DNA of 58,904 nt from the NCBI GenBank assembly GCA_016183225.1, contig JACPEZ010000047.1, positions 1-58,904 of the forward strand. Reading direction: 5' to 3'. Source of the stretch: Candidatus Daviesbacteria bacterium. Its GTDB lineage: Bacteria; Patescibacteriota; Microgenomatia; Daviesbacterales; UBA10151. A model generated the notes under the pieces. That model ran no database searches and was not told the origin of the DNA. It worked only from the letters and a program-made list of their open reading frames with translations. A program made the position numbers and the translations under genes. The stretch's first letter is position 1. The number at the start of each line of letters is the position of its first letter. Positions 1 to 58,904 of this stretch are shown in pieces.

Positions 1-45
1 AGGGAAAGGGAAGCTACTCCTTTGGAGGCAAAAGGTTAGGGATAT

Positions 46-1110
46 ATGATCATTCTGGGGATTGAAACTACCTGTGATGAAACAGGAGCTGCCATTCTTC
101 AAATGAAAAATGGCCGAATAACTATTTTATCCAATGTGGTGGCATCAAGCGCGCCCCTGCAAGCTAAATATGGTGGAGTTATTCCCGAGCAGGCAGCCAG
201 AGAACAGATCCGCAGCATCATACCGGTCATTGATGCTGCAATTTCAAATTTCAAATTTCAAATTTCAAATTTAAACGCAATTGCGGTCAGTCAGGGCCCG
301 GGACTAATTGGATCGCTTTTGGTGGGAGTGGAAACAGCCAAGACTTTAAGTTTAATCTGGAAAAAACCCTTAATTCCCGTAAATCATTTAATCGGCCATT
401 TTTATGCAAACTGGATAGAAAGAGAGTCAAGTGTCAAGAGTCAGGAGTCAAGTGAAAAAAAATCTAGACTCTCGACTCTAGCGACTAGCCACTTACCTCA
501 ATTCCCCTGTCTTGGATTATTGGTTTCCGGAGGCCATACTGATTTGGTGCTTTTTACGAATCATGGAAAATATAAATATCTGGGAGGGACAAGGGATGAT
601 GCGGCTGGTGAGTGCTTTGACAAATGCGCCAGACTTTTGGGGTTGCCCTATCCGGGAGGCCCGGAAATCAGCAAACTAGCAGAAAAAGGCAAAGATATAT
701 ATAAATTACCCAGACCAATGATAAATGACGGCTGGGATTTTTCTTTTTCGGGACTTAAAACTGCCGTCGCATCCACCTTCAAGGAGTCAAAGCCCACCTT
801 GAAGGTGGAATGCAATCTGGCTGCCAGTATCGAAGCGGCGATTGTTGATGTTTTAGTAATAAAGACTATTAGGGCAGCTCAAAAATATAAAGTTGAACAA
901 ATTATTGTTGCCGGCGGCGTAGCGGCGAACGAGAAACTCGTTCGCAAGTTAAAAGTTCAAAGTGAAAAGTTAAAAGTTAAATTACACAATCCACCGCCAA
1001 ATCTTTGCACGGACAATGCTGCCATGATAGCGGCTGCGGCATTCTTTCAAAAACCAATAGCTGATCCGCTCAAACTCCAAGCCGATCCCAATCTGTCCCT
1101 GGCCTCTTGA
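46..1110 (+). CDS. tsaD: tRNA N6-adenosine threonylcarbamoyltransferase TsaD (Kae1/Gcp family)
   Basis: ILGIETTCDET N-terminus, GPGL, LVSGGHT and DDAAGE.FDK motifs at TsaD-like spacing. Carries an extra ~22-aa low-complexity loop (ESSVKSQESSEKKSRLSTLATS) encoded by a repeat element. Confidence 0.9.
   Translation: MIILGIETTCDETGAAILQMKNGRITILSNVVASSAPLQAKYGGVIPEQAAREQIRSIIPVIDAAISNFKFQISNLNAIAVSQGPGLIGSLLVGVETAKTLSLIWKKPLIPVNHLIGHFYANWIERESSVKSQESSEKKSRLSTLATSHLPQFPCLGLLVSGGHTDLVLFTNHGKYKYLGGTRDDAAGECFDKCARLLGLPYPGGPEISKLAEKGKDIYKLPRPMINDGWDFSFSGLKTAVASTFKESKPTLKVECNLAASIEAAIVDVLVIKTIRAAQKYKVEQIIVAGGVAANEKLVRKLKVQSEKLKVKLHNPPPNLCTDNAAMIAAAAFFQKPIADPLKLQADPNLSLAS
241..275. repeat. Heptamer tandem repeat (atttcaa x4 plus atttaaa) inside tsaD
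   Basis: Four perfect 7-nt units and one imperfect unit read directly. Translates as ISNFKFQISNLN in the tsaD frame. Confidence 0.9.
424..490. repeat. Bipartite heptamer element (gagtcaa-type x4, A8 spacer, tctagac-type x4) inside tsaD
   Basis: Units gagtcaa/gtgtcaa/gagtcag/gagtcaa, then gtg + aaaaaaaa, then tctagac/tctcgac/tctagcg/actagcc. A sibling element in opposite orientation lies at 43906-43972. Confidence 0.85.
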
Positions 1111-1143
1111 CTAAAACAATCTTCATTCATACAATAACTCAAA

Positions 1144-1476
1144 ATGACCCCAGAACGCATCCTTACAGCTGAAGACATCCGTGCTTTAATCAGACATCCT
1201 AGCCATAATCCAAGAATCCGTTTTATGCCTCCTTACTATTTTGCTGTTCATAATGGAAGTGGAAGAAGAATTACTCTGGATGCAGTTGTGGTTAGCGGAC
1301 CAAGAGGAGAAATTACTTATCGAAACACTCCGCGGACAAGAATAACAGGGATATTTATAAACGAAGACCGTCGCACCGCAACCATCGTGGAATTGGATCA
1401 AGACCGATACCCTGCTTTTTCAAGCTACCGCTACGATAAAAGCTCGTTGGATTTCAGATTTAAACCTTTACCTTGA
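1144..1476 (+). CDS. Hypothetical protein (110 aa)
   Basis: ATG-initiated ORF filling the tsaD-valS gap. No recognisable motifs. Confidence 0.4.
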   Translation: MTPERILTAEDIRALIRHPSHNPRIRFMPPYYFAVHNGSGRRITLDAVVVSGPRGEITYRNTPRTRITGIFINEDRRTATIVELDQDRYPAFSSYRYDKSSLDFRFKPLP

Positions 1477-1508
1477 TTTTACCCTTTGGCAAACCTATAC
1501 TTAAACCC

Positions 1509-3626
1509 ATGGATGAGAAAAAGTGGTACCAGTTTTGGGAAGAAAGCGGGTTTTTTAAGGCTGATCCGACATCTTCCAAGCCCCCTTATGGACTTTTGGT
1601 TCCCCCGCCCAATTTAACAGGGGATTTGCATCTGGGCCATGCCATGGAACATTCCATCCTGGACGCTTTGGCCCGTTTCAAAAGAATGCAGGGCTTTGAT
1701 GTTTTACTTCTTCCCGGAGTGGATCATGCCGGAATTCAATTTGAAGCTACTTTTGATAAACACTTAGCCAAAGAAGGTTTATCCAAACAAAAACTGGGCC
1801 GAGACGCTTGGCTTAAAAAAGCCTGGCAGTTTAAAGAAGAAATCTATAATTCCGTTTCTTCCGGCTGGAGGTTTATGGGGTTATCGGCCGACTGGTCCAG
1901 AGAAGTTTTTACTTTGGAAGAAAAAGTACAAAAAGCGGTTTTTGAGGAATTTAAATCTTTCTGGGAGCAGGATCTTTTATATAAAGGAGCCTACATTGTC
2001 CAGTGGTGCCCCAAATGCGGAACTGCCATTGAAGACATTGAAATGGAATACGAGGAGAGGAAAGAAAAATTATATTATGTCAAATACAAAATTGATGAAA
2101 GCAACGGGCTTTATCTGACTGTGGCCACGGCCAGACCGGAAACCATTTTTGCCGATACCGGAGTGGCTGTTTATCCCTTTCATCCTAAATATAAAAAATA
2201 CATTGGCGAGCAGGCTGTCAATCCGTTAACCAATGCCTCGATCCCTATTTTTGAAGATGAGCGGGTGGATAAAAACTTTGGCAGCGGAGCCCTGAAAATC
2301 ACCCCGGGCCATGATCCGCTGGATTTTGAAATCGGCCAGGATCACAACTTGCCGATCTTGCATACCATTGACAAAAACAGCCGCATGACTGATCTGGCCG
2401 GAGGGCTTACAGGGCTTAAAGCGCAGGAAGCCAGGGAAAAAGCTGTTAAGATTTTGGGGGATCATATCGAAAAAATTGAAGATTATATTCATTCCGTACC
2501 TGTTTGCGAACGGTGCAAAACTACCATTGAACCTTTAATTTCCAAAGAGTGGTTTGTTAAAATGTCGCCTTTGGCAGATAAAGCCTTAAAACATATTAAG
2601 AAAATAAATTTTGTACCTAAAAATTACTTAAAAATTTTAACTGTCTGGATTAAAGATTTGCATGACTGGTCAATTTCCAGATCTCTTTGGTGGGGCCATC
2701 GCATTCCGGTCTGGTACTGTGGGAAGTGCAACCCCAATCATCTGGTGGGTAAAGATAAGGATATGGTGGTATCTCTGGAAGAACCGGGCAAAACTTGCCA
2801 GACCTGCTCCCAAAAACACTGGGTGCAGGACGGCCAGGTTTTAGATACCTGGTTTTCATCGGGTATATGGCCCATGTCTACTTTAGATTATCCAGAAAAT
2901 ACCAAAGAATTACAAAAATATTATCCCTGGGATTTTGAAACTTCGGCTCCGGAAATAAAATTTTTATGGATTGCCAGAATGATCATGCTGGGGCTGTGGT
3001 TTCAAAATGAAATTCCTTTTAGAAATATGTTTTTCCATGGCATGCTGCGGGACTTGCAGGGACGCAAGTTTTCCAAATCTTTAGGCAATGGCATTGATCC
3101 CAATGGACTGCGGACCCAGTGGGGCACAGATGCCACCCGCATGGCGTTGTACAGCTATGCTGCCGCAGGCAGAGACGGCAGGGCTTCCAGACAGACCATG
3201 GATGAACGGGCTAAAAATTTCCGCAATTTTACCACCAAACTTAAAAACATTGCCCGATTTATTATCGAGCTTAAGCCAGCCTCGCAAGGCCCGGCCTTGC
3301 GAACTCAAGATGCCGACGATAAATGGATTATGGATGAACTTAATAAAACAATTAAAACAGTCACCAAAAATCTGGAGGAGTTTAAATTGCATTTAGCTGC
3401 GGAAAGTTTATACGAATTTATCTGGCACAAATTTGCCGATATTTACATTGAAAAATCAAAAGACCGCCGGGCCGAGGCCCAATCCACTCTGGAATATGTT
3501 TTCAAAACCTCTCTTGAACTCCTTCACCCCTTCATGCCTTTTATAACAGAAGAACTTTGGCAAAAACTGCCTCATAAAGAAAAATCCATCATGGTTACCC
3601 AATGGCCTTCTACCAAACAGACTTGA
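1509..3626 (+). CDS. valS: Valine--tRNA ligase (compact form)
   Basis: Class I HIGH-type motif (PPPNLTGDLHLGHA), KMSKS-type KFSKSLGN, and a ValRS-like editing insertion (TARPETIFADT, GSGALKITPGHDP). Start moved to ATG MDEKKWYQFW; the track start at 1473 is TTG. Confidence 0.9.
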   Translation: MDEKKWYQFWEESGFFKADPTSSKPPYGLLVPPPNLTGDLHLGHAMEHSILDALARFKRMQGFDVLLLPGVDHAGIQFEATFDKHLAKEGLSKQKLGRDAWLKKAWQFKEEIYNSVSSGWRFMGLSADWSREVFTLEEKVQKAVFEEFKSFWEQDLLYKGAYIVQWCPKCGTAIEDIEMEYEERKEKLYYVKYKIDESNGLYLTVATARPETIFADTGVAVYPFHPKYKKYIGEQAVNPLTNASIPIFEDERVDKNFGSGALKITPGHDPLDFEIGQDHNLPILHTIDKNSRMTDLAGGLTGLKAQEAREKAVKILGDHIEKIEDYIHSVPVCERCKTTIEPLISKEWFVKMSPLADKALKHIKKINFVPKNYLKILTVWIKDLHDWSISRSLWWGHRIPVWYCGKCNPNHLVGKDKDMVVSLEEPGKTCQTCSQKHWVQDGQVLDTWFSSGIWPMSTLDYPENTKELQKYYPWDFETSAPEIKFLWIARMIMLGLWFQNEIPFRNMFFHGMLRDLQGRKFSKSLGNGIDPNGLRTQWGTDATRMALYSYAAAGRDGRASRQTMDERAKNFRNFTTKLKNIARFIIELKPASQGPALRTQDADDKWIMDELNKTIKTVTKNLEEFKLHLAAESLYEFIWHKFADIYIEKSKDRRAEAQSTLEYVFKTSLELLHPFMPFITEELWQKLPHKEKSIMVTQWPSTKQT

Positions 3627-3996
3627 CATGGGGATAATCTAAAATTTTTTTATCAGAGGTTATGAGCATTGCCCCATTTATCATTGCTGTTGCAATAATA
3701 ATCCTATCCGCAGGATCAGCCTCATCTAAATCAGGCAGTTTAACAGATTGAGCCGCTATTCTATTATCTACCGGTGCAAATTTGACATAAGATAAACTTT
3801 CCAGGCTTTCTAACCAAATATCAGTATTGGTAAGAAATCGCAGTTTACTTTTTTTAATCAATGCATAAACCTCCCAAATACTAATTGATGAAATCAATAT
3901 CTCTTCTTTTATATGTTTTTCAAGAAAATTACGTGCTTTCTTGGATAGTTTTTCTGGAGCAGTGGTCCACCAAATTAATGCATTGGTGTCTAACAT
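3610..3996 (-). CDS. vapC: PIN-domain toxin (VapC-like)
   Basis: MLDTNALIWW N-terminus and a later acidic segment (DEADPADRIIIATA) typical of PIN. Sits immediately downstream of a small antitoxin-like gene. An alternative GTG start at 4002 overlaps the antitoxin stop. Confidence 0.75.
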   Translation of the reverse strand: MLDTNALIWWTTAPEKLSKKARNFLEKHIKEEILISSISIWEVYALIKKSKLRFLTNTDIWLESLESLSYVKFAPVDNRIAAQSVKLPDLDEADPADRIIIATAMINGAMLITSDKKILDYPHVKSVW

Positions 3997-3998
3997 TA

Positions 3999-4259
3999 TC
4001 ACTTAAGGACCTCCCACTCGTCTGGGCTAATTGCTGGTTCATTTGGATCTTTATAATAAACCAATGTTCCGCGCAAAGACTGTAGTATAGCTTCTGGATC
4101 TTTTTCTTCCTGATAAGAAGTAACTTTAATAACCGGTTTGCCGGCATGGGTAATAATCAAAGGCTGTTTTTGGGTTTGAACCAGCCTTAAATACTCCAAA
4201 GCTTGGGCTTTAAATTGTGATTTGGAAACCTGTTGAATCTGTTGCATGACTATAGTCAT
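3999..4259 (-). CDS. Phd/YefM-type antitoxin
   Basis: Sequence MTIVMQQIQQVSKSQFKAQALEYLRLV..QPLIITHAGKPVIKVTSY matches the Phd/YefM pattern. The longer track ORF (to 4454) overlaps the L25 gene, so an internal ATG was chosen. Confidence 0.65.
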   Translation of the reverse strand: MTIVMQQIQQVSKSQFKAQALEYLRLVQTQKQPLIITHAGKPVIKVTSYQEEKDPEAILQSLRGTLVYYKDPNEPAISPDEWEVLK

Positions 4260-4332
4260 AGTACCATAGTCATATTGGTTTGTCAACCCCTCAAAATTTA
4301 GAATTCCCGCAAAATCACCGCAAATTAAACGC

Positions 4333-5082
4333 TTACTTTGTCTCGCCGGAGGCGGCCTTTTCTTCTTTTGGAGGCTCTTCACTGGCTTCGGCAGATTGTT
4401 CTGGAGGTTGCTCGCCTTCAACTGGGGCGGGAGCTTCGCCTTCGGCAGGAGCAACTGCCTCTGCTTGGGCGGCAGCAGCCTCGGCTGCTTCTTCTTCCAG
4501 CAACTTCTCCATTTCGGCAGTCACTGCCGGGGCCAGCTTAACCACTATTTCTTCCGGATCGGCATGAATGGTCAGTTTTGACCGATCGTAACTTAATTGT
4601 CCTAAAGTTATGGCATCATCAATTTCTTTAAGAGCTCCCCGATCAACTTCTATTTTTTCTATTAAATCCGCCGGTAAAGCTTCCACCTCCACCTCGTTTA
4701 AAGTTTGCAAAACAATCGCCTCGCCCAAATGGACTTTTTCCGGCTCCTCCCCTGTAAGCTCTATGGGAACAGGCACTTTAACTTTCTCCTGCAAATTAAC
4801 CTGATAAAAATCTATGTGGATGGGCAAACCGGAAACAGGATCATGCTGCACGCCCCTTACCAAAACAGGCCTTATTTTTTCCGCTCCAATCTTTAAATCA
4901 ATTAAACCGGTCTCCCCTGCCTCTTTAAAAGTTTTGAGGAAAGTTTTGCCGTCCACTGACACGTGTTCTGTTTCCAGCCCTTTTCCAAAAACATGGCCGG
5001 GAAGTTGTCCGTCTTTTCTTAAAGTTTTAACTTTCTTGCCCAAGATTTTTCGCTCCTGCGCAAGCAAACTTAATCTGTCCAT
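4333..5082 (-). CDS. rplY: 50S ribosomal protein L25/general stress protein Ctc with acidic/Ala-rich C-terminal tail
   Basis: N-terminus LLAQERKILGKKVKTLRKDGQLPGHVFGKG and a two-domain Ctc-length body, followed by a low-complexity tail EEEAAEAAAAQAEA... Confidence 0.85.
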   Translation of the reverse strand: MDRLSLLAQERKILGKKVKTLRKDGQLPGHVFGKGLETEHVSVDGKTFLKTFKEAGETGLIDLKIGAEKIRPVLVRGVQHDPVSGLPIHIDFYQVNLQEKVKVPVPIELTGEEPEKVHLGEAIVLQTLNEVEVEALPADLIEKIEVDRGALKEIDDAITLGQLSYDRSKLTIHADPEEIVVKLAPAVTAEMEKLLEEEAAEAAAAQAEAVAPAEGEAPAPVEGEQPPEQSAEASEEPPKEEKAASGETK

Positions 5083-5141
5083 GACTTGCTAATGTAACAC
5101 AAAAATTACTCCCAATCAAGCCCAAAAATATCCCCCGTGCA

Positions 5142-5984
5142 TCAAGCCAGACCTAAAATCGCTACCCCTGCAAGAAGAACTGCTGCTCCTATCAAAACCT
5201 GAATCATTTTTTTTCTCTGGGCAACTTCTTTAAAATAAAACAATCCCCAAAAAACAGCCACCAGTATGGCTGATTGGCTGATCGGGCCCATCTTGGATAA
5301 ACCAATAATAGAAAGCGATAGCAGCGACAATAAATTACCAATGTTCCAAATTAACCCGCTCAACAAACTTTCTTTAACCGCCTCTTTCTTAAATTTTACT
5401 TTCATAACTTGCGAAATCAGCAATCCTGTGATAAATATTCCAAAACAAACAGGAAAGAAAAAATCACGGGTAGCCACATTGCCAACTTTGATGGGCACAA
5501 GCTGACTACCAAACATTAAACCAGCTATAATCCCTGCCAGCAGTCCTTTTTTAATATTTTGGCTGTGAGTATTGCCAGTAGCGCTGATTAAAATTACTCC
5601 TAGAACTATCAGCCCTATCCCGAAAAACCCCATTATTATTCCTGTAGGTAATTCACCAAACACCAATGCTCCCCATAAAAATGAAGATAGGATGACAAGT
5701 GATGACAAAAGCGGGGCCGCTCTCGAGAGCCCCAGATTTAATACAGCAACTAAGGATATGACATTTGCGCTTGCCCATAAAACTCCGCTTAATAGGCCAT
5801 ACATGTTTAATGTCAAAGAATAACCTAAAATCAAAGAGATCAAGAGCCCTGAAAATCCTATTCCCACTGCCATTAAGGCCTGAAACGAAAGCAGGTTTTT
5901 TGATTGGGATATTTTAAAGGGGACCAGGTATGATCCCCAAGCTAAAGCCGCACCCAATGCTGCTAAAAATCCTAAATTTTCCAT
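5142..5984 (-). CDS. DMT-superfamily (EamA/GRP-like) transporter
   Basis: About 10 predicted TM segments with a two-halves architecture. Start moved to ATG MENLGFLAAL to avoid overlapping the upstream gene. Confidence 0.55.
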   Translation of the reverse strand: MENLGFLAALGAALAWGSYLVPFKISQSKNLLSFQALMAVGIGFSGLLISLILGYSLTLNMYGLLSGVLWASANVISLVAVLNLGLSRAAPLLSSLVILSSFLWGALVFGELPTGIIMGFFGIGLIVLGVILISATGNTHSQNIKKGLLAGIIAGLMFGSQLVPIKVGNVATRDFFFPVCFGIFITGLLISQVMKVKFKKEAVKESLLSGLIWNIGNLLSLLSLSIIGLSKMGPISQSAILVAVFWGLFYFKEVAQRKKMIQVLIGAAVLLAGVAILGLA

Positions 5985-5985
5985 T

Positions 5986-8838
5986 TTACTTGCTAAATTG
6001 TACTTCAAAACTGCGGTCTATGGACAGATCCGAAGAAATTACCTGCTCCTGCGGCCCGATCACCCCCTGCTCCCCTTCCAGCTTAAAATTAATGGGGTAA
6101 GTAAGCTTCCACTCCAGCGGCTCTTTGCCCGTACCCGGCTGTTTAATAATGTTGAGTTGATAGAAAGCCAGATTATCTTTAAAGCTAAGCTTTTCCGGCA
6201 GCTGGTAATCCAAAACCAGATTTTTTTGCTCCCTGGGATTTAATTCCAGTAAAAAAGAATAACCTGACCGGCCATAATCGGCAAAATTGGAAACAGAAGC
6301 TGTGATATCGGACTCCCCCCACAAGACCCGCAGCAGCTTGCTGCCAAACGGCAAATAAATTCTCATCCTGTTTTTATATTTTCCGGCCGGCCAGGCCTCG
6401 CCGGGACTTAAGTTTAAATAATTAATCTTTAACCTGTGTCTTACTTCCCCGTCCCGGCCAATCACCGTTTCCAGCTGATAATTTCTGGAAAGATAATAAT
6501 TGACTTTATTGGCTCCCAGATTGGCCTCGTTCAAACTTAAAAAATCCTGGAACGCGGCTTCGCCCGCTGAAGCTTTAGCGGAGGCGGGACGGGGCAGCGC
6601 CCCTGCCCAGTTTTGCGACACAACATAAGAAAAAAGCTTGGGATCATCAAGATAGATCAGCATGTGTTTTTCTTCAAGAGACTTACCCATGCTTGAAACA
6701 ATCCCCGGCCAATTTTGGCCTGACGAGAAAAAAATCTTATTTAAAGTTTGGTTAACCAGGGCTGTTAAAAAGCTTTTTTTGGCCTGGGACCCGGGGAAAA
6801 AGTCAGCTTCGGCATGAGTGACTGCCCTTTCAAACAAATTTTCATGAGTGATAGTCTCGCCATAGTCGGCCAAATCCAGCGGGCCCAGCACCTCCAGCAG
6901 CTTTTCCATGCCGGATACATCCAAAGCCACCACCCCCCACACCTTCTCCCCTGTTTCCTTGGTGTAAAACCATTCCGCCTGCCTGGCACTGGTAGGAAAA
7001 TCCGGCTCCCAGTTGGAATCCCGTAAATACCAGTTGTTCTGACCCAAATCTTCTTTGATTTCTTTGGGAGGCTCAACATGAATTGACAGCTGCCCGTCTA
7101 TGGCATAAACGTCATTGACTTTAAGGCTTTGCAATTTCCCTCCCTGAAAATTAACCGCGGCATATGAACCGATAAAGCCGCCGGTGGGCCGAAGCTCCAT
7201 GTTATTTTGCAGTAAAATCAGATAGTTTTTGCTTCCCTCCAAAGCCACAATTTCCGGTAAAATGGCTGCGGCAGCCCGGGCCTGCTTAACCAGATCGCTG
7301 TATTGCCCAAGCCGCTCTTTTAAACTGTTTAATCTTGGCAGGAGAACCGCCGGTACTCTCTGCCAAAATTCCTCCTCTTCCAGCTTAGCCTGCGCATAAG
7401 ATAAGCTTTCATAAGCTTTGGTCAGCTCCACTTGAGATAAGTTAAAATACTCCTTGGGCGATGAGTTTATTTCACCGGTCACAGCCCTTAAAGCCTGATA
7501 AAGAAATTTAACCCCTTCAATGCTGGAGTAAGCCGCATCAGCCGATACCTGGGCCAGGTTGGACAGATCATCCCCTGCCCTAAACTGATCCTTTAAAAAA
7601 CCTGTCTGTTTCAAAGGTTCAAACTGGTTAAAAATAGCTTTTGCCTCTAAAACCGCCTGTTTGGCCTGGTTGGCATTTTGCAAACTGGCCTCAAAATCTC
7701 CTTTGGATAAATTTTCCGCTGCCCGGGTAAGCTGCAGCCTGAAAGTTAACACTCCCGCTCCCACCCGCGCAGCCGGCCACACCAGAGCGTAAAAAATTAA
7801 AACCAATGAAAGATAAAAAAATATTTTATTTTTGGGAAAGTGGATCTTTGGTAATTTAAGAGTTGGTCTAACTTTTGGCTGCGGCGTTGGAACTGCAGTC
7901 GCCTTTTTGAAAGCGGCTATTTCTTCCTTTTTATCCCTCCCCCATTCAACTTGCGTCTGTTCTGTAATCTCGTGATCCTTAAAATAACTTAAAGTTTGCC
8001 TTAAAGCCTCCACCAGTTTTGTATTTGGCCGCCAGTTTAAAAACCTAATGGTTTTCTCCAGATTAGGCGTTGGCCATGGCGGCAGTTCCTGGGGAGAAAA
8101 ACCTTTCTGGTCATACCAGACAGGATCCAGCAATACCTGTTTTACGTCAGTCACTTTGATCGGAGCGGGCAGTACTCCGTCAAAGATTTTTAAGGCGGTT
8201 GACCCGGACAGCATACTCTTTATTGCCAGATCCACCGCATCATCAATAAACAAACTTCTATCGGAAAAATCAGATACCAAAGTTTCTTTTTGCAAATTAT
8301 TTTTTAAAGCCGCATAAATCAGCCGGGACATGGGATCTGTTGTAAAATCCATTCTGGGCCCGAATACAGGTCCCAATCTTAAAATTCTGGCATTTAAATG
8401 ATGTTCATGCGCAAAATCCGCCAGTTTTCCTTCCAACCGCTTTAACCACGCCAGATCTTCTTTGTTGTCATAAAGCTCAATGGAGGAAATAAGAAGAAAG
8501 CGACCGGAATGTTTCTTAAAAAGTTCAAAAACTGCCCCTATTTCCCAATTTTTTTGAGGAATAACATAAATGTAATCAAGTCTTGGCAGATCAAGATCCG
8601 GATCGCCGGGGCCCGAAATAATCAGATGAAAATTTTTACTTTTGGCAGCCTCCTCCAGATTTTCTTTTTTATTAACCGCTAAATCATCTATCCCCACCAC
8701 CTGCAGGCCTTTATCCAGCAGGCGGTCCACAATACTGGATCCCAAAAATCCAGCCGCCCCCACAACTAAAGCTATCGGAGAGTTTCGCGAAAGCAGAATG
8801 CCTGTTTTTTGGTTGATAGTATTTGGAGTTTCGTCCAC
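5986..8838 (-). CDS. NAD-binding epimerase/dehydratase-like domain fused to a TM segment and a DUF4012 domain
   Basis: Rossmann motif VVGAAGFLGS at the N-terminus, a single TM (IFFYLSLVLIFYALVW), and the string YLILLQNNMELRPTGGFIGSYA that I recognise as the DUF4012 signature. Confidence 0.7.
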   Translation of the reverse strand: MDETPNTINQKTGILLSRNSPIALVVGAAGFLGSSIVDRLLDKGLQVVGIDDLAVNKKENLEEAAKSKNFHLIISGPGDPDLDLPRLDYIYVIPQKNWEIGAVFELFKKHSGRFLLISSIELYDNKEDLAWLKRLEGKLADFAHEHHLNARILRLGPVFGPRMDFTTDPMSRLIYAALKNNLQKETLVSDFSDRSLFIDDAVDLAIKSMLSGSTALKIFDGVLPAPIKVTDVKQVLLDPVWYDQKGFSPQELPPWPTPNLEKTIRFLNWRPNTKLVEALRQTLSYFKDHEITEQTQVEWGRDKKEEIAAFKKATAVPTPQPKVRPTLKLPKIHFPKNKIFFYLSLVLIFYALVWPAARVGAGVLTFRLQLTRAAENLSKGDFEASLQNANQAKQAVLEAKAIFNQFEPLKQTGFLKDQFRAGDDLSNLAQVSADAAYSSIEGVKFLYQALRAVTGEINSSPKEYFNLSQVELTKAYESLSYAQAKLEEEEFWQRVPAVLLPRLNSLKERLGQYSDLVKQARAAAAILPEIVALEGSKNYLILLQNNMELRPTGGFIGSYAAVNFQGGKLQSLKVNDVYAIDGQLSIHVEPPKEIKEDLGQNNWYLRDSNWEPDFPTSARQAEWFYTKETGEKVWGVVALDVSGMEKLLEVLGPLDLADYGETITHENLFERAVTHAEADFFPGSQAKKSFLTALVNQTLNKIFFSSGQNWPGIVSSMGKSLEEKHMLIYLDDPKLFSYVVSQNWAGALPRPASAKASAGEAAFQDFLSLNEANLGANKVNYYLSRNYQLETVIGRDGEVRHRLKINYLNLSPGEAWPAGKYKNRMRIYLPFGSKLLRVLWGESDITASVSNFADYGRSGYSFLLELNPREQKNLVLDYQLPEKLSFKDNLAFYQLNIIKQPGTGKEPLEWKLTYPINFKLEGEQGVIGPQEQVISSDLSIDRSFEVQFSK

Positions 8839-8889
8839 GCGTAAATCGTAGCACTAAAATCCGGTAATGCAAGAGAGAGAAAGCGTATC

Positions 8890-9297
8890 TTAATAGATCC
8901 TGTCCAGGGCCTCATTGGCCAGCTTATCGGCCTTGAAATTTCGGGAGCGGGGAATGTGCCTGTAAAAAACCTCTCCTGTTTCCATTTCCAGTATTTTAAT
9001 TTGCTCAAAAAGAATTTTGAGATTTGGATTTTTGATTTTAAACCTTCCGGAAAGCTGTTCTACTACGAGTCTTGAGTCTGCAAAAAACTCAATCTCAAGC
9101 CTTTGGGGAAACTTTTTTTTTAGATACTTAAATACTTCCAAAACTGCTGTATATTCGGCCACATTATTAGTAGCCACTCCGATGTATCTGCCTTCTTCAT
9201 AAATCAGGTTTCCCTTTTCATCGGAAACAGTAAAACCGTAGCTTGCAGGACCGGGATTGCCGCGGGAAGCCCCATCTGTATAAATTATTAGTTTCAT
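8890..9297 (-). CDS. rnhA: Ribonuclease HI
   Basis: IYTDGASRGNPGPASYGF, NNVAEY, and a C-terminal ADKLAN with RNase H-like acidic residues. Confidence 0.85.
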   Translation of the reverse strand: MKLIIYTDGASRGNPGPASYGFTVSDEKGNLIYEEGRYIGVATNNVAEYTAVLEVFKYLKKKFPQRLEIEFFADSRLVVEQLSGRFKIKNPNLKILFEQIKILEMETGEVFYRHIPRSRNFKADKLANEALDRIY

Positions 9298-10496
9298 CTC
9301 TTTAAGAGTATGCCCACCTGCATTATTAAAATCAAGTATTCGGAAATTACCGTAATCCAGGAAGCAGCGATATAGCCATATTGAGGAATAAATACCAGGT
9401 TAGCCGCAATGTTTACTGTTAGCCCTAAAGCATAAACGATTAACAATTTTTTGTACATTTTTTTAGCTACCATCACCCACATCAGCAGCGCGGACAAAAA
9501 GTAGGCAGGGAAGCCAAAAGACAAAATGCGGAGCGACTCCACAGATCCGGCAAAACCCGATCCGGTAATTAATTTAATAATTACAGGGGATAAGTAATAA
9601 GTGATAAGTAATATGAATAGAGACAAAAATAACAGGCCCAGAGGGGCCAGTTTGGAAGTTTTGCGCGCTTTAAGCATCATCGGGTAATAAGAGTTCATCA
9701 AAAAAGCAGGCAGCACCAAAACGGCCTGAAAAACCGAATAAGCCACATTGTAAATTCCAACTTCAGCCAAGCCTTTAAAAAAAGAGAGAATAAAAGCATC
9801 GGCCCTAAAATAGATGATATTTAAAAATAGGGTTGCTGCCAGAGGAAGACTGCCTTGAAATAAAGCAACCAGATATTTTTTGCTAAAAATGGGGGAGAGT
9901 TGTTTAATAATTCTTCTGACCAGGAGTAACAGCAGGCCGGTATAAATAAGCCACGATAAAACATAACCAACAGTCAATAAATACACAGGCGCGCGAACGC
10001 TTGACAAATAAAAAATCAATAACACCCCTGCCGGAGCAGACAGAAAAACAGGCCAGCTAGAATATTCGTATTTCAGATTAACTTGAATTAACGCTTGAGC
10101 GGTGAAAAACAGGCTGTTTAAAAAAATAGATAATGCGCCAACCAAAACAGCCAGTTTAAAATCAACCAGCCCGGGTGTAAAAATTAGCGGCAAGGCAGCT
10201 GCCAGAATTGTTAAAAATATTCCCCATAAAATCCTCACCCCCAGCAGTTTTCCCCATTCATTCCGTAACCTGTAACCTGTAACCTGTAACCTTCTTAAAA
10301 TATATCCGTTAAAACCAAAATCCGCTAAAACATAAAAAAAGGCCAGGTAAGTAAGGGCCAGAGTAAAATTTCCCACTCCGCCTTCACCATAAACGCGGGA
10401 AACTATTCCCAAAATAATAAACCCGCTGGAAGTGGTAACCGCTTTAAAAACCAGCTGCCATCCGGTCTGCTGGGTAATTTTAATAATTTTTTGCAC
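9294..10496 (-). CDS. Polysaccharide flippase-like membrane protein (Wzx/MOP-like)
   Basis: About 12 TM segments, envelope-gene neighbourhood, 4-nt overlap with rnhA. Confidence 0.55.
   Translation of the reverse strand: MQKIIKITQQTGWQLVFKAVTTSSGFIILGIVSRVYGEGGVGNFTLALTYLAFFYVLADFGFNGYILRRLQVTGYRLRNEWGKLLGVRILWGIFLTILAAALPLIFTPGLVDFKLAVLVGALSIFLNSLFFTAQALIQVNLKYEYSSWPVFLSAPAGVLLIFYLSSVRAPVYLLTVGYVLSWLIYTGLLLLLVRRIIKQLSPIFSKKYLVALFQGSLPLAATLFLNIIYFRADAFILSFFKGLAEVGIYNVAYSVFQAVLVLPAFLMNSYYPMMLKARKTSKLAPLGLLFLSLFILLITYYLSPVIIKLITGSGFAGSVESLRILSFGFPAYFLSALLMWVMVAKKMYKKLLIVYALGLTVNIAANLVFIPQYGYIAASWITVISEYLILIMQVGILLKR
10265..10292. repeat. Heptamer tandem repeat (gtaacct x4) inside the flippase gene
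   Basis: Four perfect 7-nt units read directly. Encodes RLQVTGYRLR on the minus strand. Confidence 0.9.
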
Positions 10497-10500
10497 CAGA

Positions 10501-11628
10501 TTATTCTAACTTACGAGTAGTAAAACTTAAACCCCAGACTAAAAAGAGTAATCTGTAACCCTGGGGTAGAGTTAAGAAATAGTGATCAAATAAACCCAGG
10601 AATAAAATAGTGAGTAGTGCATAGCGCCTGGCAAAACCAATTGGACTAATTAGTCCAATTAGACCAATTAGTCCAATTAGACCGGTTTCCGAAAGAGCCA
10701 AAAGAAATATATTATGAACAGGTTGCAAAAAACGGCTGGGACCGGCCACTAAATCTTCTTGAGCAGAAATAAAGTTATTCAAACCCACTCCCAAAACAGG
10801 ATTTTTTAAAAACAGCTGCCAGCTGCTTACTGATAGCTCCTCCCGCCGGAGTAAAGTTAACTCATCATAACTAAAAAGGGAGGAAAATCTGGTAAATAAA
10901 ATAGGAGAAAGCAAACCCGCTATTATTAAAAAAATAACTAATTTTTTTCGCAGTAATAAAAACGCTCCTGCCAAAATAGCTACTCTGGACATGGTCAGAA
11001 AAATTGTCAAACCGGAAACTATAAAAACCAGTCTTTGCCTTAGAATCAAAGATAAAACTAATAAGTATCCTGCCAAAACATTGGGATGGGGGAAAGTTCC
11101 ATATGGCCGCAAAAATTCCAGGCCGTAAAAATTAAACTTGGCAATGCCGGGAGTAGTCATGGTAAAAGTTCTCTCCCCCAAAATCCAAAGTCCTATTGTC
11201 CCCCCTTTGATAAATTGGGCTATGGCAAGGACAGACTCTCCCATAATTCCCAAAGAAAGAGGCAAAAAAATATTTTTGGGTTTTGCAGATGCTATATAAA
11301 CACCGAATAAACCAGCTGTGATATATTGTTCCAACCTGACTAAACCGGCACCAATATTATTGGCTCCAATCAGCGACAAAACTTGGGTCAGTAAAAAAAA
11401 CAACAATAAATTAAAAGCCGGTTTATTAATTTTAGGTTTTTGCCAAAGCCAGACCAAAATCAATAAAACAACCAGTAAATCCCAAAAATACAAGGTGGGG
11501 GCAAGATAATCTATTTTTAAAGAATAAATATGGGAAAAATCAGGCCAAAAATGACGACCTAATTGCGTGGGTAAAAAGAGCAGGGTTAAAAAGAGAAAAA
11601 CTCTCTCAATCCTTGCCAGTTTTGACAT
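10501..11628 (-). CDS. O-antigen ligase-like (Wzy_C-type) membrane protein
   Basis: Polytopic membrane protein with a TMSRVAILAG-type loop motif. Contains a 9-nt tandem repeat (10637-10681) encoding GLIGLIGLIGLISPIG. Confidence 0.55.
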   Translation of the reverse strand: MSKLARIERVFLFLTLLFLPTQLGRHFWPDFSHIYSLKIDYLAPTLYFWDLLVVLLILVWLWQKPKINKPAFNLLLFFLLTQVLSLIGANNIGAGLVRLEQYITAGLFGVYIASAKPKNIFLPLSLGIMGESVLAIAQFIKGGTIGLWILGERTFTMTTPGIAKFNFYGLEFLRPYGTFPHPNVLAGYLLVLSLILRQRLVFIVSGLTIFLTMSRVAILAGAFLLLRKKLVIFLIIAGLLSPILFTRFSSLFSYDELTLLRREELSVSSWQLFLKNPVLGVGLNNFISAQEDLVAGPSRFLQPVHNIFLLALSETGLIGLIGLIGLISPIGFARRYALLTILFLGLFDHYFLTLPQGYRLLFLVWGLSFTTRKLE

Positions 11629-12130
11629 TTGATCCCTCGACTTCGCCCGCCTCTGGCGTGGCTTCGCTCGGGACAGGCTTTTGAGTTTTGAGTTTAATTA
11701 TTATGTGCCGGTCTCTGCCTTCTCCAACACTCTCGCTTTCCACCCCTTTAGTTTCCTGAACCACCATATGAACTATTCTTCTCTGCCAGGGGCTCATTGG
11801 TTCCAGTTCCAGCTCTTTCCCGCTGTCCAAAACCTGTTTTACCCAGGCTTTGGCGCTAGCGCTTAACTCTTCTTCTTTCTGCTTTCTCCATCCTCCCACA
11901 TCCAGAATGACTCTTTTATAGTCGCCTTCTGCCATCTTTCTGGAAACCATTTGATTGACAATAAGTTGCAACCCGTCCAAAGACTGGCCTCCCGAGCCGA
12001 TTAAACGGCCGGCATCTTTGGTTTCAATTAAAACATGGAGGCCGTTTTCATCCTCCTCAATTTCATAAGAACCCTCCAGGAGTAACAGCCCCAAAATGTT
12101 ATCTAAAACTTCGCTTAACTTTTCTTCCAT
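11606..12130 (-). CDS. jag: Jag-like KH/R3H RNA-binding protein
   Basis: KH GxxG (LIGSGGQSLD) and an R3H-like segment (PWQRRIVHMVV). Conserved position downstream of yidC. Confidence 0.75.
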   Translation of the reverse strand: MEEKLSEVLDNILGLLLLEGSYEIEEDENGLHVLIETKDAGRLIGSGGQSLDGLQLIVNQMVSRKMAEGDYKRVILDVGGWRKQKEEELSASAKAWVKQVLDSGKELELEPMSPWQRRIVHMVVQETKGVESESVGEGRDRHIIIKLKTQKPVPSEATPEAGEVEGSNVKTGKD

Positions 12131-12945
12131 AACCCCTCCAAACCTCCCCAGCCTGCCAGTTTATATTGCTGGATAATTCCCAGTACTGTATAGGTATTCC
12201 AGTAAATTGCCAGACCAACCGGAAACTGAAAGGCAAAATAGCCAATCATGATGGGCATCAGATAAACCATTTGCGACTGCACCTGACCCATGCTTTCTGC
12301 CATGCCTTCTTTTTCTTTTATTTCTTTGGGGCTTTCTCCGGCGTGGTGCTTGATTAACTTGGGCAAGGTCATTTTAGACTGGATAAAAGTCAGCGCGGCA
12401 GTAGCAACGGGGATTAAAAGCAGGGCCGGCCCGTATTTACCAAATTCCGAGGGCTTAACCCCTAAATTCAAACCGAAGAAATTAGGATCGGGCAAACCGG
12501 TTAAATGCATGGAGGGGAAATACAACAGCGAATTAACCCAGTCCAAATTGGCCTGGCCCGGCTGGCCGGGTAAAATATTAATAATGGCCTGATACAGCCC
12601 GATAAATACGGGAATCTGCAGAAGTGCCGGCAGACAACCCCCGGCCGGATTAACCCCGTGCTCTTTATAAAGAGCCATTTGGGCGCCGGCCAGCGCTTTT
12701 TTGTCGTCCTTGTGTTTTCTTTTCAGCTCATCCAGGTGGGGTTTTAAATCGCCCATCTTTTTGGTCATTTTAATCTGGGATGTCATCAGCGGCCAGACCA
12801 GCAGTCTGATGGCCACGGTTAAAATAATCAGGGCAAAGCCCAAGGCTCCCGGAATATGCAATGATTGCAAAAACTGGAAGGTGAGAAGTAAAAGATTAAT
12901 AATCGGCTGTATAAAGACGGCAATAAAAATATCCCCTATATTCAT
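12115..12945 (-). CDS. yidC: Membrane protein insertase YidC (short form)
   Basis: LLVWPL, QIKMTKKMGDLKP, YKEHGVNPAGGCLPALLQIPVF and GLAIYW motifs. The ATG at 12945 makes an ATGA overlap with the yidD stop. Confidence 0.85.
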   Translation of the reverse strand: MNIGDIFIAVFIQPIINLLLLTFQFLQSLHIPGALGFALIILTVAIRLLVWPLMTSQIKMTKKMGDLKPHLDELKRKHKDDKKALAGAQMALYKEHGVNPAGGCLPALLQIPVFIGLYQAIINILPGQPGQANLDWVNSLLYFPSMHLTGLPDPNFFGLNLGVKPSEFGKYGPALLLIPVATAALTFIQSKMTLPKLIKHHAGESPKEIKEKEGMAESMGQVQSQMVYLMPIMIGYFAFQFPVGLAIYWNTYTVLGIIQQYKLAGWGGLEGLWKKS

Positions 12946-13112
12946 CTGCAACTCCAAATTCTTTTAAGGCCCAAAGTTAACCCCCTGATTGCTCCCTCGT
13001 GCTCAATCATCCTTTTGGTATATTCGGAACAACTCACTTTATACTTGCAAAAGGCAAAATTTGATGAAAACAACTGGTAAAAATTTATTAGACTAATTAA
13101 TAATTTTTTCAT
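12942..13112 (-). CDS. yidD: Membrane protein insertion efficiency factor YidD (56 aa, absent from the ORF track)
   Basis: Hand translation gives MKKLLISLINFYQLFSSNFAFCKYKVSCSEYTKRMIEHEGAIRGLTLGLKRIWSCR, which fits the YidD pattern (YQ...C.F.P.CSEY...G...G..L...RI..C). Lies between rnpA and yidC as expected. Confidence 0.7.
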   Translation of the reverse strand: MKKLLISLINFYQLFSSNFAFCKYKVSCSEYTKRMIEHEGAIRGLTLGLKRIWSCR

Positions 13113-13431
13113 GCTTTAGAGCTTGTTCCAAATCGAAAAGCACATCATTGGATTTTACACCAAGAATGGCCTGTTTGGGAAGAGCCACTATATTAACAGT
13201 AGCTGGTAGTTGGTAGTATATATTATGGAAAGCTTCAGCAGCTAATCTTTTTGCCCTATTTCTCTCTGTGGACTTCTTAAAAACCTTTGAAGAAACTGCT
13301 ATGCCTATTTTGGGCTGAAAATTTTCACCAAGCTTAATAAAAAGTTTTAAGTATTTTGTTTCCAGTTTCGACCCCGCAGCTACCCGTTTAAAATCCTTTT
13401 TTAAATTTAATCTTTTTTCCCGGGAAAGCAT
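13093..13431 (-). CDS. rnpA: Ribonuclease P protein component
   Basis: Small basic protein (SREKRL, KKSTERNRAKR) immediately downstream of rpmH. Confidence 0.8.
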   Translation of the reverse strand: MLSREKRLNLKKDFKRVAAGSKLETKYLKLFIKLGENFQPKIGIAVSSKVFKKSTERNRAKRLAAEAFHNIYYQLPATVNIVALPKQAILGVKSNDVLFDLEQALKHEKIIN

Positions 13432-13568
13432 TAAATCGTCAGTCTCTTTCTGCCGCGCGCTCTTCTTGCCTGCAAAACCCTTTGTCCGTCGTGAGTTCTG
13501 GATCTTTTTAAAAACCCGTGCTTTTTTATCCTTTTTAATTTTTTCGGCTGGTAAGTTCGCTTCGGCAT
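13431..13568 (-). CDS. rpmH: 50S ribosomal protein L34 (45 aa, absent from the ORF track)
   Basis: Hand translation gives [45 protein letters not shown]. The stop shares one nucleotide with the rnpA ATG. Confidence 0.9.
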
Positions 13569-13572
13569 ATAA

Positions 13573-13902
13573 TTACATCCTCAAATCAATCTTTGTTAAT
13601 CCCAACACTTCCAGAGTAAAAGCCCCCAAAAGTAAACTGTCGTCTTTTTCCCCAAATAATACCGGCGCTGCCGATTCTCTTCCTTCGAATTCGTACAATG
13701 CGTTTCCTACCCATCTTTTAATTATCCGCCCGTCAGCCAAAGAAAATTCTTCCTCCCAATTTGGTTTTATCCCTAATTTCTTAAGTATGTCCTCTGGCAC
13801 CACTGTGTAGGTTGCGCCGCTGTCAACTAAAAACCTACCGCTAAATTCACTGGCTGGTTTCTGGGGATTTTTTATTTTTAAAGCAACTTTAGTCATGCCC
13901 AT
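13573..13902 (-). CDS. Retropepsin-like (clan AA) aspartyl protease
   Basis: [12 protein letters not shown] contains the D-S-G-A active-site motif in a ~110-aa single-lobe protein. Confidence 0.6.
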
Positions 13903-13987
13903 TGTTATTTAATTCTACACCCTTGGCTGTATTATGTAAAGACTGATCTACTTATTTATAGTTTCTCCATATTGCCAAGGAATTCTT

Positions 13988-14018
13988 TGTGGATTAGATT
14001 GTGGATAAGTTTTCCACA
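13988..14018. promoter_or_regulatory. DnaA-box cluster overlapping the dnaA start
   Basis: tgtggatta (13988-13996), tgtggataa (14000-14008, perfect complement of TTATCCACA), ttttccaca (14010-14018). Confidence 0.6.
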
Positions 14019-15338
14019 ATGGATAATTTAAGACTTTGGCATAAATTTTTAGAAACTATCAAACCAATGGTTGGGCCGGACAACCTTAAGGCATACTTTA
14101 TTAAAACCATCCTCAAATCCGTCAATGAAAATACTGTCACCCTAAACACCTCTTCCGCGTTTATCAAGGAAAGTATGGAGCAAAAATACCAGACTCTAAT
14201 TGAGGCTACTTTTGAGAAATTGCTGGGGAAAAAAGTGCAAATAGAATTTATTGTTAAGCAGATTAAAGATCAAATCCCGGAGGAGAATGGTTTTTTTAAG
14301 CCGCAAACCCAAGCCAGTATCTTAAATCAAAAGTATACTTTGGAAAATTTTGTGGTAGGGCCCACCAACAATGTGGCGTATGCCGCCGCCCAGGCAGTGG
14401 CAGCCAGTCCGGGCGCCTCGTATAATCCTTTGTTTATTTACGGCGGTACAGGCGTGGGCAAAACCCATCTGATGCTGGCAATTGGCAATGCCATTGCCAA
14501 AAAACATGCCGACTTCAAGGTCAACTACTGCTCTTCGGAAAAGTTCACCAATGATTATGTGGAAGCCTTGCAGACCAAACAGTTTGGCCTTTTCCGCAAC
14601 CGCTACCGGGGGACTAACGTGTTGCTGGTTGACGACATCCAGTTTTTTTCCGGGCGGGAAGGCACCCAGGAAGAATTCTTCCATACTTTTAACGAGCTCT
14701 CTTCCAAAAACTCCCAGATCGTCATCACTTCGGACAGACCGCCTTACGAGATCGCCAAGATGGAAGGTCGTCTTGCGTCCCGCTTTGCCGGAGGATTAAT
14801 GGTGGATATCCAGACCCCGGATTTTGATACCCGGGTGGCCATCTTAAAAAACAAGTGCAAAGAGCACAATTACTTTCTGGAGGAAGCCTGTCTGAATTTA
14901 ATTGCCGCATCTGTAGAAACAAATGCCAGAGACCTGGAAGGAAGGTTTATCCAAATAATCCAGTCCTTAAAAACCAAGGGAGAGGAGCCGACAGTGGAAA
15001 ATATCAGAAAATTGCTTGGTAAAAAGCAAGAGAGCTTAAAAAATCTTTCACCCAAACAGGTTATTAGCCTTTTTTGTGATTATTTCAGCGTTAAACAGGC
15101 AGATTTAATCGGCCCTAAAAGACAAAAAGGGCTGGTTTTGCCAAGACATTTAATCATGCACTTTCTGTCGGAAGAATTAAACTTAACTGTAGAAAAAATT
15201 GGAGAAATTTTAGGCGGCAGAGACCATACCACTGTCATGCACGGCAGAGATAAAATCAAAAAATTAATCTTAAGCAACAGGGAAATACAAAAAAATTATA
15301 TTGAAATAAAAAACAACTTATCCACACTTATCTCTTAG
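14019..15338 (+). CDS. dnaA: Chromosomal replication initiator DnaA
   Basis: Walker A GGTGVGKTHL, LLVDDIQF, box VII/sensor motifs and a C-terminal DNA-binding helix (HTTVMHG). Start set to ATG MDNLRLW. Confidence 0.95.
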   Translation: MDNLRLWHKFLETIKPMVGPDNLKAYFIKTILKSVNENTVTLNTSSAFIKESMEQKYQTLIEATFEKLLGKKVQIEFIVKQIKDQIPEENGFFKPQTQASILNQKYTLENFVVGPTNNVAYAAAQAVAASPGASYNPLFIYGGTGVGKTHLMLAIGNAIAKKHADFKVNYCSSEKFTNDYVEALQTKQFGLFRNRYRGTNVLLVDDIQFFSGREGTQEEFFHTFNELSSKNSQIVITSDRPPYEIAKMEGRLASRFAGGLMVDIQTPDFDTRVAILKNKCKEHNYFLEEACLNLIAASVETNARDLEGRFIQIIQSLKTKGEEPTVENIRKLLGKKQESLKNLSPKQVISLFCDYFSVKQADLIGPKRQKGLVLPRHLIMHFLSEELNLTVEKIGEILGGRDHTTVMHGRDKIKKLILSNREIQKNYIEIKNNLSTLIS

Positions 15339-15496
15339 TTATCCACAAAACTTTCCACTAAAGGCTCCCGGGTTGCTCACACGAAATTCTCCCAAAAATA
15401 AATTCAAAAACTTGCTTTTCCACTTATCCACACCACATATTAATATGACTACTATTATTAAAATAATATAGTATAATCTAATCCACTTGTGGATAA
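15318..15496. promoter_or_regulatory. Probable oriC (DnaA boxes plus AT-rich unwinding region) between dnaA and dnaN
   Basis: Perfect TTATCCACA at 15318-15326, 15339-15347 and 15424-15432, with its complement tgtggataa at 15488-15496. Weaker boxes at 15352-15360 and 15479-15487. AT-rich stretch at 15433-15478. Confidence 0.7.
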
Positions 15497-15911
15497 CATT
15501 AACTGGTGGCTGTTTGGCATTATTACCCTATTTTTAATAATCGCGTATCTTTTGGGGAGACTTCACAGTAAAAGTATTGAAATACCCGATGATCTTCCGG
15601 CTAAAATACTGCAGGCAATTCAGGGATCAATTAATCCCCGGCAGGGTAAAATGGCCGAGTTGTTAACTTATGCCGAACTGCGCTATGATTACGACCGGAT
15701 TATTCCTTTGGGCTGGCCGATTGATTTTATCGGCATTAAAAATAATCAGCAGATTGATTTTATTGAAGTTAAGTCCGGCGCAGCTGCCCTCTTGACAGAA
15801 GAGGAAAAACACATTAAAAACCTAATTACAACAGGAAGGGTTCATTTTAGGTTAATCAAGATTACCGAAGAAGAGATACATAAATTTGTTTCTGCCAGAA
15901 AGGAAGAATGA
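15489..15911 (+). CDS. Membrane-anchored PD-(D/E)xK nuclease-like protein (Holliday-junction-resolvase-related fold)
   Basis: N-terminal TM (WWLFGIITLFLIIAYLL) followed by PIDFIGI...IDFIEVKSG, which resembles a D...E-x-K nuclease core. GTG start lies inside a DnaA box. Confidence 0.45.
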   Translation: MDNINWWLFGIITLFLIIAYLLGRLHSKSIEIPDDLPAKILQAIQGSINPRQGKMAELLTYAELRYDYDRIIPLGWPIDFIGIKNNQQIDFIEVKSGAAALLTEEEKHIKNLITTGRVHFRLIKITEEEIHKFVSARKEE

Positions 15912-17032
15912 AGTTTTCTATTTTACAACAGGATTTGCTGCCTGCTTTGCAGGCTGCCGCCCGCAGCGCCGGGGCAAGAACCAGTTTGCCGGTTTTGGAA
16001 AATATACTTTTATCGCTGGAGGGGGAGAATTTGAAAATTGCCGCCACCAATCTGGAAATCGGCGTAATGAAGTTTATTGCTGTTAAAAAGACCTCACCCG
16101 GCGAGCTGACAATTCCGGCCAAGTTACTGCTGGAGGTGGTGGCCGGTTTGGGGCCGGTTGAAGTGGAACTGGAATCAAACAATGAAATTTTAACTGTAGC
16201 AAGCGGCAGGTTTAAAGCCACCTTAAACGGCATTGCCGCGGCCGAGTTTCCGGCCATACCTTTGGGGGACGGTAAAGGCATCAATCTTCCCAAAGAAGTA
16301 TTGCTGGGCTGCGGGCAAATTCTTTTTGCCGCGGCAGTGGATGAGGGACGGCCGGTTTTAACCGGAGTTTTAACAGAGATTAAAGAGGAAAAAATCGATT
16401 TTGTGGCCACAGACGGTTTCCGCCTGGCCCACAGACAAGTAAAGCTTGCCCTGAGCGATGGTGAGCGAAGTCGAACCAGAGCCGAAGGGTTTAAAAGCCT
16501 GATCCCGAGAAGAACGTTTGAGGAGCTGCTGCGGGTTATTGGCGAGGACGAGGCAGAAACCGTTAGCATTTCCCCTTCGCAAAATCAAAACCAGATTGTT
16601 TTTTCCGTTGGCAAAACAGTGGTTTCCTCAAGATTGATTGAAGGGTCTTTTCCCGCCTGGGAAAAAATAATCCCCGGTCAAATTGTGACCCGGGCCCTGG
16701 TGGATAAAGAAGAGCTGGTCAGAGCTTTAAAGCTGGCAGCGGTGTTTGGCAGAAACGAGGCCAATATTGTGGTTTTAAGCTCCGGGGAAAATAAACTGAC
16801 TCTGGCTTCGTCGGTTAAGGAAATAGGCAGCCAGGAAAATGAGGTAGAGGCTCAAATTGAAGGGGACAGTTTGCAGGTTGCTTTTAACACCAGATTTTTA
16901 CAGGATGCTGTTTCCGCCTCACCCGCCAGCCAGCTGATGATTGAATTTTCAGGGGTGCTGCAGCCGGCTTTAATCAAACCAATGGGGGAAGAAGGCTTGG
17001 AATATATTGTGATGCCGGTTCGCCTGTCCTAA
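15908..17032 (+). CDS. dnaN: DNA polymerase III beta sliding clamp
   Basis: MKFSILQQDLLPALQ...LPVLENILL...ATNLEIG, three-domain length, position after dnaA. Confidence 0.95.
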   Translation: MKFSILQQDLLPALQAAARSAGARTSLPVLENILLSLEGENLKIAATNLEIGVMKFIAVKKTSPGELTIPAKLLLEVVAGLGPVEVELESNNEILTVASGRFKATLNGIAAAEFPAIPLGDGKGINLPKEVLLGCGQILFAAAVDEGRPVLTGVLTEIKEEKIDFVATDGFRLAHRQVKLALSDGERSRTRAEGFKSLIPRRTFEELLRVIGEDEAETVSISPSQNQNQIVFSVGKTVVSSRLIEGSFPAWEKIIPGQIVTRALVDKEELVRALKLAAVFGRNEANIVVLSSGENKLTLASSVKEIGSQENEVEAQIEGDSLQVAFNTRFLQDAVSASPASQLMIEFSGVLQPALIKPMGEEGLEYIVMPVRLS

Positions 17033-17454
17033 AATCCCCGATATTTGATGGTGCGGAAATGAAATACTTCTTCTCCGGTAAGCCTTGCCCCGCCTTCAAA
17101 CTTACTGTCTGCCATGATAAACAGAGTATAGGTGGTGCCCAGTTCGTAAGGGCTGACAGGTATGATTCTGGCGGTTTTTTTATCACCGGACAGTTCCACT
17201 TTATAGTCCAGTTTTGGCTCGATTTTTAATTTCAGTTCGGGGACATTTTCCAAAGGATGATTAAAGCTGATTTCAATGATCTGGTCAGCAGCAATGATAG
17301 TTTCTTCCAGCGGATCAGGCTTGGTGGAGATAATTTTAGGTTTGTCATTGACAGGTGCCGGTTGTGATGGAGCTTGCGGCGGTTTGTTTTTCCATAGAGA
17401 AAAACTAAAAATTATAATAGTTATAAAAATTATAATAGTTATAGATTTTTTCAT
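17029..17454 (-). CDS. Small membrane-anchored/secreted protein, possible Ig-like domain
   Basis: N-terminal hydrophobic segment encoded by a 17-nt duplication (about 17405-17445), followed by a beta-rich ~100-aa region. Last gene of the T4SS-like operon. Confidence 0.35.
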   Translation of the reverse strand: MKKSITIIIFITIIIFSFSLWKNKPPQAPSQPAPVNDKPKIISTKPDPLEETIIAADQIIEISFNHPLENVPELKLKIEPKLDYKVELSGDKKTARIIPVSPYELGTTYTLFIMADSKFEGGARLTGEEVFHFRTIKYRGF

Positions 17455-19571
17455 TTACACAGATTAAAATAAGTATCTGCCGGTTTGAATTCCCCATTTT
17501 CCTGGATAGTAACATGAACATGGGCCCCGTAAGGATTATTCTGGTAATAATTGCCGATAAATTTATTCGATGGAGCCTGTGAGCCCAGTGTTAAATCTGT
17601 CGGGATGCCTTCAAGATGAACAAACCGTATACGGTAATGTTTACCTTCAGTAATAGTTGTAGCCACAAAATCTAGGCCCCCGCCTTCGGCATCGATGATG
17701 GTTTTAGAGGCTTCGGCTACAGTCCAGGTGACCTCTTGCCCGTTAACAGTGGGGAGATAAACTGAAGAAAATGTACTCTTGATATCAACAGCTTTATCCC
17801 TGCCGGTATAGCCGGCGGCTGCCGGGTCGCACCCGGCACTACCGTATTGTTGAACATATGAGGGGCTGCAATGTCCTCCCGTATCTTTTGAACCGTTAGT
17901 GATCTCTGCTGTGCCTGTGACAGGACAGCTGATCACGCCGGTACCTGCTCCCGGCGCGGCCGGAGCTTGGCAGTTTTGCAGATCCTGCCAGACTTCATTA
18001 CAATAACTGTAACTGCCATATGTGCAACTGTTATAATATCTATTAATTGCCGTGGTAACTTGATCCTGGGTAGGCTGGGTAGTTAAACCGTTAGATTTTA
18101 ATTTTTCCGCGGCAATCGTCAGGCTCTCCGTGATACTGCACAAGTTTCGCCCCGGATTAAAAATATCAACAATTTGCATCAAACCGATTGCCTTGGCAGA
18201 TCTAGCGCCTTCGGCTATTTCTTGATCACTACATGCTCCATCGTGAAAGAATTGACCTGATTTTTCGCAAAAGGGTGAACCCTCCTGGCAATAATTATTA
18301 AATTTTATGGCATCATGGTTATCATCGGCATTGGCCACAAAATTCTCGCTTTCGTGCATGGCAATACTGGCCAGAACCGGAGCCGGCACACCGCTGGTGA
18401 CCGCCGCCCCGGAGATCCAGCCTGCCAAATTTGAGCTTTCGATAAGCTTCGGGCTACCGGATCTGGTAAATTTACAATTGCTGATATCGGTGGCTGGTTT
18501 TGTTGCCTCTCCGCCACCCGGCGGCGGGGTGGTTTGGTCGGTGCCCGATGAAAGCATGGCCACACCGGCCATCAGGAGGAGAAATCCCAAAATGGCGAAG
18601 ATGGCAATCAATTTTGCTTTTCCGCCTGCCACCATAGACAGACGGGAAGATGCAGCAGAAACATTAGATAACCTGGCTCCGGCATTAATAGCTCCGTTGC
18701 CTACTTTCCCCAAAAATTTGGTGGCTCCGCCGGATCTGATCCAGGAGGGCAAAAGTGCCCCCAGCCCTCCGCCACCGATTGCTCCCAAAGGTCCAAAACC
18801 CGCTCCGGCAATGCCGCCGATTCCTCCCGAAACCACAGTCCCGATTCTCATGGGGGTTAAGTTTCTTTTAAGAAAAACACCGGTTCTGGAAGCCAGATTT
18901 TTGCCGAATGATTTGATACCGGCAGGGAAATTAAACCGGGAAGCTCGCGGTATGGCATGTTCTCTGACCCCGCCTTTTTCGGCCACATATATTTTTGACG
19001 GCGGTTTTTCTATAATTTTTCCGCTGCCGGTTGCCCTGACTAATTTTGACGCATCCCCGGCTTCTCTGATTGCTCCTGTGCTGGTAGCAGTGACCAGATC
19101 TGATTTGGCGCGTTCTACAACATGAATAACGCGGGGAGGGCGGCGGGAAGAAATGGCAGGGCCTGTTGGCAAACCTATTCCGGGAAACCCACCTGTTTGG
19201 GCAGGTTGTTCTGCCGGGCCGGCCGGCGGCGCTCCCTCTGTGCCTGCTGGTTGTTCGCCAACCGCCTCTGTTATCACCGGTTTTTCCTCTATCACTTTTG
19301 TTAATTCGGTTTGTTGTTCAAGGGTTAAGTTTCCCAGCAGGCGTTTGATTTTATTGGGATCTGACAGATATTTGGCAATGAATTCATCGTCTTTCCCCAA
19401 AAGATCAGGGAACTGACGCAGCAGCTCCAGACAATGGGTTTTATCAACAGGTATTCGCTCGCCGTTCATCACTACAAAAGAAGGAATCAGTTTTAGATTA
19501 AAGCGGTTCTCCTGCAGCGCTTTAAAAAAGGCCTTAAGCTGTATAAAATCAACAGGTTTTAAATAATCCAT
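17451..19571 (-). CDS. T4SS-associated bifunctional cell-wall hydrolase (SLT-type lytic transglycosylase + M23-like peptidase), VirB1/PrgK-like role
   Basis: Central TM (LIAIFAILGFLLLMAGVAML). SLT-like motifs IAMHESENF and AIGLMQI. C-terminal AHVHVTIQENG resembles the M23 HxH motif. Adjacent to VirB4. Confidence 0.65.
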   Translation of the reverse strand: MDYLKPVDFIQLKAFFKALQENRFNLKLIPSFVVMNGERIPVDKTHCLELLRQFPDLLGKDDEFIAKYLSDPNKIKRLLGNLTLEQQTELTKVIEEKPVITEAVGEQPAGTEGAPPAGPAEQPAQTGGFPGIGLPTGPAISSRRPPRVIHVVERAKSDLVTATSTGAIREAGDASKLVRATGSGKIIEKPPSKIYVAEKGGVREHAIPRASRFNFPAGIKSFGKNLASRTGVFLKRNLTPMRIGTVVSGGIGGIAGAGFGPLGAIGGGGLGALLPSWIRSGGATKFLGKVGNGAINAGARLSNVSAASSRLSMVAGGKAKLIAIFAILGFLLLMAGVAMLSSGTDQTTPPPGGGEATKPATDISNCKFTRSGSPKLIESSNLAGWISGAAVTSGVPAPVLASIAMHESENFVANADDNHDAIKFNNYCQEGSPFCEKSGQFFHDGACSDQEIAEGARSAKAIGLMQIVDIFNPGRNLCSITESLTIAAEKLKSNGLTTQPTQDQVTTAINRYYNSCTYGSYSYCNEVWQDLQNCQAPAAPGAGTGVISCPVTGTAEITNGSKDTGGHCSPSYVQQYGSAGCDPAAAGYTGRDKAVDIKSTFSSVYLPTVNGQEVTWTVAEASKTIIDAEGGGLDFVATTITEGKHYRIRFVHLEGIPTDLTLGSQAPSNKFIGNYYQNNPYGAHVHVTIQENGEFKPADTYFNLCK

Positions 19572-19586
19572 AAGATTAAATTACCA

Positions 19587-21350
19587 CTAAATCTTCCCTC
19601 TTGCCAGTATTTCTTGCGGATTGGAGGTAATCAGCTGGTGTTCCTGGGGTGAGGCTACCACCCGCATGGCCACATGGGTTGTTCCGGCAAAAAACAGCCC
19701 CTGGCCAATGCCTTCGGATAAAAGCAGTCTTTGTTCCCCTTCGGACAGGTTAAAGATTTGAGCCAGCAGCTCAATGGACACCGGAGCCTGTTTTAAAAGC
19801 ACCTGAATTGACGAATTGGAAATTATCTCCTTCCCCCTGTCTCCTGTCAGAAAATCTTCCACATCCTGGGTAATGGTGGTTAAACCCAGATAATATTTTC
19901 TGGCTCTCTTCGCCATATCCACCAGAAAATTGGCCGAGTCTTCGTTTCTCATTAAATACCAGGCTTCATCCACAATCATAATTCTTTTTTTAAGCTTGCT
20001 TCTGACTTTGGTCCAGACATAATCCAGGATCATATGCATAGCCAGCGGCCGCAGTTGATCGGCCAGATCCCGCACCGAAAAAACCGTGAAGGAGTTGGCA
20101 ATGTCAATATTGGATTGGGCGGAAAAAATGCCGGCTAAAGAACCTTTGATAAACCTCTCCAGACGGACCGAGAGTTCCATGGCCGCCGGTTCTTCCATGC
20201 CCACCAGCACCTTATACAAATCTTCCATTAAAGGAGGTCCTGCTGCGCCGGGTTGGGTTTTGGGGTCATCGGTAATGCCTTTTAAGGCATAAGTTTGTTT
20301 CAGGGCCCGGTCCAGAATGGCAGCTTCCCCGGCGGAAAGTTGCCCCAGCACCAGCTTTAAAAAAGCTGTCAAAGATAAAATTTTCCTGCCCAGCTGGTTT
20401 TCGCCTGTTGCTTCCTGGGACAGGTCAAAGGGGTTGATCTTAACCGGAGAAGAGGAGGAAAAATTAATAAATTCTCCTCCCACTGCCTCGCACAAAGGCA
20501 AATATTCCTGTTCCGGGTCTATCACAATGATTTCCGTGCCAAACATTAAAGAGCGTAAAGCTTCCAGTTTGACAAAATACGACTTACCAGCGCCGGCCTT
20601 GGCAAAAACCACCGAGTTGGCATTTTCCAGAGTAAACCTGTCAAAAAGAATTAAGGAGTCATTGTGCTCGTTAATGCCGTACATCACTCCCTCGTTGGCA
20701 GTCAGTTCCGATGAGGCAAAGGGAAAAGTGGTGGCAAGCGAGGTAGTATCCATATTGTGGGTAAAATTTAAAAGGTCCGCCCCTTGGGGCAGGGTTGATT
20801 TAAAGCCGTCTTCCATTTGCAAGGTGGTGGGCCGGGCAGTCATGGAAAGCGAAGCCAGGGTGCTCTCTATCAGCTTGGAAGTATTGTGAAGTTCCTCCAG
20901 GGAGTAAGCAGGGATTGTCACATAGAGAGCAAAATCAAAAAACCTCTCCACGCCCCTGACCAGCTGATCCTGCAGGGAGCGGGCATCTTCCAAAGCTACT
21001 TCCACGGCCGGATCAATGGCTTTACCCCGTTCAAAATCGGTTTGAAGAGTGGCTTCCATTTCGGCAATCTTTCTTTTTAACTCACCGAGCACTCCTGATG
21101 AAGCCGAAGGATAAATGAACATGGAAATAAAAAGAGAATGATCAAAAGAAACGAGCGGTTCCAGCCAGTTGGATTCCACAAACCGCGGGTAATTTGACAC
21201 AAAATATGTTCTAAAAAAGCGGTTGTTGATCCTTAAATTATTAAAGTCAACTTCAATTTCAGCCGGAGCCAGAACATCTTCCAGGGTCAGTTGAGGAGTA
21301 GTTCTTTCTTCCTGAACTTTTGATTTTTTAAATTTATTAAAGATATTCAT
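19587..21350 (-). CDS. virB4: VirB4/TrsE-like conjugative (T4SS) ATPase, C-terminal ~587-aa part
   Basis: Walker A FAKAGAGKSYF, Walker B IMIVDEAWYL, TTITQDVEDF. Start moved to ATG MNIFNKFKK because the upstream codons lie in a repeat element. Confidence 0.85.
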   Translation of the reverse strand: MNIFNKFKKSKVQEERTTPQLTLEDVLAPAEIEVDFNNLRINNRFFRTYFVSNYPRFVESNWLEPLVSFDHSLFISMFIYPSASSGVLGELKRKIAEMEATLQTDFERGKAIDPAVEVALEDARSLQDQLVRGVERFFDFALYVTIPAYSLEELHNTSKLIESTLASLSMTARPTTLQMEDGFKSTLPQGADLLNFTHNMDTTSLATTFPFASSELTANEGVMYGINEHNDSLILFDRFTLENANSVVFAKAGAGKSYFVKLEALRSLMFGTEIIVIDPEQEYLPLCEAVGGEFINFSSSSPVKINPFDLSQEATGENQLGRKILSLTAFLKLVLGQLSAGEAAILDRALKQTYALKGITDDPKTQPGAAGPPLMEDLYKVLVGMEEPAAMELSVRLERFIKGSLAGIFSAQSNIDIANSFTVFSVRDLADQLRPLAMHMILDYVWTKVRSKLKKRIMIVDEAWYLMRNEDSANFLVDMAKRARKYYLGLTTITQDVEDFLTGDRGKEIISNSSIQVLLKQAPVSIELLAQIFNLSEGEQRLLLSEGIGQGLFFAGTTHVAMRVVASPQEHQLITSNPQEILARGKI

Positions 21351-21484
21351 AATTAAATTCGAAATTCTAATATCGAAATACGAAACAAATTCTAAATTCA
21401 AATATTAAATGTTTTAAAAATTTGAATTTGTTAAATTTGGTATAGTCTCGAATTTCGGATTTCGTGCTTCGAATTTTTCATATA
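21351..21484. repeat. Palindromic heptamer-periodic 'cgaaat/ttcgaa' element between the two VirB4 parts
   Basis: aaattcaaa (21404-21412) is complementary to tttgaattt (21421-29). Right arm is cgaattt/cggattt/cgtgctt/cgaattt. Shares aattcgaagcacgaaatccgaaat with 41204-41303 in opposite orientation. Confidence 0.8.
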
Positions 21485-22201
21485 CTATTCCTCCAGCTCC
21501 TCTACCATAAAGGGATGAGTTTTGGATACTTGACTGGCTAAGGGTGCAGGCTGGGGCTGGGGTGCCGGCAAAGGAGGCGCAGCAGGAGGCGGAGCAGTAA
21601 CCGGTTTGGGAGCGTTGAGTCTGACCGGCTGCGGCAGCGGAGTAAACTCCTGCCCGCTGCCATTATAGGAGTTGTAAAAAAGTTCCAGCAGTTGCCTGCT
21701 TTCAAGCTGGGTGGCCTTCAAACCCACCCGGTTTAGCTGCCTGATCACCTGGTCCCGTCTTGGCCAAAGCACGGTTTTGACTTTCTGATATAAAGCTTCC
21801 CTGGTGGGGATAATGCCCAGTTCCAGTTTGGAAAGGGGAATAACTACATAGAATTTCTTGTCCAGCACCTCGTTTTCCTTGATGGTGGTTTGGATAAATT
21901 GGCGATACGATGTCATCATACTTTTAAGCAGCGGATTGATCTGGGCTTTTTGGGCCTGATCCAGCAGGTTCAGATAAGAGCCGATGTTTAGTCTTTCCGA
22001 CTGGATCACGATCTGAATGGCAAAGGAGAGAGAATTTAACATCTGGGCAAAGCTGACAATAATTCCGATCTGTTCTCTTTCCGACAGCAGGCCGAAGTTA
22101 ACTGCGGAAACCTGCATCACCAAAGCCCCCCCGCCGTCTTTTAAAAGCAGGATATCGTCCTTAATGTCGCCAATTAATAAATGTTCCTGCGTTGTACTCA
22201 T
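21485..22201 (-). CDS. VirB4 N-terminal-domain-like protein (separate ORF) with Pro-rich tail
   Basis: LLIGDIKDDILLLKDGGGALVMQVSAVNFGLLSEREQ..FAQMLNSL..IQIVIQS resembles, from memory, the N-terminus of Gram-positive VirB4-type ATPases. 238 + 587 aa is about one full VirB4. Confidence 0.45.
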   Translation of the reverse strand: MSTTQEHLLIGDIKDDILLLKDGGGALVMQVSAVNFGLLSEREQIGIIVSFAQMLNSLSFAIQIVIQSERLNIGSYLNLLDQAQKAQINPLLKSMMTSYRQFIQTTIKENEVLDKKFYVVIPLSKLELGIIPTREALYQKVKTVLWPRRDQVIRQLNRVGLKATQLESRQLLELFYNSYNGSGQEFTPLPQPVRLNAPKPVTAPPPAAPPLPAPQPQPAPLASQVSKTHPFMVEELEE

Positions 22202-22202
22202 T

Positions 22203-23210
22203 TTATCCTTTTGCCATAACTATTAAAGGTGGGAGCACCCCTCCCTCCAGTTCAATCTGCAATATGTCAAAATTATACCCTTCTTTTTCCAATTCCAGAG
22301 TGTAAGTGCCGTTGGGTAAAGGGGTGGAACCGCTAAACTGGCCCAGCTTGTTGGTTTTTAGCGCTCTAACAGGCAGGCCTTCTTTGTCGTAGATCACTGT
22401 TACCACTGCCTCCAGATAATTTCCGGCCGGATCTTTGACAATGCCGTTTAAGACATTGGGAAAGGTGGTCAGGGCAACTTGGGTCTGTTTGGGTTTGACC
22501 GGAATAACTACCTTGACTTTTTCCACCGGCGGGGCAGGAGGCGCGGCAGCAGCAGGTTTAACTTCATCAAGCCGGCTTCTTATTTGCGAAGCTTGTGACA
22601 CCAGTTTTTGCAGCTCCGACATGATCTCGCTAACCTGCTGGCTGTAATCAATGGGGACAGGAGACGGTTTGGTAGCTTCGTTGCGGATTTGATGCAAAGC
22701 CCTCTCCGCCTGAATAATTTTGACCTGCAACCCCTGGGCCTGCCTGGCCAGATCAACTGTTTTGCCAAGATCCTCGGTGGTGGGAAGAGGAGCGGCAGCC
22801 GGAGCCGGCGGAGCGGGGGCGGCTATTGGAGCAGTTTCTTTGACAGGCTGGGGCCCCAGACTGGAAATATACATGACATAGCGGCTTTTAAAAAGCGGGT
22901 CCTCCCGGTAATCTTTCCCGGTTTTTCTCCAGGCTCTTCTGGTGGGAGAATAAATTGTTTTTAAAAAAGTGGCCACCCAGTAATCCAGGGGGCGGGAGGC
23001 AAAAGGCAAAAAGGCAAAAGCCAGACCCAGCAAACTGGAGATAATAATTAAAGGCCAGGTCACCAAAGGATAATCCTTGGCCACGGTTACAAACAAAAGA
23101 TAGGCAAACCCGGCCCCTCCGGCCAGATATAAAAACTGTTTTAAAGTCATGTCCCCGACCAGATGAAACTGGAAAGAGGTGACATTTTGCGGAATAGGAT
23201 GCGGTTCCAT
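22203..23210 (-). CDS. PrgI/VirB3-like membrane protein fused to a coiled-coil and a CarboxypepD_reg-like beta-sandwich
   Basis: FQFHLVGDMTLKQFLYLAGGAGFAYLLFV matches the PrgI-family N-terminus. C-terminal GIVKDPAGNYLEAVVTVIYD...GTYTLELEKEGYNF is carboxypeptidase-regulatory-like. Start set to ATG MEPHPIPQ. Confidence 0.6.
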   Translation of the reverse strand: MEPHPIPQNVTSFQFHLVGDMTLKQFLYLAGGAGFAYLLFVTVAKDYPLVTWPLIIISSLLGLAFAFLPFASRPLDYWVATFLKTIYSPTRRAWRKTGKDYREDPLFKSRYVMYISSLGPQPVKETAPIAAPAPPAPAAAPLPTTEDLGKTVDLARQAQGLQVKIIQAERALHQIRNEATKPSPVPIDYSQQVSEIMSELQKLVSQASQIRSRLDEVKPAAAAPPAPPVEKVKVVIPVKPKQTQVALTTFPNVLNGIVKDPAGNYLEAVVTVIYDKEGLPVRALKTNKLGQFSGSTPLPNGTYTLELEKEGYNFDILQIELEGGVLPPLIVMAKG

Positions 23211-23264
23211 TTGATAGGGTAGTGAATAGCGTATAGAGAATAGGGTATAGTTGAATCGCAGCAC

Positions 23265-23282
23265 AACTATACGCTAAACGCT
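23265..23282. repeat. 18-bp direct repeat aactatacgctaaacgct (copy 1, overlaps the stop of the four-helix-bundle gene)
   Basis: Identical to 23667-23684. Embedded in heptamer-periodic tatacgc/taaacgc sequence. Confidence 0.85.
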
Positions 23283-23663
23283 ATTAACTAAACGCTTTAT
23301 AACTCCTCCTTTCTCTCTGTATACCATGACGTATAACATCTTGATGACTTCTACTAGTAATTCCTCCGATTTTCTAAAGCTCCCGGCTGGTGCCAACTTG
23401 AGCTCTTTAGAAATAATAAGTTGAGTATCTAATTCTAAAGCAGATCCATATGCTATTGAATAAAATTGTAAGTACTCTTTATGTGATCTTCTGGCGTATC
23501 CTTCAGCTATATTAGAAGGAATAGAGATAGCTGCTCTATGGATTTGAGAAATTATCACAAACTGTTCGTTTTTAGGGAATAAAACCGTTAATTTATAGAT
23601 CTCTTTTACAAGAGCGATCGATTTCTGCCAAACTATTAATTCTTTGTATGAATGTATCTGCAT
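23274..23663 (-). CDS. Four-helix-bundle protein (23S rRNA intervening-sequence protein / Avd family)
   Basis: YKELIVWQKS...FPKNEQF.IISQIHRAAISIPSNIAEGYARRS.KEYLQFYSIAYGSALELDTQL is the characteristic motif set of this family. Confidence 0.85.
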   Translation of the reverse strand: MQIHSYKELIVWQKSIALVKEIYKLTVLFPKNEQFVIISQIHRAAISIPSNIAEGYARRSHKEYLQFYSIAYGSALELDTQLIISKELKLAPAGSFRKSEELLVEVIKMLYVMVYREKGGVIKRLVNSV

Positions 23664-23666
23664 ATT

Positions 23667-23684
23667 AACTATACGCTAAACGCT
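23667..23684. repeat. 18-bp direct repeat aactatacgctaaacgct (copy 2, 3 nt upstream of the four-helix-bundle ATG)
   Basis: Identical to 23265-23282. A 12-bp inverted pair agcgtatagaga (23228-23239) / tctctatacgct (23687-23698) brackets both copies. Confidence 0.85.
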
Positions 23685-23770
23685 TCTCTCTATACGCTTT
23701 GTTATACATCGTGAAAATACTATAGTCTAGGGGTACAAAATAGGTCAAAAAATATACAATATACAGTATA

Positions 23771-23799
23771 TTGACAGTTAGATAGTCTTACTCTAAAGT
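23771..23799 (+). promoter_or_regulatory. Sigma70-like promoter (TTGACA-17-TAAAGT) driving a ~145-nt leader
   Basis: ttgaca at 23771-23776, taaagt at 23794-23799, 17-nt spacer. The next ATG-initiated gene starts at 23951. Confidence 0.5.
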
Positions 23800-23950
23800 A
23801 GAGATACAATTTAACAGGAACAGATTGGATCAGACCAGTCATTCCAGGGGAAGATAGTGTAACTCTATCGCTATGCCGTAACCGTAACAGCCGGGCTGCC
23901 TGGGTTCCTTTGATCCGCTGGCCAACGGATCATTCCCGAGCAGGAGCAAT

Positions 23951-25387
23951 ATGTCAGTAGAAACGCTACAAAATCACCCCATTCTCAAACAATATGATGT
24001 TTTAATTACACCTGATCCGGGCGGTAGACACGAACCTGATTTTTCTCTGGCTGATACAGAAGTCATTGCCAAGCCAATTGAGCGAATTTTACCCCCTGTA
24101 GAGTCTGGAACTACCTTTTCTTCATCCGGTTCTATAAATTTCCAAAGCGATTTTGAACGGATAGATAATCTGCATATAATTTTAGGCATGAGAGGAAAGC
24201 AAAGATTAGCCCATGACTGTGCATTTGAACGCGCCAGATATGAGCGGGCAATAACTGATGAAGAAAAACAGGCAGTAAAAAAAGGGGTACGCGTTAATAT
24301 GGAAAGAACTTTGTATGAAAGAGCTCACAGTACCCAAAGCACGATTGTGTATTATCAGGATGAAGAGGGTAGGATTTATCATCCGGATTTTCCCGGAGAA
24401 TCTTTTGATAGAATGCTGCAAAGAGGGGTGGAAAATAGTAAAAGGCAGGGATTTGTGGACTGCGAGCGTGAAGTGAAAGAGTTTGAGGGTTGGAAAGAAG
24501 TCATGGGAGTTTTATTTAATCCTCAAACACCAATTGGGACAAAAGAAATAGTTATTTCAGGTCCGGGCTTAAAGCAAGGTACAGCTTTTACGGATAATTT
24601 TGTGGATATTTTTACAAAGGCGGTTGATCCTGCCACAGGCAAGGCAGTGGTGGCCATGACCAGATTTGCATCAGGCGCAAGTTACCACGAATACAGGCAA
24701 ATCGCTGGCCGTCTTAATGCCAATTATTTTGCCGGCGGAAAGACAGAGGATGCGGAAATAGACATTTTTTTTAAAGAGCACCCCATTTTGATTGGCTCGA
24801 ATGATTTACGAGATGCTGCTCAATTGTTTAATGAGGAATTTTGCCAACAAAAAGGAGCACTGGAGGAAGAAAAAACCAGAGGTTATTTGGGGCAGTGTAG
24901 ATTGTTTATTTTGCACTATGCAGAAACTATCTGTGCCGGTTTTTTCGATCCGGAGCAGGTCAAATTGGCTTTTAATGCAACTATCAATAAATTTGATGAA
25001 GTTAGAAAAGGATTGATCGAAAGGGCCAACAGTACAGGCATACAAATTTTGGAGCCGGTCAGAGGGTTAAGGGAGAGGGTGGTAAGTTTTATAGATCAAG
25101 TTAATTATTATGGCAGAAGACAGGTTGAGGAGATGATGGTAGGGTGTGGTTTATCAGCAGGATTTTCCACAGGTAAATTAAAAGGGTTTTGGGGTAAGTT
25201 CACTGGTTTGATTTCAGGGATGATTGGGGGGATTGGCGGGCTGGTAGGACTTGGAGAATCAGACAGCATGGGGTCTTTGTATTTTCCCTGTCCTGCCTGC
25301 GGCGCCATTAATAAAAGACCAAGAGAAGGATATGTGGAAAGATGCCAAAATCCCGATTGCATTTCCCCGGAAGCAGTTTGTTGTTAA
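23951..25387 (+). CDS. Orphan protein (478 aa) with C-terminal Gly-zipper hydrophobic segment and zinc ribbon
   Basis: SD aggag precedes the ATG. C-terminus reads GLISGMIGGIGGLVGLG then CPACG...CQNPDC (CxxC...CxxxxC). No other motif recognised. Confidence 0.5.
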   Translation: MSVETLQNHPILKQYDVLITPDPGGRHEPDFSLADTEVIAKPIERILPPVESGTTFSSSGSINFQSDFERIDNLHIILGMRGKQRLAHDCAFERARYERAITDEEKQAVKKGVRVNMERTLYERAHSTQSTIVYYQDEEGRIYHPDFPGESFDRMLQRGVENSKRQGFVDCEREVKEFEGWKEVMGVLFNPQTPIGTKEIVISGPGLKQGTAFTDNFVDIFTKAVDPATGKAVVAMTRFASGASYHEYRQIAGRLNANYFAGGKTEDAEIDIFFKEHPILIGSNDLRDAAQLFNEEFCQQKGALEEEKTRGYLGQCRLFILHYAETICAGFFDPEQVKLAFNATINKFDEVRKGLIERANSTGIQILEPVRGLRERVVSFIDQVNYYGRRQVEEMMVGCGLSAGFSTGKLKGFWGKFTGLISGMIGGIGGLVGLGESDSMGSLYFPCPACGAINKRPREGYVERCQNPDCISPEAVCC

Positions 25388-25420
25388 TAATGAAACTGCA
25401 ATTTAGTAATAAAATGCATA

Positions 25421-25447
25421 TTGACATCACTAGATTTATGGTATAAT
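25421..25447 (+). promoter_or_regulatory. Promoter-like element (TTGACA, extended -10 TGgTATAAT) upstream of abiEi
   Basis: ttgaca at 25421-25426 and tataat at 25442-25447 preceded by tgg. The spacer is only 15 nt. Confidence 0.4.
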
Positions 25448-25456
25448 ATTTACTGG

Positions 25457-26062
25457 ATGTCGGAAAAATTCCGTCTTCCGATAGAGAATATGAATAAAGA
25501 TTTCATACTACAACTTTACAGCCGGCAAGAAACAGTTTTTACTGTAGATGAAATTTCATTGCTTTTCCCCAATATCCCGTATAAAAACATACGAGATCGC
25601 TTATATTATTTTTCTAAGGTAGGGAAGATAAAAAGACTTCGCCGGGGAGTATATGCCAAGAATAAATATAATCCCTTGGAAGCTGCTAATAAGCTTTACA
25701 CTCCTTCATACATTAGCCTAGAAACAGTTTTACAAAAAGAGGGGATAGTTTTCCAGTCATATGAAAGTATTTTTACAGTATCATATGTCTCAAGAGAAAT
25801 AATTCTAAATGGGCAGCAGATTATTTATAGGAAGATCAAAGAAGAAGTGTTGGTAAATAGAGCAGGGGTAGAGGAACAGGATGGGTACGAGATTGCCACA
25901 AAAGAGCGAGCTTTTCTAGATGCTGTGTTTTTGTATAAAAACTATCACTTTGATAATCTAACCTCTTTAGACTGGGATAAGATAGCATCGCTTAAAAATA
26001 TTTACCCAACTATTGCGTTTAAAAAAAGGATAGAGGAGTATCAAATCAATGCTCAACATTAA
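25457..26062 (+). CDS. abiEi: AbiEi-family antitoxin/transcriptional regulator (type IV TA)
   Basis: Winged-helix-like N-terminus followed by RRGVYAK...YISLETVLQKEGIV, typical of AbiEi. Overlaps the downstream AbiEii gene by 14 nt. Confidence 0.7.
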   Translation: MSEKFRLPIENMNKDFILQLYSRQETVFTVDEISLLFPNIPYKNIRDRLYYFSKVGKIKRLRRGVYAKNKYNPLEAANKLYTPSYISLETVLQKEGIVFQSYESIFTVSYVSREIILNGQQIIYRKIKEEVLVNRAGVEEQDGYEIATKERAFLDAVFLYKNYHFDNLTSLDWDKIASLKNIYPTIAFKKRIEEYQINAQH

Positions 26063-26741
26063 CATACACAAAGTTACGCTAATTAAAATTTTAAAAGAAA
26101 TCTACTCTGATACTGATCTTAGAACTCTTCTTGGATTTAAAGGAGGTACGGCAGCAATGTTATTTTATGGGTTGCCCCGTTTCTCGGTTGACCTGGATTT
26201 TGATTTACTAAATGAGGATAAAAAGAAGCTGGTTTTTGAGAAACTGCAAGATATTTTATCTAAATTCGGCAAATCAGATGAGCCTTTTGAAAAATACCAC
26301 ACATTGTTTTTTCTGCTTAACTACCAAAAAAGAGAAAGAAACTTAAAAGTAGAAGTTTCCAAGCGTGAGTCTACTGCCGCATATGAAATAAAACACTATT
26401 TAGGCATACCAATGATGGTGATGCAAAAGGCAGATATGACAGCAGGGAAGTTAGCGGCGCTTTTGACACGAAAGAGATTTGCTGCCAGAGATATTTTCGA
26501 CCTATGGTTTTTCTTAAAAGAAAACTTTCCAATCAATGAGCAAATTGTCAAAGATAAAACCGGGCTTTCTTTGCAAAAAGCACTTCATAGGGCGGAAGCA
26601 ATAGTAAAAGACCTTAAAGGAACGCAATTGTTATCTGGTTTGGGTGATCTGTTGGATCCAAAGCAAAGAGTTTGGGTAAAACAAAAACTGCAGGAAGAAT
26701 TGTTATTTCTCTTGAGATTTTACATTGCATCAATAAATTAG
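26049..26741 (+). CDS. abiEii: AbiEii/AbiGii-family nucleotidyltransferase toxin
   Basis: LGFKGGTAAMLFYGLPRFSVDLDFD matches the family's GG(T/S)...R.S.D(I/L)DF core. Confidence 0.8.
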   Translation: MLNINIHKVTLIKILKEIYSDTDLRTLLGFKGGTAAMLFYGLPRFSVDLDFDLLNEDKKKLVFEKLQDILSKFGKSDEPFEKYHTLFFLLNYQKRERNLKVEVSKRESTAAYEIKHYLGIPMMVMQKADMTAGKLAALLTRKRFAARDIFDLWFFLKENFPINEQIVKDKTGLSLQKALHRAEAIVKDLKGTQLLSGLGDLLDPKQRVWVKQKLQEELLFLLRFYIASIN

Positions 26742-26832
26742 CCTCTACTCCGTCAGGATTTTGTAAGTTTTTAATCAAGCGCTTACGCCTCGCTTTAATG
26801 TAGACTTTTTTGGCAGGAGGGTCTACACTAAA

Positions 26833-29800
26833 ATGAGTAAAGAAATTCTTATGGCAGAAACAGCAGTGGTTGAAGCAGAAGCGCCGGTTCAGGTTTCCAA
26901 AGGGGAGACATTCGCACCCGCAGACGCGCCGGATACGGCAGCCGGAGTTGAAAGATTTTTGCAAGAGGCGAGAAACCGGGGTCCCCATGATGATCCTGAC
27001 CCCTCGAATACTCCTCCTCCCGGGAGAGCAGAACAGGGTACCCCTGCAGATGCCGGCGGAGCAGCAGCCGGAGGGGTTGGAGGAAGAGGAGGAGACGGTG
27101 GCGGCAACGGCCCCGAAGGCCCGAGAGGACCAGAGCTGCCGAATAACAGCCTAGAATATGAATCGAATCCGGAAAGAGGCAGACAAATTGCAGAAGAGAT
27201 TGTTAAATGGGAAGCATTGCGGGTTGCGGGGAGAATTAATGAAGTAAATTGGCCTAGGTTAAATCAGCTGTATAGAGAACAAAGAATTCATACAGTTGCG
27301 CAACGAAAAGTTGAATTAAGAGTAAAAATCCTTGAAGATCAACCACCTCCGTCAACCACGCCGGATATTCAAACAGTTAACCCAGATCGTTTCATTGGTT
27401 TTAATTCGCTGGAACAATGGACTAATGAGTATACGGCCGGGACTGTCTCTGATATGCCCAGGTTTATAAGGGAAGTTAATGTTTATTTTGAAGAAGCTAA
27501 AAGAGTAGGCTTGCTAAAAGATTTAGACGCTGTTTTAGCTTCTGCTTATAATAGGGATGTTTTAGGGGGAATACGACAAAATATTACTTCTGTTGATGTA
27601 ATTTCAGGTAATCGTAGGGCAGGTATTGAAGGTATAGACCAGAAGATACAGTCGGCATTAAATTCCTTGATGGATATCTATAGGGATAGGCAATGGAGAG
27701 ACCCGGAGATTACCAGATTAGCCAGGATAGACCCCACCGGTAGATTAGCAGGAGGAGTGTGGGATCTATATGTGCAGTTTGCCATGGGGAGATTTGTGGC
27801 AGCAATTAATAACCGGGATATGGATGGAATAACCCAACGCCCTTATGCTATTGATAATGAATTTCATCTTGAGCAAGGAGGAGATGAGGATGCTCCTCAA
27901 GAAACTTTCTGGCGCACTTCATATGGGCCATACGTTGAATTTTCTGCTCAAACAAAAGAACAATTTATAATAGCAGCAGATACTTGGTTGAGCAGACAAG
28001 AAAAAATTCAGGCTGCGCCAGCTGAACTAATTCAGAAAGCAGATCAGTTTATAGAGAATTTGCAGAATTCTGAAGGTGCCAAAAAACTTCCCGAAGAGGT
28101 TATTGAGACCCTAATATTAGGAATACAAGCCAGGTTGGGAGTTTTTGGTGCTGATCAAGCAAATGAACTTTACGACGCTGCGCGGTACAAACAATTTATG
28201 GATTACATCAATAAAGACGGTAAAGGACCGGCACGCTGGCTGGAATTGTCTAAACTACTTGACGGACAGGTAGCTGCAGATTTGTGGGCGCTTGATAAAG
28301 ATCCAAGGTGGGAAATATTATTCTCTTTGTTTGGCTCCAGAGGCCAATTAGCCAATTCTTCTCAAGCCCAAAGAAACGGCAACAGCCCGCAAGGTTTGTT
28401 CTACCAAGCCCGCGACATATTTATAGAAGAGATGCTAGGTGTAGCAATTAAGGATAAAAGACATATAGACAGTAATCTAACCAGATTTATGCCTGATAAG
28501 GAATTTACGAATATGTATGATGGATTATACAGATATGGAAAGGTACCTCAAGGTCGTTCATCAGGTGATGTTCACATAAGAGCTTATCAAGAGCAGTTAC
28601 AAAATCCTAAACCGGATAAAGAGTTAACCCCAGATGAAAGACGGTCTATCAGATTAGGTAAGATTCAGGTGGAACTTCAGGATATCCGCGAGCAAATTAG
28701 AAACGGCAATCGGGTTTTAAAAGTCGGACAAACAGCCAGAGATGTGATAAAAGATGAATCAGATAGAAAATTTTATCAAAAAGCCTGGGCTGAAGCCAGT
28801 AAAGCTTTTGATATTGCTTTCCAAATATACGGAGCTCTAGGGGAGAAATCCAAAAGAGCTGGAGGGGTTTTCAAAGTTAATCGGGCTGACGCCGCAGGTA
28901 ATGAATACCAAGATTTTGTCCCTATCCATTATGCGGAAAAATTTGTCCAGTTTGCTGAAACTATGACCAAGATGCAATATGCGGATTCTCCTGCCAGAGA
29001 AAGGACCGTCAGGGTTAGGGAGGCTCGTGATAGAGCTATAGCTGAACTTAAAAAGAACGGCTTTGAGGCCAAGTTATACAATGCTGATGGAACTGTCATG
29101 AAGTTAAAAAGGCCAAAAGAAGATCTTAGCAAAGAGGACGAGCTGGCCAGAGATGCGAGGGGTAATGTCATTGTAGAAGAGAAAGCAGTGGATTTTTATA
29201 CAGCTACACATCATCCTTATGGTGATTGGACCTCTCATACCTATTGGAGCTATCAGGAAGAGGATAGGCATATGGTGTTGGCTCCTGAAACCTTTGCCCA
29301 GGCTAGAAAAATTAGAGCCGGGGAAATACGACCGGAAGATGCAGACCCATGGGCTATACAGCTTCTGATTTTAGATCCAACTTTAAAACGGGTCAGAAGA
29401 TTTGATAAAAACTTTGAAGATAGAGAAAGAAAATTAACCATGGCAGCGGTAGAGGATTCATACCAAAGCCACTGGAGAATAGGCAGAGAGCTATATAGAT
29501 CATTTTTCCCCAAATATGGCACTCCTGCTAAAGAAATAAGCATCTATTATGGTCTGCAGGATTATGGCGGGTTTAGAAAAATGATAGAACATAGTAGAGC
29601 CAGAGCAGCAGAAGATCCGGAAAGATTTGCCAGGCGTGGCAGACGGCTTATTCCTGACCTACATATACCGGCAGCAGCTTTGTCTGAAATATGGGGACAG
29701 GGTTCGGTTGGTTCATTAGGAGTGATACGGATGTTAGGGGCTCCAATCTATAGGATGGGTGGGACATTTGCTTTAGATAAATTTGCCGCTCAATCAGAAA

Positions 29801-30513
29801 TTGCTGGTCTGTTATATGATGCTTTATTTATTTCAAAGAAAGATAATGAGGGAATTCTTGTAGAACCATTGTTATTAAAGCTGACAAATGAGTCAGACAA
29901 ATTATCAGCTGTTACTGCAGAAATTCCCGATCTTGGTAAAAAGTGGGATAGTCCTTCAACTCAAAATAAAGTTTGCTATGCTTTAATGGATTCTCTTGGT
30001 AGAGAAAAAAGAGTTTTGCAACTTTTGGTAACAATGGAAAGCCTGATCAGAAATGCTACAGGTGCACAATTTTTGGAAGAGGTAGATGTGTTGACAAATA
30101 ACGGACAACTTAATCCTGCGGTTGCCAGAAGATTTGCAGCATTGCCTGATATTAGCAGAGATGATCTTACCAGGGAGGACTTGGACAAATTTATTACTGA
30201 AGCTGAAGCTATAGAAGAAATGAGTGAAGAGGAATTTAATAATAAATTTAATATAAATGAAATTGATGAAGGCACTATAAGTGCTAATACAGGGTCAGGT
30301 AGACATAGTGCCAAGATTTTCCACAATGCTTTTGGTGAATTACTGATTGATCAAGAGAAAAGAGGAGGTGTCCAATTGTATCCTGGTGAAAAATTCCCGT
30401 ATAGCCGAATTAAGGATAAAATTATAATTGTGAATCCACAAGGAAGAGGTCAACCGGTAGAAACTGCTGATACAATATGGGATTTCATATTTGGAAAATT
30501 TGTGCCAACCTAA
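26833..30513 (+). CDS. Giant orphan protein (1226 aa) with Gly/Pro-rich N-terminal region
   Basis: Strong SD (aggagg) 7 nt upstream, long uninterrupted ORF, no signal peptide or TM, and no catalytic or NTP-binding motif that I could recognise. Confidence 0.6.
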   Translation: MSKEILMAETAVVEAEAPVQVSKGETFAPADAPDTAAGVERFLQEARNRGPHDDPDPSNTPPPGRAEQGTPADAGGAAAGGVGGRGGDGGGNGPEGPRGPELPNNSLEYESNPERGRQIAEEIVKWEALRVAGRINEVNWPRLNQLYREQRIHTVAQRKVELRVKILEDQPPPSTTPDIQTVNPDRFIGFNSLEQWTNEYTAGTVSDMPRFIREVNVYFEEAKRVGLLKDLDAVLASAYNRDVLGGIRQNITSVDVISGNRRAGIEGIDQKIQSALNSLMDIYRDRQWRDPEITRLARIDPTGRLAGGVWDLYVQFAMGRFVAAINNRDMDGITQRPYAIDNEFHLEQGGDEDAPQETFWRTSYGPYVEFSAQTKEQFIIAADTWLSRQEKIQAAPAELIQKADQFIENLQNSEGAKKLPEEVIETLILGIQARLGVFGADQANELYDAARYKQFMDYINKDGKGPARWLELSKLLDGQVAADLWALDKDPRWEILFSLFGSRGQLANSSQAQRNGNSPQGLFYQARDIFIEEMLGVAIKDKRHIDSNLTRFMPDKEFTNMYDGLYRYGKVPQGRSSGDVHIRAYQEQLQNPKPDKELTPDERRSIRLGKIQVELQDIREQIRNGNRVLKVGQTARDVIKDESDRKFYQKAWAEASKAFDIAFQIYGALGEKSKRAGGVFKVNRADAAGNEYQDFVPIHYAEKFVQFAETMTKMQYADSPARERTVRVREARDRAIAELKKNGFEAKLYNADGTVMKLKRPKEDLSKEDELARDARGNVIVEEKAVDFYTATHHPYGDWTSHTYWSYQEEDRHMVLAPETFAQARKIRAGEIRPEDADPWAIQLLILDPTLKRVRRFDKNFEDRERKLTMAAVEDSYQSHWRIGRELYRSFFPKYGTPAKEISIYYGLQDYGGFRKMIEHSRARAAEDPERFARRGRRLIPDLHIPAAALSEIWGQGSVGSLGVIRMLGAPIYRMGGTFALDKFAAQSEIAGLLYDALFISKKDNEGILVEPLLLKLTNESDKLSAVTAEIPDLGKKWDSPSTQNKVCYALMDSLGREKRVLQLLVTMESLIRNATGAQFLEEVDVLTNNGQLNPAVARRFAALPDISRDDLTREDLDKFITEAEAIEEMSEEEFNNKFNINEIDEGTISANTGSGRHSAKIFHNAFGELLIDQEKRGGVQLYPGEKFPYSRIKDKIIIVNPQGRGQPVETADTIWDFIFGKFVPT

Positions 30514-30524
30514 AGATTAGCCAA

Positions 30525-32282
30525 TTAAAATCCGAATCGGCCTCTAGTCGTTCTTCTCAATTGTCCACTCTTTGTTCCTGCAGAAAGCATTTCCCCTGGA
30601 GTTCGAGGTTGCCTCCATTGTTTAGTAGTCGGGTCAAAAAATAGACCAGGTTCATCTGTAATACGCCCAACTTGTCCAGCAAGCCCGCTGGTGCCTTGGC
30701 TGATTTGGCCGGCATAGCCGCGGCCGGCTCCGTAACTGCCACCCAGCTCCTGGCCTATCAACTGTCCTGCCACCCCAATCCTCCCTACAGTCCTGGCAAT
30801 AATATCCGGGATGGCCGGTAAGGCCACCAGGGCTCCAAAAGCCAGTAGTAAATTGATAAAACTGAAATCCAAGCCTCCGAATAGAGGGAAAGTTGACTTA
30901 TTTACAATCCTGCCTTCAGCTGCCTGGGCTACCGGAGTCAAATTATTCGGTTCTGCTTGATTTAACTGGGTAATTTGAAAGACTTCTGATTGAGGCGGTT
31001 GGACAAAACCCGGCCCTAGGATATAAGCCACAAAATATAAAACAGCCAAAACTGCCGGAAAGGCCAGAATATTGGCCAGCATGTTTAAAATCCAATTGGT
31101 GGCCAGTCCCTGTCTGCCCGGTAAAGCAGAGGCTAAAAAATGGAAAGGAGCGATAATAGTTAAGAAAATGATGGTCAGGTAATTATTGATCAGACGAAGC
31201 AGTAATCTAAACATGGCATAAATCAAAATGGCCATGGCTGCAAAGGATAGAGCCAAACTGGCTACCTCAATAGGTGCCAGGGCAGTGCCTCCAAATGATA
31301 TAATGCCTGCTACTATCTGACCGGGTCCCCCGAACATACCTCCGAATGGCATGACAATTTGGGAAACCACAAAAGCTGCCAGAGTTGTAAGAACTTTCTG
31401 CGGGTCCAAATCCCATGGACAGAATCTACAGGTATTTGGATCTGCCAAATGATCCCAGATTGAATTCAATGCATCAGCAACACTACTACTACTAATGGCT
31501 TTGGTAAATGGGGTAAAAAGACCTAAAATATTTTGTCCTTGAATTTTATCTACTAAAATTTGGGGTTGAGCATTAGGCCGTTGGGCAATGGAAAAATAAT
31601 AGCCCACAACATTAGTTCCCACAAAGGCCATGTCTGAAATAAGTCCTGCCAAAAAGTAACTAAAGGTAATCATGATTAAACCAATGACCAGGCCGGGCAA
31701 GGCTGCCTGGGCAGTGATGACTGTTTGGGGGTTGATCCTGTTTCTAAACATTACCATCAGGCCAATTACTACAAAAATAATAATCATAAACACATAGGCT
31801 ATATTTCTTGACACCTGCCATAGGGTTAAAATAGGACTTAAGACTTGGGCTCCCGAACCGATTACCTGGGCTTTGGCTTCTTTGACAATCCCCAAACCCT
31901 GCCCTACAGACGCCAGATAATCGCCGGTTCTAACCGGCGGGTTAAGATAAAGAGCTCCGATTATGGAAGTGGTGGCTCCCAAAGCTCCCCCTTGTAAATT
32001 AACCTGGGATAAAACAGGTATACCTTTTTGATAAGTTAAACAGGGCTGGCCGATTACGGATGAACCAACAGACAAGCAGGAGAAAGTATGAAATAAATTA
32101 TGGACCAGCAGGTCAGTATAGACAGGTGAAGTAGGCGGGACATAGGAGGGGACAGGGGTTTGGGCAAAGGCAGGAGTGGGGAATAATGACAAAATTAAAA
32201 TGACAAATAACAAATGAATGACAAAATTAAAATGACAAATAACAATTTTTTTGAAATTTAGACTTGGTTTGATATTTGACAT
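30525..32282 (-). CDS. VirB6-like polytopic membrane protein of the T4SS-like locus
   Basis: Signal-like N-terminus, multiple TM segments through the central region, Gly-rich C-terminal tail. Located immediately downstream of the pilin array. Start set to ATG MSNIKPS. Confidence 0.5.
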   Translation of the reverse strand: MSNIKPSLNFKKIVICHFNFVIHLLFVILILSLFPTPAFAQTPVPSYVPPTSPVYTDLLVHNLFHTFSCLSVGSSVIGQPCLTYQKGIPVLSQVNLQGGALGATTSIIGALYLNPPVRTGDYLASVGQGLGIVKEAKAQVIGSGAQVLSPILTLWQVSRNIAYVFMIIIFVVIGLMVMFRNRINPQTVITAQAALPGLVIGLIMITFSYFLAGLISDMAFVGTNVVGYYFSIAQRPNAQPQILVDKIQGQNILGLFTPFTKAISSSSVADALNSIWDHLADPNTCRFCPWDLDPQKVLTTLAAFVVSQIVMPFGGMFGGPGQIVAGIISFGGTALAPIEVASLALSFAAMAILIYAMFRLLLRLINNYLTIIFLTIIAPFHFLASALPGRQGLATNWILNMLANILAFPAVLAVLYFVAYILGPGFVQPPQSEVFQITQLNQAEPNNLTPVAQAAEGRIVNKSTFPLFGGLDFSFINLLLAFGALVALPAIPDIIARTVGRIGVAGQLIGQELGGSYGAGRGYAGQISQGTSGLAGQVGRITDEPGLFFDPTTKQWRQPRTPGEMLSAGTKSGQLRRTTRGRFGF

Positions 32283-32368
32283 TTGAGCTTTGAGTTTACT
32301 CACCATATTTTAACATTAACCCAAACTTTTCAGTTTTGCAACCCTTCGACTTCGCTCAGGGCAAATCC

Positions 32369-32686
32369 TTACGGATTTGGTTGGCACCAGGGTAAACTTG
32401 GCCCTCCGCACAAAGCCCGGATATCAAACAAAGTTACTTTTACTCCGGTCACTGCTTCAATCAGTTGCAAAATCAGCCAGGCAATGGCCAAAAAAAGTAT
32501 ACCCAGTAAAGCCCAGGTGACTGTTAAATGGGCAGCCTGGATAGCTTTGGGTTCTCCCCCGGAAGTTAAATACTTAATCCCGGCCCAGGTAAGCACCACC
32601 AAAGAAGCAATAAACCCCAAGCCTACCACAACGGAAATCACCCTGGAGAAAACCTGGTCTATTTCATTTAAGCCGGCCGGAAGCAT
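32369..32686 (-). CDS. VirB2/TrbC-like T4SS pilin paralog 1
   Basis: TM1, then WAGIKYLTSGGEPKAIQAA, then TM2 (LLGILFLAIAWLIL). The same two-TM plus (S/A)GGD/E loop pattern is shared by five neighbours. Confidence 0.7.
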   Translation of the reverse strand: MLPAGLNEIDQVFSRVISVVVGLGFIASLVVLTWAGIKYLTSGGEPKAIQAAHLTVTWALLGILFLAIAWLILQLIEAVTGVKVTLFDIRALCGGPSLPWCQPNP

Positions 32687-32690
32687 ATTT

Positions 32691-33092
32691 TTAAGTAGGT
32701 GATGGAGGTCTGGGTACCGCAATCTCCATAATATTTAATCCCGTGAATTGCCCGGCCAGCCGAGCCAGGGCAAAAGCCACTGCCAAAACAGCCAGGCCAA
32801 TCAAAGCATTGATGATTCTGTTCCGCGCCTTTCCCACAGCCTCTTTATCTCCGCCCGAGGTAATCCATTCAAAGGCTCCCCAAATCAGCATGATCAAAAC
32901 TACCAGCAGGGCCACTGCAAAAGCCAGGGTCAGGAAATTGTTGACAAAATCGCCCAAATTGGCAAATCCTACTTCAGGGGTTTTTATGATGATATCCGGG
33001 CTGGGACTTGCAGCTAATGCTTTAACAGGCAAAAGAAGATAGGATATAGCGGATGCTGCCGCAACCAACTTTTTCATAAGTGATTTAATCAT
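32691..33092 (-). CDS. VirB2/TrbC-like T4SS pilin paralog 2
   Basis: Signal peptide ending ...VKALA|ASP, then GAFEWITSGGDKEAVGKARNRIINALIGLAVLAVAF. Confidence 0.7.
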   Translation of the reverse strand: MIKSLMKKLVAAASAISYLLLPVKALAASPSPDIIIKTPEVGFANLGDFVNNFLTLAFAVALLVVLIMLIWGAFEWITSGGDKEAVGKARNRIINALIGLAVLAVAFALARLAGQFTGLNIMEIAVPRPPSPT

Positions 33093-33120
33093 ATTCACAA
33101 AATTATTCTCTTGTCAAGCA

Positions 33121-33642
33121 TCATTTTTGGCCTTCAAAAAACTTAAAGCCGGTAAATTGTCCCAGCACCTGGATAATGGCAAAAGCCACGGCAAAAAGAA
33201 TAATGCCCACAATGGCATTGATGATTTTTTTGCGGGCCGCCTCCAGCTTTTCTTTTTCTCCTTCCGAGGTGATCCAGTCCCAGGCCCCCCATAAAATCAT
33301 GAATATGAGTACTATCGCAGCCAGGATGTAAAACAAAGCCACCAAGTTGCTTAAAAATCTGCTGATGCCGGTTGCGCCGGTTTCATCCTGACCGATAAAG
33401 TTTTTTAAAGCATCAGGAGGTTTAATAGTGCCGAAAACATCTTTCTGACAGGTGAACTGGTCGGAATTTATTGGGGGATTGAAATCGGGATTTTTTCTGC
33501 AAGTAAATCCGGTCTCGCAAGGGAAATGTACATCCGGAGGAGGCAGGCAGAACGCGTTTTCTTTCCCGGCAGCCATTACTGGGATAGTGGCGGTTAAAAA
33601 GATTGTTGCCAGTATTGCAGCGATCAAAATCTTTGTAGTCAT
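33121..33642 (-). CDS. VirB2/TrbC-like T4SS pilin paralog 3 (with Cys-rich N-terminal extension)
   Basis: Signal peptide, Cys-containing ~60-aa insert, then GAWDWITSEGEKEKLEAARKKIINAIVGIILFAVAF. Confidence 0.7.
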   Translation of the reverse strand: MTTKILIAAILATIFLTATIPVMAAGKENAFCLPPPDVHFPCETGFTCRKNPDFNPPINSDQFTCQKDVFGTIKPPDALKNFIGQDETGATGISRFLSNLVALFYILAAIVLIFMILWGAWDWITSEGEKEKLEAARKKIINAIVGIILFAVAFAIIQVLGQFTGFKFFEGQK

Positions 33643-34034
33643 GGTGTTTGAATGATGACCGGCCCTGTTGTGCCAAACAGTCTTGAGAGCAGAAATTGAA
33701 AAACCAGGAAGGCAAACATTAAAATTAAAAATCCGATAATGGCATGAGAGATCATTTGTCTGGCTCCTGCCATTTCCTCTTTATCCCCTCCTGCTTTCAA
33801 ATATCTGAATGCTCCAAACAGAAAATATAATATCACTAATGCGGCGGTAATGGCAAAGGCCGGAGGGACCAGTTTGGATGTGGCCTCGCCCAAAGTTTTG
33901 ATATCCCCAAAGCCAAATTTTTCTCCAATGGGAATGGGGGATTGGGCATGAACGGGAAAAGTAAAAAGTAAAAAGTAAAAAGTAAAAAGTATTAAAACTG
34001 TACCCTGTACCCTGTACCCTGTACCCTTTTTCAA
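33639..34034 (-). CDS. VirB2/TrbC-like T4SS pilin paralog 4
   Basis: GAFRYLKAGGDKEEMAGARQMISHAIIGFLILMFAF. Proposed TTG start at 34034 makes a TTGA overlap with the paralog 5 stop. The track ATG at 34130 would overlap the neighbour by ~100 nt. Confidence 0.6.
   Translation of the reverse strand: MKKGTGYRVQGTVLILFTFYFLLFTFPVHAQSPIPIGEKFGFGDIKTLGEATSKLVPPAFAITAALVILYFLFGAFRYLKAGGDKEEMAGARQMISHAIIGFLILMFAFLVFQFLLSRLFGTTGPVIIQTP
33961..34025. repeat. Two adjacent 4 x 7-nt heptamer arrays (gtaaaaa x4; ctgtacc x4)
   Basis: gtaaaaa at 33961-33988, a 9-nt spacer, ctgtacc at 33998-34025. On the minus strand they encode GTGYRVQGTVLILFTFYFLLFTF, the signal-peptide region of pilin 4. Confidence 0.9.
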
Positions 34035-34354
34035 AATGGTATCCCTCCTCTTCCCGGAGTAAATATCTCTCCGGCATACTTGGCAATAAAATAAGCCATC
34101 AGGGTAACCAGCAGGCCAATGATGGCCCATTTGATTCTGTTTCTGGCTTTGGCCAAGCTTTCTTTGTCTCCGCCGGCAAATATATAGGCCCAGGCTCCCC
34201 AGACAAACCAGAAAAAAGCCAGGAAAACCACCAGATAAAAGATAATGTTTAAAAGCGGGGAAATAATGCTGCCCAGATCCTTGAATTCGGTTTTTAATCC
34301 TGAAGGATTGGGAATGGGTGAAAAACCGGGAATTGTTAGAGCTAATTTATTCAT
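34031..34354 (-). CDS. VirB2/TrbC-like T4SS pilin paralog 5
   Basis: WGAWAYIFAGGDKESLAKARNRIKWAIIGLLVTLMAYF. Start set to ATG MNKLALT. Confidence 0.7.
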   Translation of the reverse strand: MNKLALTIPGFSPIPNPSGLKTEFKDLGSIISPLLNIIFYLVVFLAFFWFVWGAWAYIFAGGDKESLAKARNRIKWAIIGLLVTLMAYFIAKYAGEIFTPGRGGIPF

Positions 34355-34379
34355 AGTGACTAGTCGCAAGAATCGAGAG

Positions 34380-34736
34380 TCAAGTGGATTTTAACAAACC
34401 GCTTAAAACTCGAGCTGTTTCCATGTGTATTTCTAATATTTTCGCATAATCATCTTTACCAGTAAACTGTCTCTCATAAGCAAAATCAATAAAGAATTCT
34501 AATTCTGTTAAAGACCCCATTGCCATTTGGTAGAAATGCTTTCTATCCTTTAAGCCTCTTCTGCTATATCCTTCTGCAATATTAGCACAAACCGATAAAG
34601 CAGCCCGGCGCATTTGTGAAATCATTCCAAAAAGCTCATCTTTAGGGAATTTTGCTGTGATATCGTAAATTAAATGTGCCAACAAATTAGCTTTCTGCCA
34701 AGCAATGAGTTTTCTGTAGCCGCTATTGTTTCTCAT
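34380..34736 (-). CDS. Four-helix-bundle protein (23S rRNA intervening-sequence protein / Avd family), second copy
   Basis: YRKLIAWQKA...FPKDELFGMISQMRRAALSVCANIAEGYSRRG.KDRKHFYQMAMGSLTELEFF. The ATG at 34736 makes an ATGA overlap with the upstream gene stop. Confidence 0.85.
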   Translation of the reverse strand: MRNNSGYRKLIAWQKANLLAHLIYDITAKFPKDELFGMISQMRRAALSVCANIAEGYSRRGLKDRKHFYQMAMGSLTELEFFIDFAYERQFTGKDDYAKILEIHMETARVLSGLLKST

Positions 34737-35812
34737 ACTTGGGCCGAAGTTAATCTTTCTCTGCCTGCCTGCAAAGTTTCCGGATTGCCTGCAGAAGTTA
34801 ACATCTGAAATGCCCCCAAAAGCATCATCAAAAATGCCAAACCCCCTCCAATGCCCAGGCCAAATTTTAATACATCCTGCACCAAATCCGCAGGATTGGT
34901 ATGTATACACCCAATGGCTGTTTTTATGGCCGGTTTTGCCGGGTCACATTCTAAACCTTTTCCAGAGGTACAAATTCCCAATGCGGCATCCTGCGTAGTG
35001 CAACCCTTTTTAAGGGTACCTGTATCGAGTACTCTGCCAGGTTTATCCGGTGTGCCTACAGTAAACTCCAAGGGGCAAAGGGGTTGTCCAAAACCTCCAA
35101 AGGGTCCAATATTGAGCCGGCGAATATCAATTTTGTGACGCCCCACTGTTTTCCAGGAAGTAGGTATTGCTATGGGACTAAAGTCTGGAGTATCCAAGTA
35201 AAGCAAAAGCTTTGGATCAAAGGAATCGTATGGTGTTGTTATGACACCGTCAAAAAACAATCTAAATTGCGACGTGATGGTGCTGGTTAAATTTTTCCCG
35301 GAAATCGTTAGGTTGGTGGCAGATGTAATTCCTTCTGTAGGTTTAAGCTCCAACTTACAAAGATTGTCGTTATCAACCACATCATAATAAGCCAGGCATT
35401 GGGGTACAGCCTGATTGTTGATAAGTGCGTGTAACACAATCTGTTTATTTTTTCCTTCGGAAAACTGACAGGGAGTAGTGCCGGGAATAAAGATTGACCG
35501 GTCAAGATCGTAAAAGATTTCATCTTCATTGAGCTTGGAGGCTGTGAATGTATAATCATTGACTCGCTGACCGGGGGCGAATGGCAGATCCCGGCAGTTA
35601 AATTCCATCCTGTAGATAGTACTGGCATTGCCTTGGCCCACATTGATAATAAACCTGGCTTTGCGCGTTTCATCTGTTAGAGGTTTACCGTCTGCCGGCT
35701 CTATCTTTACTGGACAGCTTGCTTGGGGGGCGGCTGATATTGAAGAAACACTGATAAGAAAAAATACAAAGAAGAATAATAACAGAAGCAGGATTTTAAT
35801 TATTTTCCCCAT
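34733..35812 (-). CDS. Secreted large-ectodomain protein ending in a half T4SS-pilin module (adhesin-pilin fusion)
   Basis: Signal peptide MGKIIKILLLLLFFFVFFLISVSSISA|AP, a ~290-aa Cys-containing ectodomain, then GGGLAFLMMLLGAFQMLTSAGNPETLQAGRERLTSA. That is pilin TM1 plus loop, but the ORF stops before a second TM. Confidence 0.6.
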   Translation of the reverse strand: MGKIIKILLLLLFFFVFFLISVSSISAAPQASCPVKIEPADGKPLTDETRKARFIINVGQGNASTIYRMEFNCRDLPFAPGQRVNDYTFTASKLNEDEIFYDLDRSIFIPGTTPCQFSEGKNKQIVLHALINNQAVPQCLAYYDVVDNDNLCKLELKPTEGITSATNLTISGKNLTSTITSQFRLFFDGVITTPYDSFDPKLLLYLDTPDFSPIAIPTSWKTVGRHKIDIRRLNIGPFGGFGQPLCPLEFTVGTPDKPGRVLDTGTLKKGCTTQDAALGICTSGKGLECDPAKPAIKTAIGCIHTNPADLVQDVLKFGLGIGGGLAFLMMLLGAFQMLTSAGNPETLQAGRERLTSAQV

Positions 35813-35828
35813 ATTTTTACCTTAGCAC
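35803..35828. repeat. Direct repeat copy A (ttttccccatatttttaccttagcac), the native leader and start of the adhesin gene
   Basis: The reverse complement contains gtgctaaggtaaaaatATGGGGAAAA. The ATG is the start of the 34733-35812 CDS. Confidence 0.9.
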
Positions 35829-35880
35829 GGTTTTTGAAAAGAGTCCAGTTTCTTTGAGGAAAATGTGTTAAAATATTGAT

Positions 35881-36081
35881 ATGTGGGTATGGGATTACAA
35901 AATCAATAAAGCTTGGAAGCCAATAACAGATGACGGCTGGCAATGGTTTCTGGTGCGGAAAATTAATTATGGAGATTTTGCAGGCATTACAAAGGATATG
36001 TTAAAAAAATATTTTCCCAAAATTAAAAAATGGCTTGATTCGGGTAAGAAAACAATGATTGAAAATTTTCTACAGAGATGA
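35881..36081 (+). CDS. Small Trp-rich hypothetical protein (66 aa), possible partner of the downstream nucleotidyltransferase
   Basis: ATG ORF overlapping the downstream gene by 4 nt (ATGA). No motif recognised. Confidence 0.35.
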   Translation: MWVWDYKINKAWKPITDDGWQWFLVRKINYGDFAGITKDMLKKYFPKIKKWLDSGKKTMIENFLQR

Positions 36082-36752
36082 AGTTGACAACCGGTCAGAA
36101 AATAGCTTTGGATCTTATTGCCAAATCACCTATCACGAATAAGTTTTATTGGACAGGCGGCACCTTGCTGGCTTATTATTACTTCCAACATAGAAAATCG
36201 GAAGATTTGGATTTTTTTACCAAAGAAGAATTCTCGTTTGATGAAGTCAATCAATTTGTCCAAAATCTTAAAGGTAAAGCAGGGTTCAAAAGCGTGGAGT
36301 ACCAGAAAATTTTTGATAGGCATAAATTTCTGTTAAAAAATAAGGAAATTTTGAAAGTGGAATTTGTTTACTATAATCATCATAGAAATACATTGGGCAG
36401 AAGAAAGAAGGTTTTAGGGGTGTGGGCAGACTCTTTAAAAGACATTGCTGCCAATAAAACTTTGGCATATTTTGACAGAAATGAACCTAAAGACTTATTT
36501 GATATTTATTTTTTGTTAACAAAAGGCAGATTTACTTCAAAGCAGTTACTCGGATTGGTTTTTAAAAAATTCGGGGTGAAGCTTCCTGAAAGTTTGTTTT
36601 GGTCGGAGAGCTTTAAAAATATTAAACTGCTTTTTACAATAAAACCCCTGCTTCTGGAAAAAAATAACAAGGAACAGATGAGGCTACTAAATACTATTGA
36701 CAATTATTTTAAAGATCAATCAGCGCAATTCTTAAGAGATACTTTATCTTAA
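36078..36752 (+). CDS. AbiEii/DUF1814-like nucleotidyltransferase (second, divergent copy)
   Basis: FYWTGGTLLAYYYFQHRKSEDLDFF reproduces the GGT...R.S.DLDF core seen in 26049-26741. Confidence 0.65.
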   Translation: MKLTTGQKIALDLIAKSPITNKFYWTGGTLLAYYYFQHRKSEDLDFFTKEEFSFDEVNQFVQNLKGKAGFKSVEYQKIFDRHKFLLKNKEILKVEFVYYNHHRNTLGRRKKVLGVWADSLKDIAANKTLAYFDRNEPKDLFDIYFLLTKGRFTSKQLLGLVFKKFGVKLPESLFWSESFKNIKLLFTIKPLLLEKNNKEQMRLLNTIDNYFKDQSAQFLRDTLS

Positions 36753-36763
36753 GATAATAAGAT

Positions 36764-36808
36764 TTTTCCCCATATTTTTACCTTAGCACAAATTTAATTT
36801 AGGGTCTA
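36764..36808. repeat. Direct repeat copy B (45 bp)
   Basis: ttttccccatatttttaccttagcacaaatttaatttagggtcta is identical to copy C. Contains the stop codon (cta) of ATPase 1. Confidence 0.9.
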
Positions 36809-37945
36809 GTTGTTTAAGAATTGTTCAAAATTATTCGGATAGATAATCTTATAAGTACTGTTTTTATAAACAGAGGTAAATTCTTTCCCCGCTGAAGTCA
36901 GTGTGGTTTTTTTGGGTGTGAACTTAAACTCAAAGGCTGTAAGCCTGCCTTCTTTTTCCTCGATTAAATCAATCTCCTTTTGGTCATAAGTGCGCCAAAA
37001 GTATAGATTAGCAACCTTTCTGCTGTTTTCAAGGGTTTTTAATCTTTCTATTACGCACAGGTTTTCAAACATTACTCCTTTATCTGTGCGCAAATTTAAT
37101 GGGTTAAAATTACGTATTAGAGCATTACGGAGACCCAAATCTACAAAGTAATATTTGGAGGTTTTAGAAATTTCTTTGCGTAAATTACGGCTGAACCCCC
37201 GAATATTAATAATTACAAACATTTTTCCCAAAAGGTCTAAATACTTCTCAACTATAATTTTCGAAAGCGATAAATTTTGCGCCAGTTCCTGAATGGATAC
37301 CTCGCTGCCGATTTGTAAAGCAAGAAGAGATAGCAAATCAATAATTTTTTTAGGTTTACGTATTGTTTCAAAGCTTAAGACATCTTTATACAAGTAATTA
37401 TTGATCAGTTCGTTAAGGTAAAGCTCTTTTTCCGCTTCAGAGGAAAGAGTGATAACCTTTGGGTATAGGCCAAACCGCAAAAATTCCCCGATTTTGGCAG
37501 GTACTGTTTCAAGTATATTTTTTGGCACTTCCGGTACTCCGAGAGGGTAGAGTGTAAAAGTGACAGACCTGCCTGTTAAAGGCTCGTTGATTTTATTTGC
37601 CAAATCAAAGGATGAAGAGCCTGAAGCTATAATGTGTATTTTTAGCGAGTCGAAAAGCAATTTTAGAACCAGACCAATGTTTTGAATTCTTTGAGCTTCG
37701 TCTATGACTAGCAGTTTATTTGCGCCAACGATCTTTTTTAACCGGTCCAAATCAGCTATACCAAACAATTCTTGCGTACGAAGATCGTCACCGGTAAAAA
37801 TTAAACACGTTGATTTAATTCCGTTTAATAATTGATTAATTAGGGTTGTTTTACCGGATTGTCTGGGTCCGTAAATTATAATTATTTTAGGCTCACCCAT
37901 GAGCTGTTTTTGAATTCTGGTAAGTATACTTCTATCAATTAGCAT
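36806..37945 (-). CDS. AAA-type ATPase with C-terminal DUF4143 (PD-(D/E)xK-like) domain, copy 1
   Basis: Walker A GPRQSGKTTL, Walker B LLVIDEAQ, C-terminal FWRTYDQKEIDLIEEK...FEFKF. Start set to ATG MLIDRS, preceded by TTGACA-17-TATACT. Confidence 0.8.
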   Translation of the reverse strand: MLIDRSILTRIQKQLMGEPKIIIIYGPRQSGKTTLINQLLNGIKSTCLIFTGDDLRTQELFGIADLDRLKKIVGANKLLVIDEAQRIQNIGLVLKLLFDSLKIHIIASGSSSFDLANKINEPLTGRSVTFTLYPLGVPEVPKNILETVPAKIGEFLRFGLYPKVITLSSEAEKELYLNELINNYLYKDVLSFETIRKPKKIIDLLSLLALQIGSEVSIQELAQNLSLSKIIVEKYLDLLGKMFVIINIRGFSRNLRKEISKTSKYYFVDLGLRNALIRNFNPLNLRTDKGVMFENLCVIERLKTLENSRKVANLYFWRTYDQKEIDLIEEKEGRLTAFEFKFTPKKTTLTSAGKEFTSVYKNSTYKIIYPNNFEQFLNN

Positions 37946-38052
37946 AAATTGAGTATAGTATAGTTTACTTAATTTGTCAAGAGGGAGAATATGGTAGCCC
38001 CGAACATTATTTTGGGAAAGTTTTAACAATATCCGTTTCTAATAATACCATA

Positions 38053-38097
38053 TTTTCCCCATATTTTTACCTTAGCACAAATTTAATTTAGGGTCTA
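38053..38097. repeat. Direct repeat copy C (45 bp)
   Basis: Identical to copy B. Lies just 3' of ATPase 2 (stop at 38102-38104). Confidence 0.9.
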
Positions 38098-38101
38098 CTT
38101 C

Positions 38102-39355
38102 TTAAAATTTTTTATCAATCAATTCAAAGAATGGAAGAATATAGATTTTGGTTTTATCTATCAAGGTCTTGAAATTTCTGCCAAGATGTACGACATATCC
38201 TTTTCCAGGTTTATACTTTGCCGCAAAATTTCTGAAAGAACGCGTAAGTTCAATTTTTTTCATCTTTGAATATTTTATCTCAATTGGCGTAATCTCCAGT
38301 CCTTTTTCCAAGACAAAGTCAACTTCTGCCTGATCGCGCGTCCTCCAAAAGTGGATTTGGGTGAGTGCTGACTCAAGCTGCATCCGCAGCATATTAAAAA
38401 CAAAGTTCTCAAATAGATGCCCGCTTAATGGAGACGGGATTCGGGGCAATCCGAAAAGCCCCAGGAGCCAATTACGAAGTCCGATGTCGTAAAAATAATA
38501 TATTGGCGCTTTGGTAATTTCTTTTCTGGTGTTTCTGTAATATGGTGTGACCTTTTTAAGGATAAAAGTTTGCTCCAAATACCACAAATAATGCTTGACA
38601 GTTTTTTCGTCAAGATCAACGGTTGACGAAAGCTCTGTTAAATTAATAAGACTGCCAATCTGTGAGGCAATGATTTTCAAAAGATTACCTAAAGCCTCTG
38701 TTTTTTCCAGGCGCAGCAGGTCTCTTAAATCTCTATCTATATAACTTTGGTAAATCTCCTGCATTTCGCTTTGTTTCAAAGAGACGGAGTCTGATAAGAC
38801 TACCCGCGGGTATCCTCCAAAAACCATGTATTCAGAAAGTAAATGTTCGGTTTTGGCTTTTTCCACAATAAAAAAATCATTTAACTTGTCTTCATAGTGA
38901 TAATTGGTTTTATAATTGACAAATTCCTCAAAACTTATCGGTTCAATAATAAAGAGTTGTTTCCTTCCTGCCATCGACTCCGGTATTTTTGCTTTAAGCT
39001 CAAGGCTTCCTGAACCTGAAATAATAAATTTATGCGGTAGGCGCATATCAAAGATGCCTTTTAAGAAAAGCCCGGCATTTTCTTTGCGCTGAATTTCATC
39101 AATAAAAACAAATGCTTTTTCCCTGCCTGCCACAAGATTGATATACGAAAGCAAGGCGGCTTGCGAGGCGACCTTCAATGCATCCTCCTCATTATCCAGG
39201 TTTAACCAGATTGTTTTTTTACTCTCGTTTGCCAACATCTCTTGCAAAATCTGCATTAAATAGGTTTTTCCCACCTGTCTGGGACCAGTAATAATAGTCA
39301 TCTGGTCTGAGAAAAGATGGCGCACGAGCAGGGCAAGTATTTTTCTTTTAATCAT
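38102..39355 (-). CDS. AAA-type ATPase with C-terminal DUF4143 (PD-(D/E)xK-like) domain, copy 2
   Basis: Walker A GPRQVGKTYL, Walker B FVFIDEIQ, C-terminal FWRTRDQAEVDFVLEK...IEIKYS. Confidence 0.8.
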   Translation of the reverse strand: MIKRKILALLVRHLFSDQMTIITGPRQVGKTYLMQILQEMLANESKKTIWLNLDNEEDALKVASQAALLSYINLVAGREKAFVFIDEIQRKENAGLFLKGIFDMRLPHKFIISGSGSLELKAKIPESMAGRKQLFIIEPISFEEFVNYKTNYHYEDKLNDFFIVEKAKTEHLLSEYMVFGGYPRVVLSDSVSLKQSEMQEIYQSYIDRDLRDLLRLEKTEALGNLLKIIASQIGSLINLTELSSTVDLDEKTVKHYLWYLEQTFILKKVTPYYRNTRKEITKAPIYYFYDIGLRNWLLGLFGLPRIPSPLSGHLFENFVFNMLRMQLESALTQIHFWRTRDQAEVDFVLEKGLEITPIEIKYSKMKKIELTRSFRNFAAKYKPGKGYVVHLGRNFKTLIDKTKIYILPFFELIDKKF

Positions 39356-39433
39356 ATATTCCTATTTTAGTACCTTTTTTCCAGGAGTCAAGTAACGAAA
39401 TAGTCGGGTAAAATATCAAAACCGAATTGTCCA

Positions 39434-39458
39434 TTATTTTTACCTTAGCACAAATTAG
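39434..39458. repeat. Direct repeat copy D (partial core atttttaccttagcacaaatt)
   Basis: Shares the ~21-nt core with copies A-C. Lies between ATPase 2 and the divergent SpoIID-like gene. Confidence 0.75.
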
Positions 39459-39472
39459 ACGGCAATGATAAA

Positions 39473-41203
39473 ATGAAGAATATGTTTAAAAGTAAGTTTA
39501 TCCTGGCATTTGCGATCTTTTTTTTCTTGCTACTTGCTACTTACTACTTACTACCAACAGTCCGGGCCGATGAAATTGAGGATTTGCAAAGGCAGATTGA
39601 TGAGCTGAATAAGGCCCGGGAGCTGTCTGTTAAAGCTACCACCCCCCTGGAAGGGCAACTGTCCTCTTTACAAAGGCAGCTTGCCCAGATTCAATCAAGC
39701 ATTAACGCTCTTTCCGCAAATATAAAAACAAAACAGCAGGAGCTGGATTTAAGGGAGGAAAAACTGGCTTTGCAGCAGGCTCTTTTAGATAAACGGGTCC
39801 GCTCCTATTACATCCGCTCGTACCTCGCAGACCCTTTACTGGTTATCCTGTCCTCTTTTCAGTCGGGCGATCTTTTCCGGGAGCTGTCTTTCCGCCAGTC
39901 TGTGGCCCGGGAAGACCGCCGGATCATTGCCAGCGTTACCGGGGAAATGCTGGATTTACTGACTCAAAAAGACAAGCTGGAAAAAGATAAAGTCAAGTTG
40001 GCTTCTTTTCAGGTAGAGGTTGACAAAAATGCCAAGTTTTTAGGGGGAGAAATAACAACAGCCAAAAAATATCAGGCCGAACTGTCCACCAAAATTGCCC
40101 GGTTATCTGCCCGCCAGCAGGCCATTATTGCTCAAAGACAAGCCTCTTTAAATTTACCCACTTCTTTGGGAGCCGGGCCGCTTTTTTGTACGGATGACCG
40201 AAAGCTTGATCCGGGTTTTTCCCCGGCTTTTGCCTTTTTTACCTATGGCATTCCCCACCGGGTGGGCATGAACCAGTATGGCGCCTACGGCCGGGCCAAC
40301 GCCGGAGCAAACCATGAGGATATTTTAAGAGCCTATTTTCAAGACTTTTCTTTCGAACAAAAAGGCAATATCAATATTTCGGTTCAGGGATACGGCTCAA
40401 TGCCTTTGGAAACTTATCTGTTGGGCATTTATGAAATGCCTGATTCCTTCCCCATGGAGGCTTTAAAAGCGCAGGTCATTGCCGCCCGCTCCTATGCCCT
40501 TTCGTACACCGGCAGCGGATCAAAAGAAATCTGCACCAGCCAGCAGTGCCAGGTTTACAAAGGCGGCAATAAAGGCGGCAACTGGGAGCAGGCAGTCAAA
40601 TCTACCGATGGCAAAACCATGATTTCCGGCGGCTCGCCGGTGACGGCCTGGTATTCTTCCACTGACGGAGGATATACTTTTTCTTCATCCGATGTGGGCT
40701 GGTCTGCCCGCTCTTTTACCAAAAGAGTGCGAGATACCAACGGAGATATCTCCAGCTTTGCCGATTTACAGGCCAAAGCCTATGACCGGGATTCCCCCTG
40801 TTTTTATGCTGCCCAGGGAGTAAGATCTCAATATGCCAAGAGCGCCTGGCTCAAATCAGAAGAGGTGGCTGATATTGCCAATGTCATTATGCTAATCAAA
40901 GCAGATTCCGGAGTGTCATCCCATCTTTATCAAACCGATAAACCCAACCCGGAAGGAGGAGAAACCTGGAATGAAGATCGAGTCAGACAGGAGCTTCGCT
41001 CAAGAGGCAGCAGTCCTTTTAACAGTGTTTCATCAGTTTCAGTGTCGGCGGATTTTTCCTCCGGGCAGATTACTTCAGTGACAGTGTCGGGTGACCGGGG
41101 TGCGGAAACTTTTAACGGCAGCGAGTTTAAAAATTTCTTTAATCTGCGTGCCCCGGCCAATATCCAGATTGTGGGACCATTATTTTCTGTAGAACAGAAA
41201 TAA
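39473..41203 (+). CDS. SpoIID/LytB-domain cell-wall protein with N-terminal coiled coil
   Basis: Signal peptide, long Q/L-rich coiled coil, then MNQYGAYGRA, AQVIAARSYAL, CTSQQCQVYKG and AWYSSTDGGYT, the SpoIID motif set. Confidence 0.8.
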   Translation: MKNMFKSKFILAFAIFFFLLLATYYLLPTVRADEIEDLQRQIDELNKARELSVKATTPLEGQLSSLQRQLAQIQSSINALSANIKTKQQELDLREEKLALQQALLDKRVRSYYIRSYLADPLLVILSSFQSGDLFRELSFRQSVAREDRRIIASVTGEMLDLLTQKDKLEKDKVKLASFQVEVDKNAKFLGGEITTAKKYQAELSTKIARLSARQQAIIAQRQASLNLPTSLGAGPLFCTDDRKLDPGFSPAFAFFTYGIPHRVGMNQYGAYGRANAGANHEDILRAYFQDFSFEQKGNINISVQGYGSMPLETYLLGIYEMPDSFPMEALKAQVIAARSYALSYTGSGSKEICTSQQCQVYKGGNKGGNWEQAVKSTDGKTMISGGSPVTAWYSSTDGGYTFSSSDVGWSARSFTKRVRDTNGDISSFADLQAKAYDRDSPCFYAAQGVRSQYAKSAWLKSEEVADIANVIMLIKADSGVSSHLYQTDKPNPEGGETWNEDRVRQELRSRGSSPFNSVSSVSVSADFSSGQITSVTVSGDRGAETFNGSEFKNFFNLRAPANIQIVGPLFSVEQK

Positions 41204-41303
41204 ATTCGAAGCACGAAATCCGAAATACTAAACAAATTCTAAATTTTGAAAATTCGAATTTCAAAAATTGTTTCGAATTTCGAAATTGGAATTTCGAATT
41301 TAG
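41204..41303. repeat. Heptamer-periodic 'cgaaat/ttcgaa' element (sibling of 21351-21484)
   Basis: ttcgaag/cacgaaa/tccgaaa/tactaaa/caaattc ... gaatttc/gaaattg/gaatttc. The 24-nt string aattcgaagcacgaaatccgaaat matches the reverse complement of 21443-21476. Confidence 0.8.
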
Positions 41304-41324
41304 AAAGAGTATACTCTTTTTGCT

Positions 41325-41900
41325 ATGTTTTCTGCTTATGTTGAAAATCCGCAAAATTGCCGTTTTGAGGGCCAGGATCCGGATGAAAAAATCCTGCTTT
41401 TGCTGCGCGCCCATCCCATTGTCAATTTAGCCTGGATCATCCCGGCCCTGCTGCTTTTTTTCCTGCCCTTTTTCCTGCCCAAAATTTTTTCGCTTTTAAA
41501 TTTAAATCTTTTGGCCCTTCCCCAAACCTTTAAAATAGTGTTTTTAATCATCAACTATTTGCTGATTTTAACCATTGCTTTTGAGGGTTTTTTGCACTGG
41601 TATTTTAATGTTTACATTGTCACCGATAAAAATGTGGTTGATGTTGATTTTCACTCCATTCTTTTTAAAAATATTGATGTGGCGCCTCTTCGCAACATTG
41701 AAGATACCTCCTCATCCATGGGCGGGATTTTAAGATCTATTTTTCACTACGGCGATGTATTGATCCAGACAGCCGGCACCTCCAGGAATATTGATCTGGA
41801 ATCTGTGCCCAGGCCCCATCATGTGGCTGATTTTATCTTGGATGAAGCGCACAAACTCTACGGGAGGGGAGATCGCCATGCCGACGGCCACCCCAGCTGA
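41325..41900 (+). CDS. Membrane protein with bacterial PH (YdbS/YdbT-like) domain
   Basis: Two N-terminal TM segments followed by YIVTDKNVVDVDF...GDVLIQTAG...LESVPRPHHV, a pattern seen in bPH_2 proteins. Confidence 0.45.
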   Translation: MFSAYVENPQNCRFEGQDPDEKILLLLRAHPIVNLAWIIPALLLFFLPFFLPKIFSLLNLNLLALPQTFKIVFLIINYLLILTIAFEGFLHWYFNVYIVTDKNVVDVDFHSILFKNIDVAPLRNIEDTSSSMGGILRSIFHYGDVLIQTAGTSRNIDLESVPRPHHVADFILDEAHKLYGRGDRHADGHPS

Positions 41901-42114
41901 TTTATTGGTCACAAAGGAATTTTTGCTGGTTGTGAAAATTGCCATTTTGATAATTTTGGCATTTTACGCTATATTTGCTCTGATGGTGATAAGACAGGTG
42001 GATTTGATGAGTAAAACTTTAATTACTCAAGTTTCCCCGATCCTCTCGGCCTTTTCTATTTTGCATGCCGGAGTGGCCATTGGTTTGATCGTCTTGGCCT
42101 GGGGAATTTTATGA
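41878..42114 (+). CDS. Small two-TM membrane protein (78 aa)
   Basis: Internal ATG preceded by gggagggga. Two hydrophobic helices. Confidence 0.4.
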   Translation: MPTATPADLLVTKEFLLVVKIAILIILAFYAIFALMVIRQVDLMSKTLITQVSPILSAFSILHAGVAIGLIVLAWGIL

Positions 42115-43904
42115 GATTAAAAATAGCACAGGTAATCGGCTTAAATACGGACCAGCAGGCGGCCCAAGTAGTTTCACAGATACAGGATGCCGAGAATGCT
42201 TTTTTAGCTTTACTCCGGCTTAGTTGCGATGACGCTTTTACCAAAGGCAGACAGGCTCTGTCAGACCTGTCGGATTTTTACTTTGATTTTGAAGGCAGTC
42301 CGGCCCAGAAACTGACTGCCGCTTTTGCCGAAGGAGTCAAAAAATTTTCCGGCGAAGGTGAATACGACTTGTGTTTGGCTGCAGTATCGGGAAAAGTGCT
42401 GTATCTTACGGGACAGGGCCGGGTGGAAGTTTATTTAAAAAGAGAGGATAAGTTATCGCCGCTTTTGTCCACCGGTTCCGCCGGCGCTTTGATCTCGGGA
42501 TTTTTGGAAGAAGGGGACAAGTTAATGCTGGCAAGCAAAAGTTTGTCCGATTTGCTGGGTGAGGATTTGTCCAAATCAATGGATTTGCCTAAAGACGCAT
42601 GGGAAGAGGAAATGAGTTCCAAAGTGGCCCGGGCGGAGAGCGGGGAGGGAGGGCTGGCCGGGCTTTTTGCGCGGATAGATCAGCAGGATCAGGAAGATCA
42701 AAAGGAAGAAGAGTCTGTTATCAGCCTTCCCGGTCTACAGGAAAAAGAAATTATTCCTCCCCGGGCCAGGGCAATTCTGGCAAAACTTCTCGGATTTTTT
42801 CCCAAAAGCGGCCGGGGCAGATTGATTTTGGCTGTAGTTTTAATTATTATTATTGCTTTGGGAACAGGGTATCAGTATAAATTAGGTCGCGACAGGGAAA
42901 GGAATCTTCAATTCGATCAAGCCTTACAAGCTGCCAAAGATGATTTTAATGCTGCCAAAGGTTTAAGCAGCTTAAATCCGGCCGAGGCCAAGATTAAACT
43001 GGATACTGCCAAAGATAAAATTGGCCAAGCGCTGGTTCTAAAACCCAAAGACAGCGGCGCCCGGGATTTAAAAAACCAGATTGAACAGGAATCATCCTCT
43101 ATTTTGCAACAGGCGCAGGTAGCTGATTTTCCTTTGTTTTTGGATCTGGATCTGGTCAAAAAAGACTTTAAAGCTTATGCGTTAAGTTTTTCGGCCGGCA
43201 AAATACTGGTTTTGGATAGAACGCAATATTCCCTGGCTGCTATTGACGCTGCTAAAAAGAGCAATCAAATTCTGGCCGGGAAAAGTCAGCTGGGGGAAGC
43301 GCAACTATCTTCATTGAATGGCAATCTGGCTTTTAGCTACTCTGCTGACAAAGGATTGGTGCGTACCGATTTAACCAATCAAAAACAAACCCAGGTGGCT
43401 AAAGTTGACGAGGAATGGGGGAATATTGCAGACATGAGCGGCTTTGCCGGCAATGTTTATCTTTTGGATTCAACCAAGAATCAAGTCTGGAAGTATTTGC
43501 CAACTTCCGAGGGCTATTCCGGTAAAAGAGATTATCTTACTCAAAACACCAAGGCGGATTTTACCGGCAGTTTGCGGATGCAGATTGAATCTTCAATTTA
43601 TGTGTTGAAACAGGGAGGGGAGATACTGCGATTTACCAGGGGGGAGAAGGATAATTTTTCCTATTCAGGTTTACCCTCACCGGTCAAAGACCCCAAAAGT
43701 TTCTTTGTTTCCTCCGATACTGATGATTTGTATTTGCTGGATTCTGGCAACGCCAGACTTTTGGTCTTGACTAAAACCGGAGCCTATAAAGCCCAGTATC
43801 AAAGCGAGCGCTTTAGAGAGTTTTCCGACCTGGTAGTGGATGAAAAAGCTAAAAAGGTCTATTTGCTGGAAGGCAGTAAAATCTATACAATGGATCTCAA
43901 ATAA
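42111..43904 (+). CDS. Hypothetical single-pass membrane protein (597 aa)
   Basis: Cytoplasmic N-domain, TM (LILAVVLIIIIALG), beta-rich C-terminal ectodomain. ATGA overlap with the upstream gene. Confidence 0.5.
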   Translation: MRLKIAQVIGLNTDQQAAQVVSQIQDAENAFLALLRLSCDDAFTKGRQALSDLSDFYFDFEGSPAQKLTAAFAEGVKKFSGEGEYDLCLAAVSGKVLYLTGQGRVEVYLKREDKLSPLLSTGSAGALISGFLEEGDKLMLASKSLSDLLGEDLSKSMDLPKDAWEEEMSSKVARAESGEGGLAGLFARIDQQDQEDQKEEESVISLPGLQEKEIIPPRARAILAKLLGFFPKSGRGRLILAVVLIIIIALGTGYQYKLGRDRERNLQFDQALQAAKDDFNAAKGLSSLNPAEAKIKLDTAKDKIGQALVLKPKDSGARDLKNQIEQESSSILQQAQVADFPLFLDLDLVKKDFKAYALSFSAGKILVLDRTQYSLAAIDAAKKSNQILAGKSQLGEAQLSSLNGNLAFSYSADKGLVRTDLTNQKQTQVAKVDEEWGNIADMSGFAGNVYLLDSTKNQVWKYLPTSEGYSGKRDYLTQNTKADFTGSLRMQIESSIYVLKQGGEILRFTRGEKDNFSYSGLPSPVKDPKSFFVSSDTDDLYLLDSGNARLLVLTKTGAYKAQYQSERFREFSDLVVDEKAKKVYLLEGSKIYTMDLK

Positions 43905-43905
43905 G

Positions 43906-43972
43906 AGTCTAGTCGCTAGAGTCTAGAATCTAGTAAAATTAACCTTGACTCTTGACTCTTGACTCTAGTCAC
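43906..43972. repeat. Bipartite heptamer element (ctag-type x4, AT spacer, ttgactc x3-4), sibling of 424-490 in reverse orientation
   Basis: agtctag/tcgctag/agtctag/aatctag, then taaaattaacc, then ttgactc x3 + tagtcac. Exactly fills the gap between the upstream stop (43904) and the smpB ATG (43974). Confidence 0.85.
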
Positions 43973-43973
43973 T

Positions 43974-44414
43974 ATGAGAATTATAAACCGCAAAGCTCTT
44001 CATAATTATCATATTCTGGAACATTTGGAAGCAGGCATACAACTGACCGGAGCGGAAGTTAAATCCGTCAGAGCCGGCAGGCTGAATCTGGGGGAAGCTC
44101 ATGTCAGGATTTTAAACGGCGAGGCATATCTGATCAATGCCAATATTCCCCGCTACGCCCAGGAATCATCCAAAACTTATGCTGCCCAAAGGTCAAGAAA
44201 GCTCTTGCTTCACAAAGCTCAAATCATGAGTTTAACAGGTAAGACTTCCGGCAAAGGAGTAACTATAGTGCCGGTAGCTATTTACGAAAAAAATAATAAA
44301 TTTAAGCTGGATTTGGGTTTGGGAAAGAGCAAAAAGGAATTCGATAAGCGCAAAATAATCAAAGAACGCGATCATATCAGGCGTGTTGAACAGGAACTAA
44401 GAGGAAAAGAGTAA
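43974..44414 (+). CDS. smpB: SsrA-binding protein SmpB
   Basis: IINRKALHNYHILEHLEAGIQLTGAEVKSVRAG, basic C-terminal tail, adjacent to tmRNA. Confidence 0.9.
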   Translation: MRIINRKALHNYHILEHLEAGIQLTGAEVKSVRAGRLNLGEAHVRILNGEAYLINANIPRYAQESSKTYAAQRSRKLLLHKAQIMSLTGKTSGKGVTIVPVAIYEKNNKFKLDLGLGKSKKEFDKRKIIKERDHIRRVEQELRGKE

Positions 44415-44415
44415 T

Positions 44416-44443
44416 TTGCATTTAGCTTTAAATGTGGTATAAT
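44416..44443 (+). promoter_or_regulatory. tmRNA promoter (TTGCAT-16-TGgTATAAT)
   Basis: ttgcat at 44416-44421 and tataat at 44438-44443 with an upstream tg. The mature 5' GGGG begins at 44453. Confidence 0.6.
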
Positions 44444-44452
44444 ACAAGATAC

Positions 44453-44818
44453 GGGGATGTATAGTCTCGACAGAATTGCTCTTTGAAAACTGCAAGCTGT
44501 TAAGGAAACATTAAACATAAAATATTGTTTCGAAACACAAACGACAGATCTTCTGATCGTTTCGTCTACGCTGTAGCATAAAGCTTCAGTGCGCGATATT
44601 TTGGTAAATCTTCTCCTGGCTAGATTTCCAAGGTATGTACCCAGTCAGGATGCAGTTTAGATATCTAATCCATATTCTAAACGAAGAAACTTGGATTAAG
44701 TGTTAATCTTCCTGCTAACGGGTTACAAATTAACACTCAAAATATACATTAGCTAAGCTTGTAGAAGTTTTGAAAGTTACAATTTTGGACGGGGGTGCAA
44801 AACCCCCCATCTCCACCA
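44453..44818 (+). ncRNA. ssrA: tmRNA (SsrA)
   Basis: 5' ggggatgtatagtctcgac and 3' ggacgggggtgcaaaaccccccatctccacca form an acceptor stem with the G3:U pair and an encoded CCA. Candidate tag frame ...NDRSSDRFVYAVA ends at TAA 44579-44581. Confidence 0.85.
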
Positions 44819-44833
44819 TGTTAAAATAGGTTT

Positions 44834-45535
44834 GTGAACCTCATTTTAGATCTGCTTTTTCCCAAAAAATGCATTGGTTGCGGACAGCCAAATTCCTATT
44901 TTTGCCAAAGATGCATGGCCGATATCTTACAAACCGACCTGATTTGTCCGCAGTGCGGTAATTTATCAATTGGCGGATTAACCCATCCCGGCTGCGAAAG
45001 AACTTTTAGCCTGGACGGGTTGTGGAGTTTGGGCATTTATGCCGGCCCTTTAAAAAAAGCCATTCAAAGATTAAAATATGAGCCTGCTTTGGTGCGGGAT
45101 TTTGCTCCGGTTTTGGCAGATATCATTGTTTACTACTGGAAAAAATACTCGCCTCATCTTTTTGATCTGGTTAGAAAAAATAAAAATCAGTGGGTGGTTG
45201 TACCGGTGCCGCTGCATTGGTTTAGGGAAAATAAAAGGGGTTTTAATCAGGCAAAACTACTAGGACAAATTTTATCCAAAAAATTAGGTTTGGTTTACTG
45301 TGAGGCCTTAAAACGCACTCGCTATACCCGCTCCCAAGTAAAATTAAAAGGGGAGCAGAGAAGAAAAAATATTTATGGCGCTTTTGCAATTTCTTCTAAC
45401 TATACGCTAGACGCTAAACCCTATGTACTACTTATAGATGATGTCTGGACTACCGGCTCTACCATGAGAGAATGCTGTTACGAATTAAAACGCGCCGGCG
45501 CCCAAAAGGTTTGGGCTATGACACTGGCCAGGTAA
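44834..45535 (+). CDS. comFC: ComF-family phosphoribosyltransferase-like competence protein
   Basis: N-terminal zinc-finger cysteines (FPKKCIGCG...CQRC...CPQCG) and a C-terminal PRTase motif VLLIDDVWTTGST. GTG start. Confidence 0.8.
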   Translation: MNLILDLLFPKKCIGCGQPNSYFCQRCMADILQTDLICPQCGNLSIGGLTHPGCERTFSLDGLWSLGIYAGPLKKAIQRLKYEPALVRDFAPVLADIIVYYWKKYSPHLFDLVRKNKNQWVVVPVPLHWFRENKRGFNQAKLLGQILSKKLGLVYCEALKRTRYTRSQVKLKGEQRRKNIYGAFAISSNYTLDAKPYVLLIDDVWTTGSTMRECCYELKRAGAQKVWAMTLAR

Positions 45536-45578
45536 AATTCTTGTTGTATTAATAATGGAAGTATGCTACTGTTAATTT

Positions 45579-46568
45579 ATGGATAGATTAGCATTCAATC
45601 ACGATGGGTTAAGAGTTTTTATTAAGCAAGTGCAAGGAAAATTAGGATTAGATTCTGACGGGCTAGCCAAATTAATCGGTCTTTCTGGGAGGACTATCAG
45701 AGATTGGAAAAGAGAAAAGTTTAATCCTTCTAAGGATGCTATCTTAAAATTAAGCAAATTGTCTCAAATACCGTTACCTCCTCATAAAATTTTACCTCAG
45801 TTTTGGCATAATGGAATTGCAGGTAAGTTGGGAGGCAAAAAGACCTTTAAATTATACGGTTTGTTAGGCAATAAGGAGTCTAGAAGTAAAGGAGGCAAGA
45901 TATCTTGGTTTAAGAGACGGGAAAACCCAGAACTTTGGACAAAGTATGTTAAAACTTTTAAGATTCCTGAAGAATCAGAGGATTTAGCAGAATTATTTGG
46001 AATTATCCTTGGAGATGGAGGATTAACTCGCTATCAGTGTGTAATTTATTTAAATAGTGATACAGACCAGGATTTTGCTGTATATGTTCAGAATTTAATC
46101 GAGAAATTATTTGATTCTAAACCTAGTATTTATAAATCAAGGAATGATCATGTATGGAAAGTTAGTATTGGTGGAGTTGATTTGGTAGAATATCTAAACT
46201 CTAAAGGTTTATCTTTAGGGAATAAAGTACTTTTACAAGTAGGTGTTCCAGAATGGGTTTGGACCAAAGAAGGATATATTAAGGCTTGTATCCGAGGATT
46301 GGTAGATACTGACGGATGTTTTAGTGTACATACATATAGTGTAAATGGGAAAAGATATTCCTATCCAAAACTGGCCTTTTCTAATAGATCTGAACCTATT
46401 TTGCAATTTGTATATCAGGGGTTAAAACAACTAGGCTTTAATCCTAAAAGGACTTATGAATATGGTGTATGGTTGCATAATCAGCAAGAAGTTAGAAAAT
46501 ATTTGCAAGAGATAGGAACTAGGAACTATAAACCGTCGGTTAAGAAAATATTGGGAGGAGTCGCATAG
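45579..46568 (+). CDS. Free-standing LAGLIDADG homing-endonuclease-like protein with N-terminal HTH
   Basis: Two LAGLIDADG-type motifs (LAELFGIILGDGGL and IRGLVDTDGCF) and an N-terminal HTH-like GLSGRTIRDWKREK. The 3' end overlaps tRNA-Ser by 15 nt. Confidence 0.7.
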   Translation: MDRLAFNHDGLRVFIKQVQGKLGLDSDGLAKLIGLSGRTIRDWKREKFNPSKDAILKLSKLSQIPLPPHKILPQFWHNGIAGKLGGKKTFKLYGLLGNKESRSKGGKISWFKRRENPELWTKYVKTFKIPEESEDLAELFGIILGDGGLTRYQCVIYLNSDTDQDFAVYVQNLIEKLFDSKPSIYKSRNDHVWKVSIGGVDLVEYLNSKGLSLGNKVLLQVGVPEWVWTKEGYIKACIRGLVDTDGCFSVHTYSVNGKRYSYPKLAFSNRSEPILQFVYQGLKQLGFNPKRTYEYGVWLHNQQEVRKYLQEIGTRNYKPSVKKILGGVA

Positions 46569-46640
46569 AGGCCGAGTGCCGCGCAGTGCTAATGCGCTAT
46601 ACCCGTAAGGGTATCGTGGGTTCGAATCCCACCTCCTCCG
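46554..46640 (+). tRNA. tRNA-Ser (anticodon GCU)
   Basis: Hand-folded. Acceptor ggaggag/ctcctcc, anticodon stem gcgca/tgcgc with loop gtGCTaa, long variable arm, T arm gtggg-ttcgaat-cccac. Confidence 0.85.
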
Positions 46641-46657
46641 CAGGGTAGAGTTATTAC

Positions 46658-46742
46658 GGAGAGGTCGCATAGTGGCCTAGTGCGGCGGTCTTGAAAACCG
46701 CTGTCTCGCAAGGGACCGTGAGTTCGAATCTCACCCTCTCCG
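46658..46742 (+). tRNA. tRNA-Ser (anticodon UGA)
   Basis: Hand-folded. Acceptor ggagagg/cctctcc, anticodon stem gcggt/accgc with loop ctTGAaa, long variable arm, T arm gtgag-ttcgaat-ctcac. Confidence 0.85.
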
Positions 46743-46999
46743 CATTTCGGGATAAGCATACAAAAAGTCTTCTGTTTGGGTTGGTAAATCAATCCTATCA
46801 GGCAGTTCGAATTTTTGTTGCTTTTTAACCTCATCAGAAGTAGCTTTCGAATTATTAGTAAGCTCAACTAGCTCTGATAATATCTGGAATGGTTTGGTAT
46901 AAGTGTAGGTTAATTGTTTGCCTACTTGCGTCTGTATTCATAGTCATTTTAATAGGTTTACCCGAAATGTCAGCTGGTTGTATTTTAACAGTTTTATAC

Positions 47000-48664
47000 C
47001 TACTTAGGAGTTACGATTACTAAAGCTAAGGCTCCATTACTTAGATAGATTTTCTTAAGGACCTTGACATGTTCTGAATCTTTATCAGGTAAACTCCAAG
47101 GACTACCAATGAATAAAGTCCCCTTTTTAGATCTATCTGTTATCCAATCTATTGATCGGATTGTAAATTTATCAAAATGAGCTCCTTTGGTAGGGAAATC
47201 CTTAACTTCTTGTTGGAATTTAGTAGGATCATATTGTGAGTAAAAAAGGATGTACATATGGGGAATATTGACTATATAAGGTGCTTCTATCCCTCTGTAA
47301 GCATCATAAACAATCTCTTGGTATTCATCCTTATGTTCAATTGCGTAAAGCACTGACTCCTTTGTTCCCTCCATAAAGGCTTCTCCTCTTTGCAGCGGGA
47401 AATGAACTGTAAAAATCAGAAAAGCACGTATCAAAAAAATGGCTATAAAGATCGGATAGAGAGTCAGTATGAATGATTTAATGTATCGACTACCCAAATT
47501 AATCACCTTTTCATATAAGTTCAAAGCACCTAAAGAGGTAATCATCAGTAACATTGGAAGTAGAATAATACTTCTGCCTGCGCTAGTTTCATTGTTGGTA
47601 AGAGATGCCGGTATTAAGGCAAGAAAAATCCATATAAAAATCAGTGCTCTGTTTTTATAAATAGAACCTAGCTGGCTAGATCGACTTTTATTTAAGAGGC
47701 TATAAATTCCAAAGATTAAAAATGGAATTTCAAAAAGGTGCATTACTCCTAAACCGATAGTTCCGACATTAGTCATATTTAGACCGTTAGTAAACAGGAA
47801 ACCAGGGTCAAAATAATTAAGAAATCTTTTGAGCCAAAAAAACAGCAGTAAAAAATTTTCTGAACTAAAAGCCACCCCCCTATTTAGATGATCCAGAATT
47901 ACATAACGAGTGAATTCTATATCCTGAGTAATGAAAACCATACTGGCTCGGGCTTTATCCGGCCCAAAAAAAGTCCCGTAAGCCAGAGGTAAGACCAGTA
48001 AGCAGGCCATCAGAGCCAAAACTATAAACTCTTTTCTCCGTTGCCACAATATCTTGCGATTAATAATCAACAGGGCAGTTCCGAGCAAAGGCACAAACAG
48101 ACGTTCTGGGTAATAGGTGTACATTGAGATTACAAAAGAGCTGGCAGCGCCTAGGGCATATAGATACCCACCGTTTTTTAGCATCTTTTGAAAAAGAGTT
48201 ATACCTAATACCAGTAGAGTCATCGCAATTAGGTGATCCGAGACATACCTTGAGTAAAAAAGGTGCCAGGGAGAAATAATCAAAAGCAAAGTTGCTATCA
48301 AAGAAACTTTGACGTTTCCGCTCAGAGTTTTAAAGAAGATATAAAATAGCGGTATTGAGATGATGGCTATTAAGACCGTAGGTAATCTGACACTGAATTC
48401 ATTTAATCCGAATAGAGCTATAAAAGGTACAAGTATATATACAGGAATCGGGTTTTTATAATCTCCTACGGATGGAAAGGTAATCGGCATAAACAACCCA
48501 TTCTCATCTCTGCCTGTTTGTAAAATTGAGTAAGCGCTATATCCAAAAGCTACCTCATCATTATTTAAACTTGGAGGGTTGGTAGTAAAATGATAGAATC
48601 TCAAAAATCCACCAACTAAAGTGATTAGGAACAGTAACAAAAATATAGTCAATCGCTTTTTCAT
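47000..48664 (-). CDS. GT39/ArnT-like (PMT_2) membrane glycosyltransferase
   Basis: N-terminal LRFYHFTTNPPSLNNDEVAFGYSAYSIL (DE-containing first loop) and ~12 TM segments, followed by a soluble C-terminal domain. Confidence 0.7.
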   Translation of the reverse strand: MKKRLTIFLLLFLITLVGGFLRFYHFTTNPPSLNNDEVAFGYSAYSILQTGRDENGLFMPITFPSVGDYKNPIPVYILVPFIALFGLNEFSVRLPTVLIAIISIPLFYIFFKTLSGNVKVSLIATLLLIISPWHLFYSRYVSDHLIAMTLLVLGITLFQKMLKNGGYLYALGAASSFVISMYTYYPERLFVPLLGTALLIINRKILWQRRKEFIVLALMACLLVLPLAYGTFFGPDKARASMVFITQDIEFTRYVILDHLNRGVAFSSENFLLLFFWLKRFLNYFDPGFLFTNGLNMTNVGTIGLGVMHLFEIPFLIFGIYSLLNKSRSSQLGSIYKNRALIFIWIFLALIPASLTNNETSAGRSIILLPMLLMITSLGALNLYEKVINLGSRYIKSFILTLYPIFIAIFLIRAFLIFTVHFPLQRGEAFMEGTKESVLYAIEHKDEYQEIVYDAYRGIEAPYIVNIPHMYILFYSQYDPTKFQQEVKDFPTKGAHFDKFTIRSIDWITDRSKKGTLFIGSPWSLPDKDSEHVKVLKKIYLSNGALALVIVTPK

Positions 48665-49851
48665 TGTTTACCTACCTCGGTATGAATCTCTCCAAAGTAG
48701 CGTCTAAATCTAGGGTATTCTCTAAATGAGATGTCCGCCAAACTAACTATAATCTGAGTTATTACTAAACAAATTACACCCCAAAGTAATAATTTAGTAA
48801 ACATATGATGCCTATTATGATACAAAGACATTAGGCCATAGCTAATAATAAAAACTAAAGCTGGCATAATAAGTATTAGCCTGTGGAGATCAACCAGAGG
48901 TTGGGCGAGTATAGAAGGTAGGGTTAGAGATAAACCGGCTAATATCATCATCCTGCTTGACTTGTGATTTTTAAAACTCCTGTATAAACCATAAAGGAAT
49001 GGAGCTATAAATCCTAAATAGAGGGGAGGACTAAAGGAAAAGTTTAGAAGTTTCTCTTGAGATGTAAAATAAGTTGAGGGACTAAGGTGTTTTAAACCTT
49101 TTAGTAGTAGGTATTCTGATAAATAGAGATATTTATTTTCAGTCAACTTAGATAAAGCACCAAACCCTGCTTGTTGGCTCTCACCTTTAAAGCTATTCAC
49201 ACCATTTAATAATCCAGGTTCAGAGAAAACTTTAATCTGTTGTTTAGTTAAGTTATAAATTCCTTCTGGATTATAGAAAGATCCCAAAACCACTGGCAGA
49301 TACATTAGTAAGACTACTAAAAATAGTTTGCGCTTTTGTTGTTTGCTCAAGTAACCAGTCACCACAATAAATAAGAAGAGAATCCAAATTACTGGAGCTG
49401 CAAGAAGAGAGAAATAATATAGCCCCCCAATGAACAGAACTAACCACCATATTGATCCTTGATTATCCTTCCACTTTAGAAAACTTAAAAACAAGCTTAG
49501 CGAAAATAATAAAGCTATGATTGAATTAGCTTGAGCTGCTACTAAATAAGCAGGCCACAAGGATATACCAAATACCAGTGGAGGAAGCAAAAACCATTCA
49601 GCTGGGAAAAACCGCCGAGCTATTAACCAAATTAAGAAAGTACTTCCTCCTCCGCAAAGATAATAAGCCCAAACTGGTAGAAAAATTGGTTTACCAATTA
49701 AGTCAACTAAAAAGATACTCTGATGATCCAGTCTAATATTATGTAAGGAATAAGCGATGAACCAACTAAGCAGCAATTGAAAAAGGATAGTTATCAATAC
49801 CGAGAAAATAATCCGAGTTAATTTTGTATGACTTACATTGTTATTTACCAT
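48661..49851 (-). CDS. Polytopic membrane protein, possible GT-C-type glycosyltransferase
   Basis: About 10 TM segments and a 4-nt overlap with the downstream GT39-like gene. No catalytic motif recognised. Confidence 0.4.
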   Translation of the reverse strand: MVNNNVSHTKLTRIIFSVLITILFQLLLSWFIAYSLHNIRLDHQSIFLVDLIGKPIFLPVWAYYLCGGGSTFLIWLIARRFFPAEWFLLPPLVFGISLWPAYLVAAQANSIIALLFSLSLFLSFLKWKDNQGSIWWLVLFIGGLYYFSLLAAPVIWILFLFIVVTGYLSKQQKRKLFLVVLLMYLPVVLGSFYNPEGIYNLTKQQIKVFSEPGLLNGVNSFKGESQQAGFGALSKLTENKYLYLSEYLLLKGLKHLSPSTYFTSQEKLLNFSFSPPLYLGFIAPFLYGLYRSFKNHKSSRMMILAGLSLTLPSILAQPLVDLHRLILIMPALVFIISYGLMSLYHNRHHMFTKLLLWGVICLVITQIIVSLADISFREYPRFRRYFGEIHTEVGKQ

Positions 49852-49987
49852 TTCATAAGGTATCTTTCATTTGAAAAGACTACTTAAATAGTAACAATCA
49901 GTGGGGGTAGAAATCAACAAGAAAATAAGGCTAAAAGGTAACATACAGTGGGTTCTGTAGGATAGATGAACTTGGTAGCTTGTCCGT

Positions 49988-50200
49988 GTGGTTACTAAAC
50001 GAGATAAAAAGCTCGGTAAACAACTGCACCGACTGCGAAAGCAGCGAAAGCTCACACAAGAGCAAATCGCTGAAAAAGTAAGGGTGAGTGCAAAATATAT
50101 CCAATACCTTGAGTCTGCCAAGAGGGTACCCAGCCTGAAACTGCTCTATAGAGTTGCTGATACTCTCCAAGTTAAGGTAAAAGATTTATTTACTTTCTAG
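49988..50200 (+). CDS. XRE-family helix-turn-helix regulator (70 aa)
   Basis: LGKQLHRLRKQRKLTQEQIAEKVRVSAKYIQYLESAKRVPSLKLL is a canonical Cro/C1-type HTH. GTG start. Confidence 0.7.
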   Translation: MVTKRDKKLGKQLHRLRKQRKLTQEQIAEKVRVSAKYIQYLESAKRVPSLKLLYRVADTLQVKVKDLFTF

Positions 50201-50332
50201 GGCAAATATTGGCCAGAACATAAGACAGATACTTTTTCTGGCCTAAGAAAGCCCGCTGAGGTTTTTCTTGCTTTAAGCCTCTCTCTGCTGTAATATCTGG
50301 TGCAACTGCCCTCTAAATTACTATTAACGAGA

Positions 50333-52456
50333 ATGGATATTCAACTTTTTATGTCTATTTTTAAGGGGCGTCATGACGTTTATGCTAAACGGTGGGAAAA
50401 AGATGGTAAAAACGGCTACAGTCCTGCATATAGGGTGGATTGGAGTAAGTTTGCAGCTTTTAAAGCCAGGGGCGGTAAGTTTTCAGATTATCCCCACAAA
50501 ACCCCATTACCTCTAACATTAGAAATTATTCAAAGTCATTTAGAAGGTAAGGAGATAGTAGGGATTTATCCTTTATTATCAGACAATACCTCCTACTTTA
50601 TAGCAGCTGACTTTGATGGTGAGAATTGGCCGGAGGAAATAAGGGCATTTTCTAAAGTCTGTGCCAGATACAGTATTCCAACCTATTTAGAAAGATCCAG
50701 ATCTGGTAATGGTGGTCATGTCTGGATTTTCTTTGAAGACAAATACCCTGCATATAAATCAAGAAAAATTATTTTAGAAATAATCAGAGAAGCACTTGAG
50801 CTTTCAGTTTTTGACCGAGAAGTTAGTTTTGATAGATTATTTCCAAACCAAGATTATCACACAAATAAGGGATTTGGGAATCTAATTGCCTTACCACTAC
50901 AGGGAGACTCATTAAAAAATAGTAATTCTGGTTTTCTTGATCCTGAAACGCTGGAAATTTTACCTGATCAGTGGAACTTTATTAAAAATATTGAACCTGT
51001 TTCTCTGGATATACTTGATAAACTTTATCTCGAGTTAGTAGAGGAACTGGCAAAAATAAGCAACACTCAGAAAGCAACTAAAGGCACATTAAATGTCATT
51101 ATCCAAAACCAGATTTACCTAAATAAAAGTCAGCTAACTCTTGTAATGGTAAAATTCCTGAGAGAAAATTTAAACTTTTCAAATCAGGAGTACTTTGTTA
51201 AACAAAAAATTGGCATTAGTACCTATAAAACCGAAAAGTATTTCAGGCTGATTGAGGAAACTAATGATTCTGTAACTATTCCCAGAGGCTTTTTAAATCA
51301 ACTTATTGAATTTTGTGAAGAGAATAAGATCCCCTTTGAAATTATTGATAAGCGGGAAAAATTAGCTGATGTTAAGTTTAAATCAAAGATTTCACTTAGA
51401 GATTATCAGAATATAGCTGTTACTGAGGCTATGAATAAGGATTACGGAGTAATTGTTGCTCCATCAGGATCGGGAAAGACTGTTATTGGACTGGAATTGA
51501 TAGCCAGAAGATTACAACCAGCACTGATTCTGGTTCACCGAAAGCAGCTATTAGATCAGTGGGTGGAGAGAATAGAGTCTTTTTTAGGAATCCCTAAAAA
51601 GGATATTGGTCAAATTTCAGGAAATAAAAAGAAACCCGGAGATCAAATTACTGTGGCTATGGTTCAAAGTCTACTAAAAATGAATAACCTTGATGATATA
51701 AGTAAGAGTTTTGGCACTATTCTCCTCGATGAATGCCATCATGTACCGGCCAGAACTTTTAGAGAACTAATTTCAAACCTGAACTCTTATTACCTTTATG
51801 GTTTAACAGCAGCTCCCCAAAGAAAATATAACGATGAGAAGCTAATTTATTACTATCTCGGTGATGAAATTGTAACCATAGATCCAGATCAACAAAAAGG
51901 TTCTTTAACTGATAAAATTACAGTCCATATTCGTAGCACTGTTTTATCTGTACCATTTGATTATAAAACTGATGTATTTGAAGTCATTTCAAAAATACTT
52001 ATTTTTGATAGTGCCAGAAATTTATTGATCTGCCAGGATGTTTTACAGGAAGTTCTAAAGGGAAGGAAAATTCTTATCCTGACAGAGCGTAAAGAGCACG
52101 TTGAAGTATTAAATCTTTATTTAAAATCCCACGCTGAAATTATTACTTTAACTGGTGAGGATTCACAAAGAAAGCGTAGGCTTAAAATTGAACAAATTAA
52201 ATCAGGTAATTTTCAGATTCTTATAACAACTGGCCAACTGTTTGGTGAAGGCATGGATTTTTCTGCCTTCAACTGTTTATTTTTAACCTATCCATTTTCG
52301 TTTGAGGGAAAACTGATTCAGTATATTGGAAGAATCCAGAGGTCTAAGAGCAAACAGATAATTTATGATTACAGGGATCAGAATGTGGCTTTTCTGGAAC
52401 GTTTGTTCCAAAAAAGGTTAAAATATTATCAGAAGCGTGGCTGGGTAGAAAAATAG
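50333..52456 (+). CDS. Archaeo-eukaryotic primase (PrimPol)-like domain fused to an SF2 (ResIII/DEAD-like) helicase
   Basis: N-terminus: FKGRHDVYAKRWE, IAADFDGENW, SRSGNGGHVWIFF, FGNLIALPLQG (AEP motifs I-III-like). C-terminus: Walker A APSGSGKT, LLDECHH, and motif VI-like GRIQR. Confidence 0.75.
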   Translation: MDIQLFMSIFKGRHDVYAKRWEKDGKNGYSPAYRVDWSKFAAFKARGGKFSDYPHKTPLPLTLEIIQSHLEGKEIVGIYPLLSDNTSYFIAADFDGENWPEEIRAFSKVCARYSIPTYLERSRSGNGGHVWIFFEDKYPAYKSRKIILEIIREALELSVFDREVSFDRLFPNQDYHTNKGFGNLIALPLQGDSLKNSNSGFLDPETLEILPDQWNFIKNIEPVSLDILDKLYLELVEELAKISNTQKATKGTLNVIIQNQIYLNKSQLTLVMVKFLRENLNFSNQEYFVKQKIGISTYKTEKYFRLIEETNDSVTIPRGFLNQLIEFCEENKIPFEIIDKREKLADVKFKSKISLRDYQNIAVTEAMNKDYGVIVAPSGSGKTVIGLELIARRLQPALILVHRKQLLDQWVERIESFLGIPKKDIGQISGNKKKPGDQITVAMVQSLLKMNNLDDISKSFGTILLDECHHVPARTFRELISNLNSYYLYGLTAAPQRKYNDEKLIYYYLGDEIVTIDPDQQKGSLTDKITVHIRSTVLSVPFDYKTDVFEVISKILIFDSARNLLICQDVLQEVLKGRKILILTERKEHVEVLNLYLKSHAEIITLTGEDSQRKRRLKIEQIKSGNFQILITTGQLFGEGMDFSAFNCLFLTYPFSFEGKLIQYIGRIQRSKSKQIIYDYRDQNVAFLERLFQKRLKYYQKRGWVEK

Positions 52457-52457
52457 T

Positions 52458-52901
52458 ATGATTAAGAAACTGAAACCTATACCAGATGTAATAGTCTATA
52501 AAGATAATGCCGGCAATGGCATTTTCTCAGATGAAACTTATATTACAACTGAATTAGGTGGCGAGGCACATAGATTACGCAATTACGTTGTTATAAGTGC
52601 TCTAAATAATAAACCCTTTACAAATAAGCAAAGGGGGATTATTAAAAAACAATTTAACTTAGTCAGTAAAAAGCATGACTCAAAAATAGAAGAGATAGAA
52701 TTTTCTAAAAATTATGCACTTATTAAAATTCTTATCTCAGTTGAGGTAGCACCCCAGGAGTTAATAGATGCTGGGATGAATACCTGTGATGATATTGAAA
52801 AGTTCTTGCGTTTCCATTTTTATTGTACAAATGTTAAAAAACCATCCAAGAAAGTAATAAAGGATTACTTAAATGAAATCACCGAGAAAAAAGCAAATTA
52901 G
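52458..52901 (+). CDS. Hypothetical protein (147 aa), possibly a degenerate IS200/TnpA (Y1 HUH)-like fold
   Basis: Starts 1 nt after the helicase stop. Pattern-level resemblance to TnpA_IS200 (IEEIEF..NYALIKILISV..; FLRFHFYCTNV...VIKDYL), but the HUH histidines are absent. Confidence 0.4.
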   Translation: MIKKLKPIPDVIVYKDNAGNGIFSDETYITTELGGEAHRLRNYVVISALNNKPFTNKQRGIIKKQFNLVSKKHDSKIEEIEFSKNYALIKILISVEVAPQELIDAGMNTCDDIEKFLRFHFYCTNVKKPSKKVIKDYLNEITEKKAN

Positions 52902-52979
52902 TATAAAAGAATACTATCCTTTCAGCTTTTTTATTCTTTTGTTATCTTGTTATTGCTTCTTTTTGATATTATGATTTAA

Positions 52980-53231
52980 ATGGTGTTAAAATACTCCCCT
53001 ATGGACGAAAATAAGCACAAAAAGGTTCTGTTTAATAAAATTTACGCCAACATCCCGCTGGGTCTAAGAGATGAAATTGTGGTTGTACTGGAAAACAACG
53101 AACCATTATCCTGGAATGCTGCCAAAATAGAGATTGATAATGATACAGATAAGGTAGATGAAATCTTAGACAAACTTAATCGGCTAGGTTTGTTAAAAGA
53201 GCATTCGGAAGACCAACATGGACACGAATAA
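52980..53231 (+). CDS. Hypothetical small acidic protein (83 aa)
   Basis: ATG ORF on the same strand, overlapping the next ORF by 14 nt. Confidence 0.35.
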   Translation: MVLKYSPMDENKHKKVLFNKIYANIPLGLRDEIVVVLENNEPLSWNAAKIEIDNDTDKVDEILDKLNRLGLLKEHSEDQHGHE

Positions 53232-53451
53232 GGAAGACAAAAAGCTTCAGGAATACATTAAAGAGCTGGTGATAGCCAGAATTAACGCTCTCTCTAAAGA
53301 TTTGGAGATTTCAGTCGGTGGTGAAAATATTACCAGAGAGCAGATTGTAGAAAGCGTTAAAGAGGGTAATGAGCTTGGGCAAGAGATTATTGAAATGCAA
53401 CTTAAATTCCTAAGAGATATTGCCGAAGGTAAAATCTATCAGAGTGAATAA
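53218..53451 (+). CDS. Hypothetical small helical protein (77 aa)
   Basis: ATG ORF on the same strand with overlapping neighbours. Confidence 0.35.
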   Translation: MDTNKEDKKLQEYIKELVIARINALSKDLEISVGGENITREQIVESVKEGNELGQEIIEMQLKFLRDIAEGKIYQSE

Positions 53452-54091
53452 TACCATCCTTATCACCAGACCCAACCATGATTTTCCTACAACTTACCTT
53501 TATTATTGGAGTGAGTTGGTAATTGATGAAGCAAAAAGTAAAGGTATCACCGTATTAGATTTAGATGGCAAAAAGGCCAGTAAGCAGAAGTTTAGTAGTT
53601 ATATTAGTAGAAATAACCCCCGCCTAATTTTTTTAAATGGTCACGGAGCAAAAGATCGTGTAGCTGGCTATAATGATGAGATATTGCTTGATGAAGCTAA
53701 CTGTGAAGCGTTACTTCGAGAAAAAATAATTTATGCCAGGAGCTGTGAGGCAGGAGCAAAGTTAGGCCCATTTAGCATAGAAAAAGGTGCAACTGTTTTT
53801 ATTGGTTACAATAAAGATTTCTGGTTAATACGCTCAAAAGAACGAGGCACTAAACCACTAACTGATCCAATCGCTAAGTTCTTTCTAGAACCTTCAAATT
53901 TAGTACCTATATCCTTAATCAAGGGAAATAGTGCCCAGGAGGCATATCAAAAATCCCAAGATGATATGAGGAGAAATTTTAGTTACATGATTTCCAGTAA
54001 AGCTTCCCAGGAGGAAAGAGATGCTGCCTTTTTTCTTTTTTCCAATTATACTTGCCAAATTATATTGGGAGATAAGCAAGCTAAAATTTAA
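53420..54091 (+). CDS. Caspase-fold (CHAT/gingipain-like) putative cysteine protease
   Basis: His-Cys dyad in canonical contexts: PRLIFLNGHGAKD (hydrophobic strand-GHG) and EKIIYARSCEAGA (hydrophobic strand-x-C-x-x-G), followed by GATVFIGY. The start is uncertain: TTG at 53420 or GTG at 53444. Confidence 0.45.
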   Translation: MPKVKSIRVNNTILITRPNHDFPTTYLYYWSELVIDEAKSKGITVLDLDGKKASKQKFSSYISRNNPRLIFLNGHGAKDRVAGYNDEILLDEANCEALLREKIIYARSCEAGAKLGPFSIEKGATVFIGYNKDFWLIRSKERGTKPLTDPIAKFFLEPSNLVPISLIKGNSAQEAYQKSQDDMRRNFSYMISSKASQEERDAAFFLFSNYTCQIILGDKQAKI

Positions 54092-54140
54092 ACGGATAAA
54101 CTTAAAATTTCTTGAGTTTGTTGCAGGGTGAGTTCGGGAA

Positions 54141-55055
54141 ATGATAAAATTTCTATCCAGTTGGTTAATCGAAAGTTATCCCAGGCTGCCCGCACAACAA
54201 ATCTTTCTATCATCATGCTATCATGGTTTAGTGGATTACCAAAAGATTGAGGACTGGCAAAAATTAAAGGAATTAAAAAACCTGCTGGATTTAGCTAATC
54301 CTCCTAAACAGCTTTATTTTCAAGGTAACTGGAACAGGGAAATTTTTAAAAATTGCGTGGCTGTGGTAGGTTCCCGCAAAATGACCGATTACGGAGAGCG
54401 GGTGGTGGAAAAAATTATTCCCCGGCTGATTAACCAAAATCAAACCGTTGTGTCCGGTTTTATGTACGGAGTTGATCAGTATGCCCATCGGGTGTGTGTT
54501 GACTCCGGAGGCAAAACCATTGCCGTGTTGGGCTGGGGCATTGATAAAAAATTAACCAGTCTTGATGCCAAACTGGCCAAAGATATTGTTGATAGCGGAG
54601 GGTTACTGCTGTCTGAATGGGAGAGCCAGGAGGGCACTTTGTGGACTTTTCCCCTGCGAAATAGAATAGTGGCTGCTTTATGCGATGAAGTCATTGTGGT
54701 GGAGGCGGCGGAAAACAGCGGTTCTTTGATCACGGCCAGAGCGGCTGCCAGACTTAAAAAAACAGTCTGGGCTGTGCCCGGCCCCATCACCAGCAAGACC
54801 TCTCGGGGTACCAACCGCTTAATTGCCGAAGCTAAAGCCAAAATGTGGCTGGGTGAAGATAGCATGCAGTTATCTCTTTCTCCAAACATTGACCCTCTTT
54901 TGCAGATTCTGGAAAATGAGGCTTTAACAGCCGATGAGCTGGCCAGAAAACTTAAAACCGCAGTTTCCGAAATTGGAGCTAAACTTTCTTTGCTACTGAT
55001 ATCTGGTCAAATCATGGAAAAAGGAGGAAAATATTACCTGACCGATGCTAGTTAA
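54141..55055 (+). CDS. dprA: DNA-processing protein DprA (Smf)
   Basis: VAVVGSRKMTDYG, VSGFMYGVDQYAH, GGKTIAVLGWGID, and a C-terminal winged-helix-like tail. Confidence 0.85.
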   Translation: MIKFLSSWLIESYPRLPAQQIFLSSCYHGLVDYQKIEDWQKLKELKNLLDLANPPKQLYFQGNWNREIFKNCVAVVGSRKMTDYGERVVEKIIPRLINQNQTVVSGFMYGVDQYAHRVCVDSGGKTIAVLGWGIDKKLTSLDAKLAKDIVDSGGLLLSEWESQEGTLWTFPLRNRIVAALCDEVIVVEAAENSGSLITARAAARLKKTVWAVPGPITSKTSRGTNRLIAEAKAKMWLGEDSMQLSLSPNIDPLLQILENEALTADELARKLKTAVSEIGAKLSLLLISGQIMEKGGKYYLTDAS

Positions 55056-56592
55056 ACTTCGCTCAATTGCCAATTTAGGCTTGGAAACCGTAGCGGTAGA
55101 TGTGGAGGTGGATGTGGCCGCCTTGGGTTTTCCCGGCTTTACCATTGTGGGTTTGCCCTCAAAGGCAGTGGAAGAGGCCAGAGAACGGGTGAAAACTGCC
55201 ATTGTCAACTCCAAAATGGATTTTCCGGCCAAGAAAATCACTGTCAATCTGGCTCCGGCAGATCTGCCCAAAGACGGGGCGGCCTATGATCTGCCCATTG
55301 CCCTGGGGGTGCTTTTGGGAAGCGGCCAGCTGGAACTTCCTGACGACATGGACCTTAATAAATCATTTTTCTACGGAGAATTATCTTTGGACGGCAGTTT
55401 GCGGCCCACCAAGGGGATTTTACTGCTGGGTCTGTTTGCCCAAAAAGTGGGGGGTGCCAACATTTTCGTGCCCCAGGCGAGCGCTCCGGAAGCCGGTGTG
55501 GTGGCGGGGATAAAGGTTATACCTGTTGAAACTTTACATCAGCTGGTTAAATATTTAACCGGACAGGAGAAGCTTAATCCCTTGCTTCATGCGCCTGTCA
55601 AAAATGCATATGATGAGCAGCTGGTGGAATTTGATCTGCTGGAAATTGCCGGTCAGGAACAGGCCAAAAGAGCTTTGATCATTGCAGCCAGTGGCGGACA
55701 TAATTTACTGATGTGGGGCCCGCCGGGAACCGGAAAAACCATGCTGTCGCGGGCTTTGCCCGGGATTTTACCGCCTCTTTCACCGGCCGAAGCTTTGGAA
55801 GTGACCAGAATTTATTCCGTGGCAGGGCTTCTTTCCCCGGGTCAGGCTTTGGTGGCCGCCCGTCCCTTTAGGTCGCCGCATCACGGGATTTCTGCTGCCG
55901 GCATGATCGGCGGCGGCTCAAACCCCTTGCCGGGTGAAGTCAGTTTAGCCCATCTGGGGGTACTCTTTCTGGATGAGATGCCGGAGTTTCCCCGCAGTTT
56001 GATTGAAAGTTTAAGACAGCCCATGGAAGATGGAGTAGTGGAGATTGTCCGGGTGGCCGGCCATGTCCGCTATCCTGCCTCTTTTACCCTGATTGCCGCC
56101 ATCAACCCCTGCCCCTGCGGTTATCTGGGTCATCCCAGAAGGGAATGTAAATGTTCTGATAAACAGATTGCCAAATACAGACACCGGCTGTCCGGTCCAA
56201 TTTTAGACAGGATTGACCTTTTTGTTAATGTGTCAGTGGTGGAAACCGATAAATTATCCATTACCGGCAGCTACCAGGGTCAGAAAATTTCTTCCCGTGA
56301 GGCAAAGAATCAAGTCATAGGAGCGCGCCAAATTCAAAAGATGCGTTTTAAAAAAGAAAACCGCAGTCTTTACACCAATTCCCAGATGAAAAACAGCGAT
56401 GTCAAAAAGTACGGATACTTAACTTCGGAAGCGGAAAATCTGCTGAAACTGGCAGCTGACAGATTTGATTTTTCCGCCCGTTCCTACTTTCGTTTGGTCA
56501 AGGTAGCCAGAACTATTGCTGATTTAAGTTCCAGCGAGCCGATTTTACCCGCGCACATGGCCGAAGCTTTGCAATACAGACAGATCATATGA
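55045..56592 (+). CDS. comM: YifB/ComM Mg-chelatase-like ATPase
   Basis: GLETVAVDVEVDV...GFTIVGLP, NLAPADLPKDG, Walker A GPPGTGKTM, VLFLDEMPEF, and a Zn-finger-like CPCG...C.C. Confidence 0.9.
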   Translation: MLVKLRSIANLGLETVAVDVEVDVAALGFPGFTIVGLPSKAVEEARERVKTAIVNSKMDFPAKKITVNLAPADLPKDGAAYDLPIALGVLLGSGQLELPDDMDLNKSFFYGELSLDGSLRPTKGILLLGLFAQKVGGANIFVPQASAPEAGVVAGIKVIPVETLHQLVKYLTGQEKLNPLLHAPVKNAYDEQLVEFDLLEIAGQEQAKRALIIAASGGHNLLMWGPPGTGKTMLSRALPGILPPLSPAEALEVTRIYSVAGLLSPGQALVAARPFRSPHHGISAAGMIGGGSNPLPGEVSLAHLGVLFLDEMPEFPRSLIESLRQPMEDGVVEIVRVAGHVRYPASFTLIAAINPCPCGYLGHPRRECKCSDKQIAKYRHRLSGPILDRIDLFVNVSVVETDKLSITGSYQGQKISSREAKNQVIGARQIQKMRFKKENRSLYTNSQMKNSDVKKYGYLTSEAENLLKLAADRFDFSARSYFRLVKVARTIADLSSSEPILPAHMAEALQYRQII

Positions 56593-56942
56593 AAACTTTT
56601 AATCGAGCCACCGGCCGTTTAGCAGAGGATCTGGCCACAGAGGCCTTGGTAAAAAAAGGCTATCTGATTTTACAGAAAAATTTCAGCAACCGTTTTGGGG
56701 AAATTGACATTATTGCTCAAGATAAAAATATTTATGTTTTTGTGGAAGTTAAAGCCAAAAAAGGGGAGGAGTTTGGTTTGCCCGAGGAAATGATCACTCC
56801 TTCGAAATTAAGTAAAATCCGGCACATGGCCACCGTATATCTTAATGGGGAAAATGTTCCCTGCCGGATTGACGTGGTGGCTATTGTTCTTACTCCTGAT
56901 AATGACTTGATTCGCTTAACACATTATGAAAATGTTGTATAA
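56589..56942 (+). CDS. yraN: YraN-family (UPF0102) endonuclease
   Basis: GRLAEDLA...GEIDIIAQDKN..VFVEVKAK shows a PD-(D/E)xK core typical of YraN. Confidence 0.8.
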   Translation: MKTFNRATGRLAEDLATEALVKKGYLILQKNFSNRFGEIDIIAQDKNIYVFVEVKAKKGEEFGLPEEMITPSKLSKIRHMATVYLNGENVPCRIDVVAIVLTPDNDLIRLTHYENVV

Positions 56943-56952
56943 TCAAATTAAT

Positions 56953-57525
56953 ATGCCCAAGAAAAAACCATCCGATAAAAAACCGCCGGAACCAAAAGAA
57001 TTTTTTACTCCCAAAATGACGGAGGCGGAGGAAATTAAAACTCTGTTTAGTTGGGAAGCTCCCTCCCGTCCTTTTCGGAAAAAAGACCGCTCCTTTTATA
57101 CCACCCTGGCCATTATTGTGGTGCTTTTAGTCTTAATTTTATTTTTGGCCAGGGAATTTCTGCTGATTGGTGCCTTGCTGGCCCTGACTTTTGTAGCTTA
57201 TGTTTTGGCTTTTGTGCCTCCGCACCATGTAACTTATCGAATTTCCACTCAAGGGATTACTATCGGTGAGGATTTTTATTTCTGGCATTTTCTGGATGCT
57301 TTCTGGTTTAAGGAAAAAGATGGATCAAAAGTTTTGCATATTCAAACCAGACTTCGTTTCCCGGCCCAGCTGATGCTGGTGTTAGCCTCATCTCAAGATG
57401 AGGAAAAAACCAAAAAATTAGTTGCCAGATTTTTGCCTTTTGTGGAAGTGCCTTTTAAAACCTGGATGGAAAAATGGTCAGAAGGATTGCAAAAACATTT
57501 CCCCCTGGAAAATCCACATAGATAA
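56953..57525 (+). CDS. Hypothetical two-TM membrane protein
   Basis: Lys/Pro-rich N-terminus, two adjacent TM helices. Start set to ATG MPKKKPS. Confidence 0.4.
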   Translation: MPKKKPSDKKPPEPKEFFTPKMTEAEEIKTLFSWEAPSRPFRKKDRSFYTTLAIIVVLLVLILFLAREFLLIGALLALTFVAYVLAFVPPHHVTYRISTQGITIGEDFYFWHFLDAFWFKEKDGSKVLHIQTRLRFPAQLMLVLASSQDEEKTKKLVARFLPFVEVPFKTWMEKWSEGLQKHFPLENPHR

Positions 57526-57549
57526 ATTCTGTGCTAAAATACCCATGTT

Positions 57550-57622
57550 GCGCCCGTAGTTCAATGGACAGAACGCATGGTTGCGGTCCATGTGGTTGGG
57601 GGTTCGATTCCCTCCGGGCGCG
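57550..57622 (+). tRNA. tRNA-Arg (anticodon GCG)
   Basis: Hand-folded. Acceptor gcgcccg/cgggcgc, D arm gttc-aatggaca-gaac, anticodon stem catgg/ccatg with loop ttGCGgt, T arm ggggg-ttcgatt-ccctc. Confidence 0.8.
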
Positions 57623-57627
57623 CTCAA

Positions 57628-57713
57628 GGAGGCGTGTCCGAGCGGTTTATGGAAATGGTTTCGAAAACCATCGGCTCGAAAGGGCCTCGCAGGTTCGAAT
57701 CCTGCCGCCTCCG
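57628..57713 (+). tRNA. tRNA-Ser (anticodon CGA)
   Basis: Hand-folded. Acceptor ggaggcg/cgcctcc, anticodon stem atggt/accat with loop ttCGAaa, long variable arm, T arm gcagg-ttcgaat-cctgc. Confidence 0.85.
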
Positions 57714-57714
57714 C

Positions 57715-58563
57715 TTAAGAAATACCTGCCAGGAGAAAAACTCCTAGAAAGGTTACAATTGCCCCGATGATCTTTTTGGCAATATCTTCCCGCTCTCTTA
57801 GAAAGATAATGCCGGCAATAACTGCAAAGATAGTCATTCCGTGATAGATTGCAGTCACAATGCTGACAGAACCATGTTTAATAGCCAGCGTATATCCATA
57901 AAATGCAAAAAAATTGAAGATATTGAATAAAACTTTAAGACCCCATTTATTTGAAACAAATCCTTTGATTCTTGATTGTGGTGTCTTCATAAAAAGAGGG
58001 ATGATAAACACCGAAGGTAGCGACATCCAGGTGATTATGACCGGTAAAGACACATCACTGGAAACAGCTTTAATTAAAACTACCACCACTGCAGCAATTA
58101 AAGACATCAGCAGCGATATTTTAATGCCCTTGTCAATAAAAATTCTGTGAGGAGCAATAGCCATGCTTAAACCCAAAAATAAAATAACTATTCCAATATA
58201 GTCGATCAATTTTAAAGATTCTCCCAAAAACAAAAATGCTATTACAGCGACCCAAATCATTCTGGATCTTGAGACAATGGAAGATATTGATAGATGAGTG
58301 TGTTCGTGCATTTTCATGAATGTATAAACAGCCAGCGGTTCGATAAAACCCAAAAGCAGCAGCAGCGTGATAGTTTTCAAAGACCAATTAATATAAAAAT
58401 CAAAGAAAGCTAAAATCCCAAAAGCTAACACTCTGGATACCTCTAGACTTAGGGAAAAAGAAGCGGAATCTTTATCGTCTTTAATCAGATAGCGGGTGGT
58501 AAAGTTGGCTAAATTCGATGCCAGACCGGCACCAACAGCCAGCAAAAACCAGTATGGTCCCAT
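57715..58563 (-). CDS. EamA/DMT-family transporter
   Basis: Ten hydrophobic segments in two similar halves, ~280 aa. Confidence 0.6.
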   Translation of the reverse strand: MGPYWFLLAVGAGLASNLANFTTRYLIKDDKDSASFSLSLEVSRVLAFGILAFFDFYINWSLKTITLLLLLGFIEPLAVYTFMKMHEHTHLSISSIVSRSRMIWVAVIAFLFLGESLKLIDYIGIVILFLGLSMAIAPHRIFIDKGIKISLLMSLIAAVVVVLIKAVSSDVSLPVIITWMSLPSVFIIPLFMKTPQSRIKGFVSNKWGLKVLFNIFNFFAFYGYTLAIKHGSVSIVTAIYHGMTIFAVIAGIIFLREREDIAKKIIGAIVTFLGVFLLAGIS

Positions 58564-58633
58564 ATGGTTATTATACAGATAATAAGTGAAGTCGGGAAAC
58601 TTGATATAATGTACTGCGGTGAGGCTAGGATGA

Positions 58634-58706
58634 GCCCTCGTAGTTCAATGGACAGAACTTCTGGTTCCGGTCCAGACGGTTGGAGGTTCGACTCCTCTCG
58701 AGGGCG
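58634..58706 (+). tRNA. tRNA-Arg (anticodon CCG)
   Basis: Hand-folded. Acceptor gccctcg/cgagggc, same D arm as 57550, anticodon stem tctgg/ccaga with loop ttCCGgt, T arm ggagg-ttcgact-cctct. Confidence 0.85.
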
Positions 58707-58712
58707 CTTAAG

Positions 58713-58904
58713 ATGAAAAGAGAATTTTCTGCAGGGGGGATAGTATTTAATAAAAAGGGCCAAGTGCTTTTGACCAAGCACTCCCAAAATCATCACTGGT
58801 CCTTTCCCAAGGGCTTAATTGACCCCGGCCAAACTCCCCAGGAAGCAGCAGTCAGGGAAGTCAAAGAAGAAGGTGGAGTGGAAGCTAAAATTGTAGAGAA
58901 GATA
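58713..58904 (+). CDS. NUDIX hydrolase (5' part; runs off the window)
   Basis: Hand translation gives MKREFSAGGIVFNKKGQVLLTKH...FPKGLIDPGQTPQEAAVREVKEEGGVEA, which contains the Nudix box G-x5-E-x7-REVxEExGV. Confidence 0.75.
   Translation, partial: MKREFSAGGIVFNKKGQVLLTKHSQNHHWSFPKGLIDPGQTPQEAAVREVKEEGGVEAKIVEKI

Follow-up and report, generated by a model that had tools for sequence, protein, structure and literature searches.

The window (the whole 58.9-kb stretch of Candidatus Daviesbacteria DNA analysed here) carries a slot between a minus-strand pilin operon and a divergent SpoIID/LytB-domain gene, in which three small cassettes are bounded by copies of a short repeat, R (Table 1). The slot lies about 22 kb from oriC and adjoins a chromosomal T4SS and pilin cluster. 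The cumulative GC-skew minimum falls at about 14–16 kb, beside dnaA, so the pilin operon is oriented head-on to replication. The first gene of this operon encodes the adhesin-pilin, and its start and promoter are the source of R. In the window it gives a sub-threshold Pfam match (T4SS_pilin, E 0.0011), an assignment backed by orthologues with recorded PF18895 (T4SS_pilin) matches. The full 384-aa protein is encoded on a Logan contig (L037) that is otherwise identical; against it, the window gene lacks 113 nt at its 3′ end (34741/34742).

Table 1. Features of the pilin/SpoIID slot, with positions in the window.
Feature	Position	Strand	Evidence or sequence
Adhesin-pilin gene	34733–35812	−	ORF; variable N-terminal domain and VirB2-like T4SS pilin C-terminus
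R1, working copy	35803–35828	−	Predicted extended −10 TGCTAAGGT (plus-strand 35819–35827), 6-nt spacer, ATG 35810–35812
Cassette 1: 66-aa ORF and AbiEii nucleotidyltransferase	35829–36763	+	Pfam; PADLOC AbiEii models
R2, full 45-nt copy	36764–36808	−	TAGACC-17-TGCTAAGGT-6-ATGGGGAAAA
Cassette 2: DUF4143/AAA_14 ATPase 1	36806–37984	−	CDS 36806–37945; Pfam; PADLOC PDC-S01, 4e-136
Filler between cassette 2 and R3 (68 nt)	37985–38052		Ends in TAATAATACCATATTTT
R3, full 45-nt copy identical to R2	38053–38097	−	Stub is a 7-codon ORF
Cassette 3: DUF4143/AAA_14 ATPase 2	38088–39412	−	CDS 38102–39355; Pfam; PADLOC PDC-S01
R4, SpoIID-proximal copy	39431–39459	−	TGCTAAGGT-7-ATGG
SpoIID/LytB-domain gene, conserved right flank of the slot	39473–41203	+	Pfam PF08486

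A 26-nt string (TTTTCCCCATATTTTTACCTTAGCAC) occurs without mismatch at 35803–35828, 36764–36789 and 38053–38078, and the second and third copies are identical over 45 nt counted from 36764 and 38053, reproducing the coordinates of the original prediction. The fourth copy, described there as a core of about 21 nt at 39436–39456, was found as a 22-nt core (TATTTTTACCTTAGCACAAATT, 39435–39456); when aligned to relatives it reaches the limits given in Table 1 and has its own CAT (minus-strand ATG) at 39432–39434. Chance matches are not expected, as 100 shuffled sequences gave none to the 26-nt string with three mismatches tolerated, and the 15-nt core (TTTTTACCTTAGCAC) occurs nowhere in the window beyond the four R places with two mismatches tolerated. 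Within 252 kb of Daviesbacteria DNA, the motif TG[CG]TAAG[GC]T-N5-8-ATG was confined to the slot and one site upstream of another pilin gene, and TAGACCCTAA to R and one R remnant at the junction of ATPase X and ATPase 2 in L008. Scans of GTDB genomes and JGI metagenomes placed R solely at this locus in relatives, besides chance matches.

Read on the minus strand, the repeat is GTGCTAAGGTAAAAATATGGGGAAAA, and the ATG at 35812 within it is the start of ORF 34733–35812, so that the upstream copies are decapitated adhesin-pilin gene starts, as had been proposed. The same proposal took the repeat for a leader plus first codons. The start codon stands, but the remainder is not merely leader: R is the predicted core promoter of the adhesin-pilin gene, with an extended −10, together with its start. 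The general layout is a −35 (TAGACC), 17–18 nt, an extended −10 (TG[C/G]TAAG[G/C]T), 6–8 nt, ATG and 3–12 nt of the ORF; in the window, TAGACC is followed by 17 nt, TGCTAAGGT, 6 nt, ATG and 3–12 nt of the ORF. Given this arrangement, the pilin mRNA is probably leaderless. A comparison of 23 R copies, drawn from 11 slots, shows conservation of the −10 box and of its 6–8-nt distance to the ATG, a few degenerate copies excepted; the spacer sequence is variable, and TAGACC or a 1-nt variant is found at 17–18 nt in most cassette-associated copies. R also overlaps the −35 of the divergent SpoIID promoter, which the original prediction missed; bases of R4 on the plus strand form the −35 (TTAGCA) of a putative promoter, TTAGCA-18-TAAAAT with TG (39445–39474).

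The individual copies differ in what they retain. R1 includes the first 7 nt past the ATG, that is, the first 10 nt of the ORF in all, and its −35 position is now taken by the end of the AbiEii unit (TGGACT). The stub of R2 reads MGKNLIILR*, and ATPase 1 terminates at the TAG within the −35 box of this copy. The predicted 7-codon stub was also found (ATGGGGAAAATATGGTATTATTAG, seven codons and then a stop). The stub of R4 differs from those of the other copies and opens a 28-codon ORF ending across the start of ATPase 2.

The intervals between copies hold the genes originally predicted, and their description as self-contained units is upheld. In cassette 1, the 66-aa ORF (35881–36081) has its own TGTTAAAAT-7-ATG, and its product shows weak similarity to the 96-aa protein that accompanies AbiEii in L019; the AbiEii gene (36078–36752) matches PF08843 (1.8e-18). 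The predicted promoter of ATPase 1, TTGACA-17-TATACT (37980–37952), is present as first described, 6 nt before the ATG at 37945, and the homology of cassette 2 to L008 and L009 stops at 37981–37984. The filler that follows ends in a second, older start stub, also present between both ATPases in L008. ATPase 2 has its own putative promoter (TTGACT-16-TAAAAT, 39391–39364). The two ATPases share only 32% identity, both being AAA_14+DUF4143 proteins, and the defence-candidate family PDC-S01 of PADLOC matches all four DUF4143 types. The GC content of the cassettes is 34–39%, compared with 42–45% nearby.

Related slots were fetched with the SpoIID gene (2566 homologues), giving ten other versions of the pilin/SpoIID slot from related Ca. 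Daviesbacteria. Empty sites, which had been suggested as a check, exist: two versions (L011/L012 and L015-17) consist of 77 nt. The remaining eight are filled, each with one to three unrelated cassettes, so that cassette number and content vary as well (0–3 in the relatives), with MazE-PIN, BrnT-CopG, AbiEii, YafQ and four DUF4143 ATPase types as cargo. Single units are found in L013 (MazE-PIN), L014 (one DUF4143), L018 and L025-28 (BrnT-CopG in both) and L019 (AbiEii, in the opposite orientation); L022-24 carries a membrane ORF and YafQ, L009 a 78-aa ORF, ATPase X and ATPase 1, and L008/L001 ATPase X, ATPase 2 and ATPase 1. Extra R copies bound cassettes in seven of the eight filled slots (L008, L009, L014, L018, L019, L022 and L025). 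A rule of n cassettes and n+1 R copies is not universal, since the cassette of L013 lacks a second R, and no clear R separates ATPase 1 from SpoIID in L008 and L009.

Cassette boundaries persist across different arrangements. ATPases 1 and 2 stand in opposite order in the window and in L008, with unchanged cassette ends, and L009 differs from L008 by exactly one cassette and one R. Conservation is also higher in the cassettes than in their flanks: the window and L008 share 87% nucleotide identity in ATPase 1 and 92–93% in ATPase 2, compared with 75–76% in SpoIID and 79–84% in the pilin operon. Cassette 3 is 92–93% identical to its counterparts in L008/L001, with like boundaries. Several internal R copies (L014 R2, L009 R3, L018 R2 and L025 R2) have the start stub or spacer of a pilin lineage other than the host's, which indicates that R travels with cassettes. 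The duplicated length ranges from about 14 to 45 nt, both ends shifting by several nucleotides. In L018, contiguous identity between the two R copies is limited to about 11 nt (ACCTTAGCACA) around a differing spacer, a short stretch for recombination of the RecA type. From −35 to −10, the R copies of a genome are closer to the host's own copy than to the copy beside the same cassette in another genome, a pattern that fits in situ duplication or gene conversion as well as carried att sites.

The reading we favour, at a probability of roughly 0.6, is that of an integrase-less hotspot of cassette accretion, in which the promoter-plus-start module is the recombination joint and cassettes are added by recombination at R. 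The serial insertion at one att-like place originally envisaged is supported by the empty sites, varied cassettes and swapped ATPase order of the relatives. The hotspot would be the divergent promoter region of about 77 nt between the pilin gene and SpoIID, where small autonomous cassettes with their own promoters (among them toxin-antitoxin (TA) pairs and DUF4143 ATPases of PDC-S01) would have joined one by one. Every event would add one R copy, so that the pilin gene would always retain a promoter and start, and displaced copies would persist as decapitated starts. Recombination between two R copies may excise a cassette and one R as a circle, which could re-integrate at any R; this would account for gain, loss and re-ordering. 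The recombination enzyme is hypothetical because, as first noted and now confirmed by Pfam domains, neither the 58.9-kb window nor the Pfam-annotated genes of the related slots include an integrase or transposase. The cassettes would then be passive cargo, with the activity supplied in trans. Our first choice would be a site-specific recombinase encoded elsewhere and recognising the conserved −10 core, (C/G)CTTAGCA(C/T), in which case gene conversion would keep the R copies of one genome alike. Alternatively, recombination might act on the short homology itself. Several observations count against the favoured reading: R does not fold and has no inverted-repeat core of the kind that tyrosine recombinases usually bind, the duplicated length and both of its ends vary, the n+1 rule has exceptions, and no circular or excised form was observed.

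Duplication of the target in situ, with no dedicated recombinase, is a distinctly less probable explanation. Here, replication forks would stall or break at the head-on pilin promoter near oriC, continue on a foreign or ectopic template and rejoin the locus a few tens of nucleotides behind the break, so that a duplication of the promoter-start region, variable in length, would flank each insert. The variable length of R, the scatter of both breakpoints between −40 and +12 of the start, the match of most R copies to the host's own promoter, the position of the GC-skew minimum and the lack of a recombinase in cis are all consistent with this, as is a perfect 9-bp quasi-palindrome between two core copies in L013, L015 and L025, a typical template-switch scar. 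However, ATPase 1, ATPase 2 and ATPase X recur with identical ends in differing orders and genomes, which argues for movement of discrete units and not for independent copying events. The foreign pilin lineage of several internal R copies counts against it too, as does the pilin-proximal junction directly after GCAC(A) in at least two unrelated events (W1 and L018 R1).

It is very unlikely that the DUF4143 ATPase-nucleases are self-mobilising, cutting R and copying themselves in by a homing-like process, as the original prediction had suggested. DUF4143 has been classed within the PD-(D/E)XK nuclease superfamily (PMC3424549), four different DUF4143 types occupy the slot in different genomes, and ATPase-2-like proteins are 70–75% identical across several Microgenomates classes. 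Yet the slot also takes cassettes that have no DUF4143 gene: AbiEii and BrnT-CopG units bear the same R scars there, a YafQ unit is flanked by R on a single side, and the MazE-PIN unit comes with no extra R. Conversely, an ATPase-2 relative (73% aa identity) in another slot has neither R nor flanking repeat, and the DUF4143 gene of L013 that lies between a conserved 603-aa gene and smpB is without such flanks. R is intact on both sides after insertion, unlike a homing site, and the family matches a defence-candidate model.

The suggestion of an integron-like stack, whether a classical integron or an attC cluster lacking its integrase (CALIN), has a slighter chance still and is refuted on the defining features tested. 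It would explain single-gene or gene-pair cassettes with a repeated site between them and an adjoining promoter, and TA cassettes with their own promoters occur in chromosomal integrons too. Against it, the window has no IntI or Phage_integrase domain, R (about 45 nt) shows no hairpin potential on folding (z +0.8 to +1.7) and lacks the GTTRRRY/RYYYAAC core, the cassettes, which occur in either orientation, bring promoters of their own, and the repeat copies the start codon of a host gene.

Least likely of all is an assembly duplication or a common intergenic repeat. Logan contigs do end within the 45-nt repeat, and in the UBA9644 scaffold (L001) a run of Ns coincides exactly with an R copy. 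However, on either side of the breaks, contigs assembled independently for several runs match the window at 100% identity, as expected where a true repeat exceeds k in length. Related genomes from other samples also carry arrays of this kind, and R is found neither in the rest of the window nor elsewhere in 252 kb of related DNA. Pilin-R1-cassette 1-R2 is reproduced without difference by Logan contigs of at least four runs, and part of R3, ATPase 2, R4 and SpoIID by others (several SRA runs). Independent assemblies therefore match the two outer cassette junctions of the structure first described, the joins R2-ATPase 1-R3 being based on the MAG assembly and analogy with relatives only.

The nearest known systems include integrase-less cis-mobilizable elements (CIMEs) and genomic islands, which accrete in tandem at an att site (PMC5704250, a review). 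As here, their units lack an integrase of their own and are bounded by direct repeats of a host gene end, relatives have a single-copy empty site, and the array lengthens as units integrate repeatedly at one place, with the duplicated segment restoring the target gene. In contrast to those systems, no slot examined here has an integrase-bearing partner element, the units are a single gene or gene pair (0.9–1.3 kb), a protein gene is hit at its promoter and 5′ end whereas the target there is the 3′ end of a tRNA gene or protein gene, and the identity segment varies in length between events. Integron arrays and CALINs likewise stack small cassettes around a recurring site near a promoter, with order shuffled between relatives and cargo rich in TA and defence genes; they differ in having a folded attC site, whereas the site here is a copy of a neighbouring gene's promoter and start codon. 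The pdif sites of Acinetobacter plasmids are 28-bp XerC-spacer-XerD sequences alternating in orientation along the plasmid; R, in contrast, is a direct repeat without XerC/XerD-type arms. Xer-dependent dif modules resemble the cassettes in being small, often TA or accessory modules with short recombination sites, in lacking a recombinase, a host enzyme being assumed, and in being shuffled between replicons (PMC6449649, PMC13141974), but the location here is chromosomal and within a promoter. Defence islands share a constant core gene pair with differing, sometimes absent, cargo that is more conserved than the flanks and lower in GC. The usual explanation for them is homologous recombination within the flanking genes, and they have no scar per cassette, whereas most cassettes here are bounded by a copy of the promoter-start module.

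On the favoured reading of accretion at R, a promoter region of uncultured Daviesbacteria, with no recombination enzyme encoded nearby, would have repeatedly acquired small TA and candidate phage-defence genes, each acquisition leaving an extra adhesin promoter and start codon.

The repeat R, a copy of the promoter and start of the adhesin-pilin gene, occurs in four places in the interval (the slot) between that gene and the SpoIID/LytB-domain gene. Its 26 nt string TTTTCCCCATATTTTTACCTTAGCAC was found three times in the window with zero mismatches, where none would be expected by chance even with three mismatches allowed. The second and third copies are identical over 45 nt, and the fourth is a 22 nt core. 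A 15 nt core of R, and likewise CTTAGCAC, were found at the four R places and nowhere else in the window. On the minus strand, R terminates in ATGGGGAAAA, the start of the pilin ORF, and the upstream copies lead into short stubs: MGKNLIILR and a stop codon (copy 2), seven codons (copy 3) and 28 codons (copy 4). The last of these (MDNSVLIFYPTISLLDSWKKGTKIGIYD, then a stop) overlaps the ATPase 2 start region with its stop codon, and is not conserved in the related locus L008. The four copies, their origin in the pilin gene and the three units between them are thus as described in the original prediction: a 66-aa ORF with AbiEii (cassette 1, plus strand), and the DUF4143 ATPases 1 and 2 (cassettes 2 and 3, minus strand). 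Both ATPases combine AAA_14 and DUF4143 domains, and both genes are followed by the same 45 nt despite a mutual identity of 32%, which rules out their recent tandem duplication.

R is not a generic intergenic element, as window searches allowing mismatches, and a further scan covering 252 kb from relatives, confined it to this slot. At two mismatches, its right half, TTAGGGTCTAG, is no more frequent than chance. Scanning GTDB genomes and JGI metagenomes with a 20 nt core gave locus matches only in the relatives L001, L008 and L009, the remaining seven matches being unrelated and due to chance. Pattern scans of IMG/VR for a viral attP returned nothing, or chance matches within coding sequence. 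The −35 part of R (CTAGACCCTAA) resembles a family of stop-rich intergenic words, TAG(G/A/C)GT(C/A/T)TAG, or CCCTAA on the other strand; this part holds the TAG with which the ATPase 1 gene, and apparently the L014 ATPase gene too, ends.

Two stretches of the window are matched at 100% identity by Logan contigs of several SRA runs, one running from the pilin gene through R1, the 66-aa ORF and AbiEii to 30 nt of R2, the other from 31 nt of R3 through ATPase 2 and R4 to SpoIID. This independent support covers the two outer stretches, with the ATPase 1 joins (R2, R3) lying outside it. The contigs stop inside the 45 nt repeat, which is what a genuine repeat exceeding the k of the assembler should cause. 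The UBA9644 scaffold L001 has a run of 150 N precisely within an R copy, at a junction that the metagenome contig L008 spans without a gap; the run looks like a gap left in scaffolding because of the repeat. The window pilin ORF ends in LTSAQV and a stop (359 aa) directly at the start of a 23S_rRNA_IVP/bAvd-like four-helix-bundle gene. L037, a Logan contig matching this region, is otherwise identical and has 113 extra nt holding the last transmembrane helix (of a 384-aa protein) and a TCTCTAG-rich spacer, so the window truncation reflects strain variation or else a deletion introduced in assembly.

Features of the window and of related Ca. Daviesbacteria loci (L001–L034)
Feature	Position	Strand	Remark
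PIN/Phd	3610-4454		
23S_rRNA_IVP gene	23274-23663		four-helix-bundle
Direct repeats of this gene	23265-23298, 23667-23700		34 nt
AbiEi/AbiEii, second pair	25421-26741		
bAvd-like gene	34380-34739		
Adhesin-pilin gene	34733-35812	-	
Extra 113 nt of L037	34741/34742		insertion point in window
R1	35803		26 nt string
R2	36764		26 nt string
R3	38053		26 nt string
R4	39431-39459		22 nt core, 39435-39456
R4 stub ORF	39348-39434	-	28 codons
Predicted SpoIID promoter	39445-39474	+	
SpoIID/LytB-domain gene	39473-41203	+	
Logan-matched stretches	34742-36793, 38068-41227		
Stop-rich words	23240-23300, 43902-43970, 45407-45424		
Stop-rich words, L013	9120-9165		
Spacer, 603-aa gene/smpB	43905-43958		54 nt
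LAGLIDADG	45579-46568		
TOTE	50300-52456		
N run, L001	4377-4526		150 N
ORF from second R, L022	4502-4846	-	
DUF4143 gene, L013	14466-15626		outside slot
Quasi-palindrome, L013	9086-9130		
Quasi-palindrome, L015	9931-9965		
Quasi-palindrome, L025	7150-7205		
Slot, L011/L012			empty, 77 nt, one promoter-start module; SpoIID 86% aa
Slot, L015-17			empty, 77 nt, one promoter-start module
Slot, L013			MazE-PIN
Slot, L014			single DUF4143 ATPase
Slot, L018, L025-28			BrnT-CopG
Slot, L019			AbiEii (30% identical to window's) + 96-aa partner, opposite orientation
Slot, L022-24			membrane-protein ORF + YafQ and antitoxin
Slot, L009			78-aa ORF + ATPase X + ATPase 1
Slot, L008 = L001			ATPase X + ATPase 2 + ATPase 1

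When the 23 R copies of the window and ten related slots are aligned, TG[C/G]TAAG[G/C]T is nearly invariant; it is followed by 6–8 variable nt, ATG and 3–12 nt of the pilin ORF. Most cassette-associated copies carry (C)TAGACCCTAA or a 1 nt variant, which puts TAGACC 17–18 nt upstream of TAAGGT. The spacer sequence varies among copies, and the promoter pattern is kept in nearly all 23. Extended −10 promoters of sigma-70 consist of TGn and TAnnnT with an optional −35 element at 17 ± 1, and leaderless transcripts have the start codon about 6–8 nt downstream. The R pattern shows this arrangement, the signature of a putative extended −10 sigma-70 promoter, and since the start codon falls at the expected transcription start, the pilin mRNA is probably leaderless. 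On the plus strand, these bases read as TTAGCA-18-TAAAAT with a TG upstream, the predicted SpoIID promoter. The ATPase 1 promoter already predicted (TTGACA-17-TATACT, 6 nt before the ATG) was found as claimed, and ATPase 2 has a predicted promoter of its own (TTGACT-16-TAAAAT, 8 nt before the ATG); both share the near-leaderless style of R. In L022, an uncalled ORF of 79 codons begins at the ATG of the second R copy and has two hydrophobic segments; a hydrophobic ORF of 37 aa comes after it. A cassette ORF here apparently borrows both its promoter and its start codon from R.

The slot was located in relatives by a DNA-pattern scan and by SpoIID homologues, of which 2566 have E ≤ 1e-50. Relatives with an empty site, and others with a different cassette number or content, had been proposed as a check on serial insertion, and both were found (table). 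Extra R copies, as pairs or triplets, bound the cassettes in L008, L009, L014, L018, L019, L022 and L025. The L019 cassette has TGGACATTATCCAAAGCTTAGCAT[A/G]AGTAGGGCTAAAATG at both sides, that of L018 has ATTTTCCC(C)AT...ACCTTAGCACA at both sides, and the difference between L009 and L008 amounts to exactly one cassette and one R. The exceptions are L013, which has no second R, and the last cassette (ATPase 1) of L008 and L009, which abuts SpoIID without a clear R. The native promoter modules of L013, L015 and L025 contain a perfect 9-bp-stem quasi-palindrome (CCACAATTA...TAATTGTGG; folding z −2.7 to −4.0) between two direct GCTTA[C/G]CAC copies, which resembles the scar of a template switch or mini-insertion at this core.

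The cassettes behave as discrete, exchanged units. The order of ATPases 1 and 2 is reversed between the window and L008, with homology stopping at the same bases, and nucleotide identity is 87% for ATPase 1 and 92–93% for ATPase 2, against 75–76% for SpoIID and 79–84% for the pilin operon. The GC content of cassettes is 34–39%, compared to 42–45% nearby. Several internal R copies carry the start stub or spacer of a foreign pilin lineage, not that of the host, indicating that R copies travel with cassettes: R2 of L014 and R3 of L009 bear ATGTCCAA in hosts whose own pilin start is ATGGG, R2 of L018 has a differing spacer, and in L025, R2 belongs to the L011 type and R1 to the L015 type, which contains the hairpin. 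Within one genome, the −35 to −10 stretch of the R copies is more alike than it is between genomes (R1–R3 of the window are identical), which points to in situ duplication or gene conversion.

DUF4143 has been classed as PD-(D/E)XK (PMC3424549), and the literature search found nothing on it beyond this classification. The four DUF4143 types of the slot (ATPases 1, 2 and X, the last known from relatives, and that of L014) share 22–36% mutual identity. All have full-length matches to PDC-S01, a phage-defence candidate family of PADLOC with AAA_14 + DUF4143 (4e-136, 9.8e-90, 7.2e-110 and 4.3e-87, respectively), and they are probably defence genes. AbiE systems (type IV toxin-antitoxin (TA)/abortive infection) combine an AbiEii nucleotidyltransferase with AbiEi, a transcriptional-regulator antitoxin. 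The window AbiEii matches PF08843 and PADLOC models, while domain and PADLOC searches revealed no AbiEi domain in its 66-aa partner, which has weak similarity to the 96-aa partner in L019.

Proteins like ATPase 2 are found at 70–75% identity across several Microgenomates classes; at 63–88% identity, they occur in Curtiss-, Gottesman-, Roizman-, Ames- and Daviesbacteria and in one MAG labelled Actinobacteria. Many of the genes lie on contigs that barely exceed them, suggesting that they have spread widely by horizontal transfer and that contigs often break at their borders owing to repeats or strain differences. One relative of ATPase 2 occupies another divergent slot of the type IV secretion system (T4SS) cluster, between a PrgI-like gene and a 665-aa gene, with the same promoter of its own but without R or a flanking repeat. 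In L013, a DUF4143 gene with its own TTGACA promoter lies between a conserved 603-aa gene and smpB, where the window has just a stop-rich spacer. Self-homing by the DUF4143 ATPases, raised as a possibility in the original prediction, is not supported, because the unrelated AbiEii and BrnT-CopG cassettes share the site and the R scars, and DUF4143 genes elsewhere lack scars; this argues that in Daviesbacteria genomes these ATPases would be cargo rather than self-mobile. A homing endonuclease gene, in which the mobile unit itself codes for the nuclease that cuts the empty site, was rejected on the same grounds, as TA cassettes without such a nuclease occur at the site, two with the same scars.

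The window is chromosomal DNA of a MAG and holds dnaA, dnaN, rnpA and yidC, with a cumulative GC-skew minimum at about 14–16 kb. It also carries a T4SS-like cluster with TraG/VirB4-like and PrgI-like genes and a VirB2-like pilin array; such clusters and pilins are known in Patescibacteria, where the T4SS cluster is essential and origin-proximal (PMC12102498). A domain search of about 53 ORFs up to position 56589 of the window (nearly every ORF that reaches 100 aa and overlaps no other; three ORFs lie beyond) gave no integrase, transposase or other recombinase domain. None was present among the Pfam-annotated slot genes of relatives either, the L001/L008 and L009 slots being read as ORFs only. 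The earlier statement that neither enzyme is visible is borne out within this scope.

Further accessory genes are scattered among core genes of the window: PIN with Phd/YefM, a second AbiEi/AbiEii pair, an HTH-LAGLIDADG protein and a TOTE-type AEP primase-helicase fusion. None of the four has flanking direct repeats of at least 14 nt. Among the other accessory insertions checked in the window, only the first 23S_rRNA_IVP gene has them (85% identical, AACTATACGCTAAACGCT...). It occupies the divergent slot upstream of the PrgI-like gene, which in other Daviesbacteria (L029–34) contains a 105-aa ORF and an ATPase-2-like DUF4143 gene. This slot looks variable as well, with a repeat as its scar.

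The pilin/SpoIID slot is best described as an integrase-less cassette-accretion hotspot, distinguished by a repeated joint that is a gene promoter and start codon. Its closest counterparts are integron/CALIN arrays, Xer-dependent dif modules (PMC6449649) and att sites at which integrase-less elements accrete (PMC5704250), and the slot lacks at least one tested defining feature of each. As in GI/CIME accretion, direct repeats duplicating part of the target gene bound most units, and the single-copy empty site is shared; a cognate integrase was not found in the window or the Pfam-annotated slots. Sites of dif modules are 28 bp long, with two inverted 11 bp arms around a 6 bp spacer, and R has no inverted-arm dyad. 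Integrons require the tyrosine recombinase IntI next to attI, while CALINs do not; their attC sites, which are imperfect palindromes, fold when single-stranded and contain RYYYAAC...GTTRRRY cores, and integron cassettes are mostly promoterless, co-oriented and expressed from a common promoter. The integron-like stack originally suggested did not hold up: no Phage_integrase domain is present in the scanned window ORFs, R as ssDNA folds at −0.4 to 0 kcal/mol (z +0.8 to +1.7), unlike attC, GTTRRRY is absent from R, and the window cassettes have promoter-like sites of their own (ATPases 1 and 2, 66-aa/AbiEii) on both strands. The folding and dyad checks thus revealed no attC-like or dif-like structure. 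A transposon or insertion sequence is dismissed, as there is no transposase domain, no inverted repeats at cassette ends, and a duplication of about 14–45 nt that is not fixed.

In the mechanism proposed, cassettes would be gained, lost and shuffled via recombination at R. A circle of a cassette and one R would integrate at any R, every integration would restore a promoter and start for the pilin gene, and the enzyme would act in trans rather than being encoded in cis. A trans-acting site-specific recombinase that would use the conserved −10 core is favoured because some R pairs share just ~11 contiguous nt, and because GCAC(A) immediately precedes at least two of the junctions. Short-homology recombination, or template switching at the head-on promoter, are the alternatives, and are consistent with the variable duplication length, the quasi-palindrome scars in L013, L015 and L025, and the lack of a recombinase encoded nearby. 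More broadly, R may be the recombination site of a previously undescribed CPR cassette-capture platform in which the promoter-plus-start module is both docking site and cassette boundary, run by the favoured trans recombinase or by a recombinase-free process (open promoter complex or head-on replication conflict); the chance of this is put at roughly one in five.

Chromosomal hotspots in which defence and TA genes build up although no integrase or transposase is carried are usually attributed to scar-free recombination in flanking core genes, whereas most cassettes here bear a scar that copies a defined promoter-start module. Together with the empty, single- and multi-cassette states and the differing orders among close relatives, the scars make the insertion chemistry testable. 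There is also evidence, at the sequence level, that a pilin gene of the Patescibacteria T4SS cluster (PMC12102498) is expressed from an extended −10 promoter and is probably leaderless, and the region beside this cluster is a focus of strain-level variation. If the platform reading is true, TA and defence islands would be seeded and shuffled traceably without mobile-element genes, and the ORFs captured in at least one relative, L022, would find a leaderless start already in place.

Follow-up and report, generated by a model that had tools for sequence, protein, structure and literature searches.

A mobile primase-helicase unit, a caspase-like peptidase cassette and an XRE gene, probably juxtaposed by chance in a Daviesbacteria contig

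Introduction

Six genes on one strand make up a 4.1-kb block in a contig of a Candidatus Daviesbacteria bacterium, and the arrangement raises the question of whether they work as one system. The window, by which we mean the whole stretch of 58,904 nucleotides that was analysed, codes here for an XRE regulator, a fusion of a primase-like domain to a helicase, three small proteins and a caspase-like protein. A reading of the sequence alone had taken the block for a candidate conflict/defence or mobile-replicon module under an XRE switch, with the protease as its putative effector. We suggest instead that the block is probably a chance juxtaposition of three units, namely the helicase with its 147-aa partner, a trio of genes ending in the peptidase, and the XRE gene (Table 1).

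Table 1. Features of the six-gene block and of its downstream junction.
Feature	Position	Strand	Basis or remark
Orphan XRE/HTH_3 regulator, 70 aa, GTG start	49988..50200	+	Pfam HTH_3, E=9e-14
AEP-TOTE primase-polymerase fused to XPB/Rad25-like SF2 helicase	50333..52456	+	707 aa from ATG 50333; alternative start GTG 50300 gives 718 aa
AEP domain of the fusion	~50339-51019		
Helicase core of the fusion	~51386-52345		
147-aa partner, IS200/IS605 TnpA (Y1 transposase) fold without HUH motif	52458..52901	+	AlphaFold and Foldseek
Conserved upstream region of the trio	52935..53000	+	Alignment with trio-only L003 and L091
Trio gene 1, 76 aa (83 aa from 52980)	53001..53231	+	Consensus F-x-K-I-Y-A-N-L-P ... 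T-W-N
Trio gene 2, 77 aa	53218..53451	+	Overlaps gene 1 by 14 nt
Trio gene 3, minimal caspase/CHAT-fold (clan CD-like) cysteine peptidase, 215 aa	53444..54091	+	AlphaFold, Foldseek
Conserved non-coding element, ~100 nt, trio/dprA junction, outside both modules	54084..54194	+	

Organization of the block

The six ORFs and their junctions (52456/52458, 53231/53218 and 53451/53420) were confirmed as first read, and so was their setting between glycosyltransferase genes and dprA; the flanks were annotated as a PMT_2-type glycosyltransferase, a DUF6057-like membrane protein, DprA and ComM. To judge by homologues and by the NCBI annotation, trio gene 1 most likely begins at ATG 53001 (76 aa, not 83) and the peptidase at GTG 53444 (215 aa, not 223), the longest ORF of which begins at TTG 53420. 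Because the peptidase probably starts at GTG 53444, its gene overlaps the preceding one by 8 nt. The AT-richness noticed by eye holds against dprA and comM (GC of 0.350, compared to 0.447 and 0.505, respectively), and the GC of the block is the 7th lowest among 220 windows compared. However, it is not specific to the block, since the upstream glycosyltransferase genes are equally AT-rich (0.345-0.363) and the stretch of atypical tetranucleotide composition, from ~45.5 to 54 kb, is wider than the block. The XRE gene has a GC of 0.418, unlike its neighbours. No + strand terminator was predicted between the units inside the block, and therefore they could be co-transcribed by read-through.

One explanation is a defence system of all six genes under XRE control, with the primase-helicase as sensor of invader DNA and the caspase-like protein as effector. 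Their common strand, the short gaps or overlaps and the lack of a predicted internal terminator would agree with this, as would the CHAT/caspase effectors of known defence systems, the fold match of the peptidase to SAVED-CHAT and Craspase, and the resemblance of the XRE protein to capH-type regulators. However, when 85 helicase loci, spanning eight or more phyla, were searched by tblastn, no relative of the trio genes (the 83-, 77- and 223-aa ORFs) turned up, and neither the helicase nor the 147-aa gene was present in any of 80 peptidase loci. The modules are also split in close relatives, two of which have the trio without the helicase (L003 and L091) and two the helicase without the trio (L004 and L089), and the XRE gene is not consistently linked to the helicase. 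On these grounds, and because a conserved upstream region belongs to the trio alone, we dropped the single-system reading, which we regard as extremely improbable; the operon with a protease effector, as first proposed, thus falls. The trio is a resident cassette, and the helicase with the 147-aa gene is a horizontally acquired two-gene unit.

The XRE domain had been called correctly, and in PADLOC the protein matches HTH_VI and capH-like models. Its proposed role as a switch over the system was not borne out, because only 7 of 71 helicase loci have an XRE-like gene in the 1.5 kb before the helicase, and the one in L089 is not a close homologue of that in the window. DNA similarity to the helicase-bearing relatives begins downstream of the XRE gene, at 50263 for L004 and at 50333 for L089. 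XRE-type genes do recur near some helicase homologues (L008, L089 and L093). The gene in the window is an orphan that may serve as a local regulator of the neighbouring helicase gene and not as a conserved part of the unit.

The primase-helicase and its partner

The 707-aa protein had been read as an archaeo-eukaryotic-primase-like N-terminus joined to an SF2 helicase, and a 'TOTE' label had been suggested for the former; both were right. Pfam gave AEP-TOTE (PF22548, E=1.6e-81), ResIII (1.4e-28) and Helicase_C (1.2e-10), PADLOC gave PrimPol (2.2e-69), and sequence matches in the PDB were to XPB/Rad25 (1.4e-23) and, for the AEP part, to 7nqd/7nqf (6e-13). The motifs first quoted are real, and the catalytic motifs are intact, being invariant across 13 homologues with 53-85% identity to the window protein: D93-x-D95, H129, Walker A GxGKT (G379, G381, K382 and T383) and DECHH at 466-470. 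The same domains and catalytic motifs are found in proteins named in RefSeq 'TOTE conflict system archaeo-eukaryotic primase domain-containing protein', for which we found no experimental characterisation in the literature searched. One relative in E. coli, WP_000233452 (786 aa), matches the window helicase over its full length at 34-35% identity. The related AEP domain of CRISPR-associated primase-polymerases (NF040561; PDB 7NQD/7NQF) is also matched, with E=7e-26, at a score of 90.8 that falls below the NCBIfam cut-off of 200 bits; in contrast to these enzymes, the window protein carries a fused XPB-like SF2 helicase, and no cas gene was found among the six genes and the four flanking genes annotated.

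TOTE conflict systems are named for TPR, OB, TBP and Effector components (Aravind, Iyer et al. 2022, as outlined in bioRxiv 10.1101/2025.09.15.676423), and they have in common with the window helicase the AEP domain family that gave the Pfam model its name. The TPR-OB/CSD and TBP genes by which such a system is defined were found neither in the window nor beside the helicase in the loci examined; the window helicase is a member of the AEP-TOTE domain family and not a TOTE system.

The family is large, with at least 7999 homologues, and identity stays at ~50-55% across Bacteroidota, Actinomycetota, Ignavibacteriota, Bacillota and Gammaproteobacteria. The window helicase is 85% identical to a copy in a related Daviesbacteria contig (L004), where the context is different, and core genes shared by the two contigs are less alike than the helicase (76% for smpB and 63% for comF). 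A full-length relative occurs in 98 plasmid records. In E. coli, 1730 of 5426 genomes carry a relative, near full-length in 684; it sits in a variable cargo slot downstream of int-alpA-yfjI-yfjJ, where K-12 has the Hachiman-like abpAB instead. AbiEii, HipA, RhuM, YhcG/DUF1016, Fic, AlbA_2 and CBASS genes are recurring neighbours. We conclude that the helicase gene was horizontally acquired and is mobile, a cargo of islands and plasmids like the E. coli copies. Of the conflict or mobile module first suggested, this part stands: the helicase gene behaves like a mobile 'conflict-island' gene, and the six-gene system does not hold.

The E. coli copies stand alone after int-alpA-yfjI-yfjJ, whereas a CPR clade adds a coupled partner, the 147-aa protein. 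Its gene starts 1 nt past the stop codon of the helicase, and thus the two are translationally coupled. They adjoin in six loci (the window, L089, L178, L179, L180 and L181), one of which has a different gene order; tblastn and profile searches found 147-aa homologues in none of the 85 helicase loci, and the partner is specific to the CPR clade. A distant family member in L090 (31-33% identical) occurs without the helicase. Pfam, NCBIfam, PHROG and PADLOC gave no match. However, the AlphaFold model (pLDDT 78 overall and ~90 or higher in the core) has the fold of IS200/IS605 TnpA and REP-associated tyrosine transposases (2VHG, 2F4F, 2XMA and 4ER8), which supply all of the top 30 Foldseek PDB matches (E ~5e-6, TM 0.53-0.61). 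Three small orphans had been counted in the block, and this one has to be taken off, while the 76-aa and 77-aa proteins remain without a family. A conserved tyrosine on the C-terminal helix is a TnpA-like trait (Y137 in 24 of 25 members, with H120 invariant). Unlike TnpA, the partner has no sequence similarity to the transposases, lacks the HUH motif (HxH is absent in 25 of 25 members) and is tied to the helicase, not to an insertion sequence: neither TnpB nor an IS-end hairpin stands out near the gene, and a scan for inverted repeats over 49700-53100 gave weak pairs only.

Such a fold could suggest that the helicase and its partner serve to replicate an integrated mobile element or the remnant of a plasmid, the primase-helicase starting replication and the partner recognising the origin. 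AEP-based replicative primase-helicase fusions are known from plasmids and viruses; the plasmid records, a Replic_Relax gene ~4 kb upstream of the helicase in L089, the E. coli position after yfjJ (Gp2/Rep-like) and the HUH-superfamily fold of the partner point the same way. However, the helicase belongs to the monomeric, XPB-like SF2 type and not to the hexameric SF3, SF4 or MCM replicative helicases, and the partner lacks the motif needed for nicking. The E. coli islands have replication-type genes of their own (yfjI and yfjJ), the plasmid copies examined have IS elements and toxin-antitoxin genes around them and are not annotated as rep, and the fusion is nearly absent from phages (50,697 phage records gave no full-length copy, and 2.9 million viral contigs gave 2). 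Next to the module in the window we saw neither an integrase gene nor relaxase or partition genes, flanking repeats did not exceed chance, and the block, read at first as a possible mobile replicon, matched no known plasmid or prophage replication module. A replication function is therefore unlikely in our judgement.

It might also be argued that the fusion serves in DNA repair or damage tolerance and happens to travel on mobile DNA, combining XPB-like unwinding with PrimPol-type repriming and having no role in conflict. Repriming at lesions is known for PrimPol-type AEPs, the repair helicases XPB/Rad25 and RadD are the nearest among solved helicase structures, and the window copy lies beside the DNA-processing genes dprA and comM. 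Nevertheless, the adjacency to dprA is not conserved among relatives (L004 and L089), horizontal transfer has given the family a sporadic distribution, and the neighbours vary, most of them being toxin-antitoxin, abortive-infection and CBASS genes rather than genes for repair. Some E. coli strains have the gene as a pseudogene or can do without it. We consider a pure repair role very unlikely.

We favour a conflict role for the helicase unit. The family is already catalogued as a "conflict" family, and the defence role is a prediction from its context and its Pfam name. The fusion may be a largely self-contained 'conflict' enzyme: the SF2 motor would engage DNA that is foreign or aberrant, and on the single strand thus exposed the AEP domain would prime or extend and so interfere with replication of the invader. 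The HUH-less partner may be an adaptor that recognises single-strand or hairpin DNA. Many Bacteroidota copies have a fused extension of ~280 aa or an AlbA_2-ATPase partner, and the slot of the 147-aa protein might be filled elsewhere by this C-terminal extension, by AlbA_2-ATPase or by Fic partners.

The trio cassette

In alignments with L003 and L091, the DNA is near-identical from ~52935 on and unrelated upstream, so that the similarity starts inside the intergenic region between the 147-aa and 76-aa genes; the conserved region marks the boundary between the helicase module and the trio. It includes promoter-like hexamers (TTGATA, 18 nt, TAAAAT at 52963-52992, scoring 10/12 with TG), which are suggestive of a trio promoter, the total of such sites being not above the shuffled expectation. 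We regard the trio as the most novel part of the block. In 62 of 64 loci the three stand together as overlapping, coupled genes, with a median overlap of 4 nt with the peptidase gene. Gene 1 (95% identity in L003 and 43% in Shapirobacteria L001) lies immediately upstream in the peptidase loci, in all 64 with enough sequence; its Pfam matches are weak and inconsistent (e.g. MksE, 0.002), no PDB relative was found, and the protein is possibly winged-helix-like. Gene 2 (99% and 54% identity, respectively) is present in 62 of the 64 peptidase loci and gave no consistent match in Pfam or the PDB.

The caspase-type His/Cys dyad first seen in the third protein is real. His67 (NGHG) and Cys101 (RSC) are invariant and lie at the ends of adjacent strands, and the fold is confidently of the caspase/CHAT type (pLDDT 95.3, pTM 0.92). 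Foldseek matched SAVED-CHAT (8tl0, E=4.6e-7, TM 0.60) and gingipain (1cvr, TM 0.67) in the PDB, and further caspase-4 and -11, the Craspase CHAT and C11 peptidases. The peptidase thus shares the caspase-hemoglobinase fold of SAVED-CHAT (8TL0), Craspase TPR-CHAT (8D9H and 7Y84), gingipain R and caspases-4/-11. In contrast to CHAT-type proteases, it is only 215 aa long, has no sensor or repeat domain, belongs by sequence to no Pfam peptidase family (1 of 19 members touches Peptidase_C25), and always stands behind two small genes. It was seen only in one lineage of the ultra-small CPR bacteria, throughout which it occurs. Among its 2041 representative clusters, the best 150 are all unfused and at most ~246 aa long, mostly ~215 aa.

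Because the structures closest to the peptidase are those of immune proteases (SAVED-CHAT, Craspase and inflammatory caspases), the trio might be a defence or toxin-antitoxin-like system and not a housekeeping or regulatory module; two small proteins, as antitoxins or sensors, would then restrain a caspase-like toxin. The genes are small, overlap and are tightly linked, their genomic neighbours vary, and a second copy is present in at least one MAG (P0094 and P0111). On the other hand, the trio was found only in Microgenomates-type CPR bacteria with ~50% identity between member groups, and it is therefore compatible with vertical descent. The window and L091 have it in roughly syntenic positions, viral contigs lack it, and it matched no PADLOC model or family library. 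In ~5 of 40 loci it adjoins cell-division genes (ftsEX, ftsA/Z or ftsW/murG); in L001 it follows ftsEX and an M23 peptidase, and no helicase is present. A defence role for the trio is thus possible but doubtful. We prefer to see it as a cytoplasmic module of regulated proteolysis, in which the two small proteins would be substrates, inhibitors or regulators of the peptidase. The DNA of the trio is 88% identical to that of L091, compared to ~73% for the flanks, and this excess could reflect strong constraint or transfer.

The element at the trio/dprA junction has no match in Rfam. A long hairpin was predicted for it from 3 sequences only, and it occurs once in the window; the contigs L004 and L005, which are related, have two copies in direct orientation.

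Two modules in one run of genes

The block combines two things: a conflict-type gene of a known kind that is mobile and has a new partner restricted to one clade, and, next to it, a previously undescribed, lineage-wide mini-caspase cassette. A reading made from the sequence alone had taken its six genes for a single defence or conflict system in which an XRE regulator controls a primase-helicase and a protease. The inventory behind that proposal was sound: all six closely spaced or overlapping forward-strand ORFs are present with the same junctions in the window, a 58.9-kb contig of a Candidatus Daviesbacteria bacterium (Patescibacteria/CPR), the glycosyltransferase side lies upstream and DprA and ComM lie downstream. 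The last gene matches NCBI locus HYU96_04590 at 100% identity. The single system itself is unsupported, because the helicase and the trio of genes at the end of the block (two for small proteins of 76 and 77 aa, one for a 215-aa peptidase) share none of the other loci compared. In 85 helicase loci (Patescibacteria, Bacteroidota, Actinomycetota, Ignavibacteriota, Bacillota, Gammaproteobacteria and others) there was no gene for a relative of the 147-, 83-, 77- or 223-aa proteins (83 and 223 aa being the lengths of the first trio protein and the peptidase as longest ORFs), and none of 80 metagenomic peptidase loci has the helicase or the 147-aa gene.

The trio itself is very regular. Directly 5' of the peptidase gene, a gene for an 83-aa-like protein was found in all 64 loci with enough upstream sequence, and one for a 77-aa-like protein was also found in 62 of these. 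In Shapirobacteria (L001) two small genes, with products 43% and 54% identical to the 83- and 77-aa proteins, come just before the peptidase gene; ftsE, ftsX and a gene for an M23 peptidase lie upstream, and the helicase is not nearby. Two close relatives (L003 and L091) have the trio and lack the helicase, the trio proteins being ~89-99% identical (figure from L003), and the DNA similarity of the window to these trio-only relatives begins in the intergenic region between the 147- and 76-aa genes. Upstream of the trio, the window and the trio-only relatives have a near-identical 65-nt stretch with promoter-like hexamers. Judged from these relatives, the first trio gene and the peptidase gene most likely start at an ATG and a GTG, respectively, giving the lengths of 76 and 215 aa. 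Tightly packed genes on the same strand of a small CPR genome had given the look of a new six-gene defence system; the neighbourhood statistics show that they do not form one.

The XRE protein has an HTH_3 domain (PF01381, E=9e-14). We rejected it as a conserved switch of the helicase, because XRE-like genes were found within 1.5 kb upstream of the helicase in only 7 of 71 loci. The gene lies outside the DNA segment common to the window and the helicase-bearing relatives, and an XRE protein encoded near the helicase in L089 is not a close homologue of it. The XRE protein may regulate locally; it is not a conserved component of the helicase module. Apart from the XRE protein and the helicase, the proteins of the block (four of the six) had no significant match in Pfam, NCBIfam, PHROGs or PADLOC.

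Coordinates of the features discussed, in the window and in comparison loci
Feature	Sequence	Coordinates	Strand
PMT_2-type glycosyltransferase and DUF6057-like membrane protein	window, upstream of block		opposite to block
XRE gene	window	49988-50200	+
Primase-helicase (707 aa)	window	50333-52456	+
Partner (147 aa)	window	52458-52901	+
Onset of DNA similarity to trio-only relatives	window	~52935	
Trio	window	53001-54091	+
Start of first trio gene (ATG)	window	53001	+
Start of peptidase gene (GTG)	window	53444	+
Junction element	window	54084-54194	
Junction element, two direct copies	L004	10401-10511; 13192-13288	
Junction element, two copies	L005		
Annotated dprA start (ATG)	window	54141	
DprA, ComM	window, downstream of block		
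Tetranucleotide-atypical stretch	window	~45.5-54 kb	
Best flanking direct repeat	window	49874/52859	
65-nt repeat, exact core present three times	window	35801-35828; 36754-36817; 38042-38106	
151-aa family member, SWIM protein, helicase	L178	670-4371	
C-terminal extension of helicase (example)	L066	10122-10961	
AlbA_2-HATPase_c_4 gene	L007	9142-10461	
AlbA_2-HATPase_c_4 gene	L008	9145-10473	
XRE gene, reverse transcriptase, helicase	L008	5867-9142	
Helicase with CBASS-like pair	L006	9771-12654	
CP4-57-type island	L095 (E. coli K-12)	2753000-2768000	

The primase-helicase and the TOTE systems

The 'TOTE' label that the sequence-only reading had tentatively attached to the N-terminal half was correct. 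The protein matches Pfam AEP-TOTE (PF22548) with E=1.6e-81 and 273.7 bits against a cut-off of 27, as well as ResIII and Helicase_C, and the motifs quoted in that reading are conserved among the homologues. In 13 homologues with 53-85% identity to the window protein, the AEP residues D93 (nearly invariant), D95, H129 and D167/D174 are kept; the SF2 motifs G379, G381, K382 and T383 (GxGKT), DECHH at 466-470, T492/A493 and Q663/G666/R667/R670 are invariant, and with them Walker A, DExH, motif III and the arginines of motif VI are in place. With its DxD, sGxGxH and third acidic motifs, the protein belongs to the AEP (PrimPol) superfamily, with primase or polymerase activity as its predicted function. 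The AEP half is closest in the PDB to the primase-polymerase structures 7NQD/7NQF (E=6e-13), which we take to be those of the Marinitoga CRISPR-associated primase-polymerase, but its score of 90.8 bits falls short of the 200 bits required for the CRISPR-associated PrimPol family (NCBIfam NF040561). For the helicase half, the closest PDB match is archaeal XPB/Rad25 (E=1.4e-23). Its match to the NCBIfam XPB model (3e-24) is under the cut-off of that model, and therefore the helicase is XPB-like and not an XPB equivalog. The family yielded at least 7999 matches at E<=1e-10, reference genomes taken one per species contain no fewer than 579 of its loci, and identity across phyla stays at ~50-55%. 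Our literature searches on AEP-SF2 fusions found no functional study.

A preprint (bioRxiv 10.1101/2025.09.15.676423) expands TOTE as TPR, OB, TBP and Effector, and defines the system by its TPR-OB/CSD and TBP genes. The feature that the window helicase has in common with such a system is that of an effector with an AEP-TOTE domain. Because neither the window nor the surroundings of the helicase homologues examined yielded a TPR-OB/CSD or TBP gene, we assign the helicase to the AEP-TOTE domain family and not to a TOTE system. No Pfam match to TPR or CSD, as expected of a TPR-OB (cold-shock/S1) fusion, or to TBP was obtained for the six proteins or the flanks, and a phmmer search with a CspA query returned nothing from six-frame translations of the window and the helicase loci searched. 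The sole TPR protein seen to adjoin a homologue is a Ser/Thr kinase-TPR protein in L068, and the gene coupled to the window helicase encodes a TnpA fold, not a TBP fold.

The helicase homologues have other companions. An AlbA_2 plus HATPase_c_4 gene adjoins the helicase in 16 of the 85 loci and a Fic gene in seven; further neighbours include AbiEii, HipA, RhuM, YhcG/DUF1016, AAA_14/DUF4143 and CBASS genes. The AlbA_2 (Schlafen-like) gene product is ~440 aa long, and the gene often starts 2-4 nt past the helicase stop codon (L007, L008 and 14 others), an adjacency that suggests a recurrent two-gene variant of the helicase system. L008 comes from a large genome (6 Mb); there the helicase and its AlbA_2 partner directly follow an XRE gene and a gene for a small reverse transcriptase (RVT_1, 277 aa). 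A fused C-terminal extension of ~280 aa is present in 41 of the 85 helicase copies; it occurs in most Bacteroidota AEP-TOTE helicases (L032-L088), has many invariant residues and had no Pfam or PDB match. On another Daviesbacteria contig (L006), the helicase gene belongs to a small CPR defence island, beside a CBASS-like pair (CD-NTase and Cap15) and genes for HNH and LexA-like proteins.

Mobility of the helicase gene

The helicase gene is mobile. In L004, a related Daviesbacteria contig, it is 85% identical to that of the window and is flanked by genes for a cupin and a Fic protein, whereas the core genes common to the two are only 63-76% identical. Full-length relatives were found on 98 plasmids. 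Phage genomes gave matches to the helicase half only, and among 2.9 million viral contigs just 2 carry the full fusion.

In E. coli, a relative was detected in 1730 of 5426 complete genomes and was near full-length in 684; its RefSeq name is 'TOTE conflict system archaeo-eukaryotic primase domain-containing protein'. The gene is placed after int-alpA-yfjI-yfjJ. Because abpAB holds the same island position in K-12, the AEP-TOTE gene is consistent with defence cargo. This context on E. coli plasmids and chromosomes (alpA-yfjI-yfjJ, then a helicase) had suggested K-12 YfjK as a member of the family. This candidate was rejected, since YfjK/AbpB lacks the AEP-TOTE domain (BLASTP against the window helicase, E=0.064); the Hachiman-like AbpAB (YfjK/YfjL) shares only its island position with the AEP-TOTE helicase, which has no homology to AbpB. 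In CP4-57-type islands (L095, L096 and L097), this slot holds abpAB in K-12 and, in other strains, the AEP-TOTE helicase or its truncated remnant followed by a 1652-aa AAA protein. The slot looks like an exchangeable hotspot for defence cargo, and the island position offers a tractable system in which to ask whether the helicase is an immune gene and what the AEP primase adds. With thousands of members, a relative detected in about one-third of complete E. coli genomes and plasmid copies, the AEP-TOTE helicase family is large and, together with the trio, is the part of the block worth pursuing.

The 147-aa partner

The start codon of the 147-aa protein lies 1 nt past the helicase stop codon. 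Its family is small (42 proteins), and a member adjoins the helicase in four further loci (L089, L179, L180 and L181). The order in L178 differs from that of the window, with a 151-aa member followed by a SWIM zinc-finger protein (319 aa) and the helicase, and L090 has a distant member with the helicase absent. The helicase is of an already known kind, and its pairing with the 147-aa protein is new and clade-specific.

In the AlphaFold model the core of the partner has a pLDDT of ~90 or higher, and its top 30 Foldseek matches in the PDB are all IS200/IS605 TnpA or REP-associated transposases (RAYT). The partner therefore has the fold of the HUH Y1 transposases, but it had no sequence-level similarity to bona fide members. 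An HxH, the mark of the His-hydrophobic-His (HUH) motif, was found in none of 25 family members, in which His120 alone is invariant; Tyr137, a candidate for the catalytic tyrosine on the C-terminal helix (131-146), is present in 24 of the 25. In our reading the partner is a transposase-type fold whose metal site has been lost, and it may serve the helicase as a DNA-recognition accessory. BLASTP showed no relation to the 139-aa protein of L006 or to the AlbA_2 and Fic partners, and the fused Bacteroidota extension is likewise unrelated (hhalign E=0.63).

The peptidase cassette

The sequence-only reading had seen a caspase-type His/Cys dyad in the last protein of the block, and the AlphaFold model (pLDDT 95.3) bears this out with a caspase-hemoglobinase fold. 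At E<=0.001 there were 13 matches in the PDB, and all but one were clan CD peptidases. The best fold matches are SAVED-CHAT (8tl0, E=4.6e-7) and gingipain R (1cvr, TM 0.67), and others are caspases-4 and -11, Craspase TPR-CHAT and C11 peptidases. His67 (in NGHG, after strand 61-65) and Cys101 (in RSC, after strand 95-99) sit at the canonical ends of adjacent beta-strands and do not vary across 19 sequences. By its modelled fold and the placement of His and Cys, the protein fits clan CD (caspase, CHAT, gingipain, C11), with proteolysis as its predicted activity. The window peptidase had no Pfam match and a profile search against PDB sequences gave nothing; one of the 19 family members touched Peptidase_C25 (7e-7). 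The 76- and 77-aa proteins gave no consistent match in profile searches against PDB sequences or in member-by-member Pfam scans, and had no detectable relatives outside the cassette. A match of the 77-aa family to sigma-E region 4 was weak and not significant (E=0.15).

An exhaustive profile search found 2041 representative clusters of the peptidase, of which the best 150 are unfused and mostly of ~215 aa. Homologues are numerous in Microgenomates-type CPR bacteria, and none was found in viral contigs. The trio occupies roughly the same place in the window and in L091. More widely its neighbours vary, and cell-division genes adjoin it in about 5 of 40 loci. Our best guess is that the trio is a regulated-proteolysis module; the main rival is a role in defence or one like that of a toxin-antitoxin pair. 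Literature searches for caspase-like proteins in Patescibacteria found nothing relevant.

A bolder reading can be offered, tentatively and as rather less probable than its alternatives. The trio would be an undescribed proteolytic switch across one CPR lineage, with the smallest known stand-alone CHAT/caspase-type protease and two dedicated small proteins as substrate, inhibitor or regulator. It would parallel the Craspase-Csx30 or SAVED-CHAT cascades in mechanism, without a nucleotide or RNA sensor, and in Microgenomates it might govern cell division or a decision on stress or death. Separately, the HUH-less partner would be a transposase fold that a conflict enzyme has recruited for DNA recognition, as one of its subunits.

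The trio is in any case a large family that was missing from all libraries searched, and in it a mini caspase-like protease is joined with two small proteins in little-known bacteria. It lends itself well to structural and biochemical studies of the regulation of minimal caspase-type proteases.

Composition, borders and non-coding elements

The suggestion that the block is AT-rich held in part. Its GC content is 0.350, compared to 0.418 for the whole window and 0.45-0.51 for dprA and comM, but this is not specific to the block because the glycosyltransferase neighbours are equally AT-rich. Since the GC-poor and tetranucleotide-atypical stretch also takes in the glycosyltransferase genes and the resident trio, composition does not delimit an island; we rejected it as an island marker, the atypical stretch being wider than the helicase module. 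No convincing direct repeats flank that module (the best, a 14-of-16 match, is at chance level), and no tRNA or integrase gene adjoins it.

An Rfam scan found tmRNA and tRNA genes only. The junction of the trio and dprA harbours a non-coding element of ~100 nt, conserved at 82% column identity, for which a long hairpin is predicted and Rfam gave no match. Because the annotated dprA ATG falls within this element and the DprA domain starts at residue 47, the true start of dprA is probably further downstream. Elsewhere in the window, a 65-nt repeat (91% identical), of which a 26-28-nt exact core is present three times, brackets genes in the most AT-rich part (36-39 kb, GC 0.32-0.36).
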